In this document: one piece after another, positions 1 to 64,000 of the stretch
Numbering within the stretch: position 1 is the stretch's first letter
How the letters are laid out: each line of letters starts with the position of its first letter
NCBI GenBank assembly: GCA_964650185.1
Contig: CAZYRN010000001.1
Coordinates: 46,284-110,283 of the forward strand
Direction of reading: 5' to 3'
Length of the DNA stretch: 64,000 nt
DNA from: an uncultured Pseudomonadales bacterium
GTDB lineage: Bacteria; Patescibacteriota; Microgenomatia; UBA1400; PJMF01
Made by a program: the position numbers and the translations under genes
The notes under the pieces: model-generated
What the model saw: only the letters and a program-made list of their open reading frames with translations
Databases searched by the model: none
What the model was told of the DNA's origin: nothing

Positions 1-270
1 ATAAACAGGAGTGGGAACACAGATAATGTAGACATCTTGATTCTTAAGATCATGCTTGTTGCTGGTGACAATTACCTGGTTATGTTTAAGATACTGCTCA
101 ACATCTTTATCTTGAATTGAAGGTTTGCCGGACCTGATTTCATCAATCTTGTTTTGATTGATCTCATATCCAGTCACCTCATATTTATTGGCCTTATTTA
201 TGGCTATAAAAAGAGGCAATCCTACGTAACCCAGGCCTATCACCGCCACTTTTTCTATTTTCTTTAACAT
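1..270 (-). CDS. UDP-glucose/GDP-mannose 6-dehydrogenase family protein (N-terminal 90 aa only; gene runs off window start)
   Basis: Reverse-strand reading frame starts at ATG 268-270 and stays open to position 1. Translation is MLKKIEKVAVIGLGYVGLPLFIAINKAN..., a Rossmann GxGxxG NAD-binding N-terminus typical of nucleotide-sugar dehydrogenases. Confidence 0.7.
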   Translation of the reverse strand, partial: MLKKIEKVAVIGLGYVGLPLFIAINKANKYEVTGYEINQNKIDEIRSGKPSIQDKDVEQYLKHNQVIVTSNKHDLKNQDVYIICVPTPVY

Positions 271-325
271 AGAAACTCATTATAACCTTATTTCCCTACT
301 TTCTTAAGCTCTATCCGCCTCTTTC

Positions 326-1600
326 GTGTATACTGAAAAACAGATGAATCTCTCGGCTAAAAAATCTGCTTTATTGAACTCTACTGGCATAAAATTAATC
401 AGCTATTCTGTTATCGGCGATATGGCTGCGAGTTTAATGGGTGGTTTAGCAACTATTCTTATCTCAAGACGACTTGGCCCAGCCGGCTTTGGTCAGTTTA
501 GTGCTGGATTTGCCCTGACCCAAATCCTGGTCCGAGTTAATGACCTGGGTTTGAGTATGGCGACTACCAAGTTTATTGGTCAGTCAAAAGATAGACTACA
601 GCAGACATCATTCTATAGTCTGATTACTCGATACCGACTGATGCTAAGTGTGGTGATTGTTGCTTTGGGCCTGCTAGCAACAGGTTTTTTAGTCTCAGGT
701 GAGAATAAGACTATTTTAATGGCAGCAGTGGTAGTAACGCTGGCTACAGTTTATTTTGAACATCTTCGTTTTTCCCTCCAGGCTTTACAGTGGATTAAAC
801 AGTCCAGTGTGGCAAATGTGTTTCAGGGCATGATTAAGATGTTGGTGGCGAGCGCGGCTTTCTTTTCCCAAGGTATAAATGTTTTAGTTGTTTTTATGGC
901 ATATATGACTGCACCACTGGTACCTGTAATATTTCGGAGGTATTTTTCTCCAGCCTGGTTAAAAAATTCACTAGTTCAGATTAATTCTAAACAAAAATTT
1001 GCTGTTCACGGTTTTCTCAAACACTCAGCGGTAGCGGTGGTAAGTGCTGGAATTGTTGAAAATTTTGATGTCTTGCTGGCGGCATATTTTTTAAATGATT
1101 ATCAAACAGGCTTATTAGGAGGAGTGACAAAAATTGCGTTGTTTCTTTATATTATCGCTTACGCCATTGGTAATGTTCTTAATCCCAGAGTAGCCGGATA
1201 CACCAGGATTCAATTGAGAAGTTATTATAAGAAAGCTCTCGGCGTGTTAGTGATGGCTTTAGGTGGATTCTTGGTAGCATGGCCGTTAGCGCCATATTTA
1301 ATTACTTGGACAATCGGAGTCGAATATCTGCCTGCCCTAAATGTATTGAGAATTCTGTTGGCCTCTGGGTTCATAAGCATTGGTTTGATGCCGTTTCAAG
1401 CCATCTTCTACGCATTAACTAAAGACTGGTACTTTTCCTTAACTGGCCTGGCTCAAGTGTTGGTCATTGTCGGTGGCGGATTCCTTTTAACGCCAATATT
1501 TGGCATTGAGGGTTTGGCCTGGCTTAGACTGGCTTCAAGGGGAATGTTATTAGTGTTGGCATTGATGGGAAGTGGTTATTTCTTGAGTAAGAAAAATTAA
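326..1600 (+). CDS. Wzx/MOP-family polysaccharide biosynthesis exporter (flippase-like), polytopic membrane protein
   Basis: 424-aa ORF, hydrophobic throughout with about 12 predicted TM helices. The architecture matches oligosaccharide flippases. GTG start at 326; an alternative ATG lies at 344. Confidence 0.55.
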   Translation: MYTEKQMNLSAKKSALLNSTGIKLISYSVIGDMAASLMGGLATILISRRLGPAGFGQFSAGFALTQILVRVNDLGLSMATTKFIGQSKDRLQQTSFYSLITRYRLMLSVVIVALGLLATGFLVSGENKTILMAAVVVTLATVYFEHLRFSLQALQWIKQSSVANVFQGMIKMLVASAAFFSQGINVLVVFMAYMTAPLVPVIFRRYFSPAWLKNSLVQINSKQKFAVHGFLKHSAVAVVSAGIVENFDVLLAAYFLNDYQTGLLGGVTKIALFLYIIAYAIGNVLNPRVAGYTRIQLRSYYKKALGVLVMALGGFLVAWPLAPYLITWTIGVEYLPALNVLRILLASGFISIGLMPFQAIFYALTKDWYFSLTGLAQVLVIVGGGFLLTPIFGIEGLAWLRLASRGMLLVLALMGSGYFLSKKN

Positions 1601-2508
1601 CCCCACAGCTCCACAAAATAATCCACCGTTCTTCTTATTCCAGTCGTGAAGTCCACTTCTGCTGACCAGCCCAACTCTCTTTTAGCTTTACTGGCATCGG
1701 CGGTTAAGACTAAAGGATCTCCTGGGCGGGGGTCAAAGTGCTTAATATGGGGTTCTTTTTCTAAGGCGGTGGCAATGGTGGTAATGACATCCATCACTGA
1801 TTCCGGATGCTCTGTAGATAAATTTAAATAGTGATACTGCTGTGGCTCCCGCTCTATTAGTTCCAATGCCCGCAGGTGAGCACTGACAATATCATCTATG
1901 TAAACGTAATCACGCTCATGCTCGCCGCTGCCCCACACTGTCACCACATCTTCTTCATAAATTTGTTTAATAAATCGCGGAATGGCGTGTGTTTCCGGCT
2001 GATGATGCTCTTCCGGCCCATACAGATTAAAGTAACGCAGCGCCACACCGGTCATGCCGGCTGTTTCGACATATGATCTCAGCAAACCTTCCATCGCCAG
2101 CTTAGTCATGCCATAGGGATTAATCGGCAGTGTTCGATCGTCTTCTTCAATTGGCACCTTAACTGGTTCGCCATAGATAGCAGCACTTGATGAGAAAATG
2201 AACGTTTTTAGGCCATTTAAGCGCATCGCCTCCAAGACAGAAACTGTTCCTGAGATGTTGTAATCGACATATTTTTGCGGTTGCTCGACGGACTCGCCCG
2301 CTTCTATCAAAGATGCTAAATGAAAGACCACGTCCGCGTCTGCAATTAACTCCATCATTTTAGCCGCGTCACGCACGTCAGCGATGATGGTGTCAAATTC
2401 TGGGTTCACTTTTAAATCAATGATTTTCAGCTCGTGACCCGCTTGGGTTAAAGCTCTGCATAAATGTCTGCCTAAAAATCCGGCTCCGCCAGTGACGATA
2501 ATGCGCAT
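1597..2508 (-). CDS. NAD-dependent epimerase/dehydratase (UDP-sugar 4-epimerase GalE-like)
   Basis: N-terminal MRIIVTGGAGFLGRHL (GxxGxxG) and a YxxxK-region / YFNLYGP typical of short-chain-dehydrogenase-type sugar epimerases. 303 aa. Confidence 0.8.
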   Translation of the reverse strand: MRIIVTGGAGFLGRHLCRALTQAGHELKIIDLKVNPEFDTIIADVRDAAKMMELIADADVVFHLASLIEAGESVEQPQKYVDYNISGTVSVLEAMRLNGLKTFIFSSSAAIYGEPVKVPIEEDDRTLPINPYGMTKLAMEGLLRSYVETAGMTGVALRYFNLYGPEEHHQPETHAIPRFIKQIYEEDVVTVWGSGEHERDYVYIDDIVSAHLRALELIEREPQQYHYLNLSTEHPESVMDVITTIATALEKEPHIKHFDPRPGDPLVLTADASKAKRELGWSAEVDFTTGIRRTVDYFVELWG

Positions 2509-2545
2509 ATATTTCCTATCTGTGTATTGCCGCGGCTGGCGGCTG

Positions 2546-3748
2546 TTATGCTACCCAGTATCCTTGAATAAATAGTATTGTATTAAAGATTAGCCAGAAT
2601 GTCGAAAGGACTAACCAGATGATGGCAAGACGGCGGCGCTGCTGGAGTAATTGAGTCATCAAGAGAAAGATGGCGAAGCTGCCCAATAAATAGCGCGGCA
2701 GACTCGAGAAGGTGCCGGTGAGAGTGGGGAGAATGAAGGCGAGGGCGCTAAAGATGACGTAGCTGCGGCGGACTTTGAACCAAGCCCAGATCAGAGCAAT
2801 GGTGCCAAACACACCGGCGAGAAATTCCTGAACATAAGCAAAATACTTTAAATCAATTGGACGAGCGGTTGCTAGAATTTTTAAATATCTCCAAATTACT
2901 TGAGGCAATAAAATAATAGTTTCTTGTCTTCCCGCACCAAATTCCTCTTGAACGTGAAAAAAGTATAGTGGATCGTTAAAAACAATTTTTAAATAAACCA
3001 TATAAGCAATTAAACCAGAGGCACCCATAATAATTATTAATATGTTCTTGTAGTTAGACTTTATAAAGCCGGGAAAATCTACATTTTTGAATAAATATTT
3101 TTGCTCCATAAGTTCCCATACAAGAGCTGGCACAAGAAATACTCCAGTAATTCTAGTTGCAGAAGCTAAAATGGTTAAAAGTGAGGCAGTTAGCCATCTT
3201 CCTTTTTTAGCTTCAATAAAGCACGATAAAACAAAGAATAAAAACATGGCTTCGGTATAAAGTGCATTGAAAAAAAGAGCCGTTGGAAATAAAAACAAAA
3301 CAAGAGTTCCAGTCCACTTTGGAAGTCCTTCAAGCTTTAGAAGATGTTGCCATTTGTATAGAAGGGCCAATGTAAATACAGACGATATTATAAAAAAGGA
3401 TATTTCGAAATGATTAAAAATGAAATTAATGATTCTTAATAATAAAGGGAAAAGTGGAAAAAATGCTTGAATTAATCCAGTTCCCAGATAACCCTTTTTA
3501 GCAATTATTAAATAATGAACACCATCAAAATTCATCCATGAGTATATAGGTTGCGGTAAACTTAAGTTAGCAAGTAATTCAGGATTTGAAAAAGTTGGAC
3601 TGTAAGGAATAAAGATTGACGCTAAAAATGCTGCAATCATTAGTCCAAACTTCCAGGATAGATAGAAACCCAATCGTTGGCCAAAGATCCTCACCAGACC
3701 ATAAAATAGAATTCCGAAGAAAATGATTCCAGAAACACTATTCCCCAC
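2546..3748 (-). CDS. Integral-membrane GT-C type glycosyltransferase, PIG-V/GPI-mannosyltransferase-like
   Basis: 400 aa and polytopic. The motif region NFDGVHYLIIAKKGY...AFFPLFPLLL resembles the PIG-V (GT76) mannosyltransferase family. Confidence 0.45.
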   Translation of the reverse strand: MGNSVSGIIFFGILFYGLVRIFGQRLGFYLSWKFGLMIAAFLASIFIPYSPTFSNPELLANLSLPQPIYSWMNFDGVHYLIIAKKGYLGTGLIQAFFPLFPLLLRIINFIFNHFEISFFIISSVFTLALLYKWQHLLKLEGLPKWTGTLVLFLFPTALFFNALYTEAMFLFFVLSCFIEAKKGRWLTASLLTILASATRITGVFLVPALVWELMEQKYLFKNVDFPGFIKSNYKNILIIIMGASGLIAYMVYLKIVFNDPLYFFHVQEEFGAGRQETIILLPQVIWRYLKILATARPIDLKYFAYVQEFLAGVFGTIALIWAWFKVRRSYVIFSALAFILPTLTGTFSSLPRYLLGSFAIFLLMTQLLQQRRRLAIIWLVLSTFWLIFNTILFIQGYWVA

Positions 3749-3820
3749 CAGTCTCGGCCAGGTTTTCTGGGTAAACTGGGATTTAACTTCATAATTGCCT
3801 GGTTCAAGTTGATAAGCTAG

Positions 3821-5377
3821 CTATCCACCAATCTTATCATTATTGATGTAACTAGCTGGAAAGGTCTGATTTGTATCTTTATCTTTAATGTTGGTTTCCC
3901 AGCCGGCAAAATTCATGGTTGGCTCAATGATGGTGGCAGGCTTATCTACTTGAACTTGATAATGACGTGACGAACCCTGCCAGCGCAGAACCTGAATGTT
4001 AGCGCCTCGATCTTCTTCTAATACAGAGGGGACAGGCTGCCAATCCCGTATCTGATAATCATACCCAACTGGCGTGTTCTCATTTAAAGTTGTGCTGCTT
4101 TGGGTAAATGAGTCGTAATCTAGATTTGTCCGGTGAAAATAATCAATCGGTTTGGCTCGCCAGTGGCCAATCAGCTGAATTATGAGTAACAGCAGCCACA
4201 GCCAGCGGCCTTTAGCCGGTGTTTGCCGCCAAACCCAGACCATCACTGGCACAATAAGTACTGAGAAAAATAATGTTAGTCGCCAGGGAAACTGAATGTA
4301 ATTTGCCAGTGGGATCAACTGCCAGAGGGGGGTAGTGAAAGCTAGCTGAAATAAAATTAAAAGCAACGTTAAAATTACTACCACCCAAAGCCAGGAAAAT
4401 TTCCAATCTGATCGTTTATTAAAAAATCTCACGATCATTAAGACCAGAGCCACCAGCAACATCGTCCACTGAAGTAAGCCCATGCCAAAAGAAAGTCCAT
4501 CTACTGACCCCGGATAAGAAAAACCAAATCGAAGTGGTGCAAACAAAAGTTGTGACCAAGTCGCAAAATGACGCGTAAACTCATTTGATAGATTTGCCTG
4601 ATCTAGAACCACTAAGGATTTCTCTGCCAAAGCTGGTAGCCAAAACCATAACGAAAGCGCTAGGCCGCTCAAAATCATCCCACCTAATGACAACCAACTG
4701 CGCCAGTTTTTGCTCAGCCGCAGTGAAGCATAAAGCAAGATGATACCCATGCCAAATAAAACCGCCACATTATGTGATAAGAAAAACAAACCAAACAGCA
4801 GTGTCGGCCAAATCAACTTTGGCCAGTTTCGCCACTTTCGTAAATCCATCTGCCACTCGCCTGCTCTCACCTGCTCTACCAGCCGCAGCAGCCAGGGTAA
4901 AAAGGCCATCGCCATCACCTCGCCAATGCTGCCGCGATAAATAATCGCCGTCAATAAATAAGGAGATAATGAAAAAAAGACTAATCCCAGCCATCTTTCA
5001 TAAAATTTAAACTGCCATGATTTAAGCCACTCATTCATTCCCCACAAGCCAAAAACTAGAAATCCCACCACCAGCAGTTTAAAAGTTAGTTCATAACTAA
5101 CACCCGCGATTGAAAATGGTAAACTCAAGATGTTTGCTAGTGGATAGTTATAGTTAAAGACCGGGTAGCCATAGTGATTGACTAGATTGGGGGCAAAACG
5201 AGGCGGAATTTGACCTTCCCTTACGGCCACCTTGTAGTTAGCAAATCTAGCTAAATGATTTTCACCATCATGAGTATAAGGAAAGCCAGCGTGAAAATAA
5301 TCATTCACATTCAACAGCGTCAGCAATAATATAAAAATTAAGAGTGGAAATTTGGCAAGAAAAGACAGCAATTTCAT
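3821..5377 (-). CDS. Large polytopic membrane protein, GT-C-like (PTPS-related/uncharacterised glycosyltransferase family)
   Basis: 518 aa with N-terminal FHAGFPYTHDGENHLARFANY followed by more than 10 TM helices. Its start overlaps the upstream gene's stop (ATGA). Confidence 0.35.
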   Translation of the reverse strand: MKLLSFLAKFPLLIFILLLTLLNVNDYFHAGFPYTHDGENHLARFANYKVAVREGQIPPRFAPNLVNHYGYPVFNYNYPLANILSLPFSIAGVSYELTFKLLVVGFLVFGLWGMNEWLKSWQFKFYERWLGLVFFSLSPYLLTAIIYRGSIGEVMAMAFLPWLLRLVEQVRAGEWQMDLRKWRNWPKLIWPTLLFGLFFLSHNVAVLFGMGIILLYASLRLSKNWRSWLSLGGMILSGLALSLWFWLPALAEKSLVVLDQANLSNEFTRHFATWSQLLFAPLRFGFSYPGSVDGLSFGMGLLQWTMLLVALVLMIVRFFNKRSDWKFSWLWVVVILTLLLILFQLAFTTPLWQLIPLANYIQFPWRLTLFFSVLIVPVMVWVWRQTPAKGRWLWLLLLIIQLIGHWRAKPIDYFHRTNLDYDSFTQSSTTLNENTPVGYDYQIRDWQPVPSVLEEDRGANIQVLRWQGSSRHYQVQVDKPATIIEPTMNFAGWETNIKDKDTNQTFPASYINNDKIGG

Positions 5378-6420
5378 GGAGTTAACACTTGCTGATATAC
5401 TTTCATCGTTTGTTTGGCAGTTTTCAGCCAGCTAAACTGCTGACTCCACTGATAGGCAGCTCTCACTTTTTCCGCCCGCTTCGTTTTGGACCAACTCAGT
5501 ACTTTTTCGACCCCTTGAGCAATTGACTCTGCGTCAGTTTCTGTGAAAACTGCATGCTCGCCACCAACTTCAATTAATGAAGAGGTGTTAGTCGCTACAA
5601 CTGGCGTCATGCATTGCATCGCCTCTAAAACCGGCAAGCCAAAGCCTTCATATAAAGAAGGCTGGATATAACATAAGGCGCCAGTATAAAAGGCGCTCAG
5701 TTCATCAGTTTCGCCGCTCTGCAGATCAGGCACAAACTTAACTTTATCTGCCACATCGCTGAGCGCCAGCTGGGTTTCAATCCACTGCCACTCTGGAATC
5801 TCTTGTTCTTGAAAGCCCTGACCGACACAAACCAGTTTAGTATGCCGCGGCAGATATCTGACCGCTTTAATTAATTGAGGAATGTTTTTGTTGTAATTTA
5901 TATCGCCCACATACAACACATAATTTTTGGGTAGTTGATACTTGCGCTTCACTGACCTGACCTCATCTTCACTTGCATATTTCAGAGCTGGGTTTGCTGC
6001 TAACTGAATGACGTGAATTCTATCCTGATCAACGCCTAGGTGTTCAATGATATCTGACTTAGATGCCGCTGAATCAGTGATGACCGCCTGAACAGTTTTT
6101 AGAGCAGCTTTTTGTTTAATAAATTTAGCTTTACCTTTGATACCCGGTGGATAATGTTCTGGAAACTTAAGAGGAATGACGTCGTGAACAGTGACCACCG
6201 TCGGCTGCCTTCTCACCATGGGTAAGGTAGAAAAAAACAAATCAAAGTAGGGATAATGAATTAAATCAGGCTGGAACTGGTCTGCTTCCTGCGTACCGGA
6301 GCGAACAATTTGATGATCGTTTAGTTCTTCTAAGAATTGCACCAGCAATCTGGTATAAGCACCAATACCTCTAATCGCATGACCTGTATCGAGGGGAGAA
6401 GTATCAATTAGTATTTTCAT
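5374..6420 (-). CDS. Glycosyltransferase family 4 (GT-B, retaining 'group 1' glycosyltransferase)
   Basis: C-terminal EGFGLPVLEAMQCMTPVVATNTSSLIEV (EX7E motif). 348 aa. Ends with TGA overlapping the next gene's ATG. Confidence 0.8.
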   Translation of the reverse strand: MKILIDTSPLDTGHAIRGIGAYTRLLVQFLEELNDHQIVRSGTQEADQFQPDLIHYPYFDLFFSTLPMVRRQPTVVTVHDVIPLKFPEHYPPGIKGKAKFIKQKAALKTVQAVITDSAASKSDIIEHLGVDQDRIHVIQLAANPALKYASEDEVRSVKRKYQLPKNYVLYVGDINYNKNIPQLIKAVRYLPRHTKLVCVGQGFQEQEIPEWQWIETQLALSDVADKVKFVPDLQSGETDELSAFYTGALCYIQPSLYEGFGLPVLEAMQCMTPVVATNTSSLIEVGGEHAVFTETDAESIAQGVEKVLSWSKTKRAEKVRAAYQWSQQFSWLKTAKQTMKVYQQVLTP

Positions 6421-6423
6421 AAA

Positions 6424-7203
6424 TTAGGCAGGCTGATGTTGGAGCTCCCACAACTTCAAGTATGACATAGGAAAGTAAAGTGCGCTCATGACGCTGAAAA
6501 TAAAACCAGCTACTCCATCTACGAAGCCTTTGTGGCGGAAGAAGAGTAGGGTAAAAGTTTTAAGTGGCTGCCAGATCATAAACTTGATGGTGTTGCTGGC
6601 ATTTACAGATGTTTTGCTCTCAGCTAACTGCTGCGCTTTAAAAGAAGTATAGGTATTCCATTTGCGTAAGTAATCCTGAAAACTGGGGTTGGCGTAGTGA
6701 ATTAGGTGACCTTCTGCCCAAGCCACTTCGCCGTCAACTTGCATTTGCTCATGCACATCCTGCTGAGGCAGTTTGGCTTGGCCATTAATAAAAAGTCTAA
6801 TAACAGGATCTGGATATTGGCCAGTCTTTTTGAAAAAGTGACCTAAAAATAGATTCTTTCGTTTTAGATACCAAGCAACTGGGCCCTGATAATCTGCAGC
6901 CGTAATCAAACGATGCACATGACTAATAAACTTCTTCAGCTCTTCATCAACTACTTCATCGGCATCCAGCTGCAGTACTAGCTCTCCCTTGGCTTTATCC
7001 ATCGCCATTTGCTTGTTAATGTGAAAGTTGGGTTTGTTGGTGGTGGTAATGACTCTGGCACCGTACTTTTTGGCAATCTCCTGAGTTCGATCTGTTGAAC
7101 TGCCATCAACAACCACGATCTCATCAGCCAGTTTTGTCACTGCCTCTAAACAACGACCAATATTTGCTTCCTCATTATAAGTAGCTAAAACAACGCTGAT
7201 CAT
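6424..7203 (-). CDS. Glycosyltransferase family 2, polyprenyl-phosphate sugar synthase-like (DPM1/ArnC-like)
   Basis: MISVVLATYNEEANIGRCLEAV...VVDGSSTDRTQEIAKKYG...LDADE: the classic GT2-A N-terminus with a DxD motif. 259 aa. Confidence 0.8.
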   Translation of the reverse strand: MISVVLATYNEEANIGRCLEAVTKLADEIVVVDGSSTDRTQEIAKKYGARVITTTNKPNFHINKQMAMDKAKGELVLQLDADEVVDEELKKFISHVHRLITAADYQGPVAWYLKRKNLFLGHFFKKTGQYPDPVIRLFINGQAKLPQQDVHEQMQVDGEVAWAEGHLIHYANPSFQDYLRKWNTYTSFKAQQLAESKTSVNASNTIKFMIWQPLKTFTLLFFRHKGFVDGVAGFIFSVMSALYFPMSYLKLWELQHQPA

Positions 7204-7207
7204 ATGC

Positions 7208-8800
7208 TTAATATTCTCCTCTTTGCCACTGCTGGCCGTTCCAGTAAATTAGGACGCTTTCTTTCTCCTGGCGATCCTCTGCTTCGGCAATAAAGTGATA
7301 GCGACCAACTCGCTCGCCATAACTAAAGCCTATTCTATCAGGGAGCTGCCTGATGTTGGAGTCATGAAACTCTGCCGGCGGCACTCGCAGGTACCACGCC
7401 AGCAAAATGTATTGATAACCCTCGGGATCTACTATCGCCACTTCTTGGTTGGGGTAGTCTTGGGCAGTAGCTTGAATAATTTGATCAAATCCGGGTTTAA
7501 ATGGTTTTTGCTGCAGTGGATATTGAGTAAAGTACTGCCAGAAATAGTTAAGACTTGCCGCCAAATAAATACTGCCCACCAGGCCAATTAATGCGTATTT
7601 TTTAACATACGAGTGTTTGAGAAAGTAATAATAGAGTTCTTGCAACCCGATGACAGCCATCACCACCATCAGTACCATAAAAAATAAACTCCGCGTCGCG
7701 TGTGGTGCATCAACTGTAATCAGGGCTGGAATCAAGGAGCACAATAGTAAAAACAAGAGCCCAATATTTTTCACCAACAGCTGTTTTTGATCCAATTTCA
7801 ACAATCGCCATTGTTTTTTAAGCATTAATTTAATTGATTGAATTACCAGGCTGAAAATACCCCAAACAGACAGGAAATAAATCGGGAGCGTCAAGTGACC
7901 TAATCTCGGGATGCTGTGCCAAGGATGACCGCCAGCTCCGGTCAGTAAAAAGCTTGGCATAAAACTCGCCACTAAGTTCCTAGCCATCACTTGAAAATAA
8001 TAAACATATTTATTGCCTAAGATAGTTTGCCACACACCGTCAAACTGCGTTCGATAATTAATCGTTTCCTGCCAAACGGACTCATCTTGAAAGATAGTAA
8101 TACCGCTTTTTTGGGCAGACAACGATAGCAGCTGGTAGCCTGCCAATCCACCAATTAAGATTATCCCCACCATCACCCGTAGCCAGTTTTGCTGATGAGC
8201 TATCCGCCATCCGAGAATAAACAACAGCACAAAAGGTAACAATATTAAAGGGGTGTTGTAGGTAAAAACAGCCAATAATAAGAGGATTAAACCAACAAAA
8301 TCTGCTAGTAATCGGTCGGAATTAATCAAAATAGTAATCGCTCCCAAAAACAATGCTAATGCCAGCATCGCCTCAAAAGCCATCCGTGAAAAGAAAAATA
8401 AGACTGGGGTGCTGCCGATGAAAAATGCTAAGAGCAGAGACCATTTCCGACTAAAGTTTAAGCCTCGCCCAAAAAAGTACCCAATCAAAACTAAAGCACT
8501 GCCGGCCAAGGCAGCTGGCAGCCTGACTACCCAATCATTTAAGCCGAATACCTTTAAAAGTGGGATTAAACTAAAAATATAACCTGGCAATTTGTAATCG
8601 CCAAATGACTCATATGTTAATGGCCACTCTCGTCCCCACTCATCTCGGCCAGTTTCCAGTAATGAGTAGGCGTTATATGCTAAAGCAGCCTCATCACGGT
8701 TGAGAATTTGTGGTAAAGAGCCAAGTTGAAATAATCTCAAAGCAAAGCTGATCACCACTATAAAGATTAATAATAGCTTCGTCGTATGTTTACTTAGCAT
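7208..8800 (-). CDS. ArnT/PMT-like GT-C glycosyltransferase (GT39/GT83 family), paralog 1 of 4
   Basis: N-terminal loop motif NRDEAALAYNAYSLLETGRDEWGREWP...FGDYKLPGYIF (the DE motif plus GDYK) and more than 10 TM helices. Confidence 0.7.
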   Translation of the reverse strand: MLSKHTTKLLLIFIVVISFALRLFQLGSLPQILNRDEAALAYNAYSLLETGRDEWGREWPLTYESFGDYKLPGYIFSLIPLLKVFGLNDWVVRLPAALAGSALVLIGYFFGRGLNFSRKWSLLLAFFIGSTPVLFFFSRMAFEAMLALALFLGAITILINSDRLLADFVGLILLLLAVFTYNTPLILLPFVLLFILGWRIAHQQNWLRVMVGIILIGGLAGYQLLSLSAQKSGITIFQDESVWQETINYRTQFDGVWQTILGNKYVYYFQVMARNLVASFMPSFLLTGAGGHPWHSIPRLGHLTLPIYFLSVWGIFSLVIQSIKLMLKKQWRLLKLDQKQLLVKNIGLLFLLLCSLIPALITVDAPHATRSLFFMVLMVVMAVIGLQELYYYFLKHSYVKKYALIGLVGSIYLAASLNYFWQYFTQYPLQQKPFKPGFDQIIQATAQDYPNQEVAIVDPEGYQYILLAWYLRVPPAEFHDSNIRQLPDRIGFSYGERVGRYHFIAEAEDRQEKESVLIYWNGQQWQRGEY

Positions 8801-8809
8801 TGCTCATCA

Positions 8810-10495
8810 TTATAGCGGCTTAATGTGAATAATCTGATAGTCAGCACCATTATTACCATAAAAATCCTTTGCTCTCACCACCTCAAGTTCACCAGCTTTT
8901 GCTTCAAGACGTTCTCTAATCTTGTTTGGACTATCAATTAAAACCACCCCATTTTCCATCTCGGCAAAATTTTTCCATTTATAAGGAGTTGTGTGGTATT
9001 TTTGAAAGGTTTTCAAATGAAAATTACTGGATTGCAGTTGTTGAATTTCTGCACCCGTATAATCGCCGTAGGCTAGAATCCACAAATAAAGCTTGTCATC
9101 CACTCCCGATAAATAAACTTCATCAGCCTGATCATGATATTCCTCTAAAGTTATGGCCATCTCTCGGTAATTCTGTTGCCAATCAGGAGCAGACTTTTCC
9201 GGGTAAATATTGAAGTAGTACCAGAAAAACTCACCAGCCATGATTAGCCAGATAAGTCCTAGTAAGATAGTTACTCGCCGCCATTTTAACCAAAAATAAC
9301 TGATTCCAGAGCTGATGATAATTGCTAATGGCACCAAACCATTCAGTGATCTCAGTGCATGCGGAGTAGTTTCTGGTACAGCAGCAGGAATCAGGGCAGC
9401 CAACCACCAACAAATTAAAATTATGCTAACTCGGCGCTGTTTATTAAATAACTGATAAAGCCCAGCGATGAAAAACGGTAGCAGTGGTAACAAAAATAAG
9501 CCATGTTCTCCAGTGCCGTGACGTAGATTGCTATCACCACTCACAAAGAGATAATTAAGACTCAGATGATCAAAAACATTATTAGCTAACTCTCTTAATA
9601 ACAACAAATGCCGGTGAAAGAAAAAGCGATCTATTATGCTTTCTCCTGCCAGTTGGCGGTAAATATTACTCGTTAAAGGATAATTGAAATAATTTAGGAC
9701 TGAGTTAGTGACATATCTAAAAACCTGAGATTCATGGTAAAACTCTGATTTAATCATCGGAAGCAGTCCTAATCCAAAAATTACTAACGGCAAGACGAGG
9801 TGTAAACCAATTTGTGATATCGTCGCTCTAAGAGTTAACTTTTTTCTTTTAGCCAAAAGTATTTTTGGCAGCAGCCAGCTTAAACCCACCCCCACTAAAA
9901 CCACCGGCCACACAAATCTCACCGAGAAATAGGTATAGGTAGCCAAAATACCAAAGAAAGTGCCGCCTAAAAGCCAGCCTAAGTGCCGTCTGCTTTTGAG
10001 CAGCATCCAGACTGAGATACTGAACCAAAGCTGGGCCACATGTCCTTCGAAAGCTGTCCGAGAAAACATCATCGCCCACGGCGATAAAGCTAATACCAGC
10101 ATGGTCATCAGTTGGGTGCGGCGTTCATTAAATAACTGCCGAGCAATTAGACCACCCATGAACACTGTGCCCAATCCAGCTAAGGCACTTGGTAATCTTA
10201 ATGCCCACTCAGTAACGCCGAATAATTTAACACTGACAGATGCCAACCAGATATAAACTGGCAGCTTGTAATCTCCATAAGAAGGATATAGCAACTGGTA
10301 CCAAGACCGACCATGCATATCTGCCCCTGTTTGACTAACCGTTTTTGCATCTACCAGCATCGCTGCTTCATCCCAATATAATGAAGTTGGTACCTGACCC
10401 AGCTGATAAAACCTGGTCGCGATCGCGATAATTATGACAACGGCAAAACTTAGCTGCCACCGATATTTTTGAAAAAAATGTTTCATCATTTTCAT
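8810..10495 (-). CDS. ArnT/PMT-like GT-C glycosyltransferase, paralog 2 of 4
   Basis: YWDEAAMLVDAKTVSQTGADMHGRSW...YGDYKLPVYIW. Same architecture as the neighbouring paralogs. 561 aa. Confidence 0.7.
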   Translation of the reverse strand: MKMMKHFFQKYRWQLSFAVVIIIAIATRFYQLGQVPTSLYWDEAAMLVDAKTVSQTGADMHGRSWYQLLYPSYGDYKLPVYIWLASVSVKLFGVTEWALRLPSALAGLGTVFMGGLIARQLFNERRTQLMTMLVLALSPWAMMFSRTAFEGHVAQLWFSISVWMLLKSRRHLGWLLGGTFFGILATYTYFSVRFVWPVVLVGVGLSWLLPKILLAKRKKLTLRATISQIGLHLVLPLVIFGLGLLPMIKSEFYHESQVFRYVTNSVLNYFNYPLTSNIYRQLAGESIIDRFFFHRHLLLLRELANNVFDHLSLNYLFVSGDSNLRHGTGEHGLFLLPLLPFFIAGLYQLFNKQRRVSIILICWWLAALIPAAVPETTPHALRSLNGLVPLAIIISSGISYFWLKWRRVTILLGLIWLIMAGEFFWYYFNIYPEKSAPDWQQNYREMAITLEEYHDQADEVYLSGVDDKLYLWILAYGDYTGAEIQQLQSSNFHLKTFQKYHTTPYKWKNFAEMENGVVLIDSPNKIRERLEAKAGELEVVRAKDFYGNNGADYQIIHIKPL

Positions 10496-10497
10496 AT

Positions 10498-12183
10498 TTA
10501 TTTATTCACGACCTGCACTTGCCAAACTACTTCTCCTCTTAAATTTTCAATAGGGGAAGAAACATTACTTAAAGCGTAACCTAACCCGGTCAGATTCTCA
10601 GCAAAACCTGGAGATGAAACCAGAATAGCTTGATCGCTTTCCACGCTATTAGTACTATTTATAAATTTCATATTTTCGAAGCTGGTTAGCTCGCTTTGAT
10701 CTCGAGAACTTGTTGGTGCTGCTGCTTGAACACGCCTGGGATCAGTTTGAGAAAAGAACCAATAATACATGGCCGGCCGGCCGTATTCTCGAGTGATAAA
10801 AACTGGTAGATCTGGATACTCTTCCTGATAGCGATTAATCTCTGACACCATTTGTTGATAGCCATACTGCCATTCTTGACTGTAAAGTTTGGGATATACT
10901 TGGCTATAAAATCGCCAAAATATGCTTAGCTCAAGTAAATATCCCCCCAGCAGCGACACCATTACTACTTTTTTGATAACCGGCTGCTTAATAGTTTCCC
11001 ACAACCATAAGATCCCCATTGAGATCACTAGTAACAACACTGGCATCATGGGTAAAATTCTTAAAGCGTGCGGGGTCGCGTTAGTTAAAGCTGCTGGCAA
11101 CACCCCCACCACCGCCCAAACTAATAATACAAAATGTTCTGAGCGCCACCTCTTAAACAATGCAAAGATTCCCAAGACAAGCACAACGAACTCCAAGTGA
11201 TAAAGTTGTCCAAAATATTGAATGGAGTGACGAGGATTATTATCGCCAGCTACAAAAAGAAAGCTGCCGTGAAAATGAGTTAATGCATTGGTAAGAATTT
11301 CTTTGCCAAAGATCAAATAACGATGGTAAATAATTCTGGCCAAAATTGAATTGCCTGCTTCAGCTTTGAGCTGGTTGCTTTTTTCAATTAAGGCTAGATC
11401 AGAAAAAATACTTGTTTCAGCTAAGCGCTGCGATAATTGTGGAGTACCCATAGCTCTCAATAACGGAAGCAACATGATCAATGCCACTATTGCAGCTAGT
11501 GCTAGATATTTGAAGTTATCCCAACTTAATTTTTCTACGATTTTATTTTTTTCCTGCGCTCGATTATTAGATATAAGCATCAGCCACCAGCCAGCTAAAG
11601 TTAATCCCAGCAAGGGCGCTATTACTCGGGCTGCATGATAAGCGTACATTGACAAAGCCAATAGGACAGCTCCAGCAATCACCCATTTTTTGCCTTTAAA
11701 AAATAACACTACTCCCCACAAAATTAAGGCAGTCGCTAAATTAACTTCCCAACCCGCTCTTGAAAATTGAATTGCCCAAGGTGATATCGCCGTTACCACC
11801 ATAGCCACCAGCGCCAATCTTTCATCCTTAACTCTTTTGGCCAACTCACCCATACCCAACACAATCATCACTCCACTGAGCACGGCTGGTAATCTCACCG
11901 CCCATAAATTCAAACCCACCAGTTTAATAAACGGCACAATGCCATAAAAATAAAGTGACGGCTTCCAATCGCCAAATGACTCAAAAGCAACCACGGGCAG
12001 AAAATTCCCATGATGATCTAGACCAGTTTTTAAAATTGAGTAGGCGTCATAACCCAAAGCAGCTTCTTCCCAATAAAGAGACGGCGGAAATTTATCCAAG
12101 CCAACAATCCGCAACAGCAATGCTCCCAGCAGGATAATACCTGTTAGTAACCAATAATGCTGTTTAATAAATTTCAGATTCAT
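10498..12183 (-). CDS. ArnT/PMT-like GT-C glycosyltransferase, paralog 3 of 4
   Basis: YWEEAALGYDAYSILKTGLDHHGNFLP...FGDWKPSLYFY. 561 aa, polytopic. Confidence 0.7.
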   Translation of the reverse strand: MNLKFIKQHYWLLTGIILLGALLLRIVGLDKFPPSLYWEEAALGYDAYSILKTGLDHHGNFLPVVAFESFGDWKPSLYFYGIVPFIKLVGLNLWAVRLPAVLSGVMIVLGMGELAKRVKDERLALVAMVVTAISPWAIQFSRAGWEVNLATALILWGVVLFFKGKKWVIAGAVLLALSMYAYHAARVIAPLLGLTLAGWWLMLISNNRAQEKNKIVEKLSWDNFKYLALAAIVALIMLLPLLRAMGTPQLSQRLAETSIFSDLALIEKSNQLKAEAGNSILARIIYHRYLIFGKEILTNALTHFHGSFLFVAGDNNPRHSIQYFGQLYHLEFVVLVLGIFALFKRWRSEHFVLLVWAVVGVLPAALTNATPHALRILPMMPVLLLVISMGILWLWETIKQPVIKKVVMVSLLGGYLLELSIFWRFYSQVYPKLYSQEWQYGYQQMVSEINRYQEEYPDLPVFITREYGRPAMYYWFFSQTDPRRVQAAAPTSSRDQSELTSFENMKFINSTNSVESDQAILVSSPGFAENLTGLGYALSNVSSPIENLRGEVVWQVQVVNK

Positions 12184-13783
12184 GAGCTGCTCTTATTTCA
12201 GTGGGTAGATATATCTTAAACCTAATGCTACCATCACTGCCATAGATAACTCGATCTGCAGCTTTAGTTGGCAGATCATCAGCACCACTGGCTACGACGA
12301 TAGTATGAGGGCGAAGTAAATCTCCTAAATTGATTTGATTAGTAAACTCATACTTATGTAGTGAGCCGCCTTGATACCAAATGGGATTAGTTTTTCTGAC
12401 AAACAGCGCATAGATGTAAGGCTGACCATAATCGTCAGCAAAAATAATTTTATCAACTTGTTCTTCATAAGCCCGAACATAGGTTAAGGCATCTAGGTAA
12501 CCTTCTTTAAAATCATCCGCCGAATTTTTGGCAAATACCTTGTAATAGTGCTGCTGATAACTGAGAAAAAACAAACCGTGAGCTAAAAATATCAGCCCAA
12601 TAACGGCAGCTTGAATTTGATTGGCCTGGCCACGAGTGCTTTTAATTTTCTGATTGAGTGGCCACTTATGAATTTGTTTGAGCCATAAATCAAAGCCTGT
12701 TACAGCCAATATTATAAACCCCGGTAGTGCTAATAAAGCTCGATTGCTATGCGGCACTTCTGAGCCAATTACTGCTGGCACTAAGCCAATAAAGATCCAT
12801 CCGCCTGCAAATAGTAGCAGTCGACGCCTGGTCTTAATCAAATAGTAGCTACCGACAATGACTAGTAGGAGCGTTGTGGGCAACAGCACTCCCCAAGTAC
12901 CAGGTCCATGACGCAGAGTAGTGGTCTCTCCAAAAATTAGAAATGCCGGTGACAGGTGCAACCAAAGATTTCTCAGCAAAGTGATGATTAATTCACTGCC
13001 GTTCAGTGAATCAAAAATAGTTACTCCAGCCCGTTCTAAGCCGTGTCCAACGAGCGCGTCTTTAATCAGAGGGTAGACTAAAACCAACCCCAACCCACCA
13101 CTTACCGCTACAACTTTTTTTCTATCCCAGAGTAGCTGTCGATATTTAATGAGCAACACTAAGCCAAATAACGGCACAAATACCTTGGTACTGTGATAGG
13201 TGTAAAGCGAAGCTGCCCACATGACTACGCTGCCTAGTAAATAAAGGCTGGTCTTCAGCTGGCTTGTTTTTGAGTTAATAAATTTAAAGAAAAAATAACT
13301 GCCCCAAATAATCATCGTCAATGCTAAACCAGATTCAAAGCCAGCTCGGGAAAAGTGGAGATGCCAGGGACTGAGTGCCAGCAACCACCCCGCTGCTAGA
13401 GATAAAGCCTGGTTTTTGGTTAATTCCAGCGTCAGCAGCATCATGCCCCAAACTGCTAGAACTCCGCCAATCACAAACGGCACTCGCACCGCGGTTAAGT
13501 TCATACCTAGAGCAAAAGTAAAGATGCCATTTAAATAGATGGCCAGAGGCGCTTTATAATCTCCGAATGATCTAAAAGAGACCGGCAGTCTTTGCAGCCA
13601 CTCGTCTCGTCCTGTTTCTAAAATTGCATAACCATTGTAGCCAATGGCGGCTTCATCCCAAGTCATCCCTGCCGGCACCTTGCCTAACTGATAAAGTCTT
13701 AATCCAAGAGCCAATAGAATGATCAAAATTGCCCATAACTTGTACCATTTTTTGGTCAATAAAAAAGACATCTTTAACATCAT
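12164..13783 (-). CDS. ArnT/PMT-like GT-C glycosyltransferase, paralog 4 of 4
   Basis: TWDEAAIGYNGYAILETGRDEWLQRLP...FGDYKAPLAIY. 539 aa. Its end overlaps paralog 3 by 20 nt. Confidence 0.7.
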   Translation of the reverse strand: MMLKMSFLLTKKWYKLWAILIILLALGLRLYQLGKVPAGMTWDEAAIGYNGYAILETGRDEWLQRLPVSFRSFGDYKAPLAIYLNGIFTFALGMNLTAVRVPFVIGGVLAVWGMMLLTLELTKNQALSLAAGWLLALSPWHLHFSRAGFESGLALTMIIWGSYFFFKFINSKTSQLKTSLYLLGSVVMWAASLYTYHSTKVFVPLFGLVLLIKYRQLLWDRKKVVAVSGGLGLVLVYPLIKDALVGHGLERAGVTIFDSLNGSELIITLLRNLWLHLSPAFLIFGETTTLRHGPGTWGVLLPTTLLLVIVGSYYLIKTRRRLLLFAGGWIFIGLVPAVIGSEVPHSNRALLALPGFIILAVTGFDLWLKQIHKWPLNQKIKSTRGQANQIQAAVIGLIFLAHGLFFLSYQQHYYKVFAKNSADDFKEGYLDALTYVRAYEEQVDKIIFADDYGQPYIYALFVRKTNPIWYQGGSLHKYEFTNQINLGDLLRPHTIVVASGADDLPTKAADRVIYGSDGSIRFKIYLPTEIRAAHESEIY

Positions 13784-13864
13784 ATCATGACACTAAAATA
13801 ACTCTAATCTTACTCGCATGCTTAGTCTCTGCTATAGTTAAATCAGTATCAAAAAAAGCAACAT

Positions 13865-14926
13865 ATGAACTACCAAGAAATTATTGATCTCTTAGGTGAA
13901 GAAGCAGATTCTTTACTTAATCATACCTGTCAAACTATTACTAAAGACCAGATTCATCAGCCGAATGCCAATCATGTGAATCAAGTATTTGGCCAAAGTG
14001 ATCGTTCCAAAGCTGTTAAAAATAACTTAAAAAGACTCTACCTATCCGGACGGCTGGGCAGCACTGGCTATTTATCAATTTTTCCAGTCGATCAAGGCGT
14101 TGAACATACCGCTGGTTACTCATTTGCCCAAAATCCGCTATATTTTGATCCAGAAAATATTGTGAAGCTGGCGGTGGAGGCAGAGTGCAGCGCTGTTGCT
14201 TCCACTTTGGGAGTGCTGAGCCTGGTTTCACATCGGTATGCTGCCAAAATTCCGTTTATTGTTAAGCTCAATCACAATGAACTGTTAACTTATCCTAATG
14301 AGCCTGATCAAGTCATGTTTGCTCAAGTTAAACAAGCAGCTGAAATGGGAGCAGCCGGTGTTGGCGCCACAATTTACTTTGGTTCTCCTCAGTCACGGCG
14401 TCAGATTCAAGAAGTGTCAGCAGCTTTTTATGAAGCTCATCAGCTGGGCCTGTTTACTGTTTTATGGTGTTATCCAAGAAATAAAGAATGGCAGATACAA
14501 GGTGAGGACTATGAAACTTCTGCTGACATCACCGGCCAAGCTATTTATTTAGGAGCTACCTTAGGTGCTGATTTAGTTAAACAAAAATTGCCCACTGCTA
14601 ATCTTCAATCTTTTGAACAGCTGAAATTTGCGAAACACTCACCTGAACAGTATCAGCAGTTATTATCAGACCATCCCATTGATCAAGTTCGCTATCAGGT
14701 TGCCAATGCTTTTATGGGCAAGATTGGGTTAGTTAATTCTGGTGGAGGCAGTGCTGGCGATGAAGATTTGATGCTGGCTATTCGCACCGCCGTGATTAAT
14801 AAACGCGGTGGGGGCACTGGTTTAATTATGGGTCGGAAAGTCTTTAATCGGCCATTTGAAAAAGGAGTCGCGTTGGTCAGAGCAGTTCAAGACGTTTATT
14901 TAGAAGATCAAGTCACCATCGCTTAG
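13865..14926 (+). CDS. fbaB: Class I fructose-bisphosphate aldolase (DhnA/FbaB type)
   Basis: Near-colinear similarity to E. coli FbaB along its length: LGEEADSLLNHTCQTI...GYLSIFPVDQGVEH...IPFIVKLNHNE...TAVINKRGGGTGLIMGRK...VQDVYLEDQVTIA. Confidence 0.9.
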   Translation: MNYQEIIDLLGEEADSLLNHTCQTITKDQIHQPNANHVNQVFGQSDRSKAVKNNLKRLYLSGRLGSTGYLSIFPVDQGVEHTAGYSFAQNPLYFDPENIVKLAVEAECSAVASTLGVLSLVSHRYAAKIPFIVKLNHNELLTYPNEPDQVMFAQVKQAAEMGAAGVGATIYFGSPQSRRQIQEVSAAFYEAHQLGLFTVLWCYPRNKEWQIQGEDYETSADITGQAIYLGATLGADLVKQKLPTANLQSFEQLKFAKHSPEQYQQLLSDHPIDQVRYQVANAFMGKIGLVNSGGGSAGDEDLMLAIRTAVINKRGGGTGLIMGRKVFNRPFEKGVALVRAVQDVYLEDQVTIA

Positions 14927-14939
14927 TTAGATGTTTTGG

Positions 14940-14977
14940 CTAGGATGTTCCTGCAGAGCTAAGATGTTTCTGCAGAG
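14940..14977. repeat. Two tandem 19-nt near-identical copies (ctaggatgttcctgcagag / ctaagatgtttctgcagag) at the 3' end of rdgB
   Basis: Direct inspection shows 17/19 identity between adjacent copies. The copies are in frame and extend the RdgB C-terminus (..LQKHLSSAGTS). Confidence 0.6.
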
Positions 14978-15569
14978 TTAAAAAAGCTTGTCGTCGATGT
15001 GAGAGCTTGTTTTTGATATTCATACCCAATTCAGCAAAAGTAAGTTCATAACCTGAGGGAATGAAAACAAAATCGTAGCCAAAGCCAGCAAGATTTAAAT
15101 CTGCAACTTGTTGAGCGATTACCCCATTAACCCTACCCACAAAAAAGTTTTGCTCTCCTGTGTCGGGCTGATAAAGACATAATACAGACTGAAAGTGGGC
15201 TGAGCGATCCGCTATTCCCTTCAATTCATCTAACAGTTTTTGATTTCTCTCTGGAGTAGATGCACCATAACGAGCAGAGTGAATACCAGGTCTTCCTTCT
15301 AAAGCATTAACAAACAGACCTGAGTCTTCAGCTACAGTAATAATTTGAGCCTCATCTCCATAAACCTGTGCTTTTATGGCTGCATTTTCTTGAAGCGTCT
15401 CACCTGTTTCTGCGACATCTTTAACTAAAAGTTGCGGATAGTCAGCTAAAGATTTTAGCGATACCCAATTACCCAACAGCGCCTGAGCTTCAGCAAATTT
15501 ACCTTGATTAGTAGTAGCAAAGAGCAACTCAAGAGGAGCTGAAGTTGAATTGGCCAGAGGCTGCTTCAT
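14940..15569 (-). CDS. rdgB: Non-canonical purine NTP pyrophosphatase (RdgB/Ham1 family)
   Basis: LLFATTNQGKFAEAQALL (Ham1 signature) and FGYDFVFIP...SHRRQAF near the C-terminus. The C-terminus contains a 19-nt tandem duplication. Confidence 0.85.
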   Translation of the reverse strand: MKQPLANSTSAPLELLFATTNQGKFAEAQALLGNWVSLKSLADYPQLLVKDVAETGETLQENAAIKAQVYGDEAQIITVAEDSGLFVNALEGRPGIHSARYGASTPERNQKLLDELKGIADRSAHFQSVLCLYQPDTGEQNFFVGRVNGVIAQQVADLNLAGFGYDFVFIPSGYELTFAELGMNIKNKLSHRRQAFLTLQKHLSSAGTS

Positions 15570-15581
15570 GGAGCAATAAAA

Positions 15582-15869
15582 TTAATTGCCGCCACCACCC
15601 AGCATACCGCCCAGACCACCACTCATATTTTGCAGCTTTTTAGCGGCAGCTTCTTGAGATTTCTTAATGGCTTTATTCAGTACTTCTACCGCTTCATTGC
15701 TGGTGATACCTTGAACGGAAAAGTGCTTAATCTTCTGATCACCAGAAATTACAACGACAATGTCGCCTTCTTCTACTCGAATTTCCTCTGCAGCTAACTC
15801 AGCCTGCATTTGCTTTGCCTGCTTGCGCAGCTGATTCAGATCACCGAGTGCTTTTAATGGATTGGCCAT
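15582..15869 (-). CDS. ybaB: Nucleoid-associated protein YbaB/EbfC
   Basis: 95 aa, MANPLKALGDLNQLRKQAKQMQAEL..., with a Gly-rich tail. Lies immediately downstream of dnaX, the conserved arrangement. Confidence 0.9.
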   Translation of the reverse strand: MANPLKALGDLNQLRKQAKQMQAELAAEEIRVEEGDIVVVISGDQKIKHFSVQGITSNEAVEVLNKAIKKSQEAAAKKLQNMSGGLGGMLGGGGN

Positions 15870-15913
15870 GATATTTCTCCTTCTAAATTACTTTCCTTGA
15901 ATAATCTATTCTA

Positions 15914-17545
15914 CTACACCAGCACTTCTTCAGCTAGCGCGGCCAGATTTTGGTCAGATTTAGTCTCCGCCAGCTCAGCAGTTTGGGGAGGAGTTGTTAA
16001 GACATATTTTAACTCAACCTCGCCTTGAGCGATTGGAGCTGCACAAGCTAGGATCATCTCCTGAAACTTAGGCTGCTCGAGTTGTTCTTTATGAAACTTG
16101 TAAAAAACAGCCACTTCAGCTGTCCCATTGACACCCTTAACCGGTTTAGCTGATCTTAATAAGGCTTCTAAAGTCATATTTTTTTCTTTAACAGCTGTCA
16201 ATAGTTTTGACCAGTTCTTAATTAAGAGTCGACTATCGCCATGCTGACCGCTTTTTGGTAAGTCATCTTTTTTCAATGCATCATCATTTTTTGGTGTGGC
16301 AGGGGAGACTAGAGAAGAATTATTGGTAGGCTCTGCTGCTGAAACTGCCGGCTCAGTTGTTGCAATATGGCGTCGTTTGGACCCTGGCTTCGAATGTCTA
16401 CCTTGACCCTCTTGTCCGCTGCGGTGCAAATCATTTCTACTACTTCCGCTGTTACCACCACTCGGCGTGTTTTTATTATTAGCGCGGCTAATCAGCTCTA
16501 AAGACAGCAATTCTAGTTGAAGATGAGCAATAGGTGACTCTTGAAAAGTGACCTGATTAAACTCTTTTAACAAAAAAAGAGCCACCGCTTTATTAATGAC
16601 TGCTTCTCCAGAGATTAAACCAAGATTCTGCATCAGTTGATGATGCAAGTAGTTCAAAAATGACTTGAAGAAGTATTTTTCATCAACACTTTCAGCTCGC
16701 AGCTCCGCAAAAATCTGCCCTACTCTACTCTCGTCTTTTTCTACGATTGCTTGAACTAGTGCCTCAGTGTGCTGATTGACACTGCTTGAAAGCACTTCTT
16801 GAGCTTTGGCAGCTGTCACCGCCTTACCTACGGCTACCATTTCCAGCAATTTCACTGCATCTCTAAAACTGCCATCAGCTTGGTTAACGATCATGTCTAA
16901 AGCCTCAGCCTCAGGTTTAATCTTTTCGCTTTTCAAGACATCGGTTAAAGCAGCTTTTAGTTCATCTCGAGTGGCTTTACGAAAATGAATGGTCGTACAG
17001 CGAGATTTAATCGTATCAGGAATTTTATGCAGTTCGGTAGTGGCCAGAATAAAAACAACATGTGCTGGCGGCTCTTCCATAATTTTTAACAGAGCATTAA
17101 AAGCGGCAGTAGTCAGCATGTGAGCTTCATCTAGAATATAGACGGTCATCTTTCCTTCTTGAGGAGGCAAAGCAATTCGTTCTTTAAGATTTCTGATATC
17201 GTCTATGCCGCGATTGCTGGCCGCATCTAGCTCTTGAACCACAAATGAGTGGCCATTGAAAATGGAATTATTAAACTGACTTTCTTGATTCGGCTCCTGA
17301 TACTGAGCATGTTTGGGTTTTTTCTTGCCAAAGAACTGGTAATCTACTAAATCATGATTGGCTTCATCATTTAAAATAGCGCCAATAATTCTGGCGGAAG
17401 ACGTCTTGCCCGTGCCTTTTGGGCCAGCAAATAGCATCACCTGCGGCAGCTGACCTCGTTCCATGAACTGCTGCAACGTGGTCCGGACACTTTCTAGATG
17501 CAGTTGGGATACTTGAGTAGGACGATGTAAGCGATGCCAGCTCAT
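15914..17545 (-). CDS. dnaX: DNA polymerase III subunit gamma/tau
   Basis: AAA+ Walker A GPKGTGKTS, Walker B YILDEAHML and sensor/Zn-module regions typical of DnaX. 543 aa. Confidence 0.9.
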   Translation of the reverse strand: MSWHRLHRPTQVSQLHLESVRTTLQQFMERGQLPQVMLFAGPKGTGKTSSARIIGAILNDEANHDLVDYQFFGKKKPKHAQYQEPNQESQFNNSIFNGHSFVVQELDAASNRGIDDIRNLKERIALPPQEGKMTVYILDEAHMLTTAAFNALLKIMEEPPAHVVFILATTELHKIPDTIKSRCTTIHFRKATRDELKAALTDVLKSEKIKPEAEALDMIVNQADGSFRDAVKLLEMVAVGKAVTAAKAQEVLSSSVNQHTEALVQAIVEKDESRVGQIFAELRAESVDEKYFFKSFLNYLHHQLMQNLGLISGEAVINKAVALFLLKEFNQVTFQESPIAHLQLELLSLELISRANNKNTPSGGNSGSSRNDLHRSGQEGQGRHSKPGSKRRHIATTEPAVSAAEPTNNSSLVSPATPKNDDALKKDDLPKSGQHGDSRLLIKNWSKLLTAVKEKNMTLEALLRSAKPVKGVNGTAEVAVFYKFHKEQLEQPKFQEMILACAAPIAQGEVELKYVLTTPPQTAELAETKSDQNLAALAEEVLV

Positions 17546-17546
17546 A

Positions 17547-17936
17547 TTATTCGTGATGGTAACCTAGTAAATGCATTAAACCATGCTCTAAATAAAAGAC
17601 AATTTGATCATCCACCATTCGGCCGAAGCGACGCGCCGTACTTACCGCCACGGGAAAACAGATGACCACATCACCTAAATGCGGCGGCATCCCTTCTGGT
17701 AGCGGAAAATCTTCCAACTGCTTTTTCTCATGCTGAGGAAAAGAAAGCACATCAGTAATACCCTCGTGCTTTAATTGTCCCTCATTGAGCTGTTTAATTT
17801 TTCTTTTGCCAACAATGGAAACATCAACCATGGCATGATCAACGCCTTTATCCTTTAAAAACTCCTGAACTCGAGAGCGGATCAGCTTGCGGTTGACTGG
17901 ATAGCGAGAACCCACAAAAAGGTTAGTTTGGATCAT
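17547..17936 (-). CDS. ybeY: Endoribonuclease YbeY (rRNA maturation factor)
   Basis: C-terminal HGLMHLLGYHHE (the H3xH5xH zinc motif). 129 aa. Confidence 0.9.
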   Translation of the reverse strand: MIQTNLFVGSRYPVNRKLIRSRVQEFLKDKGVDHAMVDVSIVGKRKIKQLNEGQLKHEGITDVLSFPQHEKKQLEDFPLPEGMPPHLGDVVICFPVAVSTARRFGRMVDDQIVFYLEHGLMHLLGYHHE

Positions 17937-18321
17937 GGTTAGATAGATTTCCAGCTAAATAATTAAGAACTTCCTCAATTTTAGCATTGAATTTCTCAGG
18001 TAAAGTTGCAATTGGTGCAGAAGTACCTGATTCTAAATTAGCACCATGCTGAAAAAGCGACTGAAAATATGCTTTTCGCTCATCTGCTGGCAGAACAAGC
18101 ATTGTTTGAATTGCTTCATTGCCTAATGCTTCAATTACCATTGATGAAAGTTCTAAACTGAGGAGATCATTTAATGTGTGGCGAAATTCTGCTTTCTCTT
18201 CAGGATTTGCTAACTCAGCAACAGCCTCTTCAATTTTTGCAGCATATTCTTGATCCAGCATCAGTTTAGAATCAACGACTGCCCTCAGCTCTACTGAAAT
18301 TTCTGGTCTCTGCTCATTCAT
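17923..18321 (-). CDS. Hypothetical acidic protein
   Basis: 132-aa ORF packed between ybeY and the next gene with overlapping ends. No recognisable motif. Confidence 0.4.
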   Translation of the reverse strand: MNEQRPEISVELRAVVDSKLMLDQEYAAKIEEAVAELANPEEKAEFRHTLNDLLSLELSSMVIEALGNEAIQTMLVLPADERKAYFQSLFQHGANLESGTSAPIATLPEKFNAKIEEVLNYLAGNLSNHDPN

Positions 18322-19267
18322 CTTGTACCTCCTCTGCTAACTGCTGGGTATACTCTAAACTAATGGGACCAAGCGGCACTTTATCTTCTGGATCGTCAAC
18401 AAAAAACAATAGCACCCGACCTCGAGAATTTGGACTCCAAATTTTACCTTCCCGAATCACTTCTGGAGACCCGCCAAACTGCTTCTGTACCCATTGAGCT
18501 GGACCGGCATCTCCCACTACCCCCACCACCGCCACCTTTTCAGCCGGATTAATGGCGACCATTTTGCGGAATTGGTAAAAAGGCTTAAGAATTTGATGAT
18601 TAGTATTCCAATCTGGTAGATATAGAGTCTGAACGGCAAAGTAGTATTTCTCCCTCATGATGGCTTTTTCTGTCAGCTCACCGCTCTCTGTAAACCAACC
18701 AAAAGCGCCGCGATTGGGAGCAATACCTGCCTCTAAATAAGCATCATGCTGACCCAATGTATCTCCTGGAAATCTAATTAAGTGCTGCTCACCGCCCATA
18801 ATCCCGATCGTATGATTAAGCCGGTGAGATTCAAGCTCGGCCGTGACTTCAAAGCCCAAGATCTCAGATAGCTGCTGTTCCAGATAAAGTTCGGTTTCTT
18901 GATCCATGTGACCAGGCGGCATTTTCACTATACTGTTCAGCTTGTTCATAATCTCAGCGTGTTCTTCAGCTGTGACTGCCGAGAGCAGCTCGTCTTCTTC
19001 TTTTTCTATTGCTCGGACTTGCTGAAATTGATAATTCTGCTGAGGACTATTTAAAACGACTGTGCCGGCTAATGAAGCAGCCGCTAGTAACTGCTGAGAG
19101 GTCATTTTTAAATCATCAAGCGTCAGATTGCGATCTTGCATCCACAATAACAGCTCACTGTGTTTTTCTTTAAATTCAGCTTCGACCTGTTGGTAGAGCT
19201 GGTTTAGTTTTGCAAGAGAGTTATTTCCAGCAGCTGTGACAGCATTGCTCATAGCACCATTATGCAA
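18314..19267 (-). CDS. Hypothetical protein (possible double-psi beta-barrel-like C-terminal domain)
   Basis: 317-aa ORF in an operon-like position. C-terminal KMVAINPAEKVAVVGVVGDAGP faintly resembles RlpA/3D-type folds. Weak. Confidence 0.35.
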   Translation of the reverse strand: MHNGAMSNAVTAAGNNSLAKLNQLYQQVEAEFKEKHSELLLWMQDRNLTLDDLKMTSQQLLAAASLAGTVVLNSPQQNYQFQQVRAIEKEEDELLSAVTAEEHAEIMNKLNSIVKMPPGHMDQETELYLEQQLSEILGFEVTAELESHRLNHTIGIMGGEQHLIRFPGDTLGQHDAYLEAGIAPNRGAFGWFTESGELTEKAIMREKYYFAVQTLYLPDWNTNHQILKPFYQFRKMVAINPAEKVAVVGVVGDAGPAQWVQKQFGGSPEVIREGKIWSPNSRGRVLLFFVDDPEDKVPLGPISLEYTQQLAEEVQDE

Positions 19268-20705
19268 CGAGTTGAGCTGATTTTTCTAGACGAGTTATTA
19301 TCTCGTCCTTGCCCAAGGCGTGAATGGTCTCAAAAAGAGGCGGCGAGACCTTGCTGCCAGTGGCAGCAATCCGCAACATCATAAAATATTGACCTTTTTT
19401 CCAGTCGTGTTGTTCTTGCAGCTGGCGAACAGATTGTTCTATAGCATCCACTGTCCACTCATCCAGCCTGTTTAAGGTTGCTACGGTCTCTCCCAGCTGG
19501 GCTTTAACTTGCTTCGCTGTAGATTTTTTGAGCAGTAAAGCTGGATCGGGAGAAATGTCACGGTAGAAAAAGTGAGTGAGCTCTTCGATATCGTTTAATA
19601 CTTCCAGTCTCTCATGAATCAGCGGTAAGATTAGTTCAGCTTTATCTCGAGGAAAGTCATCCGGATAAAACTTTGTTAGCTGCTGATCCAGTTCTGTTAA
19701 AGTCAACTTTCTAATGTAAACTCCGTTGAGCCAGCGCAGCTTTTGCAGATCAAAGATCACTGATTTGGCACTGATTCCAGCTGGATCAAACTCCTGAATG
19801 TATTCTTCCAAGGTTAACAGCTCCCGCTGATCCTGAGGAGTCCAACCTAAAATCATAAAGAAGTTCAGCATTGCCTCAGGTAAAAACCCTCTTTCCAAAA
19901 ATGAGCGGGCCGAAACTGTGCCTTTCCGCTTACTCATCTTGCCTTTGCCGTCAGGGTTTAAAAAGACAGGCAGATGAGTATAAATAGGAGGCTCCCAACC
20001 AAAAGCTTGATAAAGCAATATGTGCTTGGGAGTGGAACTAATCCATTCCTCACCTCTCATGATATGGCTAATCTTCATTAAATGATCATCCACTACCACC
20101 GCTAAATGATAGGTGGGGAAACCATCTGATTTCATTAAAACTTGATCATCAACTTCGCTGGAATGAAAAGTAATCTCACCTCTTATGAGATCGGTAAAAC
20201 TAATTTGCTGATCATCAGGCACTTTCAGTCTGATCACGTATGGCTCGCCTGCAGCCAACTTAGCTTGAACTTCCTCAGAGCCTAAATTTAAACAGTGCCG
20301 GTCATACTTGGGAGGAGTTTTAGCAGCGCGACTGGCTTCTCTTACTTCTTCTAGTCTTTCTTTTGAGCAAAAACAGTAATAGGCAGCACCTTTTTCGATT
20401 AACTCTTGAGCTTTTTCTTGATAAATATCCAATCTCTCCGACTGAACATATGGTCCATACTCGCCGCCAACATCAGGACCTTCATCCCAGCTTAAACCGT
20501 AGTCTTTAATAATCTGATAAATTTCCTCAACCGCACCCGGCACCAATCTCATCTGATCAGTATCTTCAATGCGCAATACAAACTTGCCACCATGTTTTTT
20601 GGCAAAAGCATAATTTTTCAAAAGAGTAGCCATGCTACCGACGTGGATATCGCCAGTGGGACTGGGAGCCATTCTGGTGCGAACGAGTTGATCCTGATTT
20701 GTCAT
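19260..20705 (-). CDS. gltX: Glutamyl-tRNA synthetase
   Basis: HIGH-type motif PSPTGDIHVGS and KMSK motif KMSKRKG. 481 aa. Confidence 0.9.
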   Translation of the reverse strand: MTNQDQLVRTRMAPSPTGDIHVGSMATLLKNYAFAKKHGGKFVLRIEDTDQMRLVPGAVEEIYQIIKDYGLSWDEGPDVGGEYGPYVQSERLDIYQEKAQELIEKGAAYYCFCSKERLEEVREASRAAKTPPKYDRHCLNLGSEEVQAKLAAGEPYVIRLKVPDDQQISFTDLIRGEITFHSSEVDDQVLMKSDGFPTYHLAVVVDDHLMKISHIMRGEEWISSTPKHILLYQAFGWEPPIYTHLPVFLNPDGKGKMSKRKGTVSARSFLERGFLPEAMLNFFMILGWTPQDQRELLTLEEYIQEFDPAGISAKSVIFDLQKLRWLNGVYIRKLTLTELDQQLTKFYPDDFPRDKAELILPLIHERLEVLNDIEELTHFFYRDISPDPALLLKKSTAKQVKAQLGETVATLNRLDEWTVDAIEQSVRQLQEQHDWKKGQYFMMLRIAATGSKVSPPLFETIHALGKDEIITRLEKSAQLVA

Positions 20706-20739
20706 GAGGTAATTATACCAAGCTAATTTGATTTCCGGT

Positions 20740-21849
20740 CTACAGATCAGCCTGAATGTAGGTCGGATCTAAGGCTGGTACATAACCCAAAAAGCCATGG
20801 TCACCTGAAAATACATAAATCGGCTGCAAATAAGACTGAGGTAGGTTAGATTCATAATAGCCCAAACTGACTTCTCTAATGACAGCTGTCTCCTGCTGAA
20901 CTACTCCCTGAGGGTCTACTCCCAACTGGGCAACATAACCCGCACCAGATTTGAGGATGTTCCAAGCCTCCTGAGCTGTACGCAGTGGATAAGTCTCAAT
21001 TTGTTCATAATCGATATTTTGATAGGTGTATTCCATCTCCATGACCGCATCCCTGCCTGAGAAACTGCCGCCTAAAATTGCGTGAATGGTGCCTTTGGTT
21101 CCTTCTGGGCCATACATGCGATACTGGCCATCTATGGGTTGTCTATTCAGATCAACTTGAATAAAGTTAGCATCTGAAAAACTCACCGCTTCTGTCAGCT
21201 CACCACCCACCGCTTTGAGATATTTAACTTCACCGGCGACGGTAGCCACATCAGCCGGCAATAGATTGGCTGCTGAAAGATAACCTTTGACTAACTGCAC
21301 CGCACCATACTCATCAGGCAGATTGGTTGCATTTAGCATCTCAGGCCGAGAAAGATAGTTGCTGGAAAGAGTAAAGTTTTGCGAGAAAATATCCATTTCG
21401 AGCTGCATATCTAAGGGTTGCGCCTTTTCCCAGCGATAGGTGTTGCTGTCTAGGATGCGAGGCTCAAAAACGAAGTTGTAGTTAGCGGCAATTTCTCGAG
21501 CCCGCTGGTCAGCCAATAGGCTAGGGGTGGCATTAATCATCAGAAAGACTTTGCTCCGATCAGAAAAGCTGGGCACTGTTCCAGTGGCTGTTTCTAAGAC
21601 ATAACTGCGCGGTCGATCAGACTCATCTTGAACGGGAAAATTGACGGCTGGCAGCTTACCAAAGCCAACCGTAGGAGGAGGAGGCGGTGGCGGATTTACA
21701 GATCTCCAAAAAGCAATAAATGAAGTGAGAAAAATCCTCCCTACTATTAAAGCCACTACTAGAATGCCACCATACTTCACGGCGATTCTAGCCATATGGG
21801 TAGTTTGGGATAAAGTTAGGCCGGTAGTAGAAGGGGGATTATTAGCCAT
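20740..21849 (-). CDS. Membrane-anchored extracytoplasmic protein with poly-proline linker (hypothetical)
   Basis: N-terminal TM segment (IAVKYGGILVVALIVGRIFL...) followed by PPPPPPP and a 300-aa domain with no recognisable motif. Confidence 0.4.
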   Translation of the reverse strand: MANNPPSTTGLTLSQTTHMARIAVKYGGILVVALIVGRIFLTSFIAFWRSVNPPPPPPPTVGFGKLPAVNFPVQDESDRPRSYVLETATGTVPSFSDRSKVFLMINATPSLLADQRAREIAANYNFVFEPRILDSNTYRWEKAQPLDMQLEMDIFSQNFTLSSNYLSRPEMLNATNLPDEYGAVQLVKGYLSAANLLPADVATVAGEVKYLKAVGGELTEAVSFSDANFIQVDLNRQPIDGQYRMYGPEGTKGTIHAILGGSFSGRDAVMEMEYTYQNIDYEQIETYPLRTAQEAWNILKSGAGYVAQLGVDPQGVVQQETAVIREVSLGYYESNLPQSYLQPIYVFSGDHGFLGYVPALDPTYIQADL

Positions 21850-21853
21850 AAGT

Positions 21854-22771
21854 TTATGATACCGAAAAATTCTCCCATCGGTACTGTCTAAATACCCACT
21901 CCATAATTTGCTCTGTATCTACATAACGATTTTGACTACCCAGCAAAACAATAATAATAGCTTTGCCATCTCTTTCTACTTGAGTAATTAAGGCTTCGCC
22001 AGCTAAATCTGTTGTACCGGTTTTAATCCCCACTACATCACTTCTGCCAATTAGCTGATTGGTGTTGTATAAGTTAAAAACAATCCTACCGCTGACATCG
22101 GTAATAATAGATTCTTCTTCATCCACTATGGTTCTGAAAAAATCATCTTTCATAAACTCTCTTGCCAACAGCGATAGCTCAAAAGCGGTCGTCTGATGAT
22201 CAAGTGCATCCAAGCCAGCGGGATTGGTAAATGAGGTTTGAGTTAAATTTAAAGCCTGAGCCTGCTGATTCATCTCCGTCACGAACTGAACGTAACCTTG
22301 CGGGTGGTGCTGGGCTAAAATATTTGCCGCATCATTGCCGGAACTAATCAGTAACGCTTTTAGTAATTCCTTGACAGTAAACTGACTGCCCACCGGAAAT
22401 CCAATCACATGACCAACTGAAGCTGAGCCGCTGCTAACAGTCATTATTTGATCTAGATCATAGTTCTTTCTGGCCACTAACGCTGTCATCAACTTAGTGG
22501 TTGAAGCTGGAGAAATAGGTTCATGAGCATGACGCTGGAGTAAAATACTGGCTGATTCAACGTCGATAACCGCAATAGAACGGGCAGAAACCGTCGCTAA
22601 GAGTTCTTCATCGCTCAAATCATCTGCCACCGCCACAGGTATGGGAGCAACTGCTTTTAAATTGACTGGAGTGCTGAGTTGCTGCAGCGGTACTGCAATG
22701 GCCACTGGGGTCATTAACACTATGGAAAATACTATCACTGCTAAATACTGATCAACTCTAAGCCTTGGCAC
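21854..22771 (-). CDS. D-alanyl-D-alanine carboxypeptidase (peptidase S11, PBP5-like)
   Basis: SxxK (ASTTKLMT), SxN (ISSGNDAAN) and KTG (IKTGTT) motifs in the canonical order. N-terminal signal/anchor. Confidence 0.85.
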   Translation of the reverse strand: MPRLRVDQYLAVIVFSIVLMTPVAIAVPLQQLSTPVNLKAVAPIPVAVADDLSDEELLATVSARSIAVIDVESASILLQRHAHEPISPASTTKLMTALVARKNYDLDQIMTVSSGSASVGHVIGFPVGSQFTVKELLKALLISSGNDAANILAQHHPQGYVQFVTEMNQQAQALNLTQTSFTNPAGLDALDHQTTAFELSLLAREFMKDDFFRTIVDEEESIITDVSGRIVFNLYNTNQLIGRSDVVGIKTGTTDLAGEALITQVERDGKAIIIVLLGSQNRYVDTEQIMEWVFRQYRWENFSVS

Positions 22772-22790
22772 AGCCTTATTTTAGTAAAAA

Positions 22791-24203
22791 TTACTCTTTA
22801 TTGATACTGGGTTTAATCTGCAAACCGAGCTCGTCTAGTTGTTCTTCAGCCACTGTTGAAGGTGCATCCATGACCGCTGTTCGGCCAGTTGATGTCATCG
22901 GGAAAGCAATTGACTCTTTAATCGATGTTTCTTGAGCCAGCACCATCACGTGACGATCCAGACCTAGGGCTATGCCGCCATGAGGGGGTGTTCCCACAGC
23001 AAATGCTTCTAACATATGACCAATGTTGGCTTCAATTTCCTCATCTGAGTAACCCATAATACGGAATGTTTGTCTCAGCACCTCTGGTTGATGGGCTCGA
23101 ATGCTGCCTCCGCCGACTTCATAGCCGTTACAGACCAGGTCATATTGCGTTGATAGTATCTGGTCAATGTTTTCACCTGCCAGATGATCTGCTAAAAACT
23201 CTGCTTTAGGCTGACTAAAAGGATTATGGGTGAAGGTCCAGCCACTGCGGCCATCAGCTACTTCAGCAGCATCACTGCGATCTACTTTTTTGAAGAAAGG
23301 AAAATCAACTACCCACGCAAAAGCCAATAAGCCCTGTTTCTTTTCGTCCTCAGTCCGAAAGTCAAACTTATCAGCTCCAAATTTTTCAATTGCTTCCTGG
23401 TAGGTAAATACGGGAAACTGCTGATCCTTAAGCTGGCCTCCGACAGTGGTGACGGCTTCTTTAACCATCTCCTCTACCGTCTGCATCACTTCTTCTCGAG
23501 ATACAAAGCTCATTTCTAAGTCGACTTGAGTATGTTCAAAACCGCGATCGGCTCGTAGATCCTCATCTCTGATGCAGCGGGCAAATTGAAAATACCGCTC
23601 AACCCCAGCTGTCATCAAGAGTTGTTTATACTGTTGTGGGCTCTGCGGTAGAGCATAAAACTTGCCGTGCTGAAAACGTGACGGCACAATAAAATCTCTC
23701 GCCCCTTCTTTGGTGGATTTTGTCAACAAAGGCGTCTCCACTTCCACAAATTCTCGTTTGTATAAAGCTTCACGCAAGGCACGAGAATAATCGGAACGAA
23801 GTTTCAGATTCTGTCTCATTCTGGAGCGACGTAAATCTAGATAGCGATATTTAAGCCGAGGTTCTTCACCAATCTCATAGCCATCACTATCTAGTTGAAT
23901 TGGTAATTCCTTGGATTTGTTGAGCACCTCATATTCAGCTACTTCAATTTCGACAGTGCCAGTGGCTAAATCAGGATTGATATTTCGCTCTGACCGATCT
24001 TTAACTAAACCAGTAATTTTTACTACCGATTCAACCGTCAACTCGCCCAGCATATTGACCCCCACACACTGTATTAAAGAAGTCCGATCTCTCAAATCAA
24101 TAAAAGTCACTTTGCCATGATCGCGCTTACTATCCACCCAGCCCATAACCGTGACGGTCTGGCCCGATAATGTAGGTGTATCAATAATCATGGTTCGTTT
24201 CAT
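22791..24203 (-). CDS. aspS: Aspartyl-tRNA synthetase, bacterial-type motifs but lacking the GAD insertion domain (470 aa)
   Basis: Motif 2 FARCIRDEDLRADRGFEHTQVDLEMSF and motif 3 GGGSIRAHQPEV...GLDRHVMVL. The region between them is about 130 aa shorter than in E. coli AspRS. Confidence 0.9.
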   Translation of the reverse strand: MKRTMIIDTPTLSGQTVTVMGWVDSKRDHGKVTFIDLRDRTSLIQCVGVNMLGELTVESVVKITGLVKDRSERNINPDLATGTVEIEVAEYEVLNKSKELPIQLDSDGYEIGEEPRLKYRYLDLRRSRMRQNLKLRSDYSRALREALYKREFVEVETPLLTKSTKEGARDFIVPSRFQHGKFYALPQSPQQYKQLLMTAGVERYFQFARCIRDEDLRADRGFEHTQVDLEMSFVSREEVMQTVEEMVKEAVTTVGGQLKDQQFPVFTYQEAIEKFGADKFDFRTEDEKKQGLLAFAWVVDFPFFKKVDRSDAAEVADGRSGWTFTHNPFSQPKAEFLADHLAGENIDQILSTQYDLVCNGYEVGGGSIRAHQPEVLRQTFRIMGYSDEEIEANIGHMLEAFAVGTPPHGGIALGLDRHVMVLAQETSIKESIAFPMTSTGRTAVMDAPSTVAEEQLDELGLQIKPSINKE

Positions 24204-24412
24204 CTAGCTCCTTAAATATATTTATAGCAAAAAACCCTCTTTCAACCACCCGCAGATGATCAAAAGAGGGTTTTAAATAAACGGTGCCACCTCTAATTTA
24301 ACTTCATTCCAGCTGTGATGGGCTTACCCAGCTTGGTTGCGACCCCAAGCAGCTCTCTCTAAGTCGAGAATTACCCGCTGTCAACGGATTCTAGAGCTGT
24401 TTTTTTTCTGGT
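24204..24412 (-). promoter_or_regulatory. T-box-like riboswitch leader upstream of aspS (Asp specifier GAC; reduced Stem I)
   Basis: On the minus strand the conserved T-box sequence AATTAGAGGTGGCACCG (plus 24282-24298) overlaps an antiterminator/terminator pair and is followed by the AAGGAG RBS and the aspS ATG. A candidate specifier GACA sits in a short hairpin loop (plus 24379-24382). The variable T-box base C is complementary to the G73 discriminator expected for tRNA-Asp. Confidence 0.55.
24228..24276 (-). terminator. Intrinsic terminator of the aspS leader (T-box terminator helix)
   Basis: 12-bp stem AAAACCCTCTTT / AAAGAGGGTTTT with about a 20-nt loop, followed on the minus strand by TTTTTTG, about 20 nt upstream of the aspS RBS. 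Confidence 0.55.
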
Positions 24413-24415
24413 GTA

Positions 24416-24444
24416 ATCGTAACATAGCAATTTTTACTTGACAA
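24416..24444 (-). promoter_or_regulatory. Candidate sigma70-type promoter for the aspS leader (TTGTCA-N17-TACGAT)
   Basis: -35/-10-like hexamers with 17-nt spacing on the minus strand. The opposite strand carries TTGACA-N16-TAAACT facing the divergent gene 24491. Confidence 0.35.
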
Positions 24445-24490
24445 GCTTAGAGAACTTAGTAAACTGCACCAAAAGTAGAATGAAATTATT

Positions 24491-25549
24491 ATGGACAGAA
24501 AATTTATCCCATCTACACCATTGGACAGAGTTTTCTTAGGCAATGGCAATGGTCAAACTATTACTAATCATGAGGTGCCACGATATCCAGAATATGATCT
24601 AGTTACATCTCCAAGTGAAATTAATCCTAGAAGTTTTGCTAAATCAGTTGAAACTTGGAACTCTTCTCGAATTCGAATATTAATGAAATTAGCTAGCTCC
24701 TGTTTAAATAATATTGACCCCAACACATATGCTTTGGTTTTAACCGGCTCTGATGCTCGAAGAGAGAAAGGGCCATACTCTCCATTTGAATTATTGGTTA
24801 TTGCTTCAGACAAAGGTGTTGCTGAATACATTAGGTCAACCATATTTACCAATTTATGTAAGAGAAATAGACGTAATTTATGGAATGAAATTGATCCAGA
24901 TATAGAAATAAAGATTATTGGAAAACAGAGAAAACATGATGAATATATCTCTGGATACTTAGGAGATAAGCTTCATCCATGGCCAGACAGAGTTTTAGCT
25001 GGTCAAATATTAGCTGGAAATCCAGACTTTCTACAAGAAGCAAGGTTGTCAACTGTTGATGAATTTATTCATTCAAGTTCTATTAGAAGAAGAATTAGAA
25101 GGAGACTTAGCGGTCTAATTCGCATTGTAGAGACAGGAGGTTTGAGAAATGAGCAAACACCCCGTCTCCATTTCGATGAAGAAATACTTTATTTTAATCC
25201 TGATCAATATGTTTTAGGTTTTAAACATAATATTATGAGACTTATTCAGGTAATTACTACTCTTCGACAATTAGAGTCTGAGGATTCAATTACTTCTAGA
25301 TTGGCCGTTGATACAAACACTATTAATAGACTTTCAGAGTTATTTGGTTCAGTAGCTCCCAGTTTATTAGAGGCTACTGCCGATGCCTATGCACTAGCAT
25401 TATGGTCATATCATGTTCAGCAGTGGAGGTATCAAAAGTATGAACAATCTAGCGAAGCTGCTTCTTTATATTTAGGAAAGAATCTTATTAAAATTGTGAC
25501 ATCGACGGTGTTATTTTTTGCAAATGAGGTGAGATCAACTGAGTTTTAG
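24491..25549 (+). CDS. Hypothetical protein with degenerate GlnD/GlnE-like nucleotidyltransferase motif; AT-rich orphan gene
   Basis: 352-aa ORF, markedly more AT-rich than its neighbours. LVLTGSDARREKGPYSPFELLVIA mimics the Pol-beta NTase GS-x9-SDIDLL motif, but with P-F-E replacing D-x-D. Confidence 0.35.
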   Translation: MDRKFIPSTPLDRVFLGNGNGQTITNHEVPRYPEYDLVTSPSEINPRSFAKSVETWNSSRIRILMKLASSCLNNIDPNTYALVLTGSDARREKGPYSPFELLVIASDKGVAEYIRSTIFTNLCKRNRRNLWNEIDPDIEIKIIGKQRKHDEYISGYLGDKLHPWPDRVLAGQILAGNPDFLQEARLSTVDEFIHSSSIRRRIRRRLSGLIRIVETGGLRNEQTPRLHFDEEILYFNPDQYVLGFKHNIMRLIQVITTLRQLESEDSITSRLAVDTNTINRLSELFGSVAPSLLEATADAYALALWSYHVQQWRYQKYEQSSEAASLYLGKNLIKIVTSTVLFFANEVRSTEF

Positions 25550-25564
25550 ACGAGGTAATATCAA

Positions 25565-27244
25565 TTATTTCTTTAGTTGATGAAGAATATCTACCACCCT
25601 CACTTGCAGAGATGTTCGATGACGCCACTCATTAATCTCTAGGACGCCAGCGATATCAACCTTATCTCCAGCCGACAGTTTTTGAGCCAACTCTCCTTTT
25701 CTCCAAGCTAAAAAGTTAATGGGCTGGACACTCTCGCCCACTCGACCTACCAACTTTAAGTGCTGCTTTTCCTTACCAACAGTCATCACTTCTAATAACT
25801 CAACCTCTTTGATCCCGAAAACTGGTTCTGGATTGCCGCTGCCAAATGGAGCCAGCCGCTGCACGGCATCCGCGGTAGCTAGAGTCAGCAGCTCTTCTGG
25901 CAAAACTATGTCAACCTCAAGTGATGGCTGAAGCAGACTTTGATCTATCTGCTCTTTAGCTAACTGCCTTAATTTAGTCGTTACTAGCTCTAATTTAGTT
26001 GTTTCAAAACCAAATCCCGCTGCCATGGGATGACCGCCAACTTCCAATAATTCTGCTTTAACCTGTCTAATTAACTCAATGATATTTACCCCAGGAATTG
26101 ATCTGGCTGAAGCTTTAACAGTTTTCTCACTAATACTCATCGCAATCGCTGGTTTATAAAACCTTTCAACTAAACGGCCGGCAATTAAACCAATCACACC
26201 CTCATGGTAATCCGCTGAAGCTGCGATAATAAGATGTTCTTCTCGCCACTCTTGACTATTTGACAGGGCATCAGCCATCATTTCATAGGTTAATTCTTGG
26301 CGCTGATTGTTAGTACTGCCCAGCAGCTCTGCCAATTCTGCTGCCCGACCAGCATTATTTGTCAAAACAAGTCTGAGAGCATCTAGACTATGACCCAGTC
26401 TACCCATTGCATTAATGCGTGGTGCAATAGCGTAACCGACAGTCTGACTAGTGATATCTTTTTGATTAATTCCGGCTTGACTCAACAATGCCAACAAGCC
26501 AGGTTTTTTGGACTTTTGCAGTTGGGCAAGACCATGATAAGCAAAACTACGATTAGCAGCTTTTAATAAAACCTGATCGGCAATGGTAGCAATGCCAGTC
26601 AAATCCAACTGATCATTAATATTTTGATCGAAGCTCCTTGCAAGCTGGTTGGCTAACATCCACGCCACGGTTGTGCCACATAATTGATCGGTATGAACAA
26701 CTGCTAAAGCCAGCGGTAGTTCTGCTTCAGGCTGATGATGATCAGTAATAATTAAATCAATGCCGGCGGCAGCGATTTGCTGAGCATGTTCGTGAGCAAC
26801 GATGCCATTATCAACCGTAATAATTAAGCGAGGCTGTTGAACAGCTAGTAAATCTGTTAAGGCGGCGGCTGATAAGCCATAACCATGCTTTTCCCGATGT
26901 GGAATAAAAGGCACAGCTTTGGCCTTTAATCGATAAAGAGTTTGCCATAAGACGGCTGTAGCACAAACACCATCCGCATCATAATCACCAAAAACAACAA
27001 TTTCCTCTTCATTTTTGATGGCCTGCTTAATCCGCTTTAGCGCCGTTTGTAGCTGCTGCTCATCCAATCCGACAGAGGTCAAACTTATTTTACTAGGATG
27101 GACAGGCTGAAAAAAATCATCTTCCTGATCTAATTCACGATTTTTCAGCAAAATAGTCATCAGCTCATCTAGGTGCTTTGGGACTTGCTCAGTTCTAATC
27201 TTCCAGTTCATGATGATGACAGTATAATAGAACTCGTATGTCAT
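25565..27244 (-). CDS. recJ: Single-stranded-DNA-specific exonuclease RecJ
   Basis: DHH motifs (VVFGDYDADGVCAT; IITDHHQPE) and the DHHA1-type C-terminal region. 559 aa. Confidence 0.9.
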   Translation of the reverse strand: MTYEFYYTVIIMNWKIRTEQVPKHLDELMTILLKNRELDQEDDFFQPVHPSKISLTSVGLDEQQLQTALKRIKQAIKNEEEIVVFGDYDADGVCATAVLWQTLYRLKAKAVPFIPHREKHGYGLSAAALTDLLAVQQPRLIITVDNGIVAHEHAQQIAAAGIDLIITDHHQPEAELPLALAVVHTDQLCGTTVAWMLANQLARSFDQNINDQLDLTGIATIADQVLLKAANRSFAYHGLAQLQKSKKPGLLALLSQAGINQKDITSQTVGYAIAPRINAMGRLGHSLDALRLVLTNNAGRAAELAELLGSTNNQRQELTYEMMADALSNSQEWREEHLIIAASADYHEGVIGLIAGRLVERFYKPAIAMSISEKTVKASARSIPGVNIIELIRQVKAELLEVGGHPMAAGFGFETTKLELVTTKLRQLAKEQIDQSLLQPSLEVDIVLPEELLTLATADAVQRLAPFGSGNPEPVFGIKEVELLEVMTVGKEKQHLKLVGRVGESVQPINFLAWRKGELAQKLSAGDKVDIAGVLEINEWRHRTSLQVRVVDILHQLKK

Positions 27245-28749
27245 TAAAACTAAGGCCTGAAGTTGAGTACATTTTAACGACCTTGCATCAAGCTGGCTAT
27301 GAAGTATTTCTAGTCGGCGGAGCAGTCAGAGATTTGCTGTTGGATAAAGACTTTAAAGATTACGACTTTACGACCAATGCCCGTCCAGAACAAATTAAAG
27401 AGCTTTTTCCGGAAAGCTACTATGAGAATGAGTTTGGCACCGTTTCCATTACTCATCCAGAACTTTTAAAACAAATGGGGGTTGATGAAGAAGCAGTGGG
27501 GTTAGCTCGGGTCGATGCTAAATCTGACTCCACTTTAATTGATCTAGCTCAAGCCAGCAAGATTCATCACTCGCTTCAAGTGCCTGAAGAATTGAAAACA
27601 GCTACTAACTCAATTGCTGTTGATCATGAGAACGCTTATCAATACTTTCCTGACTTTGAGATTACTACCTATCGTTCTCAAGAGATCTACGAAGATTTTC
27701 GTCATCCCGACCCAACCCAACTAGAATGGGGTGAATCAATTGAGGAAGATTTAGCCAGAAGAGACTTTACCATTAATGCCCTAGCTCTTAATCTTCAGGG
27801 TGAAATTATTGATCCTTATCAAGGACAAGCAGATTTAGAGGCTAAACTGATTAAAACAGTTGGTGAACCCGACGAGCGCTTTAAAGAAGATGCTTTGAGA
27901 ATGCTCAGGGCGATCCGTTTTTCTGTTCAGCTAGGATTTGTTATCGATCCAGCCGTACTTCAGTCAATTAAAGCACATAGTCATTTAGTTGCTAAGATAA
28001 GCTCAGAAAGAATTAGAGATGAATTTTTTAAGATACTCAGCAGTTCACAACCAAAAGCTGGTTTGCAGCTGCTTGATGAAACGGGCTTGTTATCTGAATT
28101 CTTGCATGAACTAGCAGCTACAAAGTGAGTTGATCAGGGCGGTCATCATACTACTGATGTCTGTACTCATAGCGTGGATGCCTTAGCCAACTGCCCAAGC
28201 TCAGATCCGATTGTAAAACTGGCCACCTTGCTTCATGACATTGGTAAACCAGCTACTTATCAACTGAGAAATGGTGAGATCACTTTTTATAATCATGAAA
28301 TTGTTGGATCGAGGATCGCGGATCGCATTGGTCAACGATTGCACTTATCAAAGAGAGAGCTACGGCGGCTGTTTATCTTAGTCAGGCATCATATGTTCTA
28401 CTACCAGCCCGAAAACAGTGATGCAGCCATTCGCCGATTTATGACCCGAGTTGGTTTAGAAAATATTGATGATATTTTAGCCTTACGAGAAGGTGACCGG
28501 CTGGGCAGCGGAGTTAGAAAAACCAGCTGGAGATTAGAGGAAATGAAAGAACGGATCGTTGGTCAGCTCAACCAGCCTATGGCTGTGACTGATCTAGCAA
28601 TTTCTGGTCATGATTTAATGGCTCAGTTTGATCTAAAACCCGGCCCTTGGATTGGCGCAGTTTTAGATAAATTATTAGAGGAAGTGCTAGACAATCCTGA
28701 GTTAAATACTAAAGAACAGTTGCTAAAACTAGCTCAAGAGCTAGTTTAG
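27238..28749 (+). CDS. cca: CCA-adding tRNA nucleotidyltransferase (head/neck/body plus HD domain); reading frame interrupted by one in-frame TGA at 28126-28128
   Basis: N-terminal LVGGAVRDLLL plus DxD-type NTase head. The C-terminal HD domain (GGHHTTDVCTHSVDAL ... LLHDIGKP) is split across two same-frame ORFs (27238..28128 and 28174..28749). The HD metal-binding motif straddles the TGA. Confidence 0.8.
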
Positions 28750-28766
28750 TTTTTCAATGAAATATA

Positions 28767-29669
28767 CTAATGTTGGCGCCGGCGGCGAGATTTGATTTTT
28801 TGAGCTAACTCATCCCAAAACAGCAGTAACGGGGCGGCAATAAATGTGGAAGAGTAAGTGCCAGTTATGGCGCCAATTAATAACGCCACCGCAAACCACC
28901 GAATGGTATCTCCGCCTAACAAAGACAAAGCCACGAGCATGATAATAATTGTGACCGAGTTATTAATGGAACGACTAAGTGTTTCTATGACCGCCGCATC
29001 GACTACCGTTTCAGTTTCAACTTTGACATGTTTGCGTTTCAACTCTCTAATTCGATCAAAAACAACAATTGTGTCATGAACTGAAAACGACAGAGTTGTT
29101 AAAAGAGCTGTCACAAATAAAATATCTACCTCGATACCGGCAAACCAGCCCAACAGACTGAAAATGCCTAATAAAATCAGCGAGTCATGGAACATAGCAA
29201 GAATGGCTGCGACACCAAACTTAATCTCATCAAACTGCGTCCAGACATAAATCATTATGAGAGTGGCGGCAATTGCGACCGCCATTAAAGTTTTCATCAA
29301 CAGCTCCCGTCCCAAAGCAGGCCCAACAGTTTCAAATCTCAGCTCTTCCACCTCGCCATACTTAGTGGTAATGCTTTCCATGACGAGATTCTTTTGTTCA
29401 TTTGGCATCTCCTTACCTTTTAAAATCAGTTGATTTGAACCAGATTGCTGGACTGAATCCAGCTGATAAACATCATTTAAAACCGCTTTTAATTCGTCTT
29501 GTGTAAGCTGAACATCTTCATCAACTTGAATAAATCTTACCTCTAACAGAGAGCCGCCGGTAAAATCTATCGCTGGCTTAAGACCAAATAAAATTAGCGA
29601 AACTAGACCCGGGATGATAAAGAGCAGTGAAATACCAACATACAGCCACCGCCACTTCATTAAATTCAT
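28767..29669 (-). CDS. secF: Protein translocase subunit SecF
   Basis: 300-aa polytopic protein, N-terminal MNLMKWRWLYVGISL...IDFTGGSLLEVRF (SecF periplasmic domain). Lies downstream of secD with a 4-nt overlap. Confidence 0.9.
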   Translation of the reverse strand: MNLMKWRWLYVGISLLFIIPGLVSLILFGLKPAIDFTGGSLLEVRFIQVDEDVQLTQDELKAVLNDVYQLDSVQQSGSNQLILKGKEMPNEQKNLVMESITTKYGEVEELRFETVGPALGRELLMKTLMAVAIAATLIMIYVWTQFDEIKFGVAAILAMFHDSLILLGIFSLLGWFAGIEVDILFVTALLTTLSFSVHDTIVVFDRIRELKRKHVKVETETVVDAAVIETLSRSINNSVTIIIMLVALSLLGGDTIRWFAVALLIGAITGTYSSTFIAAPLLLFWDELAQKIKSRRRRQH

Positions 29670-31063
29670 CTTTTACCTCCAATGGCTGCCACTTTTATTT
29701 TCGGCTCACTTAAAAATAGTCTCATTAAGGTCCTGGTAACAACAACACCGGTAAAAAGGCCGATCAACACACCAACTAATAATGTGACACCAAATCCTCT
29801 CACCAAGCCGCTGGTGGCTAAAAATGGAAAGTTAACCGGATTTATCAAAACTAAAGCAGTCATAATCGTGGCTATGTTAGCATCTTTAATTGAGTCCCAG
29901 GCTCTGCCAAAGCCCAGCTTCATGGCTCTTTTCCAGGGTTTGCCCAACCTCAATTCTTCCTTCATTCTTTCAAAAATAAGGATATTGGCATCCACCGCCA
30001 TTCCCACCGACAACAACAGGCCAGCAATCCCCGGCAAAGTGAGGGTAACACCCAGCACTTTGTAAGCAGCGACCGTAATAATTCCATAAATAATTAAAGC
30101 CCAGTCCGCAATTAAGCCTTTCCAGCCATAAAGCAGGATCATGAACAACATAACTAGACCAATGCCGATTAAACCAGCTCTAATGCTCTCAGTGACGGCT
30201 TGCTGACCGATGCTCGCACCCAGTTGGCGCTGTTCCAAAACTTGAATAGGTACGGGCAGAGCTCCGGCATTTAACTGAATAGCCAGCTGCTGAGCCTGCT
30301 CTAAGGTAAAACCGCCTGTCATGACCGCTCGGCCATCTGAAATCGGCGTGTTAATCTGTGGCATAGCCACTGGGTATTCATCAATAAAAATAGCCAAAAC
30401 CTGTCCCACATTAGCTTGAGTAATCTCAGCAAACAGCTCTCGTCCTTCATCATTAAACTCCATCGCAATCACTGGTTCATTGGTTTGCGGATCAAATTGG
30501 ACGGAAGATCGTTTCAGTTGCTTGCCAGTTAACGCTGTTGGTTCGAACTGCTCAAAAAATGTCACTGCTGAGGTAGTGGCTTGCGCAATTACTTCAGGAT
30601 CATTAGTTTGCAGTCTAAAATCAAGTTGAGCTGTTTGACCAACCAGTCTCAAGGCCTGATTAGGATCACTGACACCTGGCAGATCAACTAAAATTCGGTG
30701 GCTCTCTCCAACTTGAGAAGTCGTCACGGAGGGCTCATTAATTCCGTACAAATCAACTCGCCGCAAAATAATTTCCCGAGCACTTTCCAAGGCTGTTTCC
30801 CGATCACTAGATTCAATCTCTGACATATCAGCTTGCAGTACCACCTGCATCCCGCCTTGAATATCCAAGCCTTGCTTTAACTGAAAGTCATAACTAAATT
30901 GTTTGCCAAATAAGTTAAAAGTAGGCGCTGGAACTATGACTTCACGGTCAAGATTGAGGCCAAATTGATTAAACTTCAAGTGAAATTGTCGCGGCAGAGC
31001 AATATAGAGAGAGGCGATCGTCAAGATAATAATAAAAATAAAAATCTGATAGGTTCGATTCAT
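29666..31063 (-). CDS. secD: Protein translocase subunit SecD
   Basis: GLDIQGGMQVVLQADMSE and the C-terminal SecD/SecF TM bundle. 465 aa. Confidence 0.9.
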   Translation of the reverse strand: MNRTYQIFIFIIILTIASLYIALPRQFHLKFNQFGLNLDREVIVPAPTFNLFGKQFSYDFQLKQGLDIQGGMQVVLQADMSEIESSDRETALESAREIILRRVDLYGINEPSVTTSQVGESHRILVDLPGVSDPNQALRLVGQTAQLDFRLQTNDPEVIAQATTSAVTFFEQFEPTALTGKQLKRSSVQFDPQTNEPVIAMEFNDEGRELFAEITQANVGQVLAIFIDEYPVAMPQINTPISDGRAVMTGGFTLEQAQQLAIQLNAGALPVPIQVLEQRQLGASIGQQAVTESIRAGLIGIGLVMLFMILLYGWKGLIADWALIIYGIITVAAYKVLGVTLTLPGIAGLLLSVGMAVDANILIFERMKEELRLGKPWKRAMKLGFGRAWDSIKDANIATIMTALVLINPVNFPFLATSGLVRGFGVTLLVGVLIGLFTGVVVTRTLMRLFLSEPKIKVAAIGGKR

Positions 31064-31099
31064 ATTGACTCTCTATTTTGGCAGGATGGAGCAGAAATT

Positions 31100-31768
31100 T
31101 TAGAGATTAGGCTGTTGGCGCTCAACAAACTCGTCTTCACCGCCAATTACCATAATCCGGCTGTTGTATAACACGTCCATAATAAATGGATCTCGCCGGG
31201 CTTTTCTAAAATTATACTCTTCAACATCAAAGACAGTGACTCTAATCTCTCGATCTAAAGCCTCTTCTTCCTCTTTAATAAGTGCTTCTAGTTCACTCAA
31301 CACCACATCGCCAACTACCAAAATATCTACCTCATCTTGTCTCACCGGCTTGCGCCGAATAAATCTGCCGGAAAACATGACAAACTCCAGTGTTCCCAGT
31401 TTGCGACGGAACTTGCGAATTTTTAATCCCAACCCAGTGCTTTTGACAATCATCTGCTGCAACTCTTGATAGTAAAGATAACGGTCATTGAGAAAATAAT
31501 AGAGCCGATTACCGCGCTGCTCACTTTTCAGCAAGCCATAGTCAAGCATTTTATCTAATTCTCGGCGAACAGCGTTAATCTCTTCTTTGATTTCTCGAGT
31601 GATCTGTCTGACGTAATACATCTCTTCAGGATTGGTAAAAAAGAGTTCCATCATCTTTACCCTAACCCGAGAGATCATAAAGTCTTGTAATGAAGTCATA
31701 CTGTACTCAAATTGTAAGTTACTACCGGCTGATATGCAAGGCGTACCAGACACTTGTCTAGCTGACAA
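31100..31768 (-). CDS. Hypothetical winged-helix-like DNA-binding protein (start uncertain; internal ATGs at codons 24/31/38)
   Basis: YYVRQITREIKEEINAVRRELDKMLDYGLLKSEQRGNRLYYFLN resembles a wHTH. The C-terminal half is charged with VDILVVGDV. No confident family call. Confidence 0.3.
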   Translation of the reverse strand: MSARQVSGTPCISAGSNLQFEYSMTSLQDFMISRVRVKMMELFFTNPEEMYYVRQITREIKEEINAVRRELDKMLDYGLLKSEQRGNRLYYFLNDRYLYYQELQQMIVKSTGLGLKIRKFRRKLGTLEFVMFSGRFIRRKPVRQDEVDILVVGDVVLSELEALIKEEEEALDREIRVTVFDVEEYNFRKARRDPFIMDVLYNSRIMVIGGEDEFVERQQPNL

Positions 31769-31774
31769 CCTAGG

Positions 31775-32962
31775 CTAATATTCAACAGTAGTCACATTAT
31801 TTACCACAGAAATCCAGGTTAAGCCTCGAGCCATGGGAATGTTGGTGCCTCGGCTATCGACGAATTGAATGGGGCTGGTGCGAGTTTTCTTACTCCAAGT
31901 TGCTTCTATCACTTCACCATTTTTGAAGATGAGAGCATCACCAGTACCAATGGTTTCATAGAGCATATGCTTCACTTCATTAATGGGACCTTTTTCAACA
32001 GTTTTTAAGACTACGACATTTTTAGCCATGATTTGTTTTTCCGAATTTTGATCAATGTGAGGCTCTCCAGCCATCTGGCGCAGATAACTGTTTGTTTCCG
32101 GGTCATACTCCCAAGAAACAGCATAGTCATTGTAACCACTCCAAAAGTCATAAGAGATGCTAGTGACGCTGCCGTCAGGCTGATCACCGTTTTCAAATGT
32201 CCAAGGAGTGAAACCGTCTTGCCACGCATCCCCGCCTACCATGTTAAAGCCGACTTTTCTCTCTGGTGAGACATTGGTCCAGCCTCTTTCCTCGCCAACT
32301 TCCCACAGTTTTTCAGTACTGGTCACCATGGTATGCTCAGTCGCGATAGTTTTGCCAGGGACTCGATTGTAATCACGCACAAAAGTTGGGTAACCAATGG
32401 AGAACTGGTTTAAGTCATTTTCACCTGCCCAGCCATAAGTATTGATTTGTCCTAAAGCATCTGATGGTCCTGGGACATTGGCACCGCCGACATGAGCATA
32501 CAGAGGCTGGTTAAAACCTGAGGCCCAGTCAACAAAATAGGTACGAGCAGATCTGATTGGAGCGAGAGTGGTATCAATTTTTTGCACATCGCAGTAGAAC
32601 ATCCCCATAAATCTAGTCACACCACCTTCAGCTACTGCTTCAAAAACGACATCTGCATCACCCAAGCCGGCTTGTGGTCGAGCTTCTGGATGATTTTCAA
32701 TCATCACAGCTAACGGCCGTCTTTTCTCCCAAGCTTCTCTTTCCACAGCGGTATAAAACTGTCCATTTAGCGGACACTCTTGATCTCTTGGTGCATTAGG
32801 ATCAATATCCAGCAAAGCACCAAGCAAAGTCTCTTCCTCAGTTTCACTGTTATCAATATTAGCTGTACCTTGCTGATCGCCTAAATAAGAAAAGGCACCA
32901 AATGATACCGCTGCTGAGACAATGTATAAGACTAATGCTAGTAGAAGATTTTTTCGTTTCAT
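31775..32962 (-). CDS. DUF3048-family secreted/lipoprotein-like protein (YerB-like)
   Basis: Start reassigned to the ATG at 32962, preceded by AAAGGAG. MKRKNLLLALVLYIVSAAV signal/anchor. Core AVMIENHPEARPQAGLGDADVVFEAVAEGGVTRF matches the DUF3048 signature. Confidence 0.55.
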   Translation of the reverse strand: MKRKNLLLALVLYIVSAAVSFGAFSYLGDQQGTANIDNSETEEETLLGALLDIDPNAPRDQECPLNGQFYTAVEREAWEKRRPLAVMIENHPEARPQAGLGDADVVFEAVAEGGVTRFMGMFYCDVQKIDTTLAPIRSARTYFVDWASGFNQPLYAHVGGANVPGPSDALGQINTYGWAGENDLNQFSIGYPTFVRDYNRVPGKTIATEHTMVTSTEKLWEVGEERGWTNVSPERKVGFNMVGGDAWQDGFTPWTFENGDQPDGSVTSISYDFWSGYNDYAVSWEYDPETNSYLRQMAGEPHIDQNSEKQIMAKNVVVLKTVEKGPINEVKHMLYETIGTGDALIFKNGEVIEATWSKKTRTSPIQFVDSRGTNIPMARGLTWISVVNNVTTVEY

Positions 32963-32999
32963 AATTAGGCCGCTCCTTTTGGCAATAGTAACAGTTTTA

Positions 33000-33281
33000 T
33001 CAGAGCTGAAAGTATAACGCAATTAGTATTCCAAAAACTACTAGAGATGCAACTATGGTCCGCCATAAATCACGCTTGATCTGTCTTGGTTCTTGAGACA
33101 ATAAGCCTATTACTGGACTTTCTTTGATAGCGTCTCGACTATTTGCAGCTGCTTTAATACTTTTTGGGGCTGATTTTTTCGAGCTGGAACTTTTTTTCTG
33201 TGGAGATAAGCTGTAACTAGTTTCCTCAAGTCTTCTCAATTGAGCAGCTAGTTTTTCTTCTTTAGTTCTTCTAATTCCCAT
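33000..33281 (-). CDS. Small basic membrane protein (hypothetical)
   Basis: 93 aa with a Lys/Ser-rich N-terminus and a single C-terminal TM (LWRTIVASLVVFGILIALYFQL). Confidence 0.3.
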   Translation of the reverse strand: MGIRRTKEEKLAAQLRRLEETSYSLSPQKKSSSSKKSAPKSIKAAANSRDAIKESPVIGLLSQEPRQIKRDLWRTIVASLVVFGILIALYFQL

Positions 33282-33311
33282 ATTGTTCCTTATTCATAAA
33301 CATGTGAGTTT

Positions 33312-34412
33312 TTAGCCAAAAAAGACGCTAATAATATCTTTAATCGAGATAATCACAATAAAAGCCAAGATAAAAATATAACCAAAGTAGTTGCCATATT
33401 CTTCAACTTTCTCTAACTTTTGTTTACCAAAAATCTTTTTCAGCGTAATAAAGAGCGCCCGGCCGCCATCTAAGGCAGGGATGGGCATAATATTAATTAT
33501 AGCTAAATTAACGGATAACATACCGGCAAAAGCCAGCACAGACAGTGCCCCTTCCGCCACAATGCCGCTATCACTTGCTTGAGCGACAATTCTGATCGGA
33601 CCAGCTACTGTGTCTGGGACGCTACCTTTAAAAAGAATATCCCCAACCATTTGACCTAAACTAACTACTATCAGCTTACCTAACCAAATAGCTTGAACTA
33701 AACCAAACCAGATGGCTCTAAAAGGCTTTTCATACCAGGGATATTCGAGATAAATAGCAGATTCAAAACTCACTCCTAGTGCACCCTCATTAGCCGGCGT
33801 CTCCTCTGCTGTTCTTATATAAACTTCATATTTTTGCTCAGTGGGGTCACATTGATCAACCGAGTCCGGCTGACATTCTCCAGACGTAATTAAGGTAATT
33901 TCTTCACCTCGGTATTGACCAATCTCAGCGATAGCTTCATCAGTGGTATAAATTTTGATGGTTTCTTCAGCCGTTTCAATGCCCGTAATGGCCACATTAG
34001 TGGGTATTCCTGCTGCAGCGGCCGGAGAATTAGGCGCCACTGTCGAAATGCGTGGCTGGTCAATTGGTGTCGGCACACCCGAGATGGTGAAAACCAGCGC
34101 AAATGCTAAAATACCAAACACAAAGTTTACGGTCGCACCCGCCAGAATCACAATTAACTGTTGGTAGGAAGGCCGTTGATAAAATTCGCCTGTGACATTA
34201 TCTTCACCCTTAATTTTGACAAAGCCGCCAAAGGGAATCCAGTTCAATGAGAAGAGGGTTTCTTTCCACTTAAAAAGCTTAAGTGCTCGTGGAGGATAAC
34301 CCACTCCAAACTCCTCAACCTTCATCTTAGCCCAGCGGGCAGTAAAAAAATGACCCAGCTCATGAATAATGACCAAAAAAGATAGCACAAGGATAAAAAT
34401 AAGTGCAGCCAT
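33312..34412 (-). CDS. rseP: Site-2 protease RseP/M50 zinc metalloprotease with PDZ domain
   Basis: HELGH zinc motif at residues 17-21, PDZ-like middle region and a C-terminal TM. Sits next to frr, as is usual. Confidence 0.85.
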   Translation of the reverse strand: MAALIFILVLSFLVIIHELGHFFTARWAKMKVEEFGVGYPPRALKLFKWKETLFSLNWIPFGGFVKIKGEDNVTGEFYQRPSYQQLIVILAGATVNFVFGILAFALVFTISGVPTPIDQPRISTVAPNSPAAAAGIPTNVAITGIETAEETIKIYTTDEAIAEIGQYRGEEITLITSGECQPDSVDQCDPTEQKYEVYIRTAEETPANEGALGVSFESAIYLEYPWYEKPFRAIWFGLVQAIWLGKLIVVSLGQMVGDILFKGSVPDTVAGPIRIVAQASDSGIVAEGALSVLAFAGMLSVNLAIINIMPIPALDGGRALFITLKKIFGKQKLEKVEEYGNYFGYIFILAFIVIISIKDIISVFFG

Positions 34413-34417
34413 AATAG

Positions 34418-34972
34418 TTATACCGCCAGCAACTCTTGCTCTTTCTTAGCTTCGATCGCTTCCAACTGCTCGATGTATTCCTGAGTCAGAGTATTTAGTT
34501 TTTCTAAATCACGGCGAATATCATCTTCACTGATATTTGACTCGCCCTCTTGATCTTCGATTTTCTGCTTAATATCAGAACGGATGTTGCGCAGCATCAC
34601 TTTGCCGCCCTCAATCTTTTTCTGGAGCAGCTTCACCATCTCTAAACGTCTTTCCTCTGTTAACTGCGGAATGGCGATGCGGATAATATCGTTATCTACC
34701 ACCGGACTTAAATTCAAGCCAGAGCTGGCGATAGCCTTCTCGATACTTTCAATCACTGACCGGTCCCAAGGTTTAATGATAATTAAATTTGGGTCGGGGG
34801 TAGAGATATTGGCCAACTCATTCACCTTCATTTCACTTCCATAAGCTATCACTTTGACTGGATCCAGCAGTTGGGCGGAGGCTTTGCCGGTTCTTAAAGT
34901 CGCAATATCTTGATTAACGTGATCAAGTGTGGCTTGTGACTTTTGGTTGAATAGCGAAAAATCATATGTCAT
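34418..34972 (-). CDS. frr: Ribosome recycling factor
   Basis: 184 aa. The sequence is colinear with Frr (…LRTGKASAQLLDPVKV…LPQLTEERRLEMVKL…). Confidence 0.95.
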   Translation of the reverse strand: MTYDFSLFNQKSQATLDHVNQDIATLRTGKASAQLLDPVKVIAYGSEMKVNELANISTPDPNLIIIKPWDRSVIESIEKAIASSGLNLSPVVDNDIIRIAIPQLTEERRLEMVKLLQKKIEGGKVMLRNIRSDIKQKIEDQEGESNISEDDIRRDLEKLNTLTQEYIEQLEAIEAKKEQELLAV

Positions 34973-34993
34973 ATATCTTGATTATAAACGATT

Positions 34994-35884
34994 TTGTATA
35001 CTAATTGGAGTATGCAGCCATTTTTATACATTTACACTTTACATCGATCGCTGACATCCGGCGCCTCCTATCTGGGTGTTGTTAAAAATAAACTTTGGTT
35101 TAGTATCAGGTATTTCCTGATTAGTTTATCAATCTTAGGCATTATCTCAGGGGTATTCTTTGTTGACCGTGTCTGGCTACCCCTGAAAACCACGGCACAG
35201 GTGGAGTTGCTGAACTTAGCCCATTATTATCCGAGTGACATAATTGTTTCCTGGAACAATCAAACATTGCTTATTAATTCTGAAGCACCTATCCAGGTGC
35301 CATATCCCAAAAGCATGCCGCTGCAGGATTTAATACCTCATCATTTATTGACAATAACTGAGCCTGGTCGCTCAGCAGCCGACTTTGTTACTGAGTCAGG
35401 TAATAGTTCATTTCTAGTAGCCGACAGTCAGCACTTGTTCATCAATAATTTAAATGGACGCTGGCGACAGCTGCCATTAACTGAGATTTTATCTGAGCCA
35501 TTTACACTGACTGCTGATAACATCGACCAGCAGATTGGACAGCTCAATCAGCAGCTTAGTTGGTTTTTTAACGGATTTAGCTTGATAATCATCATTATTT
35601 ACCCAATTTATTTAATCAGCACTGTTTTTTGGCAAACTGTTATAGAGTCTATTTTGCTATATTTTGTTCTTAAAATAAACCATACTGCTCAAGAATACCT
35701 ACCTACTTTTAAAATCGCCCTACATATTGCTGTCACTGCCGCAATACTTCACGAAGTCACAGGTTATCTCTATCCCAACCATGGCTACCCAATTTTTAAT
35801 TTGACTTTCTGGTCGATAATGATCTTTATGCTCTGGTCACTGAATTATGCCCTTAAGACCGGCATGCTAGACGAGCGTGAGTAA
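34994..35884 (+). CDS. Hypothetical polytopic membrane protein
   Basis: 296 aa with an N-terminal anchor, an extracytoplasmic region and four C-terminal TM helices. Confidence 0.4.
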   Translation: MYTNWSMQPFLYIYTLHRSLTSGASYLGVVKNKLWFSIRYFLISLSILGIISGVFFVDRVWLPLKTTAQVELLNLAHYYPSDIIVSWNNQTLLINSEAPIQVPYPKSMPLQDLIPHHLLTITEPGRSAADFVTESGNSSFLVADSQHLFINNLNGRWRQLPLTEILSEPFTLTADNIDQQIGQLNQQLSWFFNGFSLIIIIIYPIYLISTVFWQTVIESILLYFVLKINHTAQEYLPTFKIALHIAVTAAILHEVTGYLYPNHGYPIFNLTFWSIMIFMLWSLNYALKTGMLDERE

Positions 35885-36289
35885 CAAACCTACTAAACCT
35901 AAAATAACCCAACAAGTATTGAGCAGCTGATATAAAATCGCCCCTTCATCTGCTCCCAGCCAACTAATATTTCTAAATAAAGGAGGTTCATATTCTTTCT
36001 GTGAAACTTGGTGCGTAATCCAATAAACTACCTCATATCCGCTTCTTATCACCAAAAAGATTAGTAAATGTCTCAAGATATTTAGCGGAGAAATAAAGTT
36101 AAATGCCACCGCAGAAACAAACCAAAAGGGAGCTAAGATCACCCCGTCTCCCCAAACAAAGATTCCCAGCCAGCTTAATCCAGGAGTATCGGTATAAAAC
36201 TGGTTTGATTTGGCAAATCTAAGTGAGAAATAAAAGATGATTAGAGCAAAAAGAGCGAGAAAAATTGATAATATATTTATGAGTGACAT
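35867..36289 (-). CDS. Hypothetical small polytopic membrane protein
   Basis: 140 aa with 4 predicted TM helices. It is the last gene of the minus-strand string 41873->35867. Confidence 0.4.
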   Translation of the reverse strand: MSLINILSIFLALFALIIFYFSLRFAKSNQFYTDTPGLSWLGIFVWGDGVILAPFWFVSAVAFNFISPLNILRHLLIFLVIRSGYEVVYWITHQVSQKEYEPPLFRNISWLGADEGAILYQLLNTCWVILGLVGLLLTLV

Positions 36290-36300
36290 TAAAGGTTGGT

Positions 36301-36687
36301 TTACTCTTCAATTGTTAACTGCTCATCAATCGCCGGAAATGGATATAAATCTTGAGCGGGATCAGCTCCTTTTAACTCAAGTTCTAATTCCTGGAGTCGT
36401 CTTCCCAGCTCCGTTGAGTCTAGCTGGGGAGATGGTGATGCCTGAGTTTCATCTTCAGGATTAATGATAGCGGGCAGATTGCGGTTTTTTGACGCCAACC
36501 AAATAACGCCAGATAAAATTAAAACAAAAGCTATTCCTGCTAAAATGAGTAATTTAGCATTAGCCTTTAGCTTACCCTTCAGACTGGCTGCTACGGCCGC
36601 TTCATCGAGATAACTTGAACTAACCGGTTGAAAGAGCGGCTCTTCGTTGGCAAATCTGGTTTGGTCGTCAATGTATTCTGATTTCAT
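36301..36687 (-). CDS. Hypothetical single-pass membrane protein
   Basis: 128 aa. Central TM (LLILAGIAFVLILSGVIWLA). Its start overlaps the upstream stop. Confidence 0.35.
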   Translation of the reverse strand: MKSEYIDDQTRFANEEPLFQPVSSSYLDEAAVAASLKGKLKANAKLLILAGIAFVLILSGVIWLASKNRNLPAIINPEDETQASPSPQLDSTELGRRLQELELELKGADPAQDLYPFPAIDEQLTIEE

Positions 36688-37529
36688 AGTGAAATTATTT
36701 CCGCTAAAAATGATCTGACTCTAGTTAGATTTGAATAGATTTCTGCCAAGTTGTCTTGAATCCGCCGATGAACCCCTCGGTAACCCTGATAGGTTGGGTC
36801 GTCAAAAGAACTTTCCACATCATCAAAAGCTAGCTCTACATTTGCCAAGTGCTGATCGACCTCATTAAAGGCTCGTTCGCGCTGAGATGCTTTTAAAGCT
36901 CCGCCCGCTGTCGCTAGCTCGCTGCGCATATCTTCACTCAGCACCTTTGTTTTGTCATAAATTGTCTGCAGCCGGCCGATCTCAATTAAAGATAAACCCT
37001 GATAAGCACTGTCCTCCAAAGTGGTATACATTGGTGTAAATTCAGCTGCCAAAGTAATGATTTGATCCTTGCTCAGTTCCGGTTCAAGCTTGGCTTGATG
37101 TGCCTCAAGCTGCTCTTGCAACTCATTTAAGTTATCTAAGCTGATCTCTTTATATTCGACATGAATACCTGGCTGATCATTTAAAGTCACTTTAATTAAC
37201 TGAAGATATGTCCAAAGCACCTTGCCTCGAGCTTGCATCGCCAGCTGAGTAGTTCTCACCGCATTTTCTAAGGCGTTGAGCGTCTGTAGCTGTTCGTACT
37301 GAGTTTGAGCTACTTGATACTGTTTTTCCGCCTGCTGATACTCTTCAATTTCTGAGCGGTAGCGAGTTTTTAGTTGTCTTATCTCATCAGCCGCTGTTTG
37401 TGAGTTATAAATCAGCTCAGATTGCGCCTGTACGGGTTGCGGAGTTGAAAAATGAATCCAGCCACTAACAGCCACTGTTAAGAGACAAAAACTAAAGAAG
37501 GCAGTGGCTTGGCTTAGATTATTTTTCAT
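36684..37529 (-). CDS. Secreted coiled-coil protein (hypothetical)
   Basis: Sec-type signal peptide (…AVSGWIHFSTPQPVQAQS) followed by Gln/Glu-rich heptad-like sequence. Confidence 0.4.
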   Translation of the reverse strand: MKNNLSQATAFFSFCLLTVAVSGWIHFSTPQPVQAQSELIYNSQTAADEIRQLKTRYRSEIEEYQQAEKQYQVAQTQYEQLQTLNALENAVRTTQLAMQARGKVLWTYLQLIKVTLNDQPGIHVEYKEISLDNLNELQEQLEAHQAKLEPELSKDQIITLAAEFTPMYTTLEDSAYQGLSLIEIGRLQTIYDKTKVLSEDMRSELATAGGALKASQRERAFNEVDQHLANVELAFDDVESSFDDPTYQGYRGVHRRIQDNLAEIYSNLTRVRSFLAEIISL

Positions 37530-37532
37530 TTA

Positions 37533-38249
37533 TTAAATATTTAACTCTCGATTACGGGCGAAAACAGTCGCTTCATACCATGATTCAAATGTCCCCGTAT
37601 CAAACCACTTTCCTTCAACAAAGGCCACATCCAGCTGTCCCTCTGCTAAATATAGGTTGTTTATGTCGGTAATCTCTAATTCTCCTCGATCTGATGGAGT
37701 GAGATTGCGAGCCTTCTCAACCACCGTGTTGTCATAAATATACAGGCCAGTCACTGCATAATCAGATTTGGGCTGTAATGGTTTCTCTTCAATCGAAAGA
37801 GCGCGCTGCTGGTCATCAAACTCTACCACGCCAAATCTTTCAGGATCTTCAACTTTTTTAGCAAAAACCCGGCCGCCTGATTTAAAACTTTGAATAGCTG
37901 GTGCAAAATCATCTTCAAACAGGTTATCGCCTAAAATCATCGTCACTGCATCATCACCAATAAAATCATCACCAATGAGAAATGCCTGAGCTAAACCTTT
38001 TGGCTCATCTTGAATTTCGTAGGTAAAATCACAACCAAACTCTTTACCGCTGCCTAATAGCTTCAGAAAATCACCCGCATGGTCTGGAGCAACAATAATT
38101 AAAATATCTTCAATGCCAGCTTTTATTAATGTTTCCAGCGGAAAATAAATCATCGGCTTGTTGTAAATTGGCAGCAGCTGCTTACTAGTCACTCTAGTTA
38201 AGGGCTTGAGTCGTGATCCTGAGCCGCCTGCTAAAATAATGCCTTTCAT
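37533..38249 (-). CDS. Sugar-phosphate nucleotidyltransferase (short RmlA/glucose-1-phosphate thymidylyltransferase-like)
   Basis: [38 protein letters not shown] (G-x-G-x-R nucleotide-binding signature). 238 aa. Confidence 0.8.
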
Positions 38250-38300
38250 ATGTTCCTTCCGGGCAAGCTAATAAATTTACTTAATTAAATGGCTGAACTT

Positions 38301-38558
38301 TTAGAGAGTAACGAGTACTAAAAGTACTCCTGCTAGTATACCAACTCCTAAATATTCCAGCACCACCTTTCGTGAAATTTGCTTGATGTTCACATGAAAG
38401 ATTATACCCCAGAGTATGTAAAACATAGCTATCGCTACCGAGATTAGCCGCTGCGAAGCTCGATCAGGCCAGGCTGCTAAAAATGCTAAAACACCTAGCA
38501 AGAGTACGACTACTAAGATTGAATATGACAGCTTATGTTTAGAAAATTCTCTCAGCAT
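38301..38558 (-). CDS. Small two-TM membrane protein (hypothetical)
   Basis: 85 aa with two hydrophobic helices. Lies 3 nt from the next gene. Confidence 0.35.
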   Translation of the reverse strand: MLREFSKHKLSYSILVVVLLLGVLAFLAAWPDRASQRLISVAIAMFYILWGIIFHVNIKQISRKVVLEYLGVGILAGVLLVLVTL

Positions 38559-38560
38559 AT

Positions 38561-39628
38561 TTAGCCTACAATTCCACCTTTAAAGAATACTACTAAAAAG
38601 GCCACTGTTAAAAATAAGATAATGTGCGCTAAGTTTCGACCCACCAGCCGAGTTGACTGGCGATTGCCAATGACAAATGTATCGTAGATTAAGGTCAAAA
38701 TGATCAACATGATGACGGCTAAAAAGAAGGCTTTAGTCAACTGAAGCGGGGTAAAGAGTGGTGGTGTTTCAATCTCACCAATAGGAACCAGCATGCTAGC
38801 TAAAACTCCCTGGGTCAGGACATTACTGATCGATGCGACCAGCTCTTCATCCGTCGCAGCTGTCTCTTCTCCACCCGCTGTTGCCTCAGGTTCATCATCA
38901 CCATTGGTTTCTAAAACTGCTAAGTCCTGAGCACCCGGTTTATCATCTATTAGCTGGTCAATTTCGGTAATAGTATTTACTGGTTCAGTCGCTTGAACAG
39001 CTCTGACTGCTGGCACCTCTGGCACGGTAGCCTGCCTGCCTTCTGGAGCACCAAACATCTGAACAACTAGTGTTGTCTCATACCCCTCCAAAACCCCATC
39101 AATCACAGCAATTCCAATTTCTGAATATTGCGGATTAACAATATTAGCCCGATGTGTCGGCGAGGCCATCCAAGCAGTCATCATGGCCGGAGTTTCGGAA
39201 AAATCTCTCGCCAAATTCTCACCAGCTACACGGTAAGAGTAACCAGCTTGTCTCATGAAGACCCAGGGTTCAGTTCCATCAGGTGCGGTGTGTGCCCAAT
39301 ACTGATCATTGAACATGTCCTGACCCTTTGCAATAGCTGCCGCTGTTAAGGCTTGATTAAGTGCTAACGGCGGTAATCCCATTTTAGATCTTTGATCATT
39401 GGTCGCCGCAATTACTTCCTTAGGTGTAATAGAGGAAGCAAAACCAAGAATTTTTTTTGATGGTCCAGATAGCCCAATAAACAAGTGAAGCAGGGCAACA
39501 AATCCGCCGGCTACTAACACTAATAGAAAAATAGACTCAGGATGAATTAACCGCGCCCGATGGTTATTAGATCGGCGGGGATGAAAGAGATGGGCAAAAA
39601 TATCTTGAAAGGTTCTCACGAACTCCAT
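38561..39628 (-). CDS. CAP/SCP/PR-1 domain protein, membrane anchored at both ends
   Basis: GENLARDFSETPAMMTAWMASPTHRANIVNPQYSEIGIAV (CAP signatures). N-terminal TM, acidic linker, C-terminal double TM. Confidence 0.7.
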   Translation of the reverse strand: MEFVRTFQDIFAHLFHPRRSNNHRARLIHPESIFLLVLVAGGFVALLHLFIGLSGPSKKILGFASSITPKEVIAATNDQRSKMGLPPLALNQALTAAAIAKGQDMFNDQYWAHTAPDGTEPWVFMRQAGYSYRVAGENLARDFSETPAMMTAWMASPTHRANIVNPQYSEIGIAVIDGVLEGYETTLVVQMFGAPEGRQATVPEVPAVRAVQATEPVNTITEIDQLIDDKPGAQDLAVLETNGDDEPEATAGGEETAATDEELVASISNVLTQGVLASMLVPIGEIETPPLFTPLQLTKAFFLAVIMLIILTLIYDTFVIGNRQSTRLVGRNLAHIILFLTVAFLVVFFKGGIVG

Positions 39629-39677
39629 TATGCAGTAATAATTCCCCTAAACTCAAGAGGATTATTTTTCAGCTAGC

Positions 39678-40655
39678 TTAAGGGCAGGTTAAGAGCCAGG
39701 CTTGAAGTGATATTGATATATTTTGGTCGAGATTGAAGGCGAGTAAAGCTGATTCTTGCTCAGGGAGTGTGGTTAACCATAAGTCTTGAAAAACAATTTG
39801 GTTTAAATTTCCATCTGCCTGAGTAACTTCATACAGCTGCGGCCGATCTTGAATTGATGAGGTAAAAACTGGTTGATGCCATGTTAAAGTTGAGTAAATG
39901 CCGTCATGAGTCAGATCAACAGTTATAGGAATTTTTTTAAACTTGATCTGATTAGCAGGACAATTATTAACTAAAACAGCTGTGTTTTTAGTCACTAGCT
40001 GCAGATTTTTTAACTCTACTCTGGTGGGGGATTGGTCATCAATGGTGTCACCGCTCCAAAAGATAAGATTTAATTTTGATTCTTGGTTATGAGCAGCCAA
40101 TTCAGCGATTTTTTCTTCATAGACTGATAAATCCAGCACCACATTCTTCCAGCCGGTTTGAAATTGACCATCTTCCCTTTTTTGTTTAGCCTCAGCAGCA
40201 GCTACATGAAAGATAGGCTGTGAGGATAACTTAACTTCAAAACCTGGCTGATCAAAACCGGGTAAATATTCTGTTGTGATCAAGTTATAGTCGAATGTCA
40301 GTAGCCAGTTGAGCTCTGCTACTTCGTACTGTTTAGTTTGATTTTGTAAATCGAGCAACTCATTTTCTAAAACTAGCTTATCTCGACTAGTCTCACTGGA
40401 GGTTTGAGAAATTTTTGTTTTCTCATCTGCAGGTGGCTGGCTAACTAATGGCAGCTCATTTTCATCCTCAAGTTCAATTTGGGGGTTTTTCTGCTGTTGT
40501 TGGTTTGTATCCATCCCCTTAACTGCTGGTTCCAGCGCGAGCTGTTTTAACTGGCTTTCTGTCTTGCTAAAACCTAACTGAAAAGAATCATCTGGCAAAC
40601 TTAACAGTCCGATTACCAGCCAGCTCCAGATGACTAGCCAGCTAGTTTTTCTCAT
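39678..40655 (-). CDS. Secreted/anchored hypothetical protein immediately downstream of sipW
   Basis: 325 aa. N-terminal signal anchor (WLVIWSWLVIGLLSLP). Overlaps the sipW stop by 4 nt. No recognisable domain. Confidence 0.4.
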   Translation of the reverse strand: MRKTSWLVIWSWLVIGLLSLPDDSFQLGFSKTESQLKQLALEPAVKGMDTNQQQQKNPQIELEDENELPLVSQPPADEKTKISQTSSETSRDKLVLENELLDLQNQTKQYEVAELNWLLTFDYNLITTEYLPGFDQPGFEVKLSSQPIFHVAAAEAKQKREDGQFQTGWKNVVLDLSVYEEKIAELAAHNQESKLNLIFWSGDTIDDQSPTRVELKNLQLVTKNTAVLVNNCPANQIKFKKIPITVDLTHDGIYSTLTWHQPVFTSSIQDRPQLYEVTQADGNLNQIVFQDLWLTTLPEQESALLAFNLDQNISISLQAWLLTCP

Positions 40656-41143
40656 TTTCTTCTAGCAAAACTCTCCACCAAAAATATGGCGGCAGGAATA
40701 AAGATTGCTGCCAATATACCATAGCCATTTTTTAGCTGCGCCAGCCACCAACCTACGTGGGGAATTAAGACTGTAACTTTACCCAAGACTGCGGAATTTA
40801 AAACAACTTCCGGTTCGTAATTTTGATTAGCATCACCCTTGGTAACATAGCTCTTTTCCTCTAAGTTTGGCGAAACTTTGTGTATTCGGTGGATGACCAA
40901 CTGCTCACCAGTTGCGGTCTGATATTTAAAAGCGATCACATCCCCAACTAAATATTCATCACTGGACTGAATAACAACCAAGCTCCCCATGGGCAAGGCT
41001 GGTTCCATTGACCCAGATTTGATTATCACCGGTTGATAGAGCTGCTGACCAACTGATGTCAATGGAACCAATAGCATTATGCTGACTAAAATCATTACTC
41101 CCAAAAGCATGTAGCTACAAATTTTAATGATCACAGACAGCAT
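40652..41143 (-). CDS. sipW: Signal peptidase I, SipW/ER-archaeal type
   Basis: N-terminal TM then IKSGSMEPALPMGSLVVI (the SGSMEP box of ER/SipW-type S26 peptidases) and GDVIAF. 163 aa. Confidence 0.8.
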   Translation of the reverse strand: MLSVIIKICSYMLLGVMILVSIMLLVPLTSVGQQLYQPVIIKSGSMEPALPMGSLVVIQSSDEYLVGDVIAFKYQTATGEQLVIHRIHKVSPNLEEKSYVTKGDANQNYEPEVVLNSAVLGKVTVLIPHVGWWLAQLKNGYGILAAIFIPAAIFLVESFARRK

Positions 41144-41171
41144 TGCTTTTTCTCCCTACCTCTTCCGTCAG

Positions 41172-41873
41172 TTAATAAGTAGTCTGTTGACCATAGAACT
41201 CAAAGTCGAGCTTCACAGTGCAATTCTGATACTCAATCCCAGCCTCTGGATCAAACTGCCAGGTAAAAAACAGCCCCTTGCCAGTACCATTAATTCCGCC
41301 AATTAAATCATCAGTTATCAACCCAGGTAGCACCGCCTCACCTGCCTCTAGATCAAACATCGCACCATTGTGAACCACATCCAAACCTGCAAATAACTCC
41401 ACCAATGTCAAGCCATCAGCATTGGTATCATAACTTGCTTCAAAGGTCGGCAGTAAGTTTTCTCCCTCATCCATGACGCCATTGGCATTGCGGTCATACC
41501 AGGCATCAATTAAATTAATCACTTCATCCAGATGTTTTTCGCCATAATAGATGCGATCTGTCATCGTCATCAAGACCGCATCAGCATCAATCTCACCGGT
41601 GTTTCTCACAAAAATTTGAGATTCAACCGTTTGCCCTGGCACCCAGTACTGAGAAGACGACCAGGTATTGGATGTGGTATCACTCCAATACTGAATTAAT
41701 GTATCAGCAACCTGATCTGAATTAGTGTCAGTGTCACTAATCTGGATCTGGAAAATACCCGCATAAAACTTATTTTCATCAGCAATTACCAGATCCGAGA
41801 AGATGGCATACCCATAGCCAATAGCAAAGATGCTAAGTAATAAGATTAATACTGAGAGCGAAAGTTTCTTCAT
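41172..41873 (-). CDS. TasA/camelysin-like (peptidase M73 family) secreted protein with SipW-cognate signal peptide
   Basis: Start set at ATG 41873, preceded by AAAGGAGGGG. MKKLSLSVLILLLSIFAIGYGYAIFSD...FYAGIFQIQ matches the SipW-dependent signal class (G-x-G-x-A-x-F-[SN]-D then F-x-[AS]-G-x-ϕ, ϕ = hydrophobic). IFVRNTGEIDADAVL matches the camelysin core. Confidence 0.7.
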   Translation of the reverse strand: MKKLSLSVLILLLSIFAIGYGYAIFSDLVIADENKFYAGIFQIQISDTDTNSDQVADTLIQYWSDTTSNTWSSSQYWVPGQTVESQIFVRNTGEIDADAVLMTMTDRIYYGEKHLDEVINLIDAWYDRNANGVMDEGENLLPTFEASYDTNADGLTLVELFAGLDVVHNGAMFDLEAGEAVLPGLITDDLIGGINGTGKGLFFTWQFDPEAGIEYQNCTVKLDFEFYGQQTTY

Positions 41874-41955
41874 TTTCTCCCCTCCTTTCAACTACAGCTT
41901 AGCTGGACATAGTTAAACTAAATGTAGGAAGAGCAGAGAGAAATGTGAAAGCTGG

Positions 41956-42303
41956 CTAAAACTCTTTCAGCAGCTCAGGTTTAACATTAAGATCTTGAAA
42001 TTGCTGCCGACGATACAACATGCCGATAATGGCATAAACAGCAATGTCGGTCCAAGTATCTTCAATTGATTCATTAGCTGGTTGATCCTGTGACATCAGT
42101 AAGTTTTTCAAACGTTGAGTTTTTTCCAAAATTCGCATGGAAATCCCCAATTCTTCAATCGAGAGAATGTTTTCTTTACCGTAATCTTTATGTTTTTTTA
42201 AAAAAACTTGCAGCAACTCATCGGTAATCTGAGCAAAAGCCTCATCAAGGGTTTTGGGTGATGAAGCAGAAACTGACTGAGATGATGATTGAGGCTGAGA
42301 CAT
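41956..42303 (-). CDS. Hypothetical small acidic protein (possibly all-alpha MazG-like NTP-pyrophosphohydrolase fold)
   Basis: 115 aa. KHKDYGKENIL...EELGISMRILEKTQRLKNLL...EDTWTDIAVYAIIGML. Weak resemblance only. Confidence 0.3.
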   Translation of the reverse strand: MSQPQSSSQSVSASSPKTLDEAFAQITDELLQVFLKKHKDYGKENILSIEELGISMRILEKTQRLKNLLMSQDQPANESIEDTWTDIAVYAIIGMLYRRQQFQDLNVKPELLKEF

Positions 42304-42360
42304 ATGATTCCTTTAAGTTATTAACTTTGGCAATATTGCTAATGATACACTAACTGCTAA

Positions 42361-42894
42361 ATGTGGGGACAGTATATTTTACTAGTTTTTCTGATTATTA
42401 TGGCGGGATTGATGGTGCGGCTGATGGTGCGGCTGTTGTTTCGCCTATATATTTCACTTCAAGGAGCTTTTTTTGCAGAAACGAGTGACACGCGCATTAA
42501 ACAATTTATGAGCCTAGTACCGCTCAAAAAAGGGATGATAGCAGCAGATCTTGGTTCTGGAGATGGTAGAATTTTAATCAAATTAGCCCAGAAAGCAAAT
42601 CTGACGGCGGTGGGTTATGAGATTGATCCTAAATTAGTTAAACTTTCCCGAGCCAAAATAGCAGAGGCAGGCTTAAGCTCAAGAATTACGATTAAGCAAC
42701 AAAGTTTTTGGCGCGCTGAGTTAGGAAACTTTGATCTAGTAACTGTTTACGGCGTGCAAGAGATGATGCCGCGACTTGAGAAAAAACTTTTGAAAGAACT
42801 TAAAAAGGGAGCAAGCATAGTGTCTGTTTACTTCAAATTTCCCAGTTGGATGGAAAAAAAGAGACTGGGAGATATTAGACTTTATCAAAAGTAA
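42361..42894 (+). CDS. Class I SAM-dependent methyltransferase (small)
   Basis: Motif I AADLGSGDGRILIKLA, with post-I acidic and motif II regions. 177 aa. Confidence 0.6.
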   Translation: MWGQYILLVFLIIMAGLMVRLMVRLLFRLYISLQGAFFAETSDTRIKQFMSLVPLKKGMIAADLGSGDGRILIKLAQKANLTAVGYEIDPKLVKLSRAKIAEAGLSSRITIKQQSFWRAELGNFDLVTVYGVQEMMPRLEKKLLKELKKGASIVSVYFKFPSWMEKKRLGDIRLYQK

Positions 42895-42907
42895 CCCAGC
42901 TGCATAA

Positions 42908-42936
42908 TTGCCTGATTGGGAGATTATGGGTATAAT
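42908..42936 (+). promoter_or_regulatory. Candidate promoter for tRNA-Glu (TTGCCT-N17-TATAAT)
   Basis: Hexamers with 17-nt spacing. The predicted TSS lies about 30 nt upstream of the tRNA 5' end. Confidence 0.35.
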
Positions 42937-42973
42937 TCAGTACTCAATCTAGTTTTGACATGCTAAAGATTTT

Positions 42974-43046
42974 GGCCCCATCGTCTAGTGGCCTAGGACA
43001 TCGCCCTCTCACGGCGAAAACGCGGGTTCGATTCCCGCTGGGGTCA
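42974..43046 (+). tRNA. tRNA-Glu (anticodon CUC), 3' CCA not encoded
   Basis: Cloverleaf drawn by hand. Acceptor GGCCCCA/TGGGGTC with G2·U71. D-arm GUCUAGUGGCCUAGGAC. Anticodon stem UCGCC/GGCGA with loop CU-CUC-AC. T-arm GCGGG-UUCGAUU-CCCGC. Discriminator A is followed by CAT. Near-identical in layout to E. coli tRNA-Glu. Confidence 0.9.
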
Positions 43047-43217
43047 CATACACGCATATACACGAACATACATTGATATACGTTTACATAGCTTCCTTCA
43101 TAATTTCGTCAATTTTTTTGAATAAATTTTTTATTAGTGACTAAACAGGCGTTGAGGAGGATGGAGACAGGAGTTTATTTCAATAAAGCTTTTAATGAAT
43201 ACAGATGAGTATTATTT

Positions 43218-44258
43218 ATGTATAATACCAGCTTCTTTATGTCACACGAATATACATCAGAGTATGCTAGAAAATATATAGAATCGACTCTAGCATCTCC
43301 ATACACAATCTACAAAAATAAAGTCATTGCAGATTTATGCACTGGCTTTCAATCTGTTTGGGATTTGGGTGGCAATGTTTCTGGACTAATTAGACAACCA
43401 GGTTCTTTGAGATTTCAATTAGAAAAAAAAGGCGTTGATTACAGATCTATTGATTTAGTCCCAGCCTACTTTAGCACTGTATTTGCTAAAAGTCTTGGAG
43501 TTGATGGATCTTCAATTTTCCCTAGCTTATTGGGAGTAGTTGGTGATATCCAGGAACTTCCTTTAGCATCTGATTCATTAGAAGTAGTTATTTCTGCAGA
43601 TGTTATTGAGCACATTCCTAATCCAAGTCAAGCAATATTAGAAATAAAAAGAGTGCTAAAACCAGGGGGAAAGGCAATCATTGTTGTTCCATCTTTATAT
43701 AAACTAGATGCTATTCACGCTGATCATGTTGAGGAAAAAAGATATTCGTCTCACGAAAATAAGCTGACCTTTGCAGAATGGCAAAAACTAATTGAAGGTA
43801 GTGGCCTAAGTATTGATATTGAACAATCAAGACCACTAGGTATCCTCTCTGGCTTATTATATGTAGCTTGGCTAGATGAGAGATTTGTTCCTCAAAAAGC
43901 TTCACAACGAGAAAAAGAGACATTCTCAAAAGAAGCAATTCTCTTCAAAAAAGTGAAAAATGTAGTATCCGCTCTAGATGCCGAATTTGACGAACTCCTG
44001 AGAGCAGATCAAGATCTCCCGCAAACACTGATTGATTTACTCAAATCTGGTGATATTTATGGACTATTAGACAAAATAAAAGAAATTGTCACTGCCAGAA
44101 TGGGAGAAACAGATCTAACAAACCTTGAAACTTTACTTGAAATTATAGCTGAAAATCATCTAAATCAGGAATCTCTTGTAAAAATACAAAATCTAGCAAA
44201 CAATCAAGGAAATCTTTTTCTTGGAAACTCTGCTCTATTTGTAGCTACAAATGAATAA
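43218..44258 (+). CDS. Class I SAM-dependent methyltransferase (Methyltransf_11-like) with C-terminal extension; AT-rich
   Basis: VIADLCTGFQSVWDLGGNVSG (motif I-like) and LEVVISADVIEHIPNPSQAILEIKRVLKPGGKAII (motifs II/III). 346 aa. Confidence 0.55.
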   Translation: MYNTSFFMSHEYTSEYARKYIESTLASPYTIYKNKVIADLCTGFQSVWDLGGNVSGLIRQPGSLRFQLEKKGVDYRSIDLVPAYFSTVFAKSLGVDGSSIFPSLLGVVGDIQELPLASDSLEVVISADVIEHIPNPSQAILEIKRVLKPGGKAIIVVPSLYKLDAIHADHVEEKRYSSHENKLTFAEWQKLIEGSGLSIDIEQSRPLGILSGLLYVAWLDERFVPQKASQREKETFSKEAILFKKVKNVVSALDAEFDELLRADQDLPQTLIDLLKSGDIYGLLDKIKEIVTARMGETDLTNLETLLEIIAENHLNQESLVKIQNLANNQGNLFLGNSALFVATNE

Positions 44259-44359
44259 AATCACTTTTGTCTTTTTAAATTTGGTAGCATCACATAACCT
44301 TAGTTCAATACCCTATGGGGATGTAATAAAGCCGAGAGCCTTTACATCTGCGTAAAAAA

Positions 44360-44376
44360 GGTCAAATAGTTTGACC
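44360..44376 (-). terminator. Rho-independent-type hairpin (GGTCAAA-tag-TTTGACC) followed by T6 on the minus strand
   Basis: 7-bp perfect stem, 3-nt loop, with a run of six A immediately 5' on the plus strand (T-tract on minus). Abuts the stop of the minus-strand small ORF 44362..44595. Confidence 0.4.
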
Positions 44377-44749
44377 AGATCCGAGATGATTTGGTTCGGT
44401 TTCCAAAGGTGTGGGGTCACCATTTTCGCATTTTTCATCAACAAGTGACTGGATTAGCTCGAAGGATGGGGATAAATTTGCTGGTTCGGATTTTTTGTCT
44501 TCTGATACAAGCAAGGTGTTGAGAAACGCTGTTGAATATCGAGAAACACTTTTTGAAGTAGCGCTTGCTGTTTTGGAAAATCTAATTTCTCCCACCTTCT
44601 CCAGCTAAAACATCCACAGTGAAATTCGCACTGTCCTCTTTGGGTCTAAAATAGCCGCCGCCATCTTCATTTAAGTCTATCACATGGATATCTACTAACT
44701 GGGCCTGGTCAGTGCTTTTTTTATCATCCTGAGCAATAATATATGGCTA

Positions 44750-45451
44750 ATGCTTAAATTTAATTATAACCTATTCCAACATTCTCTCGTTTCCAAAAAA
44801 CAATTGATCGTTGTATTACTAGCGGGGGACCTAATAATTTTTGTTTTTCATCTCCTCTTTAATCAGTATCAGTTTTTTCACTTTGATTTTGAGCAGAATT
44901 TACCCACTTATTATCAGTCATTTAAACTAATCTTTTTTGGCATATTCTTCTTGGCCATAAGTCTAAAATCTTTTCATAATAATATTACTAAATTTTTTAT
45001 GCTTCCTTTGGCTATGTTTTTATTTCTGCTTGGTCTGGATGAGTTGCTGCAAATTCACGAAAATATTTATCGCATCTTTACGTTCGTCGACTGGTTTCAT
45101 CCCAGTAAAATCGTGGCAGCATCCATGAAAATGGGCTATCGATCTTCGTTGTGGATCCTATATTACTTACCGCTACTCTTACTATTCGTATTCTGGAGCG
45201 GATACTGGATGAACTATTTTCAATCTCGTTTAAATAACAATTTTAGTTTATTTATGCTTAGTTTTATTTCATTTTTCACAATTATTATCACTGAAATCTT
45301 GAGTTCTACAGGAACGTATAGCGACGCTGTATATTTTTTGCTCGTGACTATAGAGGAAACAGCTGAAATGCTATTAGCTACATTTCTGATTCTAGTTGGC
45401 GTGCAGCTGCTCAAGTTCACCCAAGACTCACTTCATGAGACTAATAATTAG
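44750..45451 (+). CDS. Hypothetical polytopic membrane protein (AT-rich accessory gene)
   Basis: 233 aa with about 6 TM helices. No known motif. Confidence 0.4.
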   Translation: MLKFNYNLFQHSLVSKKQLIVVLLAGDLIIFVFHLLFNQYQFFHFDFEQNLPTYYQSFKLIFFGIFFLAISLKSFHNNITKFFMLPLAMFLFLLGLDELLQIHENIYRIFTFVDWFHPSKIVAASMKMGYRSSLWILYYLPLLLLFVFWSGYWMNYFQSRLNNNFSLFMLSFISFFTIIITEILSSTGTYSDAVYFLLVTIEETAEMLLATFLILVGVQLLKFTQDSLHETNN

Positions 45452-45880
45452 CCTAAACTATTTTAAGGTAGACTAATTCTGCTAGCAAAGATAAACCAAA
45501 TAATTAAGCCAATCAGATGAAAAATGGAAAAATTGGTCAAAAGTGACTTAATACCTTTTTTAGAGGGAAGATTTGGGGTTGAATTTGGGGGTGTGTGCAT
45601 TTGTAAATATTCTAGTAATAAAAAGCGGTGGTGTTAAAGAGCTGGAGGGAAAGCCATATCTGCACTATTTTGTTACAGTTATTGACATTTAATGGGCTTA
45701 TAATATTTAATTATTAGATAATTCTTATAAAATTTAAAACTAATCTGTTTTGATTAATAATCTTTGAGGAGCATTCGCATGTCAAATATCACAGCTAAAG
45801 AAATCCATCACCAAGAAACAGATAAACCTATTAAAAATTCCGAGAAAAGATCACGGCGTTAATACTCCAGAATAAACGCG

Positions 45881-46861
45881 GTGATTTATGGCGCCTTAAT
45901 TGCTGTAACTGCAGCTGCCGAATTTAATAATGCAATTCCTGCTCGTGCAGAGGATGCAACTCCAACTTCTACACCCACTCCTGGTGAGTCTGATCCAAGC
46001 TTAGTGGTTACTGAAGCTGCCAGAAATGCTGCAGAGACAGAGGTAGCTTATGAGAAGCTTCCGGAAACTACACCTTATAGGTGGGTTTCAGATGAAGTTA
46101 AAAATGAGCCCGGTCATGAAAGATTTTCTGGAGAACTTTATCAACTGCCAGATGGTAAACCACTTAAACCTGGGGATGTAATAAGAATTTCTGTATATGT
46201 TCCTAGTGATAGTCTTTTTGGTTTTGGAACTTTACAGAATGATGAGAATATATCTGCTTGGATTTCAGAGCAGAATATGCTCCCAGGCGAGACTCCGTCA
46301 CCGCTCTTAGCCGGAGCAACTCATGGCAGGTACCAGGAACTGCTCGTAGTTGTTGGTCCTGACGGAAAAATTACCTTTAATGTACAAACAGAAGCTGATG
46401 AAAGTCCTGGCTCATGTTTTGTGATTGTAAATGTATTAGGAATCGTTGATCTGAATACACCCGTTCCTCCTGTAGAGTCCACAGCTACGGCTGTGTTTGC
46501 TACAGCTACTCTTGCCCAAAATCCAGAACAAGACGAGCTCACTCAACCACCCAGCGATCAAGATGAACCAAGAAATCCCAACCCAACCCCAACTCCTCAG
46601 CCCGCAGATACTCCGGAGGCACCCCCTGAACCAGGTGCTGAAAGTGACATTGAGCTTGATGAAATTCCTTACCGAGGTGAAATGGATGAAGCAGGACTTA
46701 CAACTCTTCGTGAAAATATAACATCTGAGGAGTGGATTAGTATCACTGATGACAATTTAATTATTCTATGGTTGGGAACGATCGGTGCAGCAATTGCCCT
46801 GGCTTATTGGTCTTGGAAAGACGATGAGACCGGTAATGAAGACAGCCAGTCTGATAACTAA
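45881..46861 (+). CDS. Secreted acidic Pro/Thr-rich protein with C-terminal TM anchor. An in-frame upstream segment (45779-45859, with SD+ATG) is separated from it by TAA at 45860-45862
   Basis: The ORF begins mid signal-peptide (IYGALIAVTAAAEF..ARA/ED). PTSTPTPG and PNPTPTPQPADTPEAPPEPG low-complexity linkers. C-terminal TM ILWLGTIGAAIALAYW followed by an acidic tail. Confidence 0.4.
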   Translation: MIYGALIAVTAAAEFNNAIPARAEDATPTSTPTPGESDPSLVVTEAARNAAETEVAYEKLPETTPYRWVSDEVKNEPGHERFSGELYQLPDGKPLKPGDVIRISVYVPSDSLFGFGTLQNDENISAWISEQNMLPGETPSPLLAGATHGRYQELLVVVGPDGKITFNVQTEADESPGSCFVIVNVLGIVDLNTPVPPVESTATAVFATATLAQNPEQDELTQPPSDQDEPRNPNPTPTPQPADTPEAPPEPGAESDIELDEIPYRGEMDEAGLTTLRENITSEEWISITDDNLIILWLGTIGAAIALAYWSWKDDETGNEDSQSDN

Positions 46862-46866
46862 GGTCT

Positions 46867-47838
46867 TTGATCAACCTGAGGCGAAAATTAAATCAGTCTG
46901 CCATGTCTAAACCTGAATATTCTCCTTCCAGTCTAGATTGTCAAAAATGGGGATTAATTTTTAATTATCTCACTCAATCTCTTGGCATAAAAGTTGGCTT
47001 AACGATCTTGATAACTTGGCTGGCATTTGTCAACGAAGATCAATATTGGGAGACTGAAAATCTTAGCCTAGTTATTCCAGTTGCAGCCGAACTCACCGAT
47101 GATTTTGATAAAAATGGCAGTCTCCCAGCCACAAATACAGTCACTACCACTTCCCCAGACTTGCCCATAGAAAAAATATTATCAAGCCATGAGGGAGTTA
47201 TTGATAGTGATCAAGTTCATGAGCGTGGTTCATTTAATTCCATGTTCTATGGTATTGATCTAGCAAAACCACTAAATTTTGTTATTCCTCCAAGCATTAA
47301 CCCTCATGCTGATCAAGATATTGCAATTAATATTGATACTCCGTTTTCTTTAAAAGTAAACAGCTGGATTAAATTTAGAGATGAAATAATTAGGTTTAAT
47401 GAGTACTTGCGTAACAATGAGTACGCCATCACTGCTTCTGGACTTTATGGCGATCATTACTACCTAATTCACTCAGGTATAGTGGCTGATCCAAATATAG
47501 AATCTGGTTACCGCATCTATCCTGGAGAGTATCTAAGACATATGGGAGATGAAATTGTCGGTACACAACTTAAACTTGGGCAGATAGATTCAAATCAAGC
47601 GCTAAATACAGAACTTATCCTAACTGCGGTAGATGTAATCGATTTAAACAGCGAAGCATTTTGGGAAAGCTTTCAGCAAATAGATAGTGGACCACTTTTT
47701 ATCAACCCAGAGCTGCTTGGAATTAACATAAAGTATTTTGGCGAAAATTATATCAAGATAGTAACTTGTGATTTAAATGGTGATATTACAATCATTATCT
47801 ATGGGGTCAATCAAACCAAAGCAGATCAGTCCAGTTAA
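46867..47838 (+). CDS. Hypothetical protein (N-terminal anchor, 323 aa)
   Basis: Single N-terminal hydrophobic segment (VGLTILITWLAFV), then a soluble domain with no recognised motif. AT-rich. Confidence 0.4.
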   Translation: MINLRRKLNQSAMSKPEYSPSSLDCQKWGLIFNYLTQSLGIKVGLTILITWLAFVNEDQYWETENLSLVIPVAAELTDDFDKNGSLPATNTVTTTSPDLPIEKILSSHEGVIDSDQVHERGSFNSMFYGIDLAKPLNFVIPPSINPHADQDIAINIDTPFSLKVNSWIKFRDEIIRFNEYLRNNEYAITASGLYGDHYYLIHSGIVADPNIESGYRIYPGEYLRHMGDEIVGTQLKLGQIDSNQALNTELILTAVDVIDLNSEAFWESFQQIDSGPLFINPELLGINIKYFGENYIKIVTCDLNGDITIIIYGVNQTKADQSS

Positions 47839-47898
47839 CTGTTTTTTTAGTTTCTTTTTGATATACTAATTACATTACTCACATTCTAAAGGAGTGTC

Positions 47899-48441
47899 AT
47901 GCTAGCCTATCTCACTAGTCCTGAAGCAAAAAAGTACATAAGTCGCCTGGAGGAAGTTTTTTCCTCTCTGCCAAAGCTACCGCAAAATTTTATTGATTTT
48001 CTCGTTCGGGTCTTACCTTGGTTGGTAGCGCTGGGCGGAATTTTAAGTGCCTTGAGCGTGATTTCTTCCTTAAGATTAGCGCTTGGCATGACACCTAACC
48101 AAGAGCTGTGGAATGAAATAGTAAAAATTAGCCCAATTTATTACTATATTGGCGCTGCTGTTCAAGCAGGTGCGGCATTCCTTGCTTATCTAGCTTTTAA
48201 TCCACTCAAGGAGCAAAAGCTGGAAGGTTGGATCTATGTTTTTTGGACTAGCATACTTAGCCTTGTATCTACTGCTGCGGCTATTATTTTCGCCAGCGGT
48301 TCCATTGTTTGGTCAATTTTCTGGGTCTTAGTAGGCTGGTACCTGCTATTTCAGATTAAACCAGCTTATAATGGCGGAGCTGTTAAAGCTGATGCTGCGA
48401 CAAAACCAGCTGCAAAAAAGACCAAAAAGTCAGCCAAGTAA
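47899..48441 (+). CDS. Hypothetical membrane protein with Lys-rich tail
   Basis: 180 aa, 4 TM helices. AAGGAG RBS 8 nt upstream. C-terminal KPAAKKTKKSAK. Confidence 0.45.
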   Translation: MLAYLTSPEAKKYISRLEEVFSSLPKLPQNFIDFLVRVLPWLVALGGILSALSVISSLRLALGMTPNQELWNEIVKISPIYYYIGAAVQAGAAFLAYLAFNPLKEQKLEGWIYVFWTSILSLVSTAAAIIFASGSIVWSIFWVLVGWYLLFQIKPAYNGGAVKADAATKPAAKKTKKSAK

Positions 48442-48446
48442 GCTAG

Positions 48447-48818
48447 CTACGAGGTAACCTCTAGATTATCGACCACTTCTTCTAAGTCATCGAGTTCTTC
48501 ATCGATATCTGAGACTCGTTCTTGAAGGGCGGTGTTGATGTCAGTGACGGCTTCCTCCAGATCAGTCACTCGCTCCTGCAAAGCGACATTGATATCGGTA
48601 ATCGCTCCTTCTAAAGAGTTGATTCTTTCAACTACAGCATCAAACATTTCTTCCACGTCATCTTTATAATCAGCCAACCCTTGTGTTAAATTTGCCAAGC
48701 GCTCATCAATTTCATTTTGCTTAGCGATAATAAGATTAATAATCTTGACCAGCTCTTCATTATCAATCTTGCGCTGATCACTTAAAACGATATCAAATTC
48801 TTCAATCGGAAAGACCAT
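48447..48818 (-). CDS. Coiled-coil protein built from 18-aa repeats (hypothetical)
   Basis: 123 aa. Repeating ITDINxALQERVxD(L/I)EEAV units encoded by imperfect 54-nt tandem DNA repeats. Highly acidic. Confidence 0.4.
   Translation of the reverse strand: MVFPIEEFDIVLSDQRKIDNEELVKIINLIIAKQNEIDERLANLTQGLADYKDDVEEMFDAVVERINSLEGAITDINVALQERVTDLEEAVTDINTALQERVSDIDEELDDLEEVVDNLEVTS
48511..48618. repeat. Two imperfect 54-nt tandem repeats inside the coiled-coil gene
   Basis: Units 48511-48564 and 48565-48618 are about 70% identical and in frame (an 18-aa period). Confidence 0.5.
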
Positions 48819-48899
48819 GTTAATATCTTACGATGGCACACTCACAAAGTTGCTATGAATAAGGTAAGAGTTGGGTAATGAGAAAATGAGCTACAAATG

Positions 48900-49478
48900 T
48901 TATCGCAGTGGGACAGCAATCACTACAGTCGCCTGTTTTTGCAGCAGATCTAAAGTATAGAGAATAATCTCTTCGCGCTCGACTGACATGACAGCGCCGA
49001 GCTGTTCAGCACTGATGTATCTGGTTTCCACAACAGTGTAGCGATACCAACCGCCATTACTGGCTAATACATAGACCTCATGACCAAGTTTAGCCTGACT
49101 TAAATTTTGCAAGCTAAAATCACGATTCACACCTTGAATCACGACTGGCAGACCTCGGCCAATGCCAGTAGCTCCAGCAACTTGTCTAGCAGGCATATCT
49201 AAATTAAAGCCACTCAGCCAACTATTCTTATTTTTTTCCACCACCGTATCAATGCCAATTTCAGGGATTCTAACTCTGGTTACTTCAAGTCGGCGATCAA
49301 CAAATATGGTTTCGGTCTCTGGTGAAGCGAATGTTTGAACGGGATATTGATGAATGGTTAAACCCATTCCCACCCCTAAACCTAGACCCATCACCAACAC
49401 TAAATAAAATTTATTTCCAAAAATAACTTCAAGAGGTTTAGTGGCACTGATAAATAAGCGATAAAATGTGTTAAGCAT
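48900..49478 (-). CDS. Membrane-anchored protein with sortase-like beta-barrel pattern but without the canonical His/Cys/Arg triad (hypothetical)
   Basis: N-terminal TM. The C-terminal pattern VVIQGVNRDFSLQNL..KLGHEVYV...YRYTVVETRYI...EEIILYTLDLL..ATVVIAVPLR aligns to the SrtA beta4-beta8 signature elements. Val/Asn, Asp and Gln sit at the catalytic positions. Confidence 0.3.
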   Translation of the reverse strand: MLNTFYRLFISATKPLEVIFGNKFYLVLVMGLGLGVGMGLTIHQYPVQTFASPETETIFVDRRLEVTRVRIPEIGIDTVVEKNKNSWLSGFNLDMPARQVAGATGIGRGLPVVIQGVNRDFSLQNLSQAKLGHEVYVLASNGGWYRYTVVETRYISAEQLGAVMSVEREEIILYTLDLLQKQATVVIAVPLR

Positions 49479-49538
49479 GATTTACTACATCACATTATAT
49501 CAGATACTAGCTTTACTGCGACTGATACAATAAAGTCA

Positions 49539-50741
49539 ATGAAAAAGTATGTAACTATTGCCACTTTGCTTTCAGCACTAGTGACTCTGCCAATTGGTTG
49601 GTTGTTAGGCGCTAGATTCGGCTGGCCACTGCTTGAACAAAGTCAGCTGCTGTCACCGCTGCTGGATCCGGTCGAACCGGCGATTAAAGAGTATCCATTA
49701 GCTAAATTTAGTATTGGCGCTTTAGCCCAGTACCCCTACTCCTCGAGTAATATTGAAATTGAAGAAATCTTGGTTGAAGAGGATGACTACACTAGCTATT
49801 TATTTTCTTATCAAACGATGGGGAAAAAAATGACTGGTCAGGTTAACGTTCCGAGCCAGCCAGCTCCAGCGAGTGGTTTTCCTACAATCTTGATGTTGCG
49901 CGGCTGGGCTCCCCAAGCCAGCTATCGCACCGGAGTTGGCACCAGCCCAGCCGCCGCCGTGTTAGCACGAGCAGGTTTCGTCACCATCGCTCCTGATTTT
50001 TTCGGCTACGGCAGCAGTGATCCTGAATTTGACGATGCTTGGCTAGCTAGATTTCAAAAACCAATTCAGGTGATTGAACTGCTTAAATCAGTTGAGGCTC
50101 AACCCCAGCTCGCTTTGCCCGCCACAACTTCTACTACAGTCTCCAGTGCCACAGTCTCAGACACCTCCACACTTTCATCAATTAAACTTAACACAAACAG
50201 CCTCGGCTTTTGGGCACACAGTAATGGCGGCCAAATTGCCCTAACTGTCTTAGAAGTACTGCAGCGGCCTATTCCCACTACCCTGTGGGCACCTGTCACT
50301 GCTCCTTTTCCCTACTCGATTCTCTACTTTTCTGATGAGGAACCTGACGAGGGTAAATCGATGAGAAAAAATCTTTCTCTTTTCGAGACAGATTATGATG
50401 TCTTTGATTTTAGCTTAACTCAGCATCTCAACTTACTAATGGGACCGATTCAGCTTCATCAAGGTACAGCTGATGAGGCCGTGCCGGTGGTGTGGAGTAA
50501 TGAGTTTGTCGATAAGATTAAAGCGGAAAATATTAGACGCAAGAGTTTGCAAGAGGCAGCTACAGCAGATCAGCTTAATTCGACCCAAGCCGCTGAGAAT
50601 GAAGAGCTCAATCCTTTACTTCCTGAAATTGACTTGACCTATCACGTCTATCCAGGTTCAGACCACAATCTCCGACCAGCCTGGGATACGGTCGTGCAAA
50701 GAGACCTGCAATTCTTCCAAGAACAGTTTGAGTTAGATTAA
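49539..50741 (+). CDS. Alpha/beta-hydrolase fold protein (S9/dienelactone-hydrolase-like), membrane anchored
   Basis: N-terminal TM. The nucleophile elbow GFWAHSNGGQ is followed by D and H in the C-terminal third (GTADEAVP ... GSDHNL). A Ser/Thr-rich insert lies between. Confidence 0.55.
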   Translation: MKKYVTIATLLSALVTLPIGWLLGARFGWPLLEQSQLLSPLLDPVEPAIKEYPLAKFSIGALAQYPYSSSNIEIEEILVEEDDYTSYLFSYQTMGKKMTGQVNVPSQPAPASGFPTILMLRGWAPQASYRTGVGTSPAAAVLARAGFVTIAPDFFGYGSSDPEFDDAWLARFQKPIQVIELLKSVEAQPQLALPATTSTTVSSATVSDTSTLSSIKLNTNSLGFWAHSNGGQIALTVLEVLQRPIPTTLWAPVTAPFPYSILYFSDEEPDEGKSMRKNLSLFETDYDVFDFSLTQHLNLLMGPIQLHQGTADEAVPVVWSNEFVDKIKAENIRRKSLQEAATADQLNSTQAAENEELNPLLPEIDLTYHVYPGSDHNLRPAWDTVVQRDLQFFQEQFELD

Positions 50742-50755
50742 CCGATAATTAAAAT

Positions 50756-51886
50756 TTACTCTTCAATGTCAGCTTCCACTAACGGCAGTTGATCAGGATC
50801 TGATAGCTCCTGACCATGAAAACTTTCTACTTCCTCAACTCGGCGATCCATCTGCCTAAATCTAGTACTAGTTAAATCATCATAAGCACGCTTCAGCGTA
50901 TCTATTGATCGGCCATATTTTTCAAATTGATCTTTAAATTTCACCCACTCTTGAGTGAAAGCATTGACTTGCACCACTACTTCTCGCAGTTTATCTTCTA
51001 GCATGAAGTTGCGGTAGCTTTCCCGAACTGTACCAGCCACTATCAGGAAAGTGAACGGCGACACAATCATGACTCTTCTTTCCAGCGCCTCATCTACTAT
51101 TTCCGGCATATGCTGGTTTATAAATGAAAAGACCATCTCATTTGGTACAAACATGATGGCATAATCAAGTGTATTTTTATCTGGCCGAATATACTCAGCC
51201 ACTTTAGTAACTTTGATTTTCAGATCTTTTCTAAACTGTTTAACATGAATCTCTTTACCTGCCTTGGTGTCTGCTTCTGTCATCTTTTGAATTTCTGCAT
51301 AAGGAAACTTAACGTCAACCGGCACCTGGCGTTTATTTGGCAGAAGCAAGGTAATATCTGGTTTGAGATTAGTGTTGCCAATAAAACTCTGCCGCAGATA
51401 GTGAGTGCCCTCAACTAAGCCATGTGAGCTTAACAAGTCTTCAATGATCCGCTCACCCCAGGCACCCCGCGTTTGATTGTTCGAGAGCACTTTCGCCAAT
51501 TGAGTCGTCGAAGTCTCCAGCTCCTTAGTCAACTTCCGATGCTCCTCCAATTGACTAGTCAACTCCCCAAAGGACTTATTTCTATTTAGCTCTATTTTAT
51601 GAATCTCTTCTTGGCGCTGCTTCATATCGTCTTGCAGCTGTTTAACCAGATTTTCAATGGTACGCTGTTTGTTTTCTAAATCTACCTTGATTGCTTCTTT
51701 CTCACTATCTAAAACTTGCTTGCTTTGCTCAACTATTTTATTAGTGCTTAAACTAAAAACTTTATGCACCATATTCTCAACTTGCTCATCATTTCCGCCC
51801 GCAGTCAGTTTCCGCTGTAGAAAAATAAATAAGCTGACAAACCCCAGCACAATCACGCCCAAAATTAAAATAAGATCAATTGACAT
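50756..51886 (-). CDS. rmuC: DNA recombination protein RmuC
   Basis: N-terminal TM plus coiled coil. C-terminal PDITLLLPNKRQVPVDVKFPYAEIQ...DYAIMFVPNEMVFSFI matches the RmuC nuclease-like domain. Start taken at ATG 51886 (the track's first codon is TTG at 51937). Confidence 0.7.
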   Translation of the reverse strand: MSIDLILILGVIVLGFVSLFIFLQRKLTAGGNDEQVENMVHKVFSLSTNKIVEQSKQVLDSEKEAIKVDLENKQRTIENLVKQLQDDMKQRQEEIHKIELNRNKSFGELTSQLEEHRKLTKELETSTTQLAKVLSNNQTRGAWGERIIEDLLSSHGLVEGTHYLRQSFIGNTNLKPDITLLLPNKRQVPVDVKFPYAEIQKMTEADTKAGKEIHVKQFRKDLKIKVTKVAEYIRPDKNTLDYAIMFVPNEMVFSFINQHMPEIVDEALERRVMIVSPFTFLIVAGTVRESYRNFMLEDKLREVVVQVNAFTQEWVKFKDQFEKYGRSIDTLKRAYDDLTSTRFRQMDRRVEEVESFHGQELSDPDQLPLVEADIEE

Positions 51887-51931
51887 AACTAGAGTATACT
51901 GTAGATAGCAAATTGATTCATCTCTCGTTGT

Positions 51932-52414
51932 ATGCAAAAGGCAAGATCCAGGCTAAAAAAATCACCAGCAGTTAGGAGTGAGTCAAATTCTCCTGAATTT
52001 CTCTCAAGAAAAGCTGTTAAACCACCCAAAATCAGGCGATCTCCAGCCGTCCCTAGTCCAACTATTCAGCGTTACCTCCGTCATCTGCCAATTTTATTTT
52101 TTTCGCTATTTTTTTACGGATCACTGTTTTTTTTAACCAAAAATTACTATCCCGACGCCATCAGGCATTTTATTTTGCCAAATACTTACCTGCCATTTCA
52201 GTTACTGCTGTTCCTAGCCAACTGGAGTTTATTTAGTTTCATTTTCTTACACACAAGACGAGGTTTTTTGATTAGTCTAATTTTACAGATGCTGATCTTT
52301 TTGAAATTACAACAAATCAGCGTCACACCAGTCTTAGTGCTGAGCATAGTTGGCGGAATAACAATCTTAGAAGTTCTGCTCTCACTCTCGAAACGTCTGG
52401 TGCACTCGAAATAA
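51932..52414 (+). CDS. Hypothetical membrane protein with basic N-terminal tail
   Basis: 160 aa. RK/P-rich N-terminus, then 4 TM helices. Divergent from rmuC. Confidence 0.3.
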   Translation: MQKARSRLKKSPAVRSESNSPEFLSRKAVKPPKIRRSPAVPSPTIQRYLRHLPILFFSLFFYGSLFFLTKNYYPDAIRHFILPNTYLPFQLLLFLANWSLFSFIFLHTRRGFLISLILQMLIFLKLQQISVTPVLVLSIVGGITILEVLLSLSKRLVHSK

Positions 52415-52447
52415 TTTTTGTTATAATTGGAGATATCTTGATATCTT

Positions 52448-52843
52448 TTGTTCCCCTATTTCATGCAAACATCTTCTAAATCACTTACCGAAAATCAACA
52501 GCAAGATCTTGTGAAACGGTTTTTGATTTTATTGAGTGATATTCGCCGCCCTGAGGAGGCTGCCGCTTTTTTTTATACTTTTTTAACTAATACCGAACAA
52601 CAGGTTTTTGTCAAAAGACTAGCTATTGTCTGGATGCTCAGTGAAGGCAAATCGTATGAAGAAATTCGCCAAGCTCTCCATGTCTCCAGCGCCACAATTT
52701 CTTCGGTCGCTCAGCAAAAAGATGATCAAGGCATGCAGTTGTTAATTAAAAAGATGAGGATTGATGACTGGGCTGATAAATGGGCTGAGAAAATTAGTCA
52801 GGTATTACCATTTACTAAGAAAGTTGGCGAAAGTGGCAGCTAA
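52448..52843 (+). CDS. TrpR-like DNA-binding protein (YerC/YecD family)
   Basis: VFVKRLAIVWMLSEGKSYEEIRQALHVSSATISSVAQ matches the HTH of the Trp-repressor-related YerC/YecD family. 131 aa. Confidence 0.55.
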   Translation: MFPYFMQTSSKSLTENQQQDLVKRFLILLSDIRRPEEAAAFFYTFLTNTEQQVFVKRLAIVWMLSEGKSYEEIRQALHVSSATISSVAQQKDDQGMQLLIKKMRIDDWADKWAEKISQVLPFTKKVGESGS

Positions 52844-53237
52844 GAATGAGATTAGTTTCGGTTTAACCTATGTTCCTGAGAGGTTTTCAGGTGAAAATAA
52901 AGCTTTAGGCAGTCTTGTAGCTGCCTTAATTGTGATTAATAAACAGCTTGTAGATATAGTAGACCAAGTCTACCTAGATAGATTTCCCCAGCAGGATCAA
53001 ACTTCTCAAAAGCTTTTTTCAGATTTACAGGCAAGAGAAACGATCATATTCAATCTGGGACAACTTTCACCCGAAGAAATAGCAAGAGTACTAGATGTCA
53101 TTGAAAAACAATTGACTTTTTATAATTTTGCCGTTGAAATATTAACTCTCGGTGCAAATAGAGATCTAGATTGGCCAGAGCCAGTTGAACTTGAATCAAC
53201 TCAATTCGTGCAGGTAAATGTTGGCTTTGCTGATTAG
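52826..53237 (+). CDS. Hypothetical protein (start uncertain; overlaps the TrpR-like gene in +1 frame)
   Basis: The open frame begins inside the upstream gene. The first plausible start is GTG at about 52826. No recognisable motif. Confidence 0.25.
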
Positions 53238-53248
53238 AACATCAAGCT

Positions 53249-56200
53249 TTAACCCACCTCTTCAATGAAAGCATAGCTATAAGCCTTGACCAAGATAAGC
53301 AAGGCGATAGCAGCTGGAATATACCAGTCAGCCACTAGTCTTAACATCGTACCAGCTTGATACTGGCTGGGGTTAATCAACAACACAGCCAGCGCAATTA
53401 CAACTAGGGTCACAATGATGGATAACAGATGCTTGAGCAAGCCTGGCTCACGTTTTAAGACATTCTCAATGAGGAGTAACAACAGAAGCTGAATTGCTAA
53501 AAGTACCCAAGGCAACCGCTGCTGCAGCCAATTATTCAGCTCTTGAGTAGTTCCTAATACCTCACCATTGTCTTCTCCATCAGCTGCAGCCATAACCGCT
53601 TCATCTGTCGAGACACCCTGCACTTCTCCAGCGGGAGCAAAGTCAGTCGCAGGCGCTCCCGGCTCAACACCAGCTGCTCCTGCAATTTGCCCTGTATTGA
53701 CTTCATTGGAGTTGTCACTCTGATTATGAGCCGCATCCATGGCTCGAACGACAAAGTAATAGCTGCCAGCACCTAAACCTTGCACTTCATACTCAGTCAC
53801 TTGACCAACATTAGCTCCGTAAATATGCTCACCAGAGGTGGTGCCATAAAATATCAGGTAGTTAGCGGCGTCCTCAATCTCAGTCCAGCCAAGGAACGCA
53901 GAGCCTTCACCTGTGGAAATTAAAGTCACTGTTGGCGCAGCTGGAGCTGATCGATCAACAATTAGCTCCTTACTGGCAGATTTGGAATTGCCGACTGCAT
54001 CAAAAGCAGTTACCTTGACCTGCCAAGTGCCCTCAGTCAATTGGTCAATCTCAGTTGAGAAAGTTGTTGAGTTGACGGTCTTACTGTGACGAGTATCACT
54101 GTCATTGAGCCTCCACTCAATCTGATACTTATCAACATTGACATTGTCATGAGCCTTACCCCAACTCACCTCAGCAGTAGTGCCACTGGTAGGATTGGGA
54201 TTAACTTTAATACTTTGCGGACCTTCATCAAGGCCTGTCTCATCCCAACGAACACTCTTAATACCCTCTTCAGTAGCAGAGAAGTTGTTGGCTTTGTCAA
54301 AAGCACTGTAGTAGAGCACATGACTGCCCTCACTTGGGACTTGAGTAGAGACTGTTTTTTCAGCCACAGATTCCCAACTGCCGTCGTCCCATTTGTATTG
54401 GAGCGAATCAAAGTTTTCATCGGTGACTGTTAAAGTAATAGTAGGCCGAGTTACATACCAGCTGTTTTTGCCATCAGGAGCAGCGGGATTTATGGTCAAC
54501 TCCACTTCAGGAATGGTTTTATCAACAATAATTGTCAGTTGATGAGTCGACTCAACATTGCCCGCCACATCCTCAGCATGAGAACGAATGACGTAGGTAA
54601 CGCCATCCTTGACATGTTCTGCGGGCAAACTGTACTGCCAGTCAACATTTTTAGCTGGAGCATCAGTCGGATTAAGAGGAAATTTTACCTCATCACCTGA
54701 ACCTGCTATCCAAGCAGAGCCATCCCAGTAGTAATTATCACTGCCCGCAGTTCTTTGAATTGAAAGTTGAACATTCGCTACACCCTCATTGTCGGTAGCG
54801 GTACCAGTCAGCTCACCGTTCCAAAGATTATTAAAGGCTGTGATTTCAGATCCTTCAGATTCTGAAACAATCTCAGATGAGCCTTCAGGAAGATTGATCA
54901 AGCTGGAGGGGTGGGCGTTGTCGATGATAACTTTGACAGTTTTTACTGAAACTGCACTCTTCTTATTATTAGCTTTGTCTCTAGCTTCTAATCTGATAGT
55001 GTACTCACCGTCTGGATCATTGTTGGTTAGCCAAGTGTAATTAATTTCTGCATCTGGACCATTATGATAAATAGTGCCTGGACCAGCCACTACTTTTCCT
55101 TGATCATTCAAAATTACTAAATAGTAGCGCCATAAATTGGAATCACTAACATCAGCAGTAATAAATACCTCACCTGCTACAAAACCACCTTCCGCTGGAG
55201 AAGTAATACTTACTTCAGGAGCTAAAGTATCAATAATAACCTCCTTCTCAAGGATATTTGATTTATTGCCGGCGTTGTCGATGGCTTGAACTCGAATCAA
55301 ATACTCTCCATCTGCCAACTCTGCAGGTGAGAATGAGAAAGCTCCTTCATTATAGTTAGCTGGAGTCCAATCTCTGAGGATGATGCCTGATTGATCTTTA
55401 ATTTGGTAATTAACTTGGTCAATGCCAGCCAAATAAATATCGTTAGCTTTTCCTGTCAGGTTGGGGGTGGAATCATTGGTAATCAGATCTTGATCATTAT
55501 CCCAAGAGATGACCGGTGCATCATTATCAATAGTTAATTCATAACTTTCACTCCAGGAGCTCCAGTTGCCAGCAGCATCTCTCGCTCTGACTCGCCACCA
55601 GAAGTGAATGCTGGCTTGCCTATCAACTCCCTTTTCCACACCTTTTTGAAATCTTTCATGTATTATTCGAGAACAAATTTCACCTTCATCTCCAGGGTCA
55701 ACTGCACAACTTTGATACTGATATTCAACTGCATCATCTTCCTCAGTCCATTCCTGAATTATTAAGGGAGTTTTATTATGACTTAGCACTTTTTGGTCTC
55801 CTGGGCTGATTAGCTCAGGTGCATCTGGCGCTTGGGTATCAACAGTGACATTCCAAATCTCACTCCATGCACTTTTATTACCGACTTCGTCAACAGATCT
55901 AACCTGCCAATACCAAGTACCATCTGGTGTTCCATTGGCATTTTGTTTGGGGGAAGTTAAACCAGACTTAGTATATTGAACATGGGTTAACACTCCATCT
56001 ACCTCAGCTGGATTTTTGGTTGAATGATAATCATAGGTTATCCCTGTTTCACCATTACTAACATCATTCCATTCTAAGTTAAATATGTTTGTGTTTAGTA
56101 ATTCTTCATGATGAGTGCCGCCAGTTGGGACATTAGGAGCTTTGTTGTCAATTAGGTACTTTTTTGGTTTGGATGATCTATTGTTATTCGCTAAATCTCT

Positions 56201-58027
56201 AAACCTAAATTTAAGATTGTAGGTACCCAAATATCCTTCTCTAACAAAATCTCTAGTATTAACAACTGCCTGATAACTATTGTTTGCTGTATTCACACAC
56301 TTATAACTCCCTGACTCTTGCACAGTATATGGAGATTCGAAATCATTATTATCAACAAACTTTACATAACAGTATCCCTCATCAAAGCCAGTGCCTGCTT
56401 CAATTACATCAAATGTAACAATAACCTCACCAGCAATTTTTCCGCTTACTTCAGGATTCACCTTGATGTTGGTAATCACAGGAGGTGTACGATCGATAGT
56501 GAAATAGTGATCGCCACCATTGGCTTTGTTTTCTGATAAATCCCATCCTCTTATACCTAAAACATATTCTCCATCTCCTAAGTTACTTATGTCAAACCAA
56601 TGTGAAACTTCTTCACTAAGTTCATCATAATTACCATCCGCAGCAGGTATAGTGGTCCAGTTGTAAAATACTTTAGATTTATCTTTATTCCAAAGTGCGA
56701 ATTTCACTGATTCAATTCTTGATTGATTATCAGTAATTTGACCATCGATGTTAAATCCATTACTTTTAGAATTTATAATATCTTTACTAATTCGAAAATT
56801 ATTCATTTGGGGACTAGTTTTATCAAGAGAAAATTTGGTCCAGTCAAAAAGATAGTCACTTTCAGGACTGGCACTCATTCTAACCTCAACATAATCAGTT
56901 ACAGTGAAAGTTTTCTCTGTGACTCCGGTTGAGTTTAATGAAACTGTTTTGGGTGCTCCTCCATCAATTCTGGCTTGATACTTAATTGAGCCAAATGTTT
57001 GTTTATCAAAACTTAGGGTAATTTCTCCATTTGGTGATGATTTAATGAAGTTTACGTGGGGCCATTTATTGGCACGATTGACATCATTTGTGCTATATTT
57101 TTTTACATCAAATCTAGTCCAATCAAATCTTTCATCCGACTCTGCTCCGTAAACCATCCGGATTTCAATATATTCATTTGCATGGATGGTCTTACTAACA
57201 TTACTATTGTTTACGCACACGCTTGGGTATTCACCATCATCAATGAATATATTCTCATTTACTTGTTTAACTTTCTGACTGGTATCTCCGTCAATCCTAT
57301 ATTCAAAACAACTAGCAAAAGATCTTGTACTTACAAATTCAAAAGTTATTCTGCCCGGTAACTTTGCCTGCTTAACATTTACATGTGCCCAACCCTTATC
57401 TCTATTGACATCATTTGTGCTTGGTGTGGCATTAACACTCATTAGTGAAAAGGCTGATTCAAACGTACTCATCATCCTTCCCAGCACCGAAGGACTATCA
57501 ATCTCGGCTATCTCATTACTTAAAATCTCAGCTTCAGCATCACCTTCCACCCACCCCAACTCATCCTCACTCAACCCCATCTCATCGCTATCATGCTTTT
57601 CCACTAACCCAACTTCTTCCTCAATCAACTCAAATTTCAGAGCGGTAATTTTGTCTCCATCTCGCACCTTCAACACCCCTCGGCTTGCTTCATCCGCTGT
57701 GCAAATTCCATCAGAACATGTTCCAAAATAAATTGAGTGATCCTCAGCGGTCAACTTACCCTCAGCAGCCTCAACTTGGCCATCGATCTCATCATAATAG
57801 TAAATTCCAAACGGAAGTTCGGTCTCATCACCAACCTCAACTCTTAACTCATTCTCAGCTACCAAATACTGCAACTCAAATTGAGTCTTAACTTCAAAAT
57901 CAGCTTCCTGAGCGAATACAGGCTGTGTAAGAAAAACTGGCGCAAGGGGAGACAGAATTAATTGCAGAGAAAGCAACATGGCAGCGACCTTATTAAAGGT
58001 TTTTAGCATTGTGCGCCATTTAGACAT
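53249..58027 (-). CDS. Giant cell-surface protein (1592 aa) with signal peptide, repeated beta-sandwich/Ig-like modules, fibronectin type III domains and C-terminal TM anchors
   Basis: Signal peptide MLLSLQLILSPLAPVFLTQPVFAQEA. Repeated NDVNR(D/A)xxW(A/P)HVN modules. FN3-like segments (TPSAPTVTLISTGEGSAFLGWTEIEDAANY…YYFVVRAMDAAHNQS). C-terminus with 2-3 hydrophobic helices. Confidence 0.75.
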   Translation of the reverse strand: MSKWRTMLKTFNKVAAMLLSLQLILSPLAPVFLTQPVFAQEADFEVKTQFELQYLVAENELRVEVGDETELPFGIYYYDEIDGQVEAAEGKLTAEDHSIYFGTCSDGICTADEASRGVLKVRDGDKITALKFELIEEEVGLVEKHDSDEMGLSEDELGWVEGDAEAEILSNEIAEIDSPSVLGRMMSTFESAFSLMSVNATPSTNDVNRDKGWAHVNVKQAKLPGRITFEFVSTRSFASCFEYRIDGDTSQKVKQVNENIFIDDGEYPSVCVNNSNVSKTIHANEYIEIRMVYGAESDERFDWTRFDVKKYSTNDVNRANKWPHVNFIKSSPNGEITLSFDKQTFGSIKYQARIDGGAPKTVSLNSTGVTEKTFTVTDYVEVRMSASPESDYLFDWTKFSLDKTSPQMNNFRISKDIINSKSNGFNIDGQITDNQSRIESVKFALWNKDKSKVFYNWTTIPAADGNYDELSEEVSHWFDISNLGDGEYVLGIRGWDLSENKANGGDHYFTIDRTPPVITNIKVNPEVSGKIAGEVIVTFDVIEAGTGFDEGYCYVKFVDNNDFESPYTVQESGSYKCVNTANNSYQAVVNTRDFVREGYLGTYNLKFRFRDLANNNRSSKPKKYLIDNKAPNVPTGGTHHEELLNTNIFNLEWNDVSNGETGITYDYHSTKNPAEVDGVLTHVQYTKSGLTSPKQNANGTPDGTWYWQVRSVDEVGNKSAWSEIWNVTVDTQAPDAPELISPGDQKVLSHNKTPLIIQEWTEEDDAVEYQYQSCAVDPGDEGEICSRIIHERFQKGVEKGVDRQASIHFWWRVRARDAAGNWSSWSESYELTIDNDAPVISWDNDQDLITNDSTPNLTGKANDIYLAGIDQVNYQIKDQSGIILRDWTPANYNEGAFSFSPAELADGEYLIRVQAIDNAGNKSNILEKEVIIDTLAPEVSITSPAEGGFVAGEVFITADVSDSNLWRYYLVILNDQGKVVAGPGTIYHNGPDAEINYTWLTNNDPDGEYTIRLEARDKANNKKSAVSVKTVKVIIDNAHPSSLINLPEGSSEIVSESEGSEITAFNNLWNGELTGTATDNEGVANVQLSIQRTAGSDNYYWDGSAWIAGSGDEVKFPLNPTDAPAKNVDWQYSLPAEHVKDGVTYVIRSHAEDVAGNVESTHQLTIIVDKTIPEVELTINPAAPDGKNSWYVTRPTITLTVTDENFDSLQYKWDDGSWESVAEKTVSTQVPSEGSHVLYYSAFDKANNFSATEEGIKSVRWDETGLDEGPQSIKVNPNPTSGTTAEVSWGKAHDNVNVDKYQIEWRLNDSDTRHSKTVNSTTFSTEIDQLTEGTWQVKVTAFDAVGNSKSASKELIVDRSAPAAPTVTLISTGEGSAFLGWTEIEDAANYLIFYGTTSGEHIYGANVGQVTEYEVQGLGAGSYYFVVRAMDAAHNQSDNSNEVNTGQIAGAAGVEPGAPATDFAPAGEVQGVSTDEAVMAAADGEDNGEVLGTTQELNNWLQQRLPWVLLAIQLLLLLLIENVLKREPGLLKHLLSIIVTLVVIALAVLLINPSQYQAGTMLRLVADWYIPAAIALLILVKAYSYAFIEEVG

Positions 58028-58057
58028 ATGACCTTTCTCTTAAATTTTCTTGCACGT

Positions 58058-58086
58058 ATATTAACACACTAAATCATACTGTGCAA
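58058..58086 (-). promoter_or_regulatory. Candidate promoter for the giant surface-protein gene (TTGCAC-N17-TAATAT)
   Basis: Hexamers with 17-nt spacing about 30 nt upstream of a GAAAGG RBS and the ATG at 58027. Confidence 0.4.
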
Positions 58087-58101
58087 TGAAAATGCCGCCT
58101 G

Positions 58102-58130
58102 TTGGTGATTTGCCTGAGGTTATATATAAT
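58102..58130 (+). promoter_or_regulatory. Candidate promoter for metG (TTGGTG-N17-TATAAT)
   Basis: Consensus -10 with 17-nt spacing. Divergent from the promoter above. Confidence 0.4.
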
Positions 58131-58159
58131 AGGTCTTTGTGACGAAGATACCACATAAT

Positions 58160-59578
58160 ATGTCGCCTCATAATTTTTATCTCACCACCACCCTACCCTA
58201 CGTCAACGCTGCGCCCCATATCGGTTTTGCTTTAGAAATTGTGGCGGCTGACGTGATTGCCCGCTACCAGCGTTCTTTAGGTAAAGAGGTCATCTTTAAC
58301 ACTGGCACTGATGAGCATGGTCAGAAAATTTATGAAAAAGCTCTTGAGGCTGATCTAGCTCCTCAAGATTACGTTGATGAGTATGCGGCTCACTTTAGTC
58401 AATTAAAGGATCAGTTAAATCTTAGTTATTCTCACTTTATCCGCACTACTGACGCTCACCATGTCACCGCTGCTCAGCATTTTTGGCAGCTCTGTGATGA
58501 AAAAGGCTATATTTATCTTGATAGTTATCAAGTTAAGTACTGTGTTGGCTGTGAGTTGGCTAAAACTGAATCTGAGCTTGTCGACGGCAAATGTCCGCTC
58601 CACCCTCTTCAGGAGCTAGAACTCAGAGAAGAAGAAAATTACTTTTTCAAATTTTCCGCTTTTCAAGAACAGTTGTTAGCTTTGTATGAGTCTCAGCCTC
58701 ACTTTGTAAAACCTGAAGGAAAATTTAAGGAGATTAAAAGTTTTGTCGCTCAAGGTTTGCAGGATTTTAGTATTTCTCGACTTAAAGAAAAGATGCCGTG
58801 GGGCATCACTGTACCTGGCGATGAAAATCACGTGATGTATGTGTGGTTTGACGCATTAGTTAATTACATCTCGACTTTGGGCTGGCCAGATAACGAGCAG
58901 CAATTTCAGCAGTTTTGGCCGGGAGTGCAATTAGCCGGTAAGGATAATTTACGGCAGCAGTCAGCCATGTGGCAAGCGATGCTTATGGCCGCTGGTCTAC
59001 CAAATTCGCAGCAAATTTTAATTAACGGTTTTATTGGGGTGGATGGTCAAAAGATGAGTAAATCATTAAACAATGTCATCTCTCCTCAAGAAATGGTCGA
59101 TAGGTATGGTCAAGATGCGACTCGTTACTTACTAATTAATTTAGGCGCATTTGGCGATGATATGGATGTAACTTGGGAAAAACTTGATACTACTTATACA
59201 GCAGATTTAGCTAATGGCATTGGTAATCTTTGTTCAAGAGTGGCTAAAATGGCGGAACAAGATGGGTTTTCAGTTGAAGCAAGTGGTCAAACTGGGAGTG
59301 TTGAATATCACCAACTGATGACAAATTATGATTTAACTCCAGCACTTCAATTAACTAAAGAGCTGGTAACTGCTACCGATCAATACCTAAGTGAAACAAC
59401 CCCTTGGCAGAAAGAGCCGGCAGAGCGTGAGCAAATTTTACGACAGGCTATTACCCAGATTTTGCAAATTGCCGAGCAACTGACACCAGTCATGCCTAAC
59501 ACAGCTGCTGAGATTAAAGCTCATTTCAGTGGAACAGTGAGCAGTTTTCAGCCACTTTTTCCTAGACTACCGGCATAA
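58160..59578 (+). CDS. metG: Methionyl-tRNA synthetase (short form, no C-terminal tRNA-binding extension)
   Basis: PHIGFA (HIGH-class motif) near the N-terminus, a CxxC zinc-knuckle region and KMSKS (KMSKSLNN). Start taken at ATG 58160 (the track starts at the GTG at 58139). Confidence 0.9.
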   Translation: MSPHNFYLTTTLPYVNAAPHIGFALEIVAADVIARYQRSLGKEVIFNTGTDEHGQKIYEKALEADLAPQDYVDEYAAHFSQLKDQLNLSYSHFIRTTDAHHVTAAQHFWQLCDEKGYIYLDSYQVKYCVGCELAKTESELVDGKCPLHPLQELELREEENYFFKFSAFQEQLLALYESQPHFVKPEGKFKEIKSFVAQGLQDFSISRLKEKMPWGITVPGDENHVMYVWFDALVNYISTLGWPDNEQQFQQFWPGVQLAGKDNLRQQSAMWQAMLMAAGLPNSQQILINGFIGVDGQKMSKSLNNVISPQEMVDRYGQDATRYLLINLGAFGDDMDVTWEKLDTTYTADLANGIGNLCSRVAKMAEQDGFSVEASGQTGSVEYHQLMTNYDLTPALQLTKELVTATDQYLSETTPWQKEPAEREQILRQAITQILQIAEQLTPVMPNTAAEIKAHFSGTVSSFQPLFPRLPA

Positions 59579-59584
59579 CTAACC

Positions 59585-60382
59585 ATGAAAATTTTTGACT
59601 CTCACTGTCACTATAACTTGAATCCTTTATACACCAACTGGCAGGATCACTGGCAGAAAGCACAAGAACATGGGGTAATCGGCGCCAATGTGGTAGGCAC
59701 AAATATCGAAACAAGCCGACGCGCTGTGGAAATTGCTCAGCAAGATGAAAGATTGTCAGCGGCAATTGGCGTCCACCCCAATGAATATGTCACAGTTTCC
59801 CCTGCAGATCTGCCGACAATCATCACTCAACACACGACTGCTTTAGCGATGATGATTGGCCAAGACAAAACTGATCAAATTGCGGCCATTGGTGAAACCG
59901 GCTTAGATTACTTCCGCCTGACTGCTGAAAATTATCAAACTGCTCGCAGTAATCAACAGGCAGCTTTTCGCGCTCACATCGAGTTAGCCAATGAGTTTGA
60001 GAAAGAGCTGATTGTTCATGTCCGAGATAAAGGCGGTAAAAAAGCCAAAAATAATCAAGCTTATTGGGATACTCTAGAGATAATTGAGAAGTTTTATCAG
60101 CACAAAAAACGATTTATTCTTCACTGCATTTCCGGACCTGCTGAATATCTGCAACGTGCGCTGGAAATGGGAGCTTTTATTGGCGTCGCGGCCAACGTTA
60201 CTTACACCAATGCAGATGAGTTGAGAGAGCTGGTCAAACTAGTGCCTCAGGATCGACTACTGCTTGAGACAGATGCACCTTATTTGCCGCCACAGGAATT
60301 TCGCGGGCAGGTGTGTGAGCCGTGGATGATTGAGAAGATAGCGGCCTTTTTTTCTAATTTACACCAAAACTATTTCAACTAA
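59585..60382 (+). CDS. tatD: TatD-family metal-dependent hydrolase/DNase
   Basis: MKIFDSHCHYNL (HxH), a conserved GETGLD motif and a C-terminal ETDAPYL. 265 aa. Confidence 0.9.
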   Translation: MKIFDSHCHYNLNPLYTNWQDHWQKAQEHGVIGANVVGTNIETSRRAVEIAQQDERLSAAIGVHPNEYVTVSPADLPTIITQHTTALAMMIGQDKTDQIAAIGETGLDYFRLTAENYQTARSNQQAAFRAHIELANEFEKELIVHVRDKGGKKAKNNQAYWDTLEIIEKFYQHKKRFILHCISGPAEYLQRALEMGAFIGVAANVTYTNADELRELVKLVPQDRLLLETDAPYLPPQEFRGQVCEPWMIEKIAAFFSNLHQNYFN

Positions 60383-60804
60383 CGATCGAGATTAAAATTT
60401 ATAGTAAACAAATAGTCATTTTCCTGGTTTTGTACACTAACTAGCTTAAGTTCTGTCACCAACCCTCCTAAAAAATTAGCAACCCAAATTGCAGAACTCT
60501 GATTAAACTCATTTCCGTTAAATGGCAATAATTGTGTTGTTCCAAAATCATTTTTATGATCCAAGTACCACTTAATAATTTCCCGTAACAGTTTGGTAAC
60601 TTCCTCTTTATTAGCTGGACTTTCTAGCTTTGAAGTTGCCGCTGAGACCAAGCTATCTGGATCATTTTCCATCATTTGAATCAAGCTCACCAGTTGTTCT
60701 GGTGACTGGTGTCTTGGATGTGCAAGTACTTCATTTCCTCTTTGGGTAGGATCATAACCCTCAGGCTGTTCTGGTAAATCAATATAACCTTCATTCATAA
60801 TCAA
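60379..60804 (-). CDS. Hypothetical cytoplasmic protein
   Basis: 141 aa. Convergent with tatD, with a 4-nt overlap. No motif recognised. Confidence 0.35.
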   Translation of the reverse strand: MIMNEGYIDLPEQPEGYDPTQRGNEVLAHPRHQSPEQLVSLIQMMENDPDSLVSAATSKLESPANKEEVTKLLREIIKWYLDHKNDFGTTQLLPFNGNEFNQSSAIWVANFLGGLVTELKLVSVQNQENDYLFTINFNLDR

Positions 60805-60907
60805 AATTCCTTATAACTATTTATTAAGATATTTAACAAATTCTAGATCTAAATTCACTTTACCGCCTTTCTCAATTCTTTTAAATGTAGGATAATACCT
60901 CACACTC

Positions 60908-62404
60908 ATGATTAAGCAATACTTTCGCCGCCATCCGATCCGTACCCAGCGGGCACTAGAAATCCTGCCTGGCTTCGTCTCTTGGTCACTCATCTTATTT
61001 CCATTCTGGGGCTCTTTACTTTTCCCGGTCGCCGTGGCTTACTACGTCATTGCATTCGCCGTTTATTGGCTGTTTCGCTCTTTATCGATGGCAACCCTGT
61101 CTATCTTGGCTCACTTTAAAATCAAAGCCACTAAAGAATTTGATTGGGTAAATGACTTAAAACAAAGCTTTCCACAGCGTTGGGACCAAATCCACCACAT
61201 TATTATTATCCCAACCTATCGAGAGCCTGAATACATTTTGGCTAGAACCATCGAAGCCCTGGGTCAGCAGACTTATCCACTTAAAAACATTCATCTAATG
61301 CTGTCATTTGAAGATAGAGAAGGTGAACCTGCTCGAGAAAAAGCTGCCAATCTCCAAAAACAGTTTAAAAATACCTTTGGTGATCTCTGGGTGACTTATC
61401 ATCCGGATATTGAAGGAGAGGTAAAGGGCAAATCTTCCAACACTTCTTGGGGGGCAAAAGAAGCTAAACGGCTGCTGGTCGATCAAGCAGGTATTCAGAT
61501 TGAGAATATTACTATTACCAGCGAAGACGCTGATGCGCAATTCCACCCTCAATATTTCGCCAATCTGACTTTTGAGTTTCTTAAAGTTCATAAGCCTTTT
61601 AACAAAATTTGGCAGGGAAATATTGTCTTTTATAACAATATTTGGACTGTGCCGGCTCCAGTTAGAGTATTAGCCTCGATGTTCTCCGTCATTCAGATGT
61701 ATGTCTTGATGCGTCAAGATCGGCTAATTAATTTTTCAACCTACTCAACTTCCTTAAAACACGTCGATGAAATAGGTTACTGGGATACTGATGTCATTCC
61801 GGAAGACTATCGGCTATTTTTCAAATCTTACTTTGCTAAAAAAGGCGACTTCGAGGTCCAGCCTATTTTTCTGCCCATCTATTCTGATGCCGCTGAGTCT
61901 GATGGCACATGGAATACCTTTAAAAATCAGTATGAACAGTTGAAACGCTGGGCTTGGGGAACTAGTGATGACGCCTACATCATCCGCCAGTATGTCTTAA
62001 CTGAGGGTGTACCTTTTTGGGATAAAACCATGCGGGTACTGAAAGTCATTGAGGATCATTTCCTCTGGCCAGTCAACTGGTTCGCCATTACCATTTCGGC
62101 GATGCTGCCGCCGCTGCTTAATGAAGAGTTTAACCGAACCATGATTGGAAAAACTTTGCCTCAGGTCACTTCCTTCTTACTGACACTCTCACTGGTATCG
62201 ATGATTGTCATTTTTGTGATTGATGCGCTTAATCGACCACCGCGACCAAATAAAAATAACATTCTCTCCTACATTTTTCAGCCTTTAGAATTTTTGCTGT
62301 TACCCATTGTCGGCTTTTTCTTCTCGGCTCTACCAGGAATTGATGCTCATACCCGTTTAATGCTGGGTAAGTATATTGAGTACAAGGTGACAGAAAAGGT
62401 CTAG
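60908..62404 (+). CDS. Processive family-2 glycosyltransferase (cellulose/chitin-synthase-like), membrane embedded
   Basis: N-terminal 2 TM. IIIPTYREPEYILARTIEAL (GT2-A core), SEDADAQ (DxD-like) and QLKRWAWG (the QxxRW motif of processive beta-glycosyl synthases). C-terminal 4 TM. Confidence 0.65.
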   Translation: MIKQYFRRHPIRTQRALEILPGFVSWSLILFPFWGSLLFPVAVAYYVIAFAVYWLFRSLSMATLSILAHFKIKATKEFDWVNDLKQSFPQRWDQIHHIIIIPTYREPEYILARTIEALGQQTYPLKNIHLMLSFEDREGEPAREKAANLQKQFKNTFGDLWVTYHPDIEGEVKGKSSNTSWGAKEAKRLLVDQAGIQIENITITSEDADAQFHPQYFANLTFEFLKVHKPFNKIWQGNIVFYNNIWTVPAPVRVLASMFSVIQMYVLMRQDRLINFSTYSTSLKHVDEIGYWDTDVIPEDYRLFFKSYFAKKGDFEVQPIFLPIYSDAAESDGTWNTFKNQYEQLKRWAWGTSDDAYIIRQYVLTEGVPFWDKTMRVLKVIEDHFLWPVNWFAITISAMLPPLLNEEFNRTMIGKTLPQVTSFLLTLSLVSMIVIFVIDALNRPPRPNKNNILSYIFQPLEFLLLPIVGFFFSALPGIDAHTRLMLGKYIEYKVTEKV

Positions 62405-62440
62405 TTATCTTTTCGTATTTACTGCATAATAGACACAATT

Positions 62441-64000
62441 ATGCACAAACTCGCCCAACGCCTCGATAAATGGCTTCACTCACACCTGTTCTTACTCTTA
62501 GCCCTACTCGTCTTACTGTTGCTCCGTATTCCTAATTTTTTTGAACCTTATTGGTATGGTGATGAAGGCATCTATTTGACAGTTGGCAATGGGATTAAAG
62601 CTGGCGAAAGACTTTATGCCGATATTATTGATCATAAAACTCCTCTAATTTACTACTTAGCAGCTGTGCCAACTCAATTGAGCTTTAGATTTTTAAATCT
62701 CAGCTGGATGATTGCCACCACCATTGCTTTTTATGGCTTGGGATTAAAGTTGTTTAAAGAAAAACGCCATCTTCATCTGTCACTCATATCTTTTGTCTTG
62801 TTAACTACACTCCCCTGGCTGGAAGGCAATATTCCGAATGGCGAGCTGTTTGTGATGGGCTTTGTCTTAATGGCGGGCTGGATTTTAAGTAAAACCGCAT
62901 TGTTTGATTTTTTCTTGAATAAAAAAAAGGATTTGAAAAAGATTTCTGAGCCAGGCAAGTTAGTCGCAGCAGGTATTTTATTGGGTTTGGCCATCTTAAC
63001 TAAAATTCCCGCGGTGCTTGATTTAGCTGCCTTTCTTACCATTGGCTGGTTTGCACTGACTAATCACATTTCAGATCAGAAAAAACACCTGCTGATCTCC
63101 ATTCCCAAACAACTCTTAATTTTAGGATTGGGTGTCTTGCTGCCGATTGTAATCTCAATCATCTACTTCATTGCCATTGGAGCCGGACAAGATTACTTGG
63201 ATTTTGGCCTGTTGTACAACTTCCGCTATGCATCTACTTGGGGCTTACCCTTCCAAAGTGTCATCCTTGAACAACTGTTTACACTTCAGGGAAAGATGCT
63301 GATTGCTGGAGTCATGGTACTAATTTTAACAATTCGCAAAAAATGGTTTACCCCAGTGACTCAATTTGTCGTCAGCTGGTTTTTACTGGCATTAATTGGC
63401 TCACTGCTCTCTAATCGTCCCTATCCCCATTACTTCCAGCAGCTTGTGCCGCCGCTGACTTTAATGCTTGGTTTAATTTGGCAGTATCTAGAAGATTTTT
63501 CCAAATATATGCAAGCTTTTATCATGAGCACAGCGGCTTTGGCGCTCTTTATAGCTGCCATGCTGCTCCTAGAGTTCCGGCCCTATCCCACTTTAGAGTA
63601 CTATCAAAAGTTTACCCAGCTCATCACTAATCAGATTTCAGCTGATGCTTATCGTGACTCATTTAATTACCTCATGCCTGATAACTATGAGGCAGCTAAA
63701 ATTATTAAAAAGTCTGGCGTCAAAGAAATCTTTATTTGGGGTACTAATCCGATGCTTTACGCCCTGAGCGACACTAACCCCACTGGCCGCTTTACTGTTT
63801 CATTTCACATTAAGGACTTTAATGCTTATGATGAAACCTATCAGGATTTAGTGGCTCGGGAACCGCAATTTATCGTCGTGATGAAGAATGAAACAGAGGA
63901 GCTGCCAGGTCTTAATCACTATTTAACTGAAAACTATGTGGTTAATGCTAATTTTGACTACTTTGATCTGTGGATGAGATTAGATACTAAACAACATGTC
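62441..64000 (+). CDS. GT-C membrane glycosyltransferase (ArnT/PMT-like), 3'-truncated by window end
   Basis: The frame stays open from ATG 62441 to position 64000 (520 codons). N-terminal TM then YWYGDEGIYLTVGNG (DE-loop), many TM helices and a C-terminal soluble domain. The ORF track omits it because it has no stop within the window. Confidence 0.6.
   Translation, partial: MHKLAQRLDKWLHSHLFLLLALLVLLLLRIPNFFEPYWYGDEGIYLTVGNGIKAGERLYADIIDHKTPLIYYLAAVPTQLSFRFLNLSWMIATTIAFYGLGLKLFKEKRHLHLSLISFVLLTTLPWLEGNIPNGELFVMGFVLMAGWILSKTALFDFFLNKKKDLKKISEPGKLVAAGILLGLAILTKIPAVLDLAAFLTIGWFALTNHISDQKKHLLISIPKQLLILGLGVLLPIVISIIYFIAIGAGQDYLDFGLLYNFRYASTWGLPFQSVILEQLFTLQGKMLIAGVMVLILTIRKKWFTPVTQFVVSWFLLALIGSLLSNRPYPHYFQQLVPPLTLMLGLIWQYLEDFSKYMQAFIMSTAALALFIAAMLLLEFRPYPTLEYYQKFTQLITNQISADAYRDSFNYLMPDNYEAAKIIKKSGVKEIFIWGTNPMLYALSDTNPTGRFTVSFHIKDFNAYDETYQDLVAREPQFIVVMKNETEELPGLNHYLTENYVVNANFDYFDLWMRLDTKQHV

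Follow-up and report, generated by a model that had tools for sequence, protein, structure and literature searches.

A conserved gene cluster encoding four GT-C-fold paralogs in a glycan locus of a Microgenomates-type Patescibacterium

A glycan locus spanning at least 24 kb, in a Microgenomates-type Patescibacterium, has its right-hand part at the left end of the window, the whole 64,000-nucleotide stretch analysed here. The organism is an uncultivated, ultra-small bacterium of the CPR. The gene cluster is real, tightly packed and glycan-building. Its best explanation, to which a confidence of about 0.55 was given, is that it builds an envelope glycoconjugate by assembly in two compartments, with GT-C enzymes using lipid-phosphate sugars; beyond fold and synteny, all of this is inferred.

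The ORF list agreed with the first-pass annotation as to gene content, order and strands in 1–13,783. The locus is nevertheless longer than the 13.8 kb given there, as 10 kb or more lies past the left edge of the window, in the flank of the source contig (L087). The features are as follows.

1–270, minus strand: nucleotide-sugar dehydrogenase, N-terminal 90 codons (translation; full gene 426 aa)
326–1600, plus strand: Wzx-like (MOP superfamily) flippase, 424 aa (Pfam Polysacc_synt)
1597–2508, minus strand: NAD-dependent sugar-nucleotide 4-epimerase-like SDR, 303 aa (Pfam Epimerase)
2546–3748, minus strand: F400, 400-aa polytopic GT-C-type protein (PIG-V/PMT_2/GT87 matches, mostly of orthologs)
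3821–5377, minus strand: G518, 518-aa polytopic GT-C-type protein (PTPS_related/AftD matches of orthologs)
5374–6420, minus strand: cytoplasmic GT4 (GT-B fold), 348 aa (Pfam Glycos_transf_1, Glyco_transf_4)
6424–7203, minus strand: GT2-259, soluble or peripheral GT-A enzyme, 259 aa (Pfam GT2 at residues 3–98)
7208–8800, minus strand: paralog A, GT-C fold, 530 aa, RDEAA variant (homology to B, C and D)
8810–10495, minus strand: paralog B, GT-C fold, 561 aa (Pfam PMT_2)
10498–12183, minus strand: paralog C, GT-C fold, 561 aa, WEEAA/GDWKP variant (structure modelled)
12164–13783, minus strand: paralog D, GT-C fold, 539 aa (homology to A, B and C; 20-bp overlap with C)
60908–62404, plus strand: membrane GT2, 498 aa (Pfam Glyco_trans_2_3)
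62441–64000, plus strand: polytopic membrane protein, partial, 520+ aa (ORF cut by the right window edge)

Nine genes make up the minus-strand unit D-C-B-A-GT2-GT4-G518-F400-epimerase, in which D is first and the epimerase last, and six of them encode GT-C-type polytopic membrane proteins. The ends had been described as mostly overlapping. Two of the eight junctions do overlap (−20 and −4 bp), but the other six have gaps of 2–72 bp. The flippase gene is convergent with the epimerase gene, with a 4-bp overlap, and a second minus-strand operon begins with the dehydrogenase gene. The ORFs scanned across the window and left flank included no priming phosphoglycosyltransferase, Wzy-type polymerase, LCP ligase or small GtrA-type flippase.

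The gene order of the unit recurs in species-representative genomes. D and C are adjacent in 67 of 83 related loci, and C-B-A-GT2-GT4 is contiguous in 30 of the 61 with enough downstream sequence. Related locus L004 holds one ortholog per window gene, at 49–55% identity for the GT-C genes and 66–74% for the GT2, GT4 and epimerase. Several fusions join parts of the cluster: G518 with F400 (L004 and L045), a cytoplasmic GT2 with the N-terminus of D (800–840-aa forms in L027, L029, L049 and others), GT2-259 with the GT4 (L063, L076) and a G518-like protein with Wzx (L017).

Paralogs A–D, proposed to be 530–560 aa long and to have the GT-C fold, measure 530–561 aa, and the fold is supported by a predicted structure, paralog C being the one modelled. 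Pairwise identity is 24–29% over 440–530 aa (E 1e-25 to 1e-58; 1e-25 to 1e-39 for A against B, C and D). The same array was assembled independently from SRR7082982, SRR7082966 and SRR7082976. Given this divergence and the three sequencing runs, A–D are, as had been suggested, old duplicates and not an assembly artefact. They are ancient, with their order kept in dozens of related species. As judged from sequence, they fall into four separate orthogroups, each monophyletic (A, 42 sequences; B, 44 sequences; D, 56 of 61 orthologs in a pure clade) and each with its own signature residues, the group-specific positions being 38, 39, 54, 75 and 318.

The shared motif W(D/E)EAA…G.D…G…FGDYK.P reported for the four proteins is only approximate: A has RDEAA, B YGDYK and C FGDWKPS, while D is without the second G. 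The invariant core reads (D/E)-E-A-A…T-G-x-D…S-x-G-D-x-K. Conservation is about 95–100% in every orthogroup at (D/E)39-E40, D56, S69-x-G-D72-x-K74, R142, E146, H372 and R375, and the candidate catalytic residues are about 100% conserved in orthogroup A. All of A–D keep the acidic and basic residues located in the first outward-facing loop and where TM2 starts.

Family assignment is looser than the label "ArnT/PMT-family" implied. Paralog B alone passes Pfam PMT_2 (37.0 bits, cutoff 26.1; PMT, 18.7 bits, is below cutoff). A and D have no Pfam match of their own, although their L004 orthologs carry PMT_2. No MIR domain was found in any paralog at E ≤ 0.01 in the Pfam search, and a deep profile of the family found no solved GT-C by sequence. 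The model matched OST (STT3B), ArnT and PMT alike, with ArnT, STT3B and ALG12 scoring as well as PMTs; further fold matches were Emb, AftA, AftB, AftD and PimE. Because the fold fits STT3B, ArnT and PMT, structure does not fix the donor type (monophosphate sugar or diphosphate oligosaccharide).

The two other large membrane proteins had also been called GT-C-like, which holds at ortholog level. F400 falls short of PIG-V (20.9 bits, cutoff 22.4); among 18 orthologs, seven match PIG-V (best 1.3e-8), four PMT_2, three GT87 and one ALG10, so that it can be assigned through them as a polytopic GT-C-type protein, loosely PIG-V/PMT_2/GT87-like. Orthologs of G518 (n = 23) match PTPS_related in six cases (best 7e-16) and GT-C_AftD in three, and distant paralogs pass PF10131. 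HHalign of G518 against the C family gave a probability of 48% (E 1.8e-4) with a common SP..R..E core. From its orthologs, G518 appears to be a polytopic GT-C-type protein of the PTPS_related/AftD-N type with a C-terminal extracytoplasmic domain.

The GT4 scored 93.6 bits against Glycos_transf_1 and 51.5 bits against Glyco_transf_4; its orthologs (44–70% identity) always directly follow the GT2. GT2-259, conserved at 54–73% identity across the clade, is a GT-A glycosyltransferase, soluble or peripheral, of a SunS/GmaR-like and also LgtF/WaaE-like type, and resembles soluble GT2s that act on peptides or glycans. Among solved structures, the GmaR GT domain is closest to it in sequence (4.7e-13). 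With its AF2 model (pLDDT 89), Foldseek placed SunS/ThuS first at 2e-13, with TarS and WrtF also leading, and ArnC, GtrB and DPMS at ranks 34–50. The first-pass annotation had taken this enzyme for a DPM1/ArnC-like polyprenyl-phosphate sugar synthase. That role was rejected: hydropathy predicts no TM helix, the match to DPMS, ArnC and AglJ is confined to the first ~50–90 residues, SunS/ThuS rank first, and fusions to the GT4 occur.

A better candidate for the synthase lies beyond the window, about 1.3 kb from its left edge: a 306-aa GT2 whose gene comes immediately after that of the dehydrogenase, in the neighbouring operon and thus outside the nine-gene unit. It has two C-terminal TM helices and solved relatives in DPMS (5e-14) and ArnC (3e-11), and GtrB aligned over residues 2–292. 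Its top five NCBIfam models are AglJ, PpgS, Dol-P-hexose transferase, ArnC and PgfS, all scoring below the equivalog cutoffs. PpgS/AglJ-like homologs are linked in at least 27 of the 83 related loci, a count bounded by the 10-kb flanks, several directly after the epimerase; for the short GT2s linked in relatives, PpgS is the closest match. The proposal that a GT2-made lipid-phosphate sugar feeds the GT-C enzymes is thus plausible, but not with the GT2 directly upstream as its source.

The left flank encodes further GT2 and GT4 enzymes. The full dehydrogenase gene (L087 8665–9945) extends past the window edge, and its product passes the NCBIfam NDP-sugar dehydrogenase subfamily (384.6 bits). 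Among equivalogs, all below cutoff, UDP-ManNAc dehydrogenase, WecC and TviB are closest, ahead of UDP-Glc dehydrogenase. The epimerase (Pfam Epimerase, 208.8 bits) reached 211.9 bits against GalE, below the 262.3 cutoff. Related solved structures are, among others, those of UDP-Glc 4-epimerases and entry 6zl6, the B. cereus UDP-GlcA 4-epimerase, and its orthologs (58–75% identity) occupy the same position in the locus. The flippase passes Polysacc_synt (35.2 bits, cutoff 28.2) with nine TM segments predicted by hydropathy.

A processive GT2 and a fifth GT-C had been noted at 60.9–64 kb. The GT2 (Glyco_trans_2_3, 29.2 bits, cutoff 27) has one N-terminal and two C-terminal TM helices and a QxxRW-type motif, QLKRW; no solved relative was found by sequence. 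Its neighbor has eight predicted TM segments and no Pfam or NCBIfam match, and aligns only moderately with the C family (HHalign probability 67%, E 5e-5, 269 columns; aligned pairs DHKTPL/GDWKPS, LPW/SPW and PYPHY/TPHAL). By this alignment it is probably a further GT-C.

In the favored two-compartment scheme, GT2-259, the GT4 and the left-flank GT2/GT4 enzymes would assemble a lipid-linked glycan in the cytoplasm from nucleotide sugars shaped by the dehydrogenase and epimerase, and the Wzx-like flippase would export it. In parallel, the 306-aa DPMS/ArnC/GtrB-class GT2 would load one sugar onto polyprenyl phosphate. Outside the membrane, each of A–D may pass on that sugar, or related lipid-phosphate sugars, to its own position or acceptor, while G518 and F400 could act on the flipped glycan by elongation or attachment. 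Candidate acceptors are a polymer linked to the wall, a lipoglycan and a surface protein. Gtr-type systems offer an established precedent for the general combination of a lipid-phosphate sugar synthase, a flippase and a GT-C (PMC11127046).

It is unlikely that A–D are instead PMT-like O-glycosyltransferases with different protein-substrate ranges, acting on proteins that the CPR cell secretes or carries in pili or an S-layer, possibly as hetero-dimeric pairs D-C and B-A by analogy with Pmt1-Pmt2. PMTs carry a DE motif, and the loop-1 acidic pair (D/E)-E is likewise conserved here; PMT and PMT_2 are the sole Pfam families matched by the paralogs, D and C are almost always adjacent, their genes overlapping, and the linked GT2-259 is closest to the peptide- or protein-glycosylating GmaR and SunS/ThuS. 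Nevertheless, the paralogs have no MIR domain at the above threshold, ArnT, STT3B and ALG12 equal the PMTs in fold score, the cluster lies amid polysaccharide-type genes (Wzx, GT4, several GT2s, G518/F400), and no candidate target protein is encoded within the nine-gene unit.

More doubtful still is OST- or ligase-like en-bloc transfer, in which the GT-C proteins would polymerise or attach a flipped polyprenyl-diphosphate oligosaccharide built by GT2/GT4 enzymes and exported by Wzx. The linkage of Wzx-type flippases and several soluble GT2/GT4 genes to the array is consistent with it, as are the G518-like–Wzx and GT2–D fusions. However, WW(D/E)xG, the marker motif of STT3/PglB/AglB, is absent from all 286 family sequences examined, the sequence-level match is to PMT_2 and not STT3, no priming phosphoglycosyltransferase was found across the ~74 kb scanned, and a polyprenyl-monophosphate-class GT2 is linked instead. 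For G518 and F400 specifically, such transfer is plausible. That some paralogs are non-catalytic scaffolds, flippase-associated factors or degenerate copies is very improbable: A and D, which have no Pfam match, weakly match the NCBIfam model "flippase activity-associated protein Agl23" (31–33 bits, cutoff 126), but the full candidate catalytic and phosphate-binding set is ~95–100% kept across dozens of species and each paralog is retained as a separate orthogroup, a pattern that decaying copies would not be expected to show.

The two-compartment reading was compared with known systems. For the lipid A aminoarabinose pathway, the match to ArnT (GT83) is not significant by sequence and is lost with a deeper profile, no genes for ArnA, ArnB or ArnD turned up, and a lipid A acceptor is not expected in this organism. 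In three-component systems, a GT2 charges polyprenyl phosphate, the sugar is exported and a polytopic GT-C glycosylates a glycan outside the membrane (PMC11127046; see also PMC5836110). Like the GtrA/GtrB/Gtr*-type systems and Gram-positive counterparts such as CsbB-YfhO, the locus links a DPMS/ArnC/GtrB-class GT2 to GT-C enzymes. Those systems have one GT-C, whereas four conserved paralogs and two other GT-C types occur here; only flippases of the Wzx/MOP type were found and none of the small GtrA-/SMR type, and by sequence the GT-C proteins match no solved member. The Gtr type is a variable seroconversion module, whereas this cluster is a conserved core feature of its clade.

The Rgt system comprises ArnT-like GT-C enzymes (RgtA, B, C and D) and the GT2 donor synthase RgtE, and its paralogs add the same lipid-phosphate-borne sugar to different acceptor positions. 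The donor is prenyl-phosphate-GalA, whose synthesis involves a dehydrogenase and a 4-epimerase. In Rhizobium leguminosarum, RgtA and RgtB add GalA to Kdo (PMC4402001), and Brown et al. 2012, a study cited in PMC9393093, has the gene set rgtA-E in its title. Going by these descriptions, the present locus has a similar set: a sugar dehydrogenase and a 4-epimerase-like SDR are linked to a polyprenyl-phosphate-class GT2 and to multiple ArnT-like GT-C enzymes. The Rgt enzymes, however, act on a diderm's LPS core and lipid A, while no LPS genes were seen at this locus, and UDP-HexNAc dehydrogenases are nearer relatives of its dehydrogenase than UDP-Glc dehydrogenase is.

The host is not an actinobacterium, and the likeness to actinobacterial machineries drawn in the first-pass annotation holds as analogy only. 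Those compared were Ppm1 with Pmt O-mannosylation, embC-embA-embB, Mpt/Aft (LM/LAM, arabinogalactan) and PpgS with Rv3779. They have tandem GT-C paralogs with different acceptors, fed by polyprenyl-phosphate sugars outside the membrane of a monoderm-type envelope. The locus resembles them in its Emb/AftA/AftB/AftD/PimE fold matches, the AftD GT-C domain matched by G518 orthologs and the PpgS-like short GT2s linked in relatives. The pathway type is known, and the cluster is an uncharacterised member of it from an understudied phylum, not a new kind of system.

The tandem paralogs A, B, C and D and the genes that follow them on the minus strand are a good candidate for a core pathway by which one large class of CPR makes its envelope glycan. 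An ORF map reproduced the gene list and gene order of the first-pass annotation, whose observation is thereby confirmed; its interpretation is supported in part. As seen in the source contig (logan:SRR7082982_186; left flank, L087 1-9945), the glycan locus extends at least 10 kb leftwards past window position 1.

Starting at 270 and reading leftwards, minus strand: partial nucleotide-sugar dehydrogenase (ORF map)
Plus strand: Wzx-like protein, 424 aa (Pfam Polysacc_synt, 35 bits)
13783 down to 1597, minus strand: nine-gene unit with close spacing (ORF map), listed next in order of transcription
12164-13783, minus strand: D, 539 aa
10498-12183, minus strand: C, 561 aa
8810-10495, minus strand: B, 561 aa
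7208-8800, minus strand: A, 530 aa
6424-7203, minus strand: GT2, 259 aa (GT2-259)
Next in the unit, minus strand: GT4, 348 aa
3821-5377, minus strand: G518, polytopic membrane protein
2546-3748, minus strand: F400, polytopic membrane protein
Last in the unit, minus strand: epimerase-type SDR, 303 aa
13865-14926, divergently transcribed, directly upstream of D in this genome: DeoC/LacD-family aldolase gene
Left flank (L087): complete dehydrogenase, 426 aa
L087 7748-8668, left flank: 306-aa GT2
Left flank (L087): two GT4s
Left flank (L087): further PMT_2-type GT-C, 554 aa
Left flank (L087): TuaG/PglI-like GT2
Left flank (L087): asparagine-synthase-like (AsnB-like) amidotransferase, 586 aa
Left flank (L087): second Wzx-like flippase gene

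Because the junctions within the unit measure only -20 to +72 bp, the nine genes fit a single transcription unit. GC content was about 42% throughout, and a consensus scan for promoters and terminators performed no better than chance (33 promoter-like sites against 33.3 expected). In most relatives, the stretch right upstream of D is occupied by an extra block. It consists of soluble GT2s (about 300 aa and about 275 aa), often together with a Wzx, a GT4 and a GT-C of the PTPS_related type (for example L006 3726-8346, L005 674-6201, L012/L020). In this genome the aldolase gene takes the place of that block.

Pfam by itself is weak for A-D. With the PMT_2 model (PF13231, cutoff 26.1 bits), B scored 37.0 and C 20.4, and A and D gave no match. 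PF13231 is carried by the orthologs of A and D in a closer relative (locus L004) and, among the matches listed, by about one-sixth of the C homologs. A profile of the four paralogs searched against PDB sequences reached ArnT at E 0.48 only, and a 39-sequence profile of C-type orthologs found no solved GT-C and no ArnT up to E 10; its single match, a phosphatase, was spurious. Significant sequence similarity to ArnT (CAZy GT83) was thus not found. The question of the GT-C fold is settled by the predicted structure. The AlphaFold model of C, calculated from the 39-sequence alignment (pLDDT 92.7, pTM 0.93), resembles solved GT-C enzymes in three dimensions, and its best 35 Foldseek matches were all of this type. 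Since STT3B (23.3), ArnT (22.9), Pmt4 (22.5) and ALG12 (22.0) match the model indistinguishably, the fold assigns no subfamily.

The loop motif proposed earlier, W(D/E)EAA…G.D…G…FGDYK.P, was approximately right: A has RDEAA, B has YGDYK, C has FGDWKPS, and D is without the second glycine. The invariant core reads (D/E)-E-A-A ... T-G-x-D ... S-x-G-D-x-K, followed by P..FSR...E, RH and PH..R. In each of the four orthogroups, (D/E)39-E40 and D56 are 97-100% conserved; the model places them after TM1 (helix 10-26) and before TM2 (helix 77-89). They would face outward, given the Lys-rich N-terminus. The GT-C hallmark of conserved acidic residues in the first extracytoplasmic loop after TM1 is thus found in A-D. 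Conservation of about 95-100% in all four orthogroups was observed for (D/E)39-E40, D56, S69-x-G71-D72-x-K74, R97, R142, E146, Y182, H372 and R375, and positions 38, 39, 54, 75 and 318 hold signature residues that are fixed within each orthogroup. Such a pattern is what one would expect if all four were active enzymes, each with its own conserved role. They belong to a very large protein family in which no member has been characterised; at E <= 1e-3 the four-paralog profile retrieved 25,364 cluster representatives, and at E <= 1e-30 it retrieved 5,204. Non-catalytic roles of the paralogs are one of three main rivals to the pathway proposed below, and fit poorly with the retention of these residues in every orthogroup.

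A second rival is oligosaccharyltransferase- or ligase-like transfer en bloc, with a diphosphate-linked glycan as donor. STT3B is among the closest folds to C; the WW(D/E)xG motif was absent from 286 of 286 family sequences. A WWDxG motif in the C-terminal domain marks STT3/PglB/AglB, and A-D do not fit the canonical form of that class (CAZy GT66). The third main rival is PMT-like protein O-glycosylation by A-D, possibly as D-C and B-A heterodimers. Pmt4 likewise resembles the model of C; the Pfam PMT model is reached by B only, whose 18.7 bits fall short of the 22.7 cutoff, and no MIR family match was detected in A-D at E <= 0.01. A protein O-mannosyltransferase proper (PMT, CAZy GT39) carries MIR in a large outward-facing loop, and this assignment was rejected. 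Lacking both MIR and WW(D/E)xG, A-D are neither canonical PMTs nor canonical oligosaccharyltransferases. An assembly artefact or recent duplication was dismissed, as the paralogs share only 24-29% identity and the identical array was assembled independently three times, in contigs of three separate sequencing runs.

The same identities, over 440-530 residues (E 1e-25 to 1e-58), agree with the old duplications proposed in the first-pass annotation. Distinct specificities, also proposed there, are supported by the shared conserved residues, by the signature residues and by a neighbour-joining tree of 286 family ORFs, in which A (42), B (44), C (81) and D (56/61) form separate clades.

Homologs at 45-57% identity are almost all from Patescibacteria (Pacebacteria, Woesebacteria, Beckwithbacteria, Microgenomates), so that a comparison with actinobacterial O-mannosylation or arabinomannan assembly holds as an analogy only. 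Those that have a name go by 'glycosyltransferase family 39 protein' or 'ArnT-like'; some record titles among these loci give other taxa and are presumably mislabels. L004 has an ortholog for each window gene with the order kept (identities: D 53%, C 55%, B 49%, A 50%, GT2 68%, GT4 66%, epimerase 74%). ORFs were classified in a set of 83 related loci, of which 80 come from genomes that represent their species. D and C are adjacent in 67 of the 83, and at least four A-D-like genes lie within +-10 kb in 45. Contiguous C-B-A-GT2-GT4 was found in 30 of the 61 loci having enough downstream sequence, and the complete string D-C-B-A-GT2-GT4-G518 in 21 loci. The gene order is kept across dozens of species at a mere 40-55% protein identity.

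The G518 and F400 proteins of the window gave no significant match themselves. Orthologs of F400 match the Pfam families PIG-V (7 of 18, best 1.3e-8), PMT_2, GT87 and ALG10, on which its GT-C assignment is based; HHalign of F400 with the C family was uninformative (probability 6%). Orthologs of G518 match PTPS_related (6 of 23, best 7e-16) and the AftD GT-C domain, and G518 aligns with the A-D family at the invariant SP..R..E core. PIG-V, PMT_2, GT87, ALG10 and the AftD domain are GT-C families, and PTPS_related presumably belongs to the same Pfam clan. With these ortholog matches, six of the nine unit products are GT-C-type. In relatives, G518 and F400 are fused into proteins of 937 and 961 aa (L004 16884-19697, L045 16817-19702), and a cytoplasmic GT2 is found at the N-terminus of D in fusions of 800-840 aa (for example L027 7437-9962). 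Proteins of the GT2-259 type are fused with GT4 (L063 15504-17105, L076 3592-5418), and a G518-like protein with a Wzx-type flippase (L017 1207-4542). As these fusions join cytoplasmic transferases, flippase and GT-C proteins, they tie all three to one common pathway.

The 259-aa GT2 had been proposed to make the lipid-phosphate sugar for A-D. Sequence, hydropathy, model and fold search all argue against it. AglJ, Dol-P-hexose transferase, PpgS and ArnC were matched over approximately residues 2-90 only (17-43 bits), within the generic nucleotide-binding N-terminal half, and DPMS was matched at 1e-4 over residues 2-84 as against 4.7e-13 over residues 2-159 for GmaR, whose GT domain is the best solved sequence relative. 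No TM helix was predicted by hydropathy. In a Foldseek search with the model (pLDDT 89), SunS/ThuS/TarS/WrtF lead, and ArnC ranks 34, GtrB 39 and DPMS 46 (34-50 for the class overall). Its fusion to the cytoplasmic GT4 in some relatives points the same way. Assignment to the DPM1/DPMS, GtrB, ArnC and PpgS class was rejected for want of extended homology, membrane helices and fold neighbours. The two GT2s (about 300 aa and about 275 aa) that relatives encode upstream of D are of the same soluble type, with no TM helices, and were rejected as donor synthases.

The 306-aa GT2, about 1.3 kb beyond the left edge of the window, is a much better candidate, judging by its sequence. It has the near-full-length homology and the C-terminal TM helices (two) of the polyprenyl-phosphate class. 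DPMS was matched at 5e-14, ArnC at 3e-11, GtrB across residues 2-292, AglJ at 126 bits over residues 4-296, and ArnC and PgfS likewise near full length. Its best five NCBIfam matches are all polyprenyl- or dolichyl-phosphate transferases, all short of the equivalog cutoffs, which supports the class without assigning a specific sugar. At least 27 of the 83 loci contain a homologous PpgS/AglJ-like GT2, which begins at or just before the epimerase stop codon in L020, L052 and L014. The earlier idea that a GT2 feeds the GT-C enzymes thus survives; the gene differs and lies outside the window. A-D may use a polyprenyl-phosphate- or polyprenyl-diphosphate-linked sugar donor, for which the linkage to this GT2 is indirect evidence.

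In the pathway that we infer, dehydrogenase and epimerase would shape nucleotide sugars, from which cytoplasmic GT2 and GT4 enzymes would assemble a lipid-linked glycan for export by Wzx. The DPMS/ArnC-class GT2 would produce a polyprenyl-phosphate monosaccharide, and A-D at the outer face would transfer this sugar to four different positions or acceptors. G518 and F400 would extend the flipped glycan or attach it. What the data show directly is the fold, the synteny, the orthology, the residue conservation and the fusions; donor, acceptor and the way the enzymes divide the work belong to the proposed model. The dehydrogenase is nearer to UDP-HexNAc dehydrogenases than to UDP-Glc dehydrogenase; with the AsnB-like amidotransferase nearby, this hints, speculatively, at acetamido-uronic or uronamide sugars. 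Of the Wzx/Wzy pathway, there is one Wzx-like protein in the window and a second in the left flank. The ORFs scanned in window and flank included neither a priming enzyme of the PF00953 or PF02397 type nor a polymerase of the Wzy type; these may be encoded elsewhere in the genome.

The fullest reading, to which we give about one chance in four, is that D-C-B-A with G518/F400 would form a clade-wide, largely extracytoplasmic line that makes a major glycopolymer or lipoglycan of the envelope, specific to the Microgenomates-type CPR lineage, and would be an independently arisen functional counterpart of mycobacterial LM/LAM or arabinogalactan assembly. D-C and B-A would be obligate hetero-oligomers, and the fusions GT2-D, G518-F400 and G518-like-Wzx would let single polypeptides of some species link steps in the cytoplasm with steps at the outer face.

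Elsewhere in the window, a membrane GT2 of 498 aa (60908-62404, plus strand) combines 1+2 TM helices with the QxxRW-type motif QLKRW, with no solved relative by sequence and no NCBIfam match. A partial GT-C-like ORF directly after it suggests a second, different glycan module. An RmlA-like glucose-1-phosphate thymidylyltransferase (37533-38249, minus strand) scored 321 bits, just under the equivalog cutoff of 360; no RmlB, RmlC or RmlD was recognisable adjoining it. The 1592-aa protein at 53249-58027 (minus strand) begins with a sequence resembling a signal peptide, contains many Ig-like/fn3 domains (Big_13, 107 bits) and has hydrophobic helices at its C-terminus, and a sortase-like ORF lies nearby (48900-49478, minus strand; 26.5 bits against a cutoff of 26.6). 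This pair was rejected as an obvious acceptor system, the protein having no LPXTG-like motif and no strongly Ser/Thr-rich tract. A single tRNA-Glu(CUC) at 42974-43047 precedes the lowest-GC stretch of the window (43000-46900; 35-38% against about 42%), which encodes a methyltransferase and several ORFs without family match and may be an island inserted beside the tRNA. A DnaX (clamp-loader tau/gamma) homolog (15914-17545, minus strand) has its ATPase part joined to the C-terminal domain by a long low-complexity linker rich in Ser/Gly/Pro/Lys (approximately residues 345-440).

CPR/Patescibacteria are ultra-small and mostly host-dependent, and their surface cover and its construction are poorly known because almost none are cultivated. 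Literature on CPR/Patescibacteria with glycosyltransferase, GT-C, GT39, ArnT or mannosyltransferase yielded no description of the cluster, which is uncharacterised and strongly conserved and, within a little-studied phylum, represents a pathway of known kind. For heterologous expression, it offers as concrete targets A-D, the candidate 306-aa lipid-phosphate sugar synthase and the invariant E40, D56, K74, R142, E146, H372 and R375. The results are useful to CPR envelope biology and conceptually unsurprising. In the Rhizobium Rgt system, RgtA and RgtB add GalA to Kdo (PMC4402001), and the title of a 2012 paper by Brown et al. names rgtA-E. The cluster is no new kind of system and extends a known theme, tandem GT-C paralogs fed by lipid-phosphate sugars. 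Among the closest functional frameworks are the actinobacterial GT-C machineries and three-component Gtr-type systems (PMC11127046). The Rgt system, with several ArnT-like paralogs and one GT2 donor synthase, is a close framework as well.

Follow-up and report, generated by a model that had tools for sequence, protein, structure and literature searches.

The 64-kb window, the whole stretch of DNA that was analysed, carries on its minus strand an aspS gene and, upstream of it, a structured leader whose features are collected in Table 1. All leader coordinates given here are window positions read on the minus strand. The aspS product is a 470-aa AspRS of the bacterial type without the usual insertion domain. 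It matched NCBIfam models NF001750 (578.9 bits) and TIGR00459 (510 bits), exceeding the cutoff of both and aligning to each in two stretches, as well as Pfam tRNA-synt_2 and an OB fold. The TTGTCA-N17-TACGAT promoter put forward in a preliminary description of this DNA was recovered by a promoter scan, which added the TG extension. From this predicted promoter, transcription probably starts near 24409; similar predicted promoters lie directly 5' of Stem I in the relatives.

Table 1. Features of the aspS leader and aspS in the 64-kb window
Feature	Coordinates	Strand	Elements	Basis
Sigma-70-type promoter (predicted)	24416..24444	-	-35 TTGTCA 24444-24439; 17-nt spacer; TG-extended -10 TACGAT 24421-24416	promoter scan, 9/12 matches + TG
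Stem I, whole	24350..24399	-	basal helix CAGCUCU (24399-24393) with AGAGCUG (24356-24350); K-turn-like junction GA...AA, G24391 A24390 with A24372 A24371; 14-16-nt insert (24370-24357)	sequence; relatives with basal helix of other sequence in same place (by eye)
Stem I apical hairpin	24373..24389	-	helix AUCCG (24389-24385) with CGGGU (24377-24373); 7-nt loop UUGACAG (24384-24378)	loop-anchored pairing, covariation, model alignment
Specifier GAC + purine	GAC 24382-24380, A24379	-		conservation, codon-gene tracking
Reduced Stem II	24332..24349	-	CUUGG (24349-24345); loop GGUCGCAA (24344-24337); CCAAG (24336-24332)	RNAalifold on structure-blind MAFFT alignment
Stem IIA + F-box block	24306..24331	-	UGGG-UAAG-CCCA 24330-24319; F-box-like CCAUCA 24321-24316; then CAGCUGGAAU	pairing, RF00230 alignment
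Purine-rich linker GAAGUUAAAUU replacing Stem III	24295..24305	-	RAG purines kept as GAAG, 24305-24302	linker lengths, RF00230 alignment
T-box core + antiterminator	24265..24294	-	A1 AGAGG (24294-24290) with CCUCU (24269-24265); 7-nt bulge UGGCACC 24289-24283; A2 GUUU (24282-24279) with AAAC (24273-24270), 4 bp; loop AUUUA	sequence, folding, relatives
Intrinsic terminator	24229..24274	-	20-bp hairpin, 24274-24255 with 24250-24231, loop UGCG; U6 tract 24234-24229	folding; relatives
aspS incl. RBS	22791..24213	-	RBS AAGGAG 24213-24208; ATG 24203-24201	NCBIfam + Pfam matches

Architecture of the aspS leader

The basal helix of Stem I is the outer helix CAGCUCU/AGAGCUG of the preliminary description, and it is present as drawn there. 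At the junction with the apical helix, the GA on its 5' side and the A on its 3' side are ~90% conserved, and RF00230 places the equivalent junction elements of a relative, L125, on its K-turn base; the Stem I junction may fold as a K-turn. Relatives have a second small hairpin at the position of the insert. Misalignment of the 5' part of a plain alignment kept RNAalifold from recovering Stem I, and anchoring on the loop motif resolved it. When flank pairing was tested with the loop motif alone as anchor, the flanks in 25 Asp-type leaders were paired at 5/5 positions in 19 and at 4/5 in 6, against a background of 1.8% (5/5) and 6.9% (4/5). Within the apical helix 95.7% of cells were paired, all 5 pairs displayed double-sided changes, covariation was 0.79 vs 0.32 (0/500 shuffles), and alignment to covariance model R1 (see below) gave zero non-standard pairs. 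The inner helix AGAAU/AUUCU that had previously been assigned to this region can pair, but AUCCG/CGGGU is preferred as the loop-closing helix by comparison with relatives, by the MFE fold and by alignment to the covariance model. The loop itself does contain the GACA that had been noticed earlier: in Asp-type leaders the GAC is invariant and the A that follows is >90% conserved. The predicted partner of the specifier GAC is the tRNA-Asp anticodon, GUC.

The Stem II hairpin, the Stem IIA/F-box block and the missing Stem III went unmentioned in the preliminary description. All 6 RNAalifold pairs of Stem II exhibited compensatory double changes, and RF00230 matched the equivalent hairpin of L125 to the Stem II of the model. 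The Stem II loop of relatives is often GGUAGUAA, resembling the 3' half of the canonical S-turn, and Ile-type relatives keep AAGAAA...GAGUAGAA; the loop in the window has no recognisable GAA/AGUA S-turn. By analogy with class III structures (PMC7583486), Stem II may clamp the anticodon. The closing pair of Stem IIA was paired in 95/95 leaders, with four C-G to U-A double changes, and ACGGGUAAGCCCGUUA of the relatives was aligned by RF00230 to Stem IIA/F-box. A 2-bp Stem IIB helix (GC with GC) is possible, with one compensatory case (L002). A third pseudoknot pair (loop position 73 with position 86) was rejected, since it was paired in 22/95 leaders, fewer than the mean of 33 in the shuffles. 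The stretch linking the IIA/B block to the core measures 16 nt and lacks a hairpin in the window; it is <=18 nt in 86/95 leaders, and 8 leaders of the 95 have a clear Stem III hairpin. In the alignment of L125 to RF00230, 19 Stem III positions are represented by 1 nt.

The conserved T-box sequence AAUUAGAGGUGGCACCG was found exactly at 24298-24282, where it had been reported, and its AGAGG is complementary to the CCUCU with which it had been proposed to pair. The resulting antiterminator has a dG of -3.7 kcal/mol. Its A1-bulge-A2-A1' layout was present in 78/92 leaders compared to 4.3% of shuffled controls; an earlier parser, which sometimes paired A1 with the U-tract, was replaced. The base pair at the foot of A2 is G24282-C24270 in the window, not G·U, and across the family this pair was G-C in 56 leaders, G·U in 11, A-U in 7, U-A in 5 and C-G in 1. 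The terminator (dG -26.8 to -28.3 kcal/mol) was correctly said to compete with the antiterminator and to lie upstream of AAGGAG, but the hairpin has 20 bp rather than the 12 bp given for it. The terminator ends 15 nt before the RBS. Because its 5' arm contains the 3' strands of both A2 and A1, antiterminator and terminator are mutually exclusive. With a terminator defined as a U-run together with a hairpin of -8 kcal/mol or lower, 72/95 leaders had one (a stricter rule under-counted terminators that start in the A2 loop), and the 5' terminator arm overlapped the antiterminator 3' strands in 62/62 parsed leaders. The aspS RBS falls outside the terminator hairpin and any predicted helix.

A few family members (L083/L134, L146, L151 and L161) have no terminator. 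L161, a GC-rich ileS leader with the F-box CCGUCA, matched the IIA/B-plus-core search pattern and looks actinobacterial.

Detection, distribution and codon-gene association

A cmsearch with RF00230, suggested as a check in the preliminary description, was negative: the window gave no match at the gathering threshold or at E <= 10, and neither did 20 orthologous loci match. Relatives scored 22-54 bits, below the gathering score of 93, with a best alignment of E = 2e-9 (54 bits). In these alignments the K-turn base, Stem II, IIA/F-box and antiterminator were in register, and distal Stem I and Stem III were deleted; for L125, 76 distal Stem I positions were replaced by the 7-nt loop. The negative result with RF00230 reflects the dependence of the Rfam model on a long Stem I, not absence of a T-box. 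Weak Rfam matches to L10-leader, SpR14 and miRNA models were chance matches to the terminator hairpin. The reduced class escapes standard annotation by Rfam and is probably missed by TBDB as well, whose class I set was reportedly built with RF00230 and whose class II model is said to have been run only on Actinobacteria. In the literature searched, we found no prior description of T-boxes in Candidate Phyla Radiation/Patescibacteria lineages.

Detection instead came from the relatives. Covariance model R1, which combines the Stem I apical hairpin, Stem II, Stem IIA/F-box and the T-box core, was built from 20 leaders of other genomes only, with the window excluded. It matched the window at 24282-24393(-) with 86.6 bits (E ~1e-17), covering positions 1-109 of 109 with all 14 pairs standard. 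The seed sequences themselves score 78-98 bits, and the second-best match in the 64 kb scored 11.5 bits. The 9-mer GGTGGNACC by itself was not significant (1 match vs 0.65 expected), unlike decoding module and core together in this leave-one-out model. The reading of this leader as a T-box with an Asp specifier, a very short Stem I and an antiterminator/terminator platform, already advanced in the preliminary description, is supported by orthologous and paralogous leaders and not by Rfam.

The same leader architecture was present at 18/80 orthologous aspS loci from Patescibacteria species representatives, or about a fifth; the GAC loop, UGGC bulge and core, expected to be conserved if the reading were right, are kept in 17-18 of the 80 related genomes. 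A specifier-agnostic scan returned 88 further metagenome loci with this architecture. The genes 3' of these loci encode SerRS (24), AspRS (18+2), IleRS (19), TrpRS (3), ValRS (3) and ProRS (2), and others are phosphoserine-phosphatase-like genes and one PEP carboxylase. Ile, Asp and Ser versions occur together on one 1.19-Mb contig. A 434-aa gene behind leaders with a CGC loop had no match in Pfam or NCBIfam, and T-box-like cores at L004:6819, L067:2892(-), L068:2489(-), L001 and L012 were discarded as coding sequence or unrelated leaders. Across the leader family the elements are present and conserved, Stems I, II and IIA covary, and the 3' structures are mutually exclusive.

Loop codon and bulge base vary with the regulated gene across the family. 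The codon in the apical loop matches the gene, being GAC for Asp, AUC for Ile, and AGC or UCC for Ser. Under a position-specific mechanical rule fixed in advance, loop positions 3-5 were cognate in 43/72 Asp, Ile and Ser leaders, with 4 cross-calls, and 0/100,000 permutations reached 43; most of the non-cognate leaders resolve by eye to the cognate codon in loops of 6-9 nt. A looser rule (any 6-9-nt loop with codon plus purine) was abandoned, as it gave many off-diagonal matches and missed AGC-C loops. The discriminator of bacterial tRNA-Asp is G73, which the UGGC bulge base would fit. The bulge base in Asp-type leaders was C in 29 and U in 4, never A or G; it was C or U for Ser and Trp, and U for Val and Pro. 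The tRNAs in the fetched loci had G73 for Ser and Asn, and A73 for Pro (3) and Val (2); the organism's own tRNA-Asp was not found in the window, within ~10 kb beyond each window end, or among the 26 tRNAs of the fetched loci. Judged from these sequences, the bulge base would fit a G73 discriminator in the case of Asp, Ser and Trp, and an A73 discriminator in that of Val and Pro. Usually, tRNA-Ile has A73, and Ile leaders are split between U (9) and C (8), such that 8/17 carry a UGGC that mismatches it; contig Ga0233431_1000002 has an ileS leader with UGGC.

Proposed attenuation model and alternative explanations

We consider it about 90% probable that the aspS leader is a reduced-type, tRNA-Asp-sensing T-box riboswitch that controls aspS by transcription attenuation; we infer that the leader binds tRNA, distinguishes charged from uncharged tRNA and actually terminates transcription. 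After transcription begins near 24409, the nascent RNA would fold into the short Stem I, whose 7-nt apical loop would display GAC followed by A, together with the small hairpin of Stem II and the Stem IIA/F-box hub. With its GUC anticodon, tRNA-Asp would meet the GAC in a loop-loop contact, and the 3' end of uncharged tRNA, G73-C-C-A, would pair with UGGC of the 7-nt bulge and stabilise the weak antiterminator (A1 AGAGG/CCUCU, A2 GUUU/AAAC). With the antiterminator formed, RNA polymerase would read through into aspS. If the tRNA were charged or absent, the 20-bp terminator with its U6 tract would form, and transcription would stop ~25 nt 5' of the start codon.

It is improbable that the leader is instead a tRNA-independent attenuator, that is, a constitutive or protein-controlled terminator whose T-box likeness is incidental or a decayed remnant. 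Such a reading accords with the lack of significance of the 9-mer core alone in the window, with the lack of an Rfam T-box match, and with the absence of Stem III, of a platform for elbow binding and of the G·U sensor pair. It conflicts, however, with the E of ~1e-17 obtained with the leave-one-out model, with a loop codon that follows the regulated gene across six synthetase families and a bulge base that appears to follow the discriminator class, with covariation of the decoding helices, and with an antiterminator geometry found in 78/92 leaders vs 4.3% of shuffles; a decayed remnant would not retain codon, bulge, covariation and geometry across species. We rate even lower a translational T-box of the actinobacterial ileS kind, in which the RBS is hidden or exposed and transcription is not stopped. 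The nearest known architecture, with its ultrashort Stem I, is translational (PMC7583486), the family includes the few leaders without a terminator named above, and one of these, L083, has a CCCUU...AAGGG adjoining the start codon. In the window, however, AAGGAG lies 15 nt 3' of the U tract and outside predicted helices, and the hairpin that competes there, with 20 bp, -28 kcal/mol and U6, is a classic intrinsic terminator of the sort present in 72/95 leaders.

Two further explanations concern the identity of the decoding element. A second GAC (24365-24363, in CGACUUAGAG) could be the specifier of a conventional Stem I, in which an internal loop separates the outer helix from the inner helix AGAAU/AUUCU and carries the specifier on its 3' side, as in long-Stem-I T-boxes. 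In classical T-boxes the specifier does occupy a 3'-side internal loop immediately over the basal helix, a GAC occurs at that place, and pairing of AGAAU with AUUCU is possible; but this segment is unconserved, relatives having a variable small hairpin or nothing in its place, and the second GAC is followed by U, not a purine. Since the GAC-A of the apical loop is invariant, its helix covaries, and AUCCG/CGGGU is the helix drawn by the MFE fold as well as by the model alignment, we regard the internal-loop specifier as lower in probability still. Least probable of all is a tRNA-mimic operator to which AspRS would bind and so regulate its own gene, as happens for E. coli thrS. With the pattern Y-U-NNN-R-N and 7 nt above a 5-bp stem, the Stem I loop is laid out like an anticodon loop, but in every class its triplet is the codon (GAC, AUC, AGC) and not the anticodon (GUC, GAU, GCU), which excludes such an operator; the UGGN bulge and the antiterminator would also be left without a role.

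Relation to known T-box classes and significance

The closest known relative of the window leader is the class III, ultrashort Stem I ileS T-box of Actinobacteria, represented by Nocardia farcinica and Mycobacterium tuberculosis (Sherwood 2015; structures 6UFM and 6UFG, cited in PMC7583486 and PMC10482949). This likeness had been drawn in the preliminary description, and the short Stem I and apical-loop specifier bear it out. Both have a short Stem I without the elbow-binding double T-loop, a K-turn-like base, a specifier in the apical loop that has C at the third codon position and a purine after it, Stem II followed by a Stem IIA/F-box hub, and the same UGGNACC discriminator core. In contrast to class III, the platform of the window leader is an intrinsic terminator rather than an SD sequestrator, its loop has 7 nt rather than 5-6 nt (PMC10482949), the Asp-type Stem II is reduced to a hairpin of 5-6 bp that carries an 8-nt loop, and Stem III is absent. 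Class III also serves ileS only and belongs to Actinobacteria, whereas the reduced class serves Asp, Ser, Ile, Trp, Val and Pro and its hosts are Patescibacteria.

Several features are likewise shared, or predicted to be shared, with class I (B. subtilis tyrS type, RF00230), namely codon-anticodon pairing, pairing of the UGGN bulge with NCCA, A1 and A2, competition of terminator and antiterminator, the K-turn base, Stem IIA/F-box and the RAG purines. In class I, however, Stem I carries an internal specifier loop, an AG bulge and distal interdigitated T-loops as the contact for the tRNA elbow. All of these are missing in the window, where a 7-nt loop caps Stem I ~5 bp beyond the K-turn-like junction. 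Stem III with its flanking purines (RRRNG-Stem III-AA) is missing too, and the A2 base pair, a conserved G·U in class I, is mostly G-C in the reduced family; the G·U wobble at the base of A2 has been described as a steric sensor of the 3'-aminoacyl group (PMC7583486). Class II glyQS of B. subtilis and G. kaustophilus is, like the window leader, a naturally reduced transcriptional T-box with the same discriminator core and terminator logic, and its reduction indicates that T-box modules can be lost. The losses are nonetheless opposite, since glyQS lacks Stem II and IIA/B and keeps the long Stem I elbow contact and Stem III. Firmicute aspS or hisS-aspS T-boxes have a long Stem I, are found by RF00230, and carry Asp or Asn specifiers and a bulge base that fits G73. 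They regulate the same function (AspRS), but the window leader has a minimal architecture and belongs to a different phylum. T-box regulation of aspS is mentioned for Clostridium acetobutylicum (PMC2494555).

Transcriptional T-boxes are said to need a long Stem I and elbow contact for fast tRNA capture, Stem III and the A2 G·U pair are described as an aminoacyl sensor, and ultrashort Stem I's accompany translational control in Actinobacteria (PMC7583486). Three elements important in experiments on model T-boxes are missing here: the distal Stem I platform for elbow binding, Stem III, and the G·U pair at the foot of A2. Since an ultrashort Stem I occurs together with strong terminators and without Stem III in the window leader and ~100 relatives, these RNAs offer a direct test of those generalisations. 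We hold at even odds the broader view that Patescibacteria (CPR) harbour a large, unannotated class of minimal transcriptional T-boxes that present the codon in a 7-nt, anticodon-loop-like Stem I loop, make no elbow contact, usually lack Stem III, have no conserved G·U sensor pair, and act through strong terminators on at least six synthetase genes as well as biosynthesis genes.

If that is true, co-transcriptional tRNA capture and charge sensing would need far less RNA than current models call for or, alternatively, CPR hosts would provide a missing helper, for instance a protein or a polymerase that is slow or pauses. The review literature leaves open which T-box class came first (PMC7583486), and a reduced, multi-specificity class in a deep-branching lineage would bear on the ancestral architecture. 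At ~180 nt, the class would also provide a natural minimal scaffold on which to carry out structural studies and to engineer switches that respond to tRNA, and tRNA-sensing regulation of synthetases would be common in the reduced genomes of the CPR.

Anatomy and expression platform of the aspS leader

Every element listed in the preliminary description, which proposed an Asp T-box leader in front of aspS, was found in the sequence. The terminator is present, but its hairpin (20 bp) is longer than described; likewise, the Stem I outer helix and GAC loop stand, but the inner helix is better drawn as AUCCG/CGGGU.

Features of the aspS leader, in window coordinates
Feature	Position	Strand	Remark
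Leader interval	between divergent ORF 24491-25549 (+) and 470-aa ORF 22791-24203 (-)	-	leader read on minus strand
Promoter TTGTCA-17-TACGAT, TG extension	24444-24416	-	promoter scan
Stem I outer helix CAGCUCU/AGAGCUG	24399-24393 with 24356-24350	-	encloses apical hairpin
Stem I apical hairpin AUCCG-UUGACAG-CGGGU	24389-24373	-	
Second hairpin (Stem II) CUUGG-GGUCGCAA-CCAAG	24349-24332	-	
IIA/F-box block UGGGUAAGCCCAUCACAGCUGGAAU	24330-24306	-	
Purine-rich linker, 16 nt	between IIA/F-box block and T-box core	-	
T-box core/antiterminator AGAGG-UGGCACC-GUUU-AUUUA-AAAC-CCUCU	24294-24265	-	
Terminator, 20-bp hairpin and U6 tract	24274-24229	-	
RBS AAGGAG; ATG	24213-24208; 24203	-	downstream of terminator

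The 470-aa ORF matched bacterial-type AspRS profiles above cutoff (NF001750, 579 bits; TIGR00459, 510 bits), with the match falling into two parts, as the insertion domain usually located between the catalytic motifs is absent. The retrieved CPR orthologues (loci L001-L080) are all similarly short (~465-480 aa). A near-palindrome, AGCTTGTCAAGT (24436-24447), supplies the -35 TTGTCA of the leader promoter as well as the perfect -35 TTGACA (24438-24443) of a predicted promoter, TTGACA-16-TAAACT, serving the unannotated divergent ORF.

Folding gave energies of -3.7 kcal/mol for the antiterminator and -28.3 kcal/mol for the terminator, the 5' arm of which holds the 3' strands of A2 and A1, the antiterminator helices flanking the UGGN bulge. 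The RBS lies outside the terminator hairpin. Across the family, a hairpin of -8 kcal/mol or lower (median -25) followed by a U-run was present in 72 of 95 unique leaders, and the terminator overlapped the antiterminator 3' strands in 62/62 leaders with a parsed antiterminator. A few members without a terminator (L083/L134, L146, L151 and L161, the last a putatively actinobacterial-looking, GC-rich ileS leader) may act on translation. L083 and L134, which precede archaeal-type AspRS genes, lack a U-run terminator, as do L146 and L151; in L083 the A1 3' strand CCCUU is able to pair with AAGGG immediately before the start codon, suggesting that this reduced leader type also has a translational form that sequesters the SD. 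In two leaders (L068 and L108), GGUGGCACC recurs exactly ~40 nt downstream of the core, within the 3' portion of the expression platform and directly ahead of the U-run; by pairing with the first copy or the sequence flanking it, this repeat may serve as an atypical terminator arm.

Detection and covariation across orthologous leaders

The search proposed in the preliminary description as a check, using the Rfam T-box model RF00230, returned no match for the window at gathering or at E <= 10 (371-nt region), nor for any of 20 orthologous loci. A single copy of the 9-mer GGTGGNACC is present in the 64-kb window, against an expectation of 0.65; therefore, this motif alone proves nothing. An AspRS protein search retrieved 80 loci in species-representative genomes (56-74% identity), all of them Patescibacteria/CPR MAGs (Microgenomates, Pacebacteria, WWE3 and others). 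UGGCACC or UGGUACC lay upstream of aspS in ~18 of the 80, compared to ~1.6 expected by chance, and these leaders have in common a YUGACAN-loop hairpin, a CGGGUAAGCCCGUAAUAGCAGGAAU block, an aGGUGGCACCG core and a terminator. A covariance model (R1) of 20 reduced leaders, built with the window left out and annotated for the Stem I apical helix, Stem II and Stem IIA, matched the window at 24282-24393 (-) over its full length with 86.6 bits (E ~1e-17) and zero non-standard pairs; its second-best match in the 64 kb scored 11.5 bits. The model also matched 18/80 aspS loci. At one of these, L024, the leader (GAC/UGGC) is followed by a 446-aa archaeal-type class IIb synthetase gene (1586-3004) directly upstream of the bacterial-type aspS (3001-4419), whose start overlaps its stop, placing two Asp-type synthetases in one operon under a single leader. 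R1 found no reduced-family leader before a 472-aa class I synthetase gene (Pfam tRNA-synt_1g, MetRS-like) at ~58.2-59.6 kb of the window (L171:2024-3442); therefore, not all synthetases of this genome are under such control.

For Stem I, hairpins were selected by the loop motif YYGACRN alone, which matched each of 25 Asp-type leaders once. Of the five positions on either side, all paired in 19 leaders and four in the other 6, compared to 1.8% and 6.9%, respectively, of 3,213 other YYGACRN occurrences. When leaders were aligned on the loop, 95.7% of cells paired, versus 27-41% when the alignment was slid. All five apical pairs displayed double-sided changes, and covariation was 0.79 compared to 0.32 in shuffles, with 0/500 shuffles attaining 0.79. 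RNAalifold, applied to a structure-blind MAFFT alignment, predicted both the Stem II hairpin, all six pairs of which showed compensatory changes, and Stem IIA, whose closing pair was paired in 95/95 leaders and included four C-G to U-A changes. The A1-bulge-A2-A1' geometry was present in 78/92 leaders versus 4.3% of shuffled controls. A third pseudoknot pair, which we had proposed for the candidate IIB pairing, was rejected on testing across leaders.

Specifier codons, downstream genes and the bulge base

A metagenome scan for the IIA/F-box block, a gap and GGTGGNACC, with the specifier left unspecified, yielded 88 loci. Downstream genes encoded SerRS (24), IleRS (19), bacterial-type AspRS (18), archaeal-type non-discriminating AspRS (2), TrpRS (3), ValRS (3), ProRS (2), phosphoserine-phosphatase-like (2) and Nudix (2) proteins, an archaeal-type PEP carboxylase (1) and, at four loci, an unannotatable 434-aa protein. 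Contigs of 1.0-1.4 Mb bear multiple leader copies, with Ile, Asp and Ser versions together on one 1.19-Mb contig. Upstream of the IIA block, the 7-nt apical loop reads YU-GAC-AN for aspS, YU-AUC-AN for ileS, and YU-AGC-NN or CU-UCC-AA for serS. Under a rule fixed in advance (the 7-nt-loop hairpin with the longest stem, codon at loop positions 3-5), the cognate amino acid was called in 43/72 Asp, Ile and Ser leaders, and 4 leaders were cross-called to another of these classes; the count never exceeded 31 in 100,000 label permutations. By eye, most of the leaders left over have a cognate codon plus purine in 6-9-nt loops, and the other genes follow CCU-A or CCA-A (Pro), GUC-A (Val), UGG (Trp), GAC-A (PEP carboxylase) and UCA (phosphoserine phosphatase). 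The consensus of the loop, Y-U-N-N-C-A-M, is laid out like an anticodon loop. Its third codon base was C in 41/43 leaders, matching the 'C rule' that a review ascribes to Stem II contact (PMC7583486).

Non-synthetase genes behind this leader type include the archaeal-type PEP carboxylase behind GAC-A (Asp; L105:2103-3602(+)), a PspA-like phosphoserine phosphatase behind UCA (Ser; L152:1490-2113(-)), a SerB-like HAD phosphatase whose leader loop, UGACGAG, is ambiguous (L103:350-1021(+)), and Nudix hydrolases behind UCC (Ser; L086 and L125). The 434-aa ORF (L156:8932-10233(-), L149, L144 and L082) follows the loop GUCGCGA (CGC, Arg) and bulge UGGU, and had no Pfam or NCBIfam match; a tRNA-Arg(GCG) with A73 is present in the fetched CPR loci, and the gene may be arginine-related. 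In two aspS leaders (L002 ~2742-2760; L142 (-)), the Stem I loop is 9 nt long, CGUAAC(A/G)(C/A)C, with AAC (Asn) in place of GAC. This suggests that aspS in these organisms would respond to tRNA-Asn, the behaviour expected of a non-discriminating AspRS that supplies the transamidation route.

The variable base of the UGGN bulge, which is predicted to pair with tRNA discriminator base 73, was C in 29 and U in 4 Asp leaders, C in 14 and U in 7 Ser leaders, C in 3 Trp leaders, and U in 3 Val and 2 Pro leaders. Among tRNAs within the fetched loci, those for Ser and Asn have G73, and those for Pro (three) and Val (two) have A73; the bulge bases agree with these discriminators, C or U facing G and U facing A. 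These loci contained no tRNA-Asp or tRNA-Ile, and no tRNA-Asp lies within the window or ~10 kb past each end; this organism's tRNA-Asp is presumed to carry G73, as is general for bacterial tRNA-Asp. Ile leaders were split (U 9/C 8), with UGGC in 8/17 (L089, L110, L116, L126, L139, L143, L148 and L154) and UGGU in the other nine. The usual discriminator of bacterial tRNA-Ile is A73. A single 1.05-Mb contig combines an Ile leader with UGGC and a Ser leader with UGGU.

Relation to known T-boxes

RF00230 (gathering score 93), run with permissive settings, gave sub-threshold scores for some members, namely L125 (54 bits, E = 2e-9), L161 (35.9) and L097 (22.2). The L125 alignment is in register at the K-turn base (GCGAUGA...GAGC), Stem II, Stem IIA/F-box, the Stem III-flanking purines and the antiterminator, whereas 76 distal Stem I positions are reduced to 7 nt and 19 Stem III positions to 1 nt. 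The linker between IIA/B block and core is <= 18 nt in 86/95 leaders, and Stem III is evident in eight. The A2 base pair is mostly G-C (G-C 56, G·U 11, A-U 7, U-A 5, C-G 1), in contrast to the conserved G·U that is described as the main steric sensor (PMC7583486). A valS leader (L121:1971-2158(+), GC 52%; 52.9 bits with RF00230) has the same IIA/F-box block together with a long canonical Stem I bearing AGAGA and distal-loop motifs; therefore, long and minimal Stem I versions share downstream modules.

A short Stem I with an apical-loop specifier has been described solely for the translational ileS T-boxes of Actinobacteria (class III), and transcriptional T-boxes are stated generally to require a long Stem I (PMC7583486 section 6.2; PMC10482949). 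Early surveys placed T-boxes in Firmicutes, Actinobacteria, Chloroflexi, Deinococcus-Thermus and a few Proteobacteria (PMC2494555). For TBDB, RF00230 was used to gather the class I set, and the class II model was applied to Actinobacteria only (PMC7778990). The literature searched, which covered few subscription papers and may therefore miss an earlier description, contained no report of T-boxes in candidate phyla.

Taken together, anatomy, covariation and codon-to-gene correspondence indicate, with a probability of about 0.9, that the window leader is a tRNA-Asp T-box attenuating aspS transcription, and the T-box interpretation of the preliminary description was essentially right; tRNA binding and charge sensing are predicted from sequence. 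The leader falls outside both RF00230, as that family is defined, and class III of Actinobacteria. Its architecture is more reduced still: the specifier loop is apical and 7 nt long, Stem II is miniature, Stem III is missing, the A2 base pair is G-C and the platform is a terminator. The leader is one instance of a multi-amino-acid family widespread in Patescibacteria.

Follow-up and report, generated by a model that had tools for sequence, protein, structure and literature searches.

An in-frame TGA in a cca-type tRNA nucleotidyltransferase gene of a Patescibacteria genome is one of six clustered substitutions private to the deposited record

Positions 27238..28749 (+ strand) of the DNA analyzed here (a stretch of 64,000 nucleotides, termed the window) carry a cca-type class-II tRNA nucleotidyltransferase gene with an HD/HDIG domain. 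In the deposited record this gene is interrupted by an in-frame TGA at codon 297 (positions 28126..28128, + strand); in every other assembly it is intact and has a chain length of 503 aa. The TGA is not an isolated point change but one of six clustered transversions, all private to this record. Where the initial annotation read a single point mutation, there is a damaged or erroneous patch. The TGA is probably a sequencing or assembly artefact in one deposited MAG.

The interrupted open reading frame

The upstream open reading frame (27238..28128, + strand) has a chain length of 296 aa and closes on the TGA at 28126–28128. The frame reopens past this codon and runs to a TAG at 28747–28749. Pfam places the HD domain and the tRNA_NucTran2_2 tail in the downstream part of the gene (28129..28749, + strand), for which the public record lists a product of its own, 191 aa long with a GTG start at 28174. 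The two open reading frames are in one frame (28174 − 27238 = 936 = 3 × 312) and the TGA is the sole separator between them. Translation across the stop reads ...ELAATK-stop-VDQGGHHTTDVCTHSVDAL...LLHDIGKP, and the joined product is 503 aa. Nowhere else in the window do two long open reading frames in one frame match, as halves, a single protein family.

The stop is at the position of the first G in the segment G-V-x-Q-G-G-H-H. An alignment with 120 homologues shows this segment to be highly conserved (G 84%, V 96%, Q 100%, HH 100%), with Gly at the stop codon position in the 84%. The common frame, the Pfam domains on the joined product (see below) and the homologues thus confirm the earlier claim of a cca gene split at a conserved glycine by a single in-frame TGA. 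The reading frame into the tRNA-binding region of body and tail is broken in the deposited record and uninterrupted in nine other contigs.

Comparison with other assemblies

Contigs covering the region were found through those that encode the 503 aa cca cluster and those that encode the window's own SecF. Nine independent contigs from the same or a near-identical strain cover the gene: ERZ27247346 (ENA), JGI 3300028603, SRR8449813, SRR7082982, SRR22572395, SRR8925800, SRR7082976, SRR7082971 and SRR7082984. Codon 297 is GGA (Gly) in all nine and each encodes an intact 503 aa protein. The proposed origin of the TGA from GGA is confirmed by these contigs.

Window positions 1..60741 are identical to the 90.8-kb contig SRR7082982_186 (Logan), save at eight sites. 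At two of them, 23939 and 23943, the window shows transitions that are also found in other strains and represent ordinary polymorphism. The remaining six are all in cca, span 233 bases (28106..28338, + strand) and are private to the deposited record; the alternative base is present at all six sites in nine out of nine covering contigs. In SRR7082976, a contig of 6.1 kb matches the window over its length at every position but the six patch sites. Outside of the patch, the other 60.5 kb compared with SRR7082982_186 contain no private change at all, and this excludes gradual pseudogene decay or strain divergence as the source of the stop.

The six changes are C>A at 28106 (P290H), G>T at 28126 (G297stop), G>T at 28134 (E299D), G>T at 28164 (W309C), T>G at 28174 (L313V) and C>A at 28338 (synonymous). 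Each is a G↔T or A↔C substitution, a class typical of miscalls in four-colour Illumina data; five lie within 69 nt and all six within 233 nt. The protein is altered by five out of six. Residues P290 and W309 are invariant in 120/120 homologues, the residue at position 297 is Gly in 84% and that at position 313 is Leu in 83%. Five protein-altering changes, with two at invariant residues and one a stop, display the pattern of unselected noise.

The substitution class also sets the gene apart from its surroundings. Relative to one related contig (L001), cca has seven differences, the six private ones and a variant at 27529 that is shared between strains. All seven are G↔T or A↔C, as against only 3 of the 33 strain differences in the flanks, 23 of which are transitions (Fisher p = 6e-6 for cca versus flank). 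In recJ, next to cca, 14 of the differences between strains are synonymous and 6 non-synonymous; the other three differing flanking genes have too few differences for a comparison of this type.

Among approximately 15 billion proteins searched, the 296 aa and the 191 aa product each occur once, on a single contig from NCBI with a length of 159,547 bp, evidently that of the deposited MAG from which the window derives. Restoring five residues in the window protein gives P0122, the repaired protein, which is present on five contigs. Pattern scans that allowed either allele were carried out with species-representative genomes and JGI metagenome contigs; the TGA allele was absent from these and only the intact JGI allele was found. 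A paper search shows JGI 3300028603 to be cited in municipal landfill studies.

Family relationships of the joined protein

The joined product displays, in order, the Pfam domains PolyA_pol head (PF01743, 110 bits, cut-off 23), PolyA_pol_RNAbd (PF12627, 70.6 bits, cut-off 22), HD (PF01966) and tRNA_NucTran2_2 (PF13735). The class-II motifs LVGGAVRD, DYDFT, RRDFTINA and EDALRMLR can be read in the sequence; motif A (GGxVRD...DxD), motif B (RRD) and motif D (EDxxR) of the Pol-beta head are thus all present. The nearest NCBIfam models are CCA tRNA nucleotidyltransferase equivalogs, yet scores are under the cut-offs: 272.2 against 290 for NF009814, and 265.5 against 438.8 for TIGR02692. Membership in the class-II tRNA nucleotidyltransferases is clear at the family level, and the joined protein is presumably CCA-adding rather than CC-, A- or poly(A)-adding. 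The assignment of the gene as a class-II CCA-type nucleotidyltransferase with an HD domain is supported.

The protein is closest to the class-II bacterial CCA-adding enzymes with HD/HDIG domains (the actinobacterial-type TIGR02692, and PRK13299), having an identical domain order and motifs A, B and D. Its best structural relatives are bona fide CCA-adding enzymes, those of Planococcus (6IBP) and Geobacillus (1MIV), with E-values from ~1e-49 to 5e-50. It differs from the class-II CCA-adding enzymes in having about 70 extra residues between motifs A and B, and these are common to all the Patescibacteria homologues. A search with the joined protein yielded thousands of full-length homologues from Patescibacteria (Microgenomates, Pacebacteria and Woesebacteria neighbours), together with a cluster at 99% identity whose 503 aa members are intact.

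The 296 amino acid product and the tRNA gene

Residues 140–294 of the protein align with residues 78–229 of the 404 residues of the Geobacillus enzyme 1MIV. By this alignment the stop would correspond to approximately residue 232 of 1MIV, at about the junction of neck and body. In class-II CCA enzymes the catalytic core is in the head and neck, and the tRNA-binding site is formed from the body and tail (PMC8563995). With a stop at the neck/body junction, the fragment would end before the body and tail and so have no tRNA-binding site. The initial annotation had the 296 aa product encompassing head, neck and body, and perhaps active; this has to be revised to head and neck only. The fragment would be without the HD domain and the PF13735 tail and would bear P290H. 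To judge from the alignment, it is unlikely to have retained CCA-adding activity on tRNA.

The sole tRNA gene in the window encodes tRNA-Glu(CTC) (42974..43047, + strand). CAT, and not CCA, follows the discriminator A, which bears out the earlier observation that this tRNA gene is without an encoded CCA. Because of this, cca should be essential. No compensating cca paralogue is present within the window.

Origin of the six substitutions

The six changes are private, clustered and of one substitution class, and the gene is intact elsewhere. This points to a cause that is technical and not mutational. The organism's real cca gene would then be intact and encode a normal 503 aa CCA-type enzyme with Gly (GGA) at codon 297, and about 230 bases of consensus would most likely derive from poor short-read data, e.g. 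from one read, or one pair of reads, of low quality. The bad consensus may alternatively stem from gap filling or polishing. In such data G and T, and likewise A and C, would each be miscalled for the other.

The commonest miscalls with the HiSeq are A↔C (29.2%) and G↔T (26.8%), because a laser is shared by the two dyes of each pair (Minoche et al. 2011, PMC3334598); the AC/GT confusion is likewise stated by Pfeiffer et al. 2018 (PMC6053417). Wrong calls cluster densely in low-quality read tails, where the error rate is 6.5%, and an error context after G or C has been reported (Minoche et al. 2011, PMC3334598). The patch spans approximately one read or read pair, which fits dense miscalls in read tails. 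The preceding base is G or C at five out of six patch sites, and this may be taken as weak support for miscalls. The patch thus resembles short-read consensus errors from Illumina dye cross-talk in several properties: it consists of A↔C and G↔T changes only, is about one read length, is found in one assembly, and is blind to codon position and conservation. The probability that six out of six changes fall in the miscall class (approximately 56% of Illumina errors) is ~0.03 under the error model. The probability calculated from the natural flank spectrum is far below this, ~6e-7.

Typical short-read errors differ from the patch in that they are normally outvoted at good coverage. With good coverage, assemblers normally reject a path with five or six errors, and the 159-kb length of the contig suggests that coverage was decent, which argues against an artefact. 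Also counting against an artefact is that five out of six changes are G:C>T:A, a signature of real oxidative (8-oxoG) damage.

The same five changes are those that 8-oxoG mutagenesis predicts, and they favor a real and very recent null allele, which is a possible but doubtful explanation. According to this, a single localized multi-hit event in one subpopulation gave rise to the six transversions and knocked out cca, and the assembler followed that haplotype; oxidative damage in a cluster, or error-prone synthesis during repair of a damaged patch, could be such an event. The variant bases stand in the public record, and the stop and radical replacements fit unselected mutation as well as they fit error. 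Polymorphism in the source population, at 23939/23943 and in a 1.18-kb segment that varies (both described below), shows that minor haplotypes do exist. However, the T>G change does not fit 8-oxoG, and G>T together with C>A on one strand requires hits on both strands. The allele is absent from the nine other assemblies, several of which belong to the same run series, and with no other private change in 60.5 kb it could not have arisen by gradual decay. The expected essentiality of cca, with a tRNA gene that is without CCA and with no cca paralogue in the window, also speaks against a null allele.

It is very unlikely that a genuine mutation shower inactivated cca in a natural lineage of the Microgenomates group (Patescibacteria) that persists. 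If there were such a persistent null lineage, an organism with a reduced genome would live without its own CCA-adding enzyme, e.g. by means of a host-supplied or an alternative nucleotidyltransferase. If the patch is real, it would be an unusual case in which several clustered hits knocked out an essential gene. Under either leading reading, consensus artefact or recent null allele, there is no new biological mechanism.

Recoding and read-through

A full-length enzyme could also be produced if the TGA were decoded as Gly (code 25), Trp (code 4) or selenocysteine, or by programmed read-through. The TGA is exactly at a conserved Gly codon, and UGA is the leakiest stop codon. Code 25 (UGA = Gly) is used by the Gracilibacteria and Absconditabacteria (SR1), whose usual position is within the same candidate phyla radiation or close to it, and a TGA at a conserved Gly in a Patescibacteria genome has a superficial likeness to this code. 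Genomes with code 25, however, have TGA throughout their genes. With translation table 11, 58 open reading frames tile 94% of the first 62.4 kb of the window (~19,556 codons), and no other in-frame TGA is present in these approximately 19,500 codons. The 58 open reading frames end on TAA (36), TAG (16) and TGA (6). Each of the five others that end on TGA has a back-up stop 1–30 codons downstream, and these five support the earlier statement that TGA otherwise serves as a terminator. The open reading frame structure of the window and the stop codon tally, with one in-frame TGA in 58 open reading frames, thus rule out code 25 and code 4.

Phylogenetic comparison is also against a conserved or programmed read-through, as the stop is not kept: nine out of nine near-identical contigs have GGA at this codon, and the same strain therefore has GGA elsewhere. 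In 80 related Patescibacteria genomes there is no in-frame stop in cca and all have a sense codon at the site; Gly is found in 48 of these, with all four GGN codons used. Residues homologous to codon 297 are Gly, Asn, Glu, Ala, Arg and Asp, and Cys is not listed in either set of homologues. A SECIS-like fold was not found after the TGA (positions 28120–28200, z = +0.99, where 173 of 200 shuffled sequences have an equal or better fold), nor was there an Rfam match in the RNA that follows it. Thus selenocysteine is rejected: there is neither a fold nor an Rfam match, and the homologues have Gly and not Cys. A read-through product would, in addition, still bear P290H and W309C. Decoding of the TGA as an amino acid is highly improbable. 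The initial annotation had left a nonsense lesion, a sequencing error and a read-through site side by side; error and lesion both remain, and read-through or recoding is excluded.

The tight clustering of the changes might suggest that the patch was rewritten, either by a diversity-generating retroelement or through gene conversion with a diverged copy as donor; this hardly merits consideration, as there is no natural donor, with H290, C309 and the stop found in none of 120 homologues. The window contains no second copy of the patch or template repeat (the best stray matches are 11–16 nt, at chance level), and the ancestral bases at the patch sites are C, G, G, G, T and C. With no template repeat in the window and with changes not confined to adenines, a retroelement target is rejected. 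Recoding and targeted diversification in all their forms are, taken together, very improbable.

A TGA at a conserved Gly in a genome from the candidate phyla radiation invites a story of code 25 or of read-through, and caution is called for. Independent assemblies of the same strain expose this TGA as a lesion in one record amid substitutions of the miscall type. The split annotation (296 + 191 aa) should not be cited to argue that Patescibacteria have a truncated CCA enzyme or one without HD, that they have lost cca or that they recode TGA.

Neighboring loci and strain variation

The longest recJ open reading frame (25565..27244, 559 aa) overlaps the start of cca, which is on the opposite strand, at 27238..27244. 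Gene calls for recJ on related contigs give 544–548 aa. The true recJ start is probably internal, with recJ and cca divergent and separated by a spacer of approximately 26 nt.

The two linked transitions at 23939 and 23943 lie within a tRNA synthetase gene (22791..24203) and are a genuine shared polymorphism: C..T is found in the window and in contig L006, and T..C in contigs L001, L005 and L007. This shared polymorphism shows that several closely related strains coexist in the samples.

Between the aspartyl/asparaginyl-type tRNA synthetase gene and recJ there is a 1.18-kb segment (24402..25585). The window and contigs L005 and L006 have it, whereas L001 and L007 have 26 bp in its place; it thus represents a strain-variable insertion or deletion. 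Clear junction repeats were not seen at the segment. Its GC content is lower (0.387) and it has one open reading frame (24491..25549, + strand) of 352 aa, with sub-threshold matches to a DUF294 putative nucleotidyltransferase (E = 0.0065) and to PADLOC PDC-S09 (E = 0.026). As a substitute nucleotidyltransferase this open reading frame was rejected: its matches are sub-threshold only and it is also present in strains with an intact cca.

Four consecutive open reading frames of 530–561 aa are found at 7208..13783 (− strand), adjoining a GT2 (6424..7203) and a GT4 (5374..6420) gene. A PMT_2 glycosyl/mannosyltransferase-like match is found for at least one of them (8810..10495), and the four look like tandem paralogues that encode large membrane glycosyltransferases.

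Downstream of the tRNA-Glu gene, the region 43050..46000 has a GC content of 0.35–0.38 and contains methyltransferase-like open reading frames as well as others with no assigned function. tRNA genes are common integration sites, and this region may be a small island. An open reading frame of 1592 aa at 53249..58027 (− strand) displays matches to Big_13 and fn3-type repeats, with a GC content down to 0.375 over its 5′ part, and probably encodes a large surface or adhesin-like protein.

Follow-up and report, generated by a model that had tools for sequence, protein, structure and literature searches.

A divergent TasA-superfamily protein encoded next to an ER/archaeal-type signal peptidase in a lineage of Patescibacteria

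The locus described here raises the question of whether a TasA/camelysin-like secreted protein and the signal peptidase encoded next to it form a dedicated surface-fibre module, and how far such a module would extend along the minus strand. The window (i.e., the whole stretch of DNA analysed) is 64 kb long; the features discussed are listed in Table 1. The first-pass annotation had given the TasA-like protein 239 aa; the open reading frame and its strand were right, but that length belongs to a longer, TTG-started frame beginning at 41891. Because of the Shine-Dalgarno sequence GGAGG, the start is placed at the downstream ATG, and homologues have the same length as the resulting 233-aa product. 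Its N-terminus reads MKKLSLSVLILLLSIFAIGYGYAIFSDLVIADENKFYAGIFQIQ and the camelysin core IFVRNTGEIDA is present, both as previously noted. The signal peptide comprises residues 1-23, with cleavage predicted between GYA and IFSD, and a candidate donor strand covers approximately residues 24-44. The mature protein is strongly acidic (pI 4.05).

Table 1. Position of the features at the locus (coordinates within the window)
Feature	Position	Strand	Remarks
TasA/camelysin-superfamily secreted protein	41172..41873	-	702 nt, 233 aa
Shine-Dalgarno GGAGG	41881..41885	-	7 nt 5' of ATG at 41873
Calcium-loop insertion of the TasA-like gene	41393..41495	-	pattern match and profile matches
ER/archaeal (SipW-type) signal peptidase I	40652..41143	-	163 aa, TIGR02228
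325-aa fast-evolving exported protein	39678..40655	-	homologue of LTD/Ig surface proteins
Membrane-anchored CAP/YkwD-domain protein	38561..39628	-	355 aa, PF00188
85-aa protein, three hydrophobic segments	38301..38558	-	position kept, directly after CAP gene
RmlA, cytoplasmic glucose-1-phosphate thymidylyltransferase	37533..38249	-	TIGR01207, E 4e-96

Regarding family membership, the direct model scores of the TasA-like protein lay under their thresholds or were absent. PF12389 (Peptidase_M73) reached 15.6 bits (cut-off 22.5, E 0.014) over residues 8-54 only, with no match of the 233-aa form at E 0.001 or better, and TIGR04088 (SipW-cognate signal, cut-off 19 bits) gave no match at E 1 or better. 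The only NCBIfam model touched directly was TIGR04090 (E 6e-4, 19.5 bits vs. a cut-off of 60), which represents the likewise SipW-dependent BsaA family (biofilm matrix protein) of Clostridium perfringens; only the core strand pair is matched, at residues 69-97 (the WxPG...RNxGxxDA core). Profile searching yielded 164 matches. Among 98 relatives found by profile, PF12389 was matched by 79, TIGR04088 by 67 and the TasA model by 47; the Patescibacteria protein P0013 passed TIGR04088 (21.7 bits), and the protein of locus L020 lay just below (18.1 bits). Compared with the PDB, the family profile found the TasA structures 8AUR and 5OF1 at E 3e-10 and AbpX at E 1e-3, the sequence relationship to AbpA and AbpX being distant. 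A leave-out HMM built from 80 distant family members, with the protein and its 17 closest relatives excluded, gave it 143.8 bits along its whole length, no other window ORF of at least 40 aa exceeding 8 bits; the resemblance to the TasA family is far above chance. On this sequence evidence the 233-aa protein is a divergent homologue of the TasA/camelysin family, a membership established by profile rather than by the direct model matches that had been expected.

The N-terminus had been said to follow, position for position, the signal class processed by SipW in TasA and CalY. In the leave-out HMM, residues 5-50 of the TTG-started form line up with the signal and the first strand of the family, and the donor-strand hydrophobic positions F29, I32 and F39 of TasA correspond to F25, L28 and F36 here, in agreement with that description; within the subfamily, N34 and F36 do not vary. 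The protein is predicted to adopt the TasA jelly-roll fold, into which a calcium-loop region (residues 127-160) is inserted, and the structure closest to the model was TasA in its fibre form, with other donor-strand pilins next, as the proposed comparison with TasA had anticipated. The quality of the model depends on the 98-sequence alignment, a first model from five sequences having been poor (pLDDT 51.5). Identity to TasA of Bacillus subtilis (tapA-sipW-tasA; PDB 5OF1, 8AUR) was approximately 12-16% in structural alignments.

The insertion, which is absent from Bacillus TasA, carries a canonical 12-residue EF-hand-type loop, DRNANGVMDEGE (residues 127-138; pattern D-x-[DNS]-x-[DNSG]-G-x-x-[DENQST]-x-x-[ED]), and a second loop, DTNADGLTLVEL (residues 149-160), which is one residue shorter than the canonical form; each loop is followed by a helix in the predicted model (141-148 and 157-164). 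Pfam EF-hand models gave no match to the protein itself. The family profile A1 matched SdrD_B calcium-binding repeats at positions 124-156, through the first loop, and the family profile A2 matched EF-hand proteins in the PDB. The SdrD B-repeats belong to giant surface proteins, whereas the window protein has a single loop-helix pair inserted in a jelly-roll. In archaeal AbpX the calcium is located at the interface of donor strand and groove, whereas the candidate loops of the window protein are located in the insertion. The acidic mature protein together with the EF-hand-type loop or loops suggests that calcium may stabilise the subunit or the fibre.

The adjacent gene, separated from the TasA-like gene by 28 nt, encodes the signal peptidase with its SGSMEP box as first annotated. 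The archaeal/ER-type model TIGR02228 was passed (91.2 bits, cut-off 51.85) and the bacterial LepB-type model TIGR02227 was not (27 bits, cut-off 47), which supports the original assignment to the ER/SipW type. Human SEC11A/C were the sole PDB sequence matches; SGS45MEP, H85-R and GD104AN of the peptidase align to SGSMEP, HRV and KGDNN of these proteins. The candidate catalytic residues Ser45, His85 and Asp104 are invariant across 10 orthologues, and a KR-type box D was not found in the peptidase. By these sequence features the peptidase is of the Ser-His-Asp ER/archaeal/SipW type rather than one with a Ser-Lys dyad. Hydrophobic segments at residues 1-35 and 137-161 represent N- and C-terminal membrane segments; for the peptidases associated with AbpX, ten membrane helices are reported, in contrast to the two hydrophobic segments here. 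The type is shared with Bacillus SipW, of which the window peptidase is not an equivalog (NF046067, 75 bits vs. a cut-off of 190).

A two-gene core, consisting of a TasA-superfamily secreted subunit and an ER/archaeal-type signal peptidase I responsible for its maturation, is considered the rather likely reading of the locus. The TasA-like gene is followed by the peptidase gene in every related Patescibacteria locus examined, the pairing having been counted in L005-L014, L016, L018 and L020 and in two further loci judged by gene size and position; in the P0018 locus the peptidase call rests also on a weak Peptidase_S24 match. The pair is also present in L024 and L025, two loci found by an independent route via the CAP gene. 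Adjacency within the clade is by itself weak evidence, because the whole region, including housekeeping genes, keeps its order; the argument rests on adjacency being kept in loci with differing upstream flanks and a variable slot 3' of the peptidase (L016, L020, L024 and L025). Of the three-gene cassette proposed initially, the TasA-like/peptidase pair is constant in the related loci examined and the third slot is variable, being occupied there by large LTD/Ig homologues.

The same persistence of the pair where flanks change bears on a somewhat unlikely alternative, according to which the peptidase is the general, perhaps the only, signal peptidase I of the organism and the adjacency is inherited gene order. 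This would fit the gene order kept lineage-wide into the housekeeping genes for RRF, RseP and DUF3048 and the distance of the peptidase from the SipW equivalog cut-off; a LepB-type gene is likewise missing from the 64-kb window, which proves nothing either way. Apart from the changing flanks, it is opposed by the pairing of TIGR02228 peptidases with TasA-superfamily proteins reported from archaea and from Bacillus and other bacteria, and by the class-specific N-terminal motif, which within the window occurs on the TasA-like protein only.

For the favoured two-gene core, the following mechanism may be envisaged. After Sec export the peptidase would cut at approximately Ala23/Ile24, and the freed N-terminal strand (IFSDLVIADENKFYAG...) would lodge in the beta-sheet groove of the subunit that follows; by donor-strand complementation of the kind known from TasA, AbpA and AbpX, an extracellular fibre would then be built, which the 325-aa protein may cap, nucleate or decorate. 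Donor-strand exchange in TasA uses residues 28-38 (PMC9674648), and calcium-dependent donor-strand polymerisation has been described together with TIGR02228 peptidases encoded beside abpX genes (preprint 10.64898/2026.01.04.697558). For a bacterium that is ultrasmall and probably dependent on a host, a role in attachment or matrix formation is plausible.

It is improbable that the TasA-like protein is instead a non-polymerising secreted or wall-associated monomer, such as a surface protein that binds calcium or a protease like camelysin, which the peptidase merely matures. The data contain no sign of polymerisation, the family name Peptidase_M73 derives from camelysin, TasA for its part is stable in monomeric form (PMC9674648), and neither an anchor subunit nor a TapA-like nucleator is recognisable in the clade of the window. 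The protein, however, contains no HExxH or other metalloprotease motif; the structural ranking headed by the TasA fibre form and the donor-strand pilins, the retained donor-strand hydrophobic positions and the invariant N34 and F36 likewise speak against a monomer.

The stop of the peptidase gene shares 4 nt with the start of the 325-aa ORF, in accordance with the overlap noted earlier, and the two are translationally coupled. The resulting order of subunit, peptidase and accessory gene is unlike tapA-sipW-tasA of Bacillus, as had been pointed out. Positional orthologues of the 325-aa protein show 21-31% identity, and no matches to Pfam, PDB sequences or TasA profiles were found for it. In related loci the peptidase is followed by LTD/Ig-domain surface proteins of 637-1358 aa, and the A4 profile of the 325-aa protein matches L016_898 (E 2e-15), L020_1257 (E 6e-15) and L025_1358 (E 6e-23). 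Judging by these matches, the large LTD/Ig surface proteins have a shrunken homologue in the 325-aa protein, which is probably an accessory surface component. The suggested analogy with TapA found no support: hhalign gave a probability of 3.5% against the TasA family, and a donor-strand motif is absent. With N-terminal-motif HMMs the protein had the lowest score among 17 sequences. The Bacillus subtilis system differs from the present one in host, here a Patescibacteria bacterium, and in possessing TapA, of which no homologue was found here.

Downstream, the CAP/PR-1 protein was confirmed as a membrane-anchored CAP-domain protein: PF00188 scored 64.4 bits (threshold 21.1, E 2e-17), YkwD-family TIGR02909 gave E 4e-32, below its 171-bit cut-off, and hydrophobic segments occupy residues 27-56 and 263-355. 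Every locus examined has the CAP gene downstream of the variable slot. Regarding the minus-strand secretome cluster described as reaching to 35867, all ORFs were correctly placed and oriented, but the set is not purely membrane-bound or secreted, as it contains the cytoplasmic RmlA. This inclusion and the synteny with housekeeping genes mean that the cluster is not a demonstrated functional unit. That all ten co-directional genes from 41873 to 35867 (taking in those for the TasA-like, peptidase, 325-aa, CAP, 85-aa, RmlA, 281-aa, 128-aa and 140-aa proteins) form one surface or secretome apparatus is improbable: the genes are tightly packed (gaps of at most 51 nt, two 4-nt overlaps), CAP, 85-aa and RmlA genes follow the module in every locus examined for these, including distant ones (exceptions for RmlA: L005 and L008-L012), and dTDP-sugars from RmlA could serve surface-protein glycosylation, but synteny continues unchanged into the genes for RRF, RseP, DUF3048 and SecDF, so that gene order alone is no mark of a functional unit, an ABC transporter lies between module and CAP gene in L024, the exceptional loci lack RmlA in the block, and the CAP protein has more than 3000 homologues vs. 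few detectable for the TasA-like protein.

A wider and rather unlikely reading sees in the pair the remnant of an organelle for surface fibres that the whole lineage would share; it would belong to the core genome of Pacebacteria-like Patescibacteria and be the chief way in which these ultrasmall bacteria attach to hosts or surfaces, with a minimised version in the clade of the window. Four components would make up the full form: a TasA-type subunit that binds calcium, a dedicated peptidase of the ER type, a tip or adhesin protein of very large size with LTD/Ig domains, and a membrane-anchored base made of a TasA-like domain without donor strand, fn3 and a transmembrane segment. Relatives do encode a membrane-anchored TasA-domain-fn3 protein, which is missing in the clade of the window; in the minimised version the adhesin would have shrunk to 325 aa and the base would have been lost.

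The locus had been called apparently undescribed, which is too strong, since Wang et al. 2022 (PMC9245690) had already reported Patescibacteria with PF12389 homologues. The TasA-type module, a putative surface-fibre module, is real but of a known kind, found here in a little-studied lineage. As the window protein lies below both thresholds, standard PF12389/TIGR04088 annotation misses its clade, and surveys built on these models would therefore under-count it. In practical terms the gain is modest: an annotation plus a hypothesis, and no new principle. The pairing of TasA with an ER-type peptidase, known from Firmicutes and archaea, is extended to a specific Patescibacteria lineage. To our knowledge, the way in which ultrasmall Patescibacteria become attached to a host or surface is largely unclear, type IV pili being the usual candidate. 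The TasA-type module, which occupies one and the same genomic position in all related loci sampled, is a second candidate for attachment or matrix formation.

The minus strand from 41873 to 35867 carries nine co-directional ORFs, or ten when the upstream DUF1599 gene is counted (see table). Intergenic gaps are at most 51 nt, with a 4-nt overlap at two junctions. The base composition of the array is about that of the remainder of the window, and scans for promoters and terminators gave signals no better than chance. The start codon of the TasA-like gene is the ATG at 41873, which GGAGG precedes by 7 nt; the product is therefore 233 aa long, and the 239 aa of the first-pass annotation, which had located the ORF correctly, belong to a longer, TTG-started version. 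The DUF1599 gene ('nucleotide modification associated domain 1') keeps its position immediately upstream in all close relatives (63-71% identity); a link to the fibre module is not evident.

Coordinates of the features discussed, in the window and in related loci (L016 to L025)
Feature	Locus	Position	Strand
DUF1599 protein	window	41956..42303	-
TasA-like protein, 233 aa	window	41172..41873	-
Signal peptidase, 163 aa	window	40652..41143	-
325-aa protein	window	39678..40655	-
CAP-domain protein, 355 aa	window	38561..39628	-
Membrane protein, 85 aa	window	38301..38558	-
RmlA-like nucleotidyltransferase	window	37533..38249	-
281-aa protein	window	36684..37529	-
128-aa protein	window	36301..36687	-
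140-aa protein	window	35867..36289	-
DUF3048 protein	window	31775..33022	-
tRNA gene	window	42974..43046	+
Low-GC stretch	window	42000..46000	
Three ORFs adjoining sortase-like gene	window	45881..48441	+
Sortase-like gene	window	48900..49478	-
1592-aa surface protein	window	53249..58027	-
C-terminal ~235 aa of 1592-aa protein	window	53258..53962	-
TasA-like paralogue, 218 aa	L016	6001..6657	
TasA-like paralogue, 214 aa	L016	11348..11992	
fn3 anchor-like protein	L016	9934..11277	
fn3 anchor-like protein	L020	12062..13558	
fn3 anchor-like protein	L024	4732..6183	
fn3 anchor-like protein	L025	6600..7964	

Taken alone, the 233-aa protein matched Peptidase_M73 at E 0.014 (residues 8-54) and TIGR04090 (BsaA family) at E 6e-4 in the WxPG...RNTGEIDA core, and a direct match to TIGR04088 (SipW-cognate signal), as first proposed, was absent. 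A word-indexed search yielded five homologue clusters with about 50% identity; a profile built from these found nothing meaningful among PDB sequences and recovered 164 proteins in an exhaustive search of 1.8 billion representatives. Of these, 98 full-length proteins were aligned (the family alignment); Pfam Peptidase_M73 was matched by 79, TIGR04088 by 67 and the TasA model by 47. Only the 98-sequence profile reached TasA among PDB sequences (structures 8AUR and 5OF1, E 3e-10; archaeal AbpX, E 1e-3). Because the set had been gathered with a profile that contained the window protein, a leave-out HMM was run with the 80 most distant members only; it gave 143.8 bits for the window protein (residues 5-238 of the 239-aa TTG-start ORF) and 7.8 bits for the next best window ORF. 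These profile comparisons identify the protein as a TasA-superfamily member; the Peptidase_M73/TasA membership put forward at first pass holds by family profile, whereas the protein alone only grazes the models. No second TasA-like gene was found in the window.

An AlphaFold model from the five close homologues (pLDDT 51.5) was not used; that from the 98-sequence alignment had a pLDDT of 93.6 and a pTM of 0.82. In a Foldseek comparison of the latter with the PDB, the TasA fibre 8AUR_A came first (E 4e-8, probability 1.0, TM 0.48) and was the sole match under E 0.001, and the predicted structure shows the TasA-type fold that had been supposed. The family alignment sets GYGYA|IFSD opposite the GTWA|AFND region of TasA, in agreement with the SipW-cognate-like N-terminus reported earlier, and on this basis cleavage is predicted after Ala23. 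The donor strand of TasA comprises residues 28-38, with hydrophobic contacts made by F29, I32 and F39 (PMC9674648); the corresponding positions in the window protein are F25, L28 and F36, and N34 and F36 do not vary within the subfamily. The N-terminal motif occurs in no other window ORF. The best other among 263 ORFs was the DUF3048 protein, whose N-terminus (VSFGAFSYLGDQQ) bears a weak, non-significant likeness to it (E 0.03-0.05).

Residues 127-138 (DRNANGVMDEGE) match a canonical 12-residue EF-hand loop, and residues 149-160 (DTNADGLTLVEL) form a second loop one residue under canonical length; in the model, a helix follows each. The close-family profile matched the loop segment in SdrD_B repeats of giant surface proteins, and the wide (98-sequence) profile matched EF-hand proteins of the PDB. 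Of the 98 relatives, a set biased towards the loop because the query profile includes it, 30 have canonical EF-hand-type loops, so the calcium-loop insertion is not confined to this lineage. The mature protein is acidic (pI 4.05, 17% Asp+Glu, 3% Lys+Arg). It lacks an HExxH motif, and no metalloprotease motif turned up in the window.

Regarding the 163-aa signal peptidase, it passed TIGR02228 (archaeal/ER-type signal peptidase I; 91.2 bits, cut-off 51.85, E 6e-26) and failed bacterial-type TIGR02227 (27 bits versus 47). The only sequence matches among solved structures were the human ER signal-peptidase subunits SEC11A and SEC11C, with whose catalytic Ser, His and Asp regions the SGSMEP, HR and GDAN segments align; Ser45, His85 and Asp104 are invariant across ten orthologues. 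One hydrophobic segment lies at each of the N- and C-terminal ends. On these grounds the peptidase is classed as ER/SipW-type rather than LepB-type, as first suggested; with 75 bits against a cut-off of 190 for the Bacillus SipW equivalog model, it is not an equivalog of that enzyme.

In the most likely mechanism, the TasA-like precursor would be exported by Sec, the ER-type peptidase would cut at about Ala23|Ile24, and donor-strand complementation would link the subunits into an extracellular fibre that is acidic and stabilised by calcium. We infer cleavage, polymerisation, the function of calcium and whatever function the 325-aa protein may have; AbpX, the archaeal relative, has been shown to undergo Ca-dependent donor-strand polymerisation (preprint 10.64898/2026.01.04.697558). 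A rival explanation is a secreted TasA-like protein that does not polymerise. Another is that the peptidase is general and not dedicated to the TasA-like protein; no LepB-type peptidase turned up within the 64-kb window.

The MAGs with related loci are labelled Patescibacteria group, Candidatus Paceibacterota or Pacebacteria (NCBI phylum Minisyncoccota). The records of L008, L009, L013 and L014 bear the title 'uncultured Pseudomonadales bacterium'; in gene content they agree with the Patescibacteria loci, so this label looks wrong. In loci L005-L013 (TasA-like protein 50-56% identical) the order, as far as contigs reach, is DUF1599, TasA-like, peptidase, a ~300-350-aa protein (inside which L010 stops), CAP and the 85-aa protein (where L006 stops), followed on longer contigs by the 281-aa and 128-aa genes; RRF and RseP are also present on the longest (L005, L008, L009, L011, L012). 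Identity to the window proteins is ~59% for CAP, ~53% for the TasA-like protein, ~35% for the peptidase and 21-31% for the 325-aa protein.

The more distant loci are more informative. L016 and L022 show the order fn3 protein, TasA-like (218 aa), peptidase, 898-aa LTD/Ig protein, 447-aa fn3 protein, second TasA-like (214 aa), CAP, 85-aa protein and RmlA. In L020, TasA-like and peptidase are followed by a 1257-aa LTD protein, a 498-aa fn3 protein and CAP; L014 has no gene between peptidase and CAP. L024 and L025, reached blind via CAP homologues on long contigs, both carry the TasA-like/peptidase pair, continuing with a 637-aa protein, a 483-aa fn3 protein, an ABC transporter, CAP and onward (L024) or a 1358-aa LTD protein, a 454-aa protein, CAP and onward (L025). 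Kept in close, distant and blind-reached loci, the pair is therefore constant, and the slot behind the peptidase highly variable; of the three-gene cassette sought in related genomes the pair is kept, but the third position varies and is empty in L014. CAP, the 85-aa protein, RmlA and the genes to RRF, RseP, DUF3048 and SecDF look like a fixed backbone. The secretome cluster of the first-pass annotation includes a cytoplasmic RmlA. This enzyme, the ABC transporter inserted in L024 and synteny that continues into housekeeping genes weaken the reading of the nine or ten genes as one large apparatus. In L016 the two TasA-like paralogues flank the peptidase and accessory genes, recalling the major and minor subunits TasA and CalY.

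The 325-aa protein has a short, hydrophobic N-terminus, a Pro/Ser-rich linker in many orthologues and a conserved C-terminal part of ~220 aa. The word-indexed search gave one homologue cluster, and the family had no significant match to Pfam or PDB sequences. Its profile matches central regions of the large proteins that relatives encode in this slot (L016_898, E 2e-15; L020_1257, E 6e-15; L025_1358, E 6e-23), which contain LTD and Ig-like domains, so the 325-aa protein is probably a large surface protein in reduced form. The analogy with TapA was dropped: in addition to the missing database matches, the hhalign probability against the TasA family was 3.5%, and no TapA-like donor-strand motif was found at the N-terminus, which scored lowest of 17 sequences. 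A donor-strand motif suspected at the start of the relatives' large accessory proteins scored weakly in one of four (L016_898, 7.6 bits), which is a lead at most.

The fn3 proteins of L016, L020, L024 and L025 (447-498 aa) combine an ordinary signal peptide, a domain matching TasA-family profile positions 66-202 (E 4e-9 to 9e-13; the jelly-roll without signal and donor strand), fn3 and a C-terminal hydrophobic segment. Judged by expected architecture, they might be a membrane-anchored base or acceptor subunit; the gene is absent from the window's clade. The 1592-aa surface protein of the window has Big_13, Big_3_3 and fn3 domains, and its C-terminal ~235 aa are homologous to the fn3-plus-anchor tail of the anchor-like proteins, which looks like a shared surface-anchoring module. 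The sortase-like gene, adjoined by three ORFs (326, 323 and 180 aa) that match no family, scored 26.5 bits against Pfam Sortase, 0.1 bit below the 26.6-bit cut-off; a simple search of the window ORFs for LPXTG-type sorting signals at the C-terminus was negative. The tRNA gene adjoins a stretch of low GC (0.35-0.38 versus ~0.42 elsewhere), and in the near-identical strain L004 the genes past the 177-aa methyltransferase differ, including a phage-type GP3_package protein; the tRNA/low-GC region may be a variable island.

On SipW, TasA or camelysin in CPR, only the survey remark of Wang et al. 2022 was found, according to which homologues of PF12389 can readily be identified in Patescibacteria (PMC9245690); 'apparently undescribed', as the system was first called, goes too far. 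Within a literature coverage that is incomplete, neither the architecture of the locus nor the calcium-loop subfamily was found described for this lineage. For the BsaA family of C. perfringens (TIGR04090), SipW dependence is part of the annotation. The observation of a TasA-like/SipW-type pair is confirmed and its core interpretation supported: like the Bacillus (tapA-sipW-tasA) and archaeal AbpX loci, from which this pairing is already known (PMC9245690; preprint 10.64898/2026.01.04.697558), the window module joins a TasA-superfamily subunit to a TIGR02228-type peptidase, and it conforms to that pairing.
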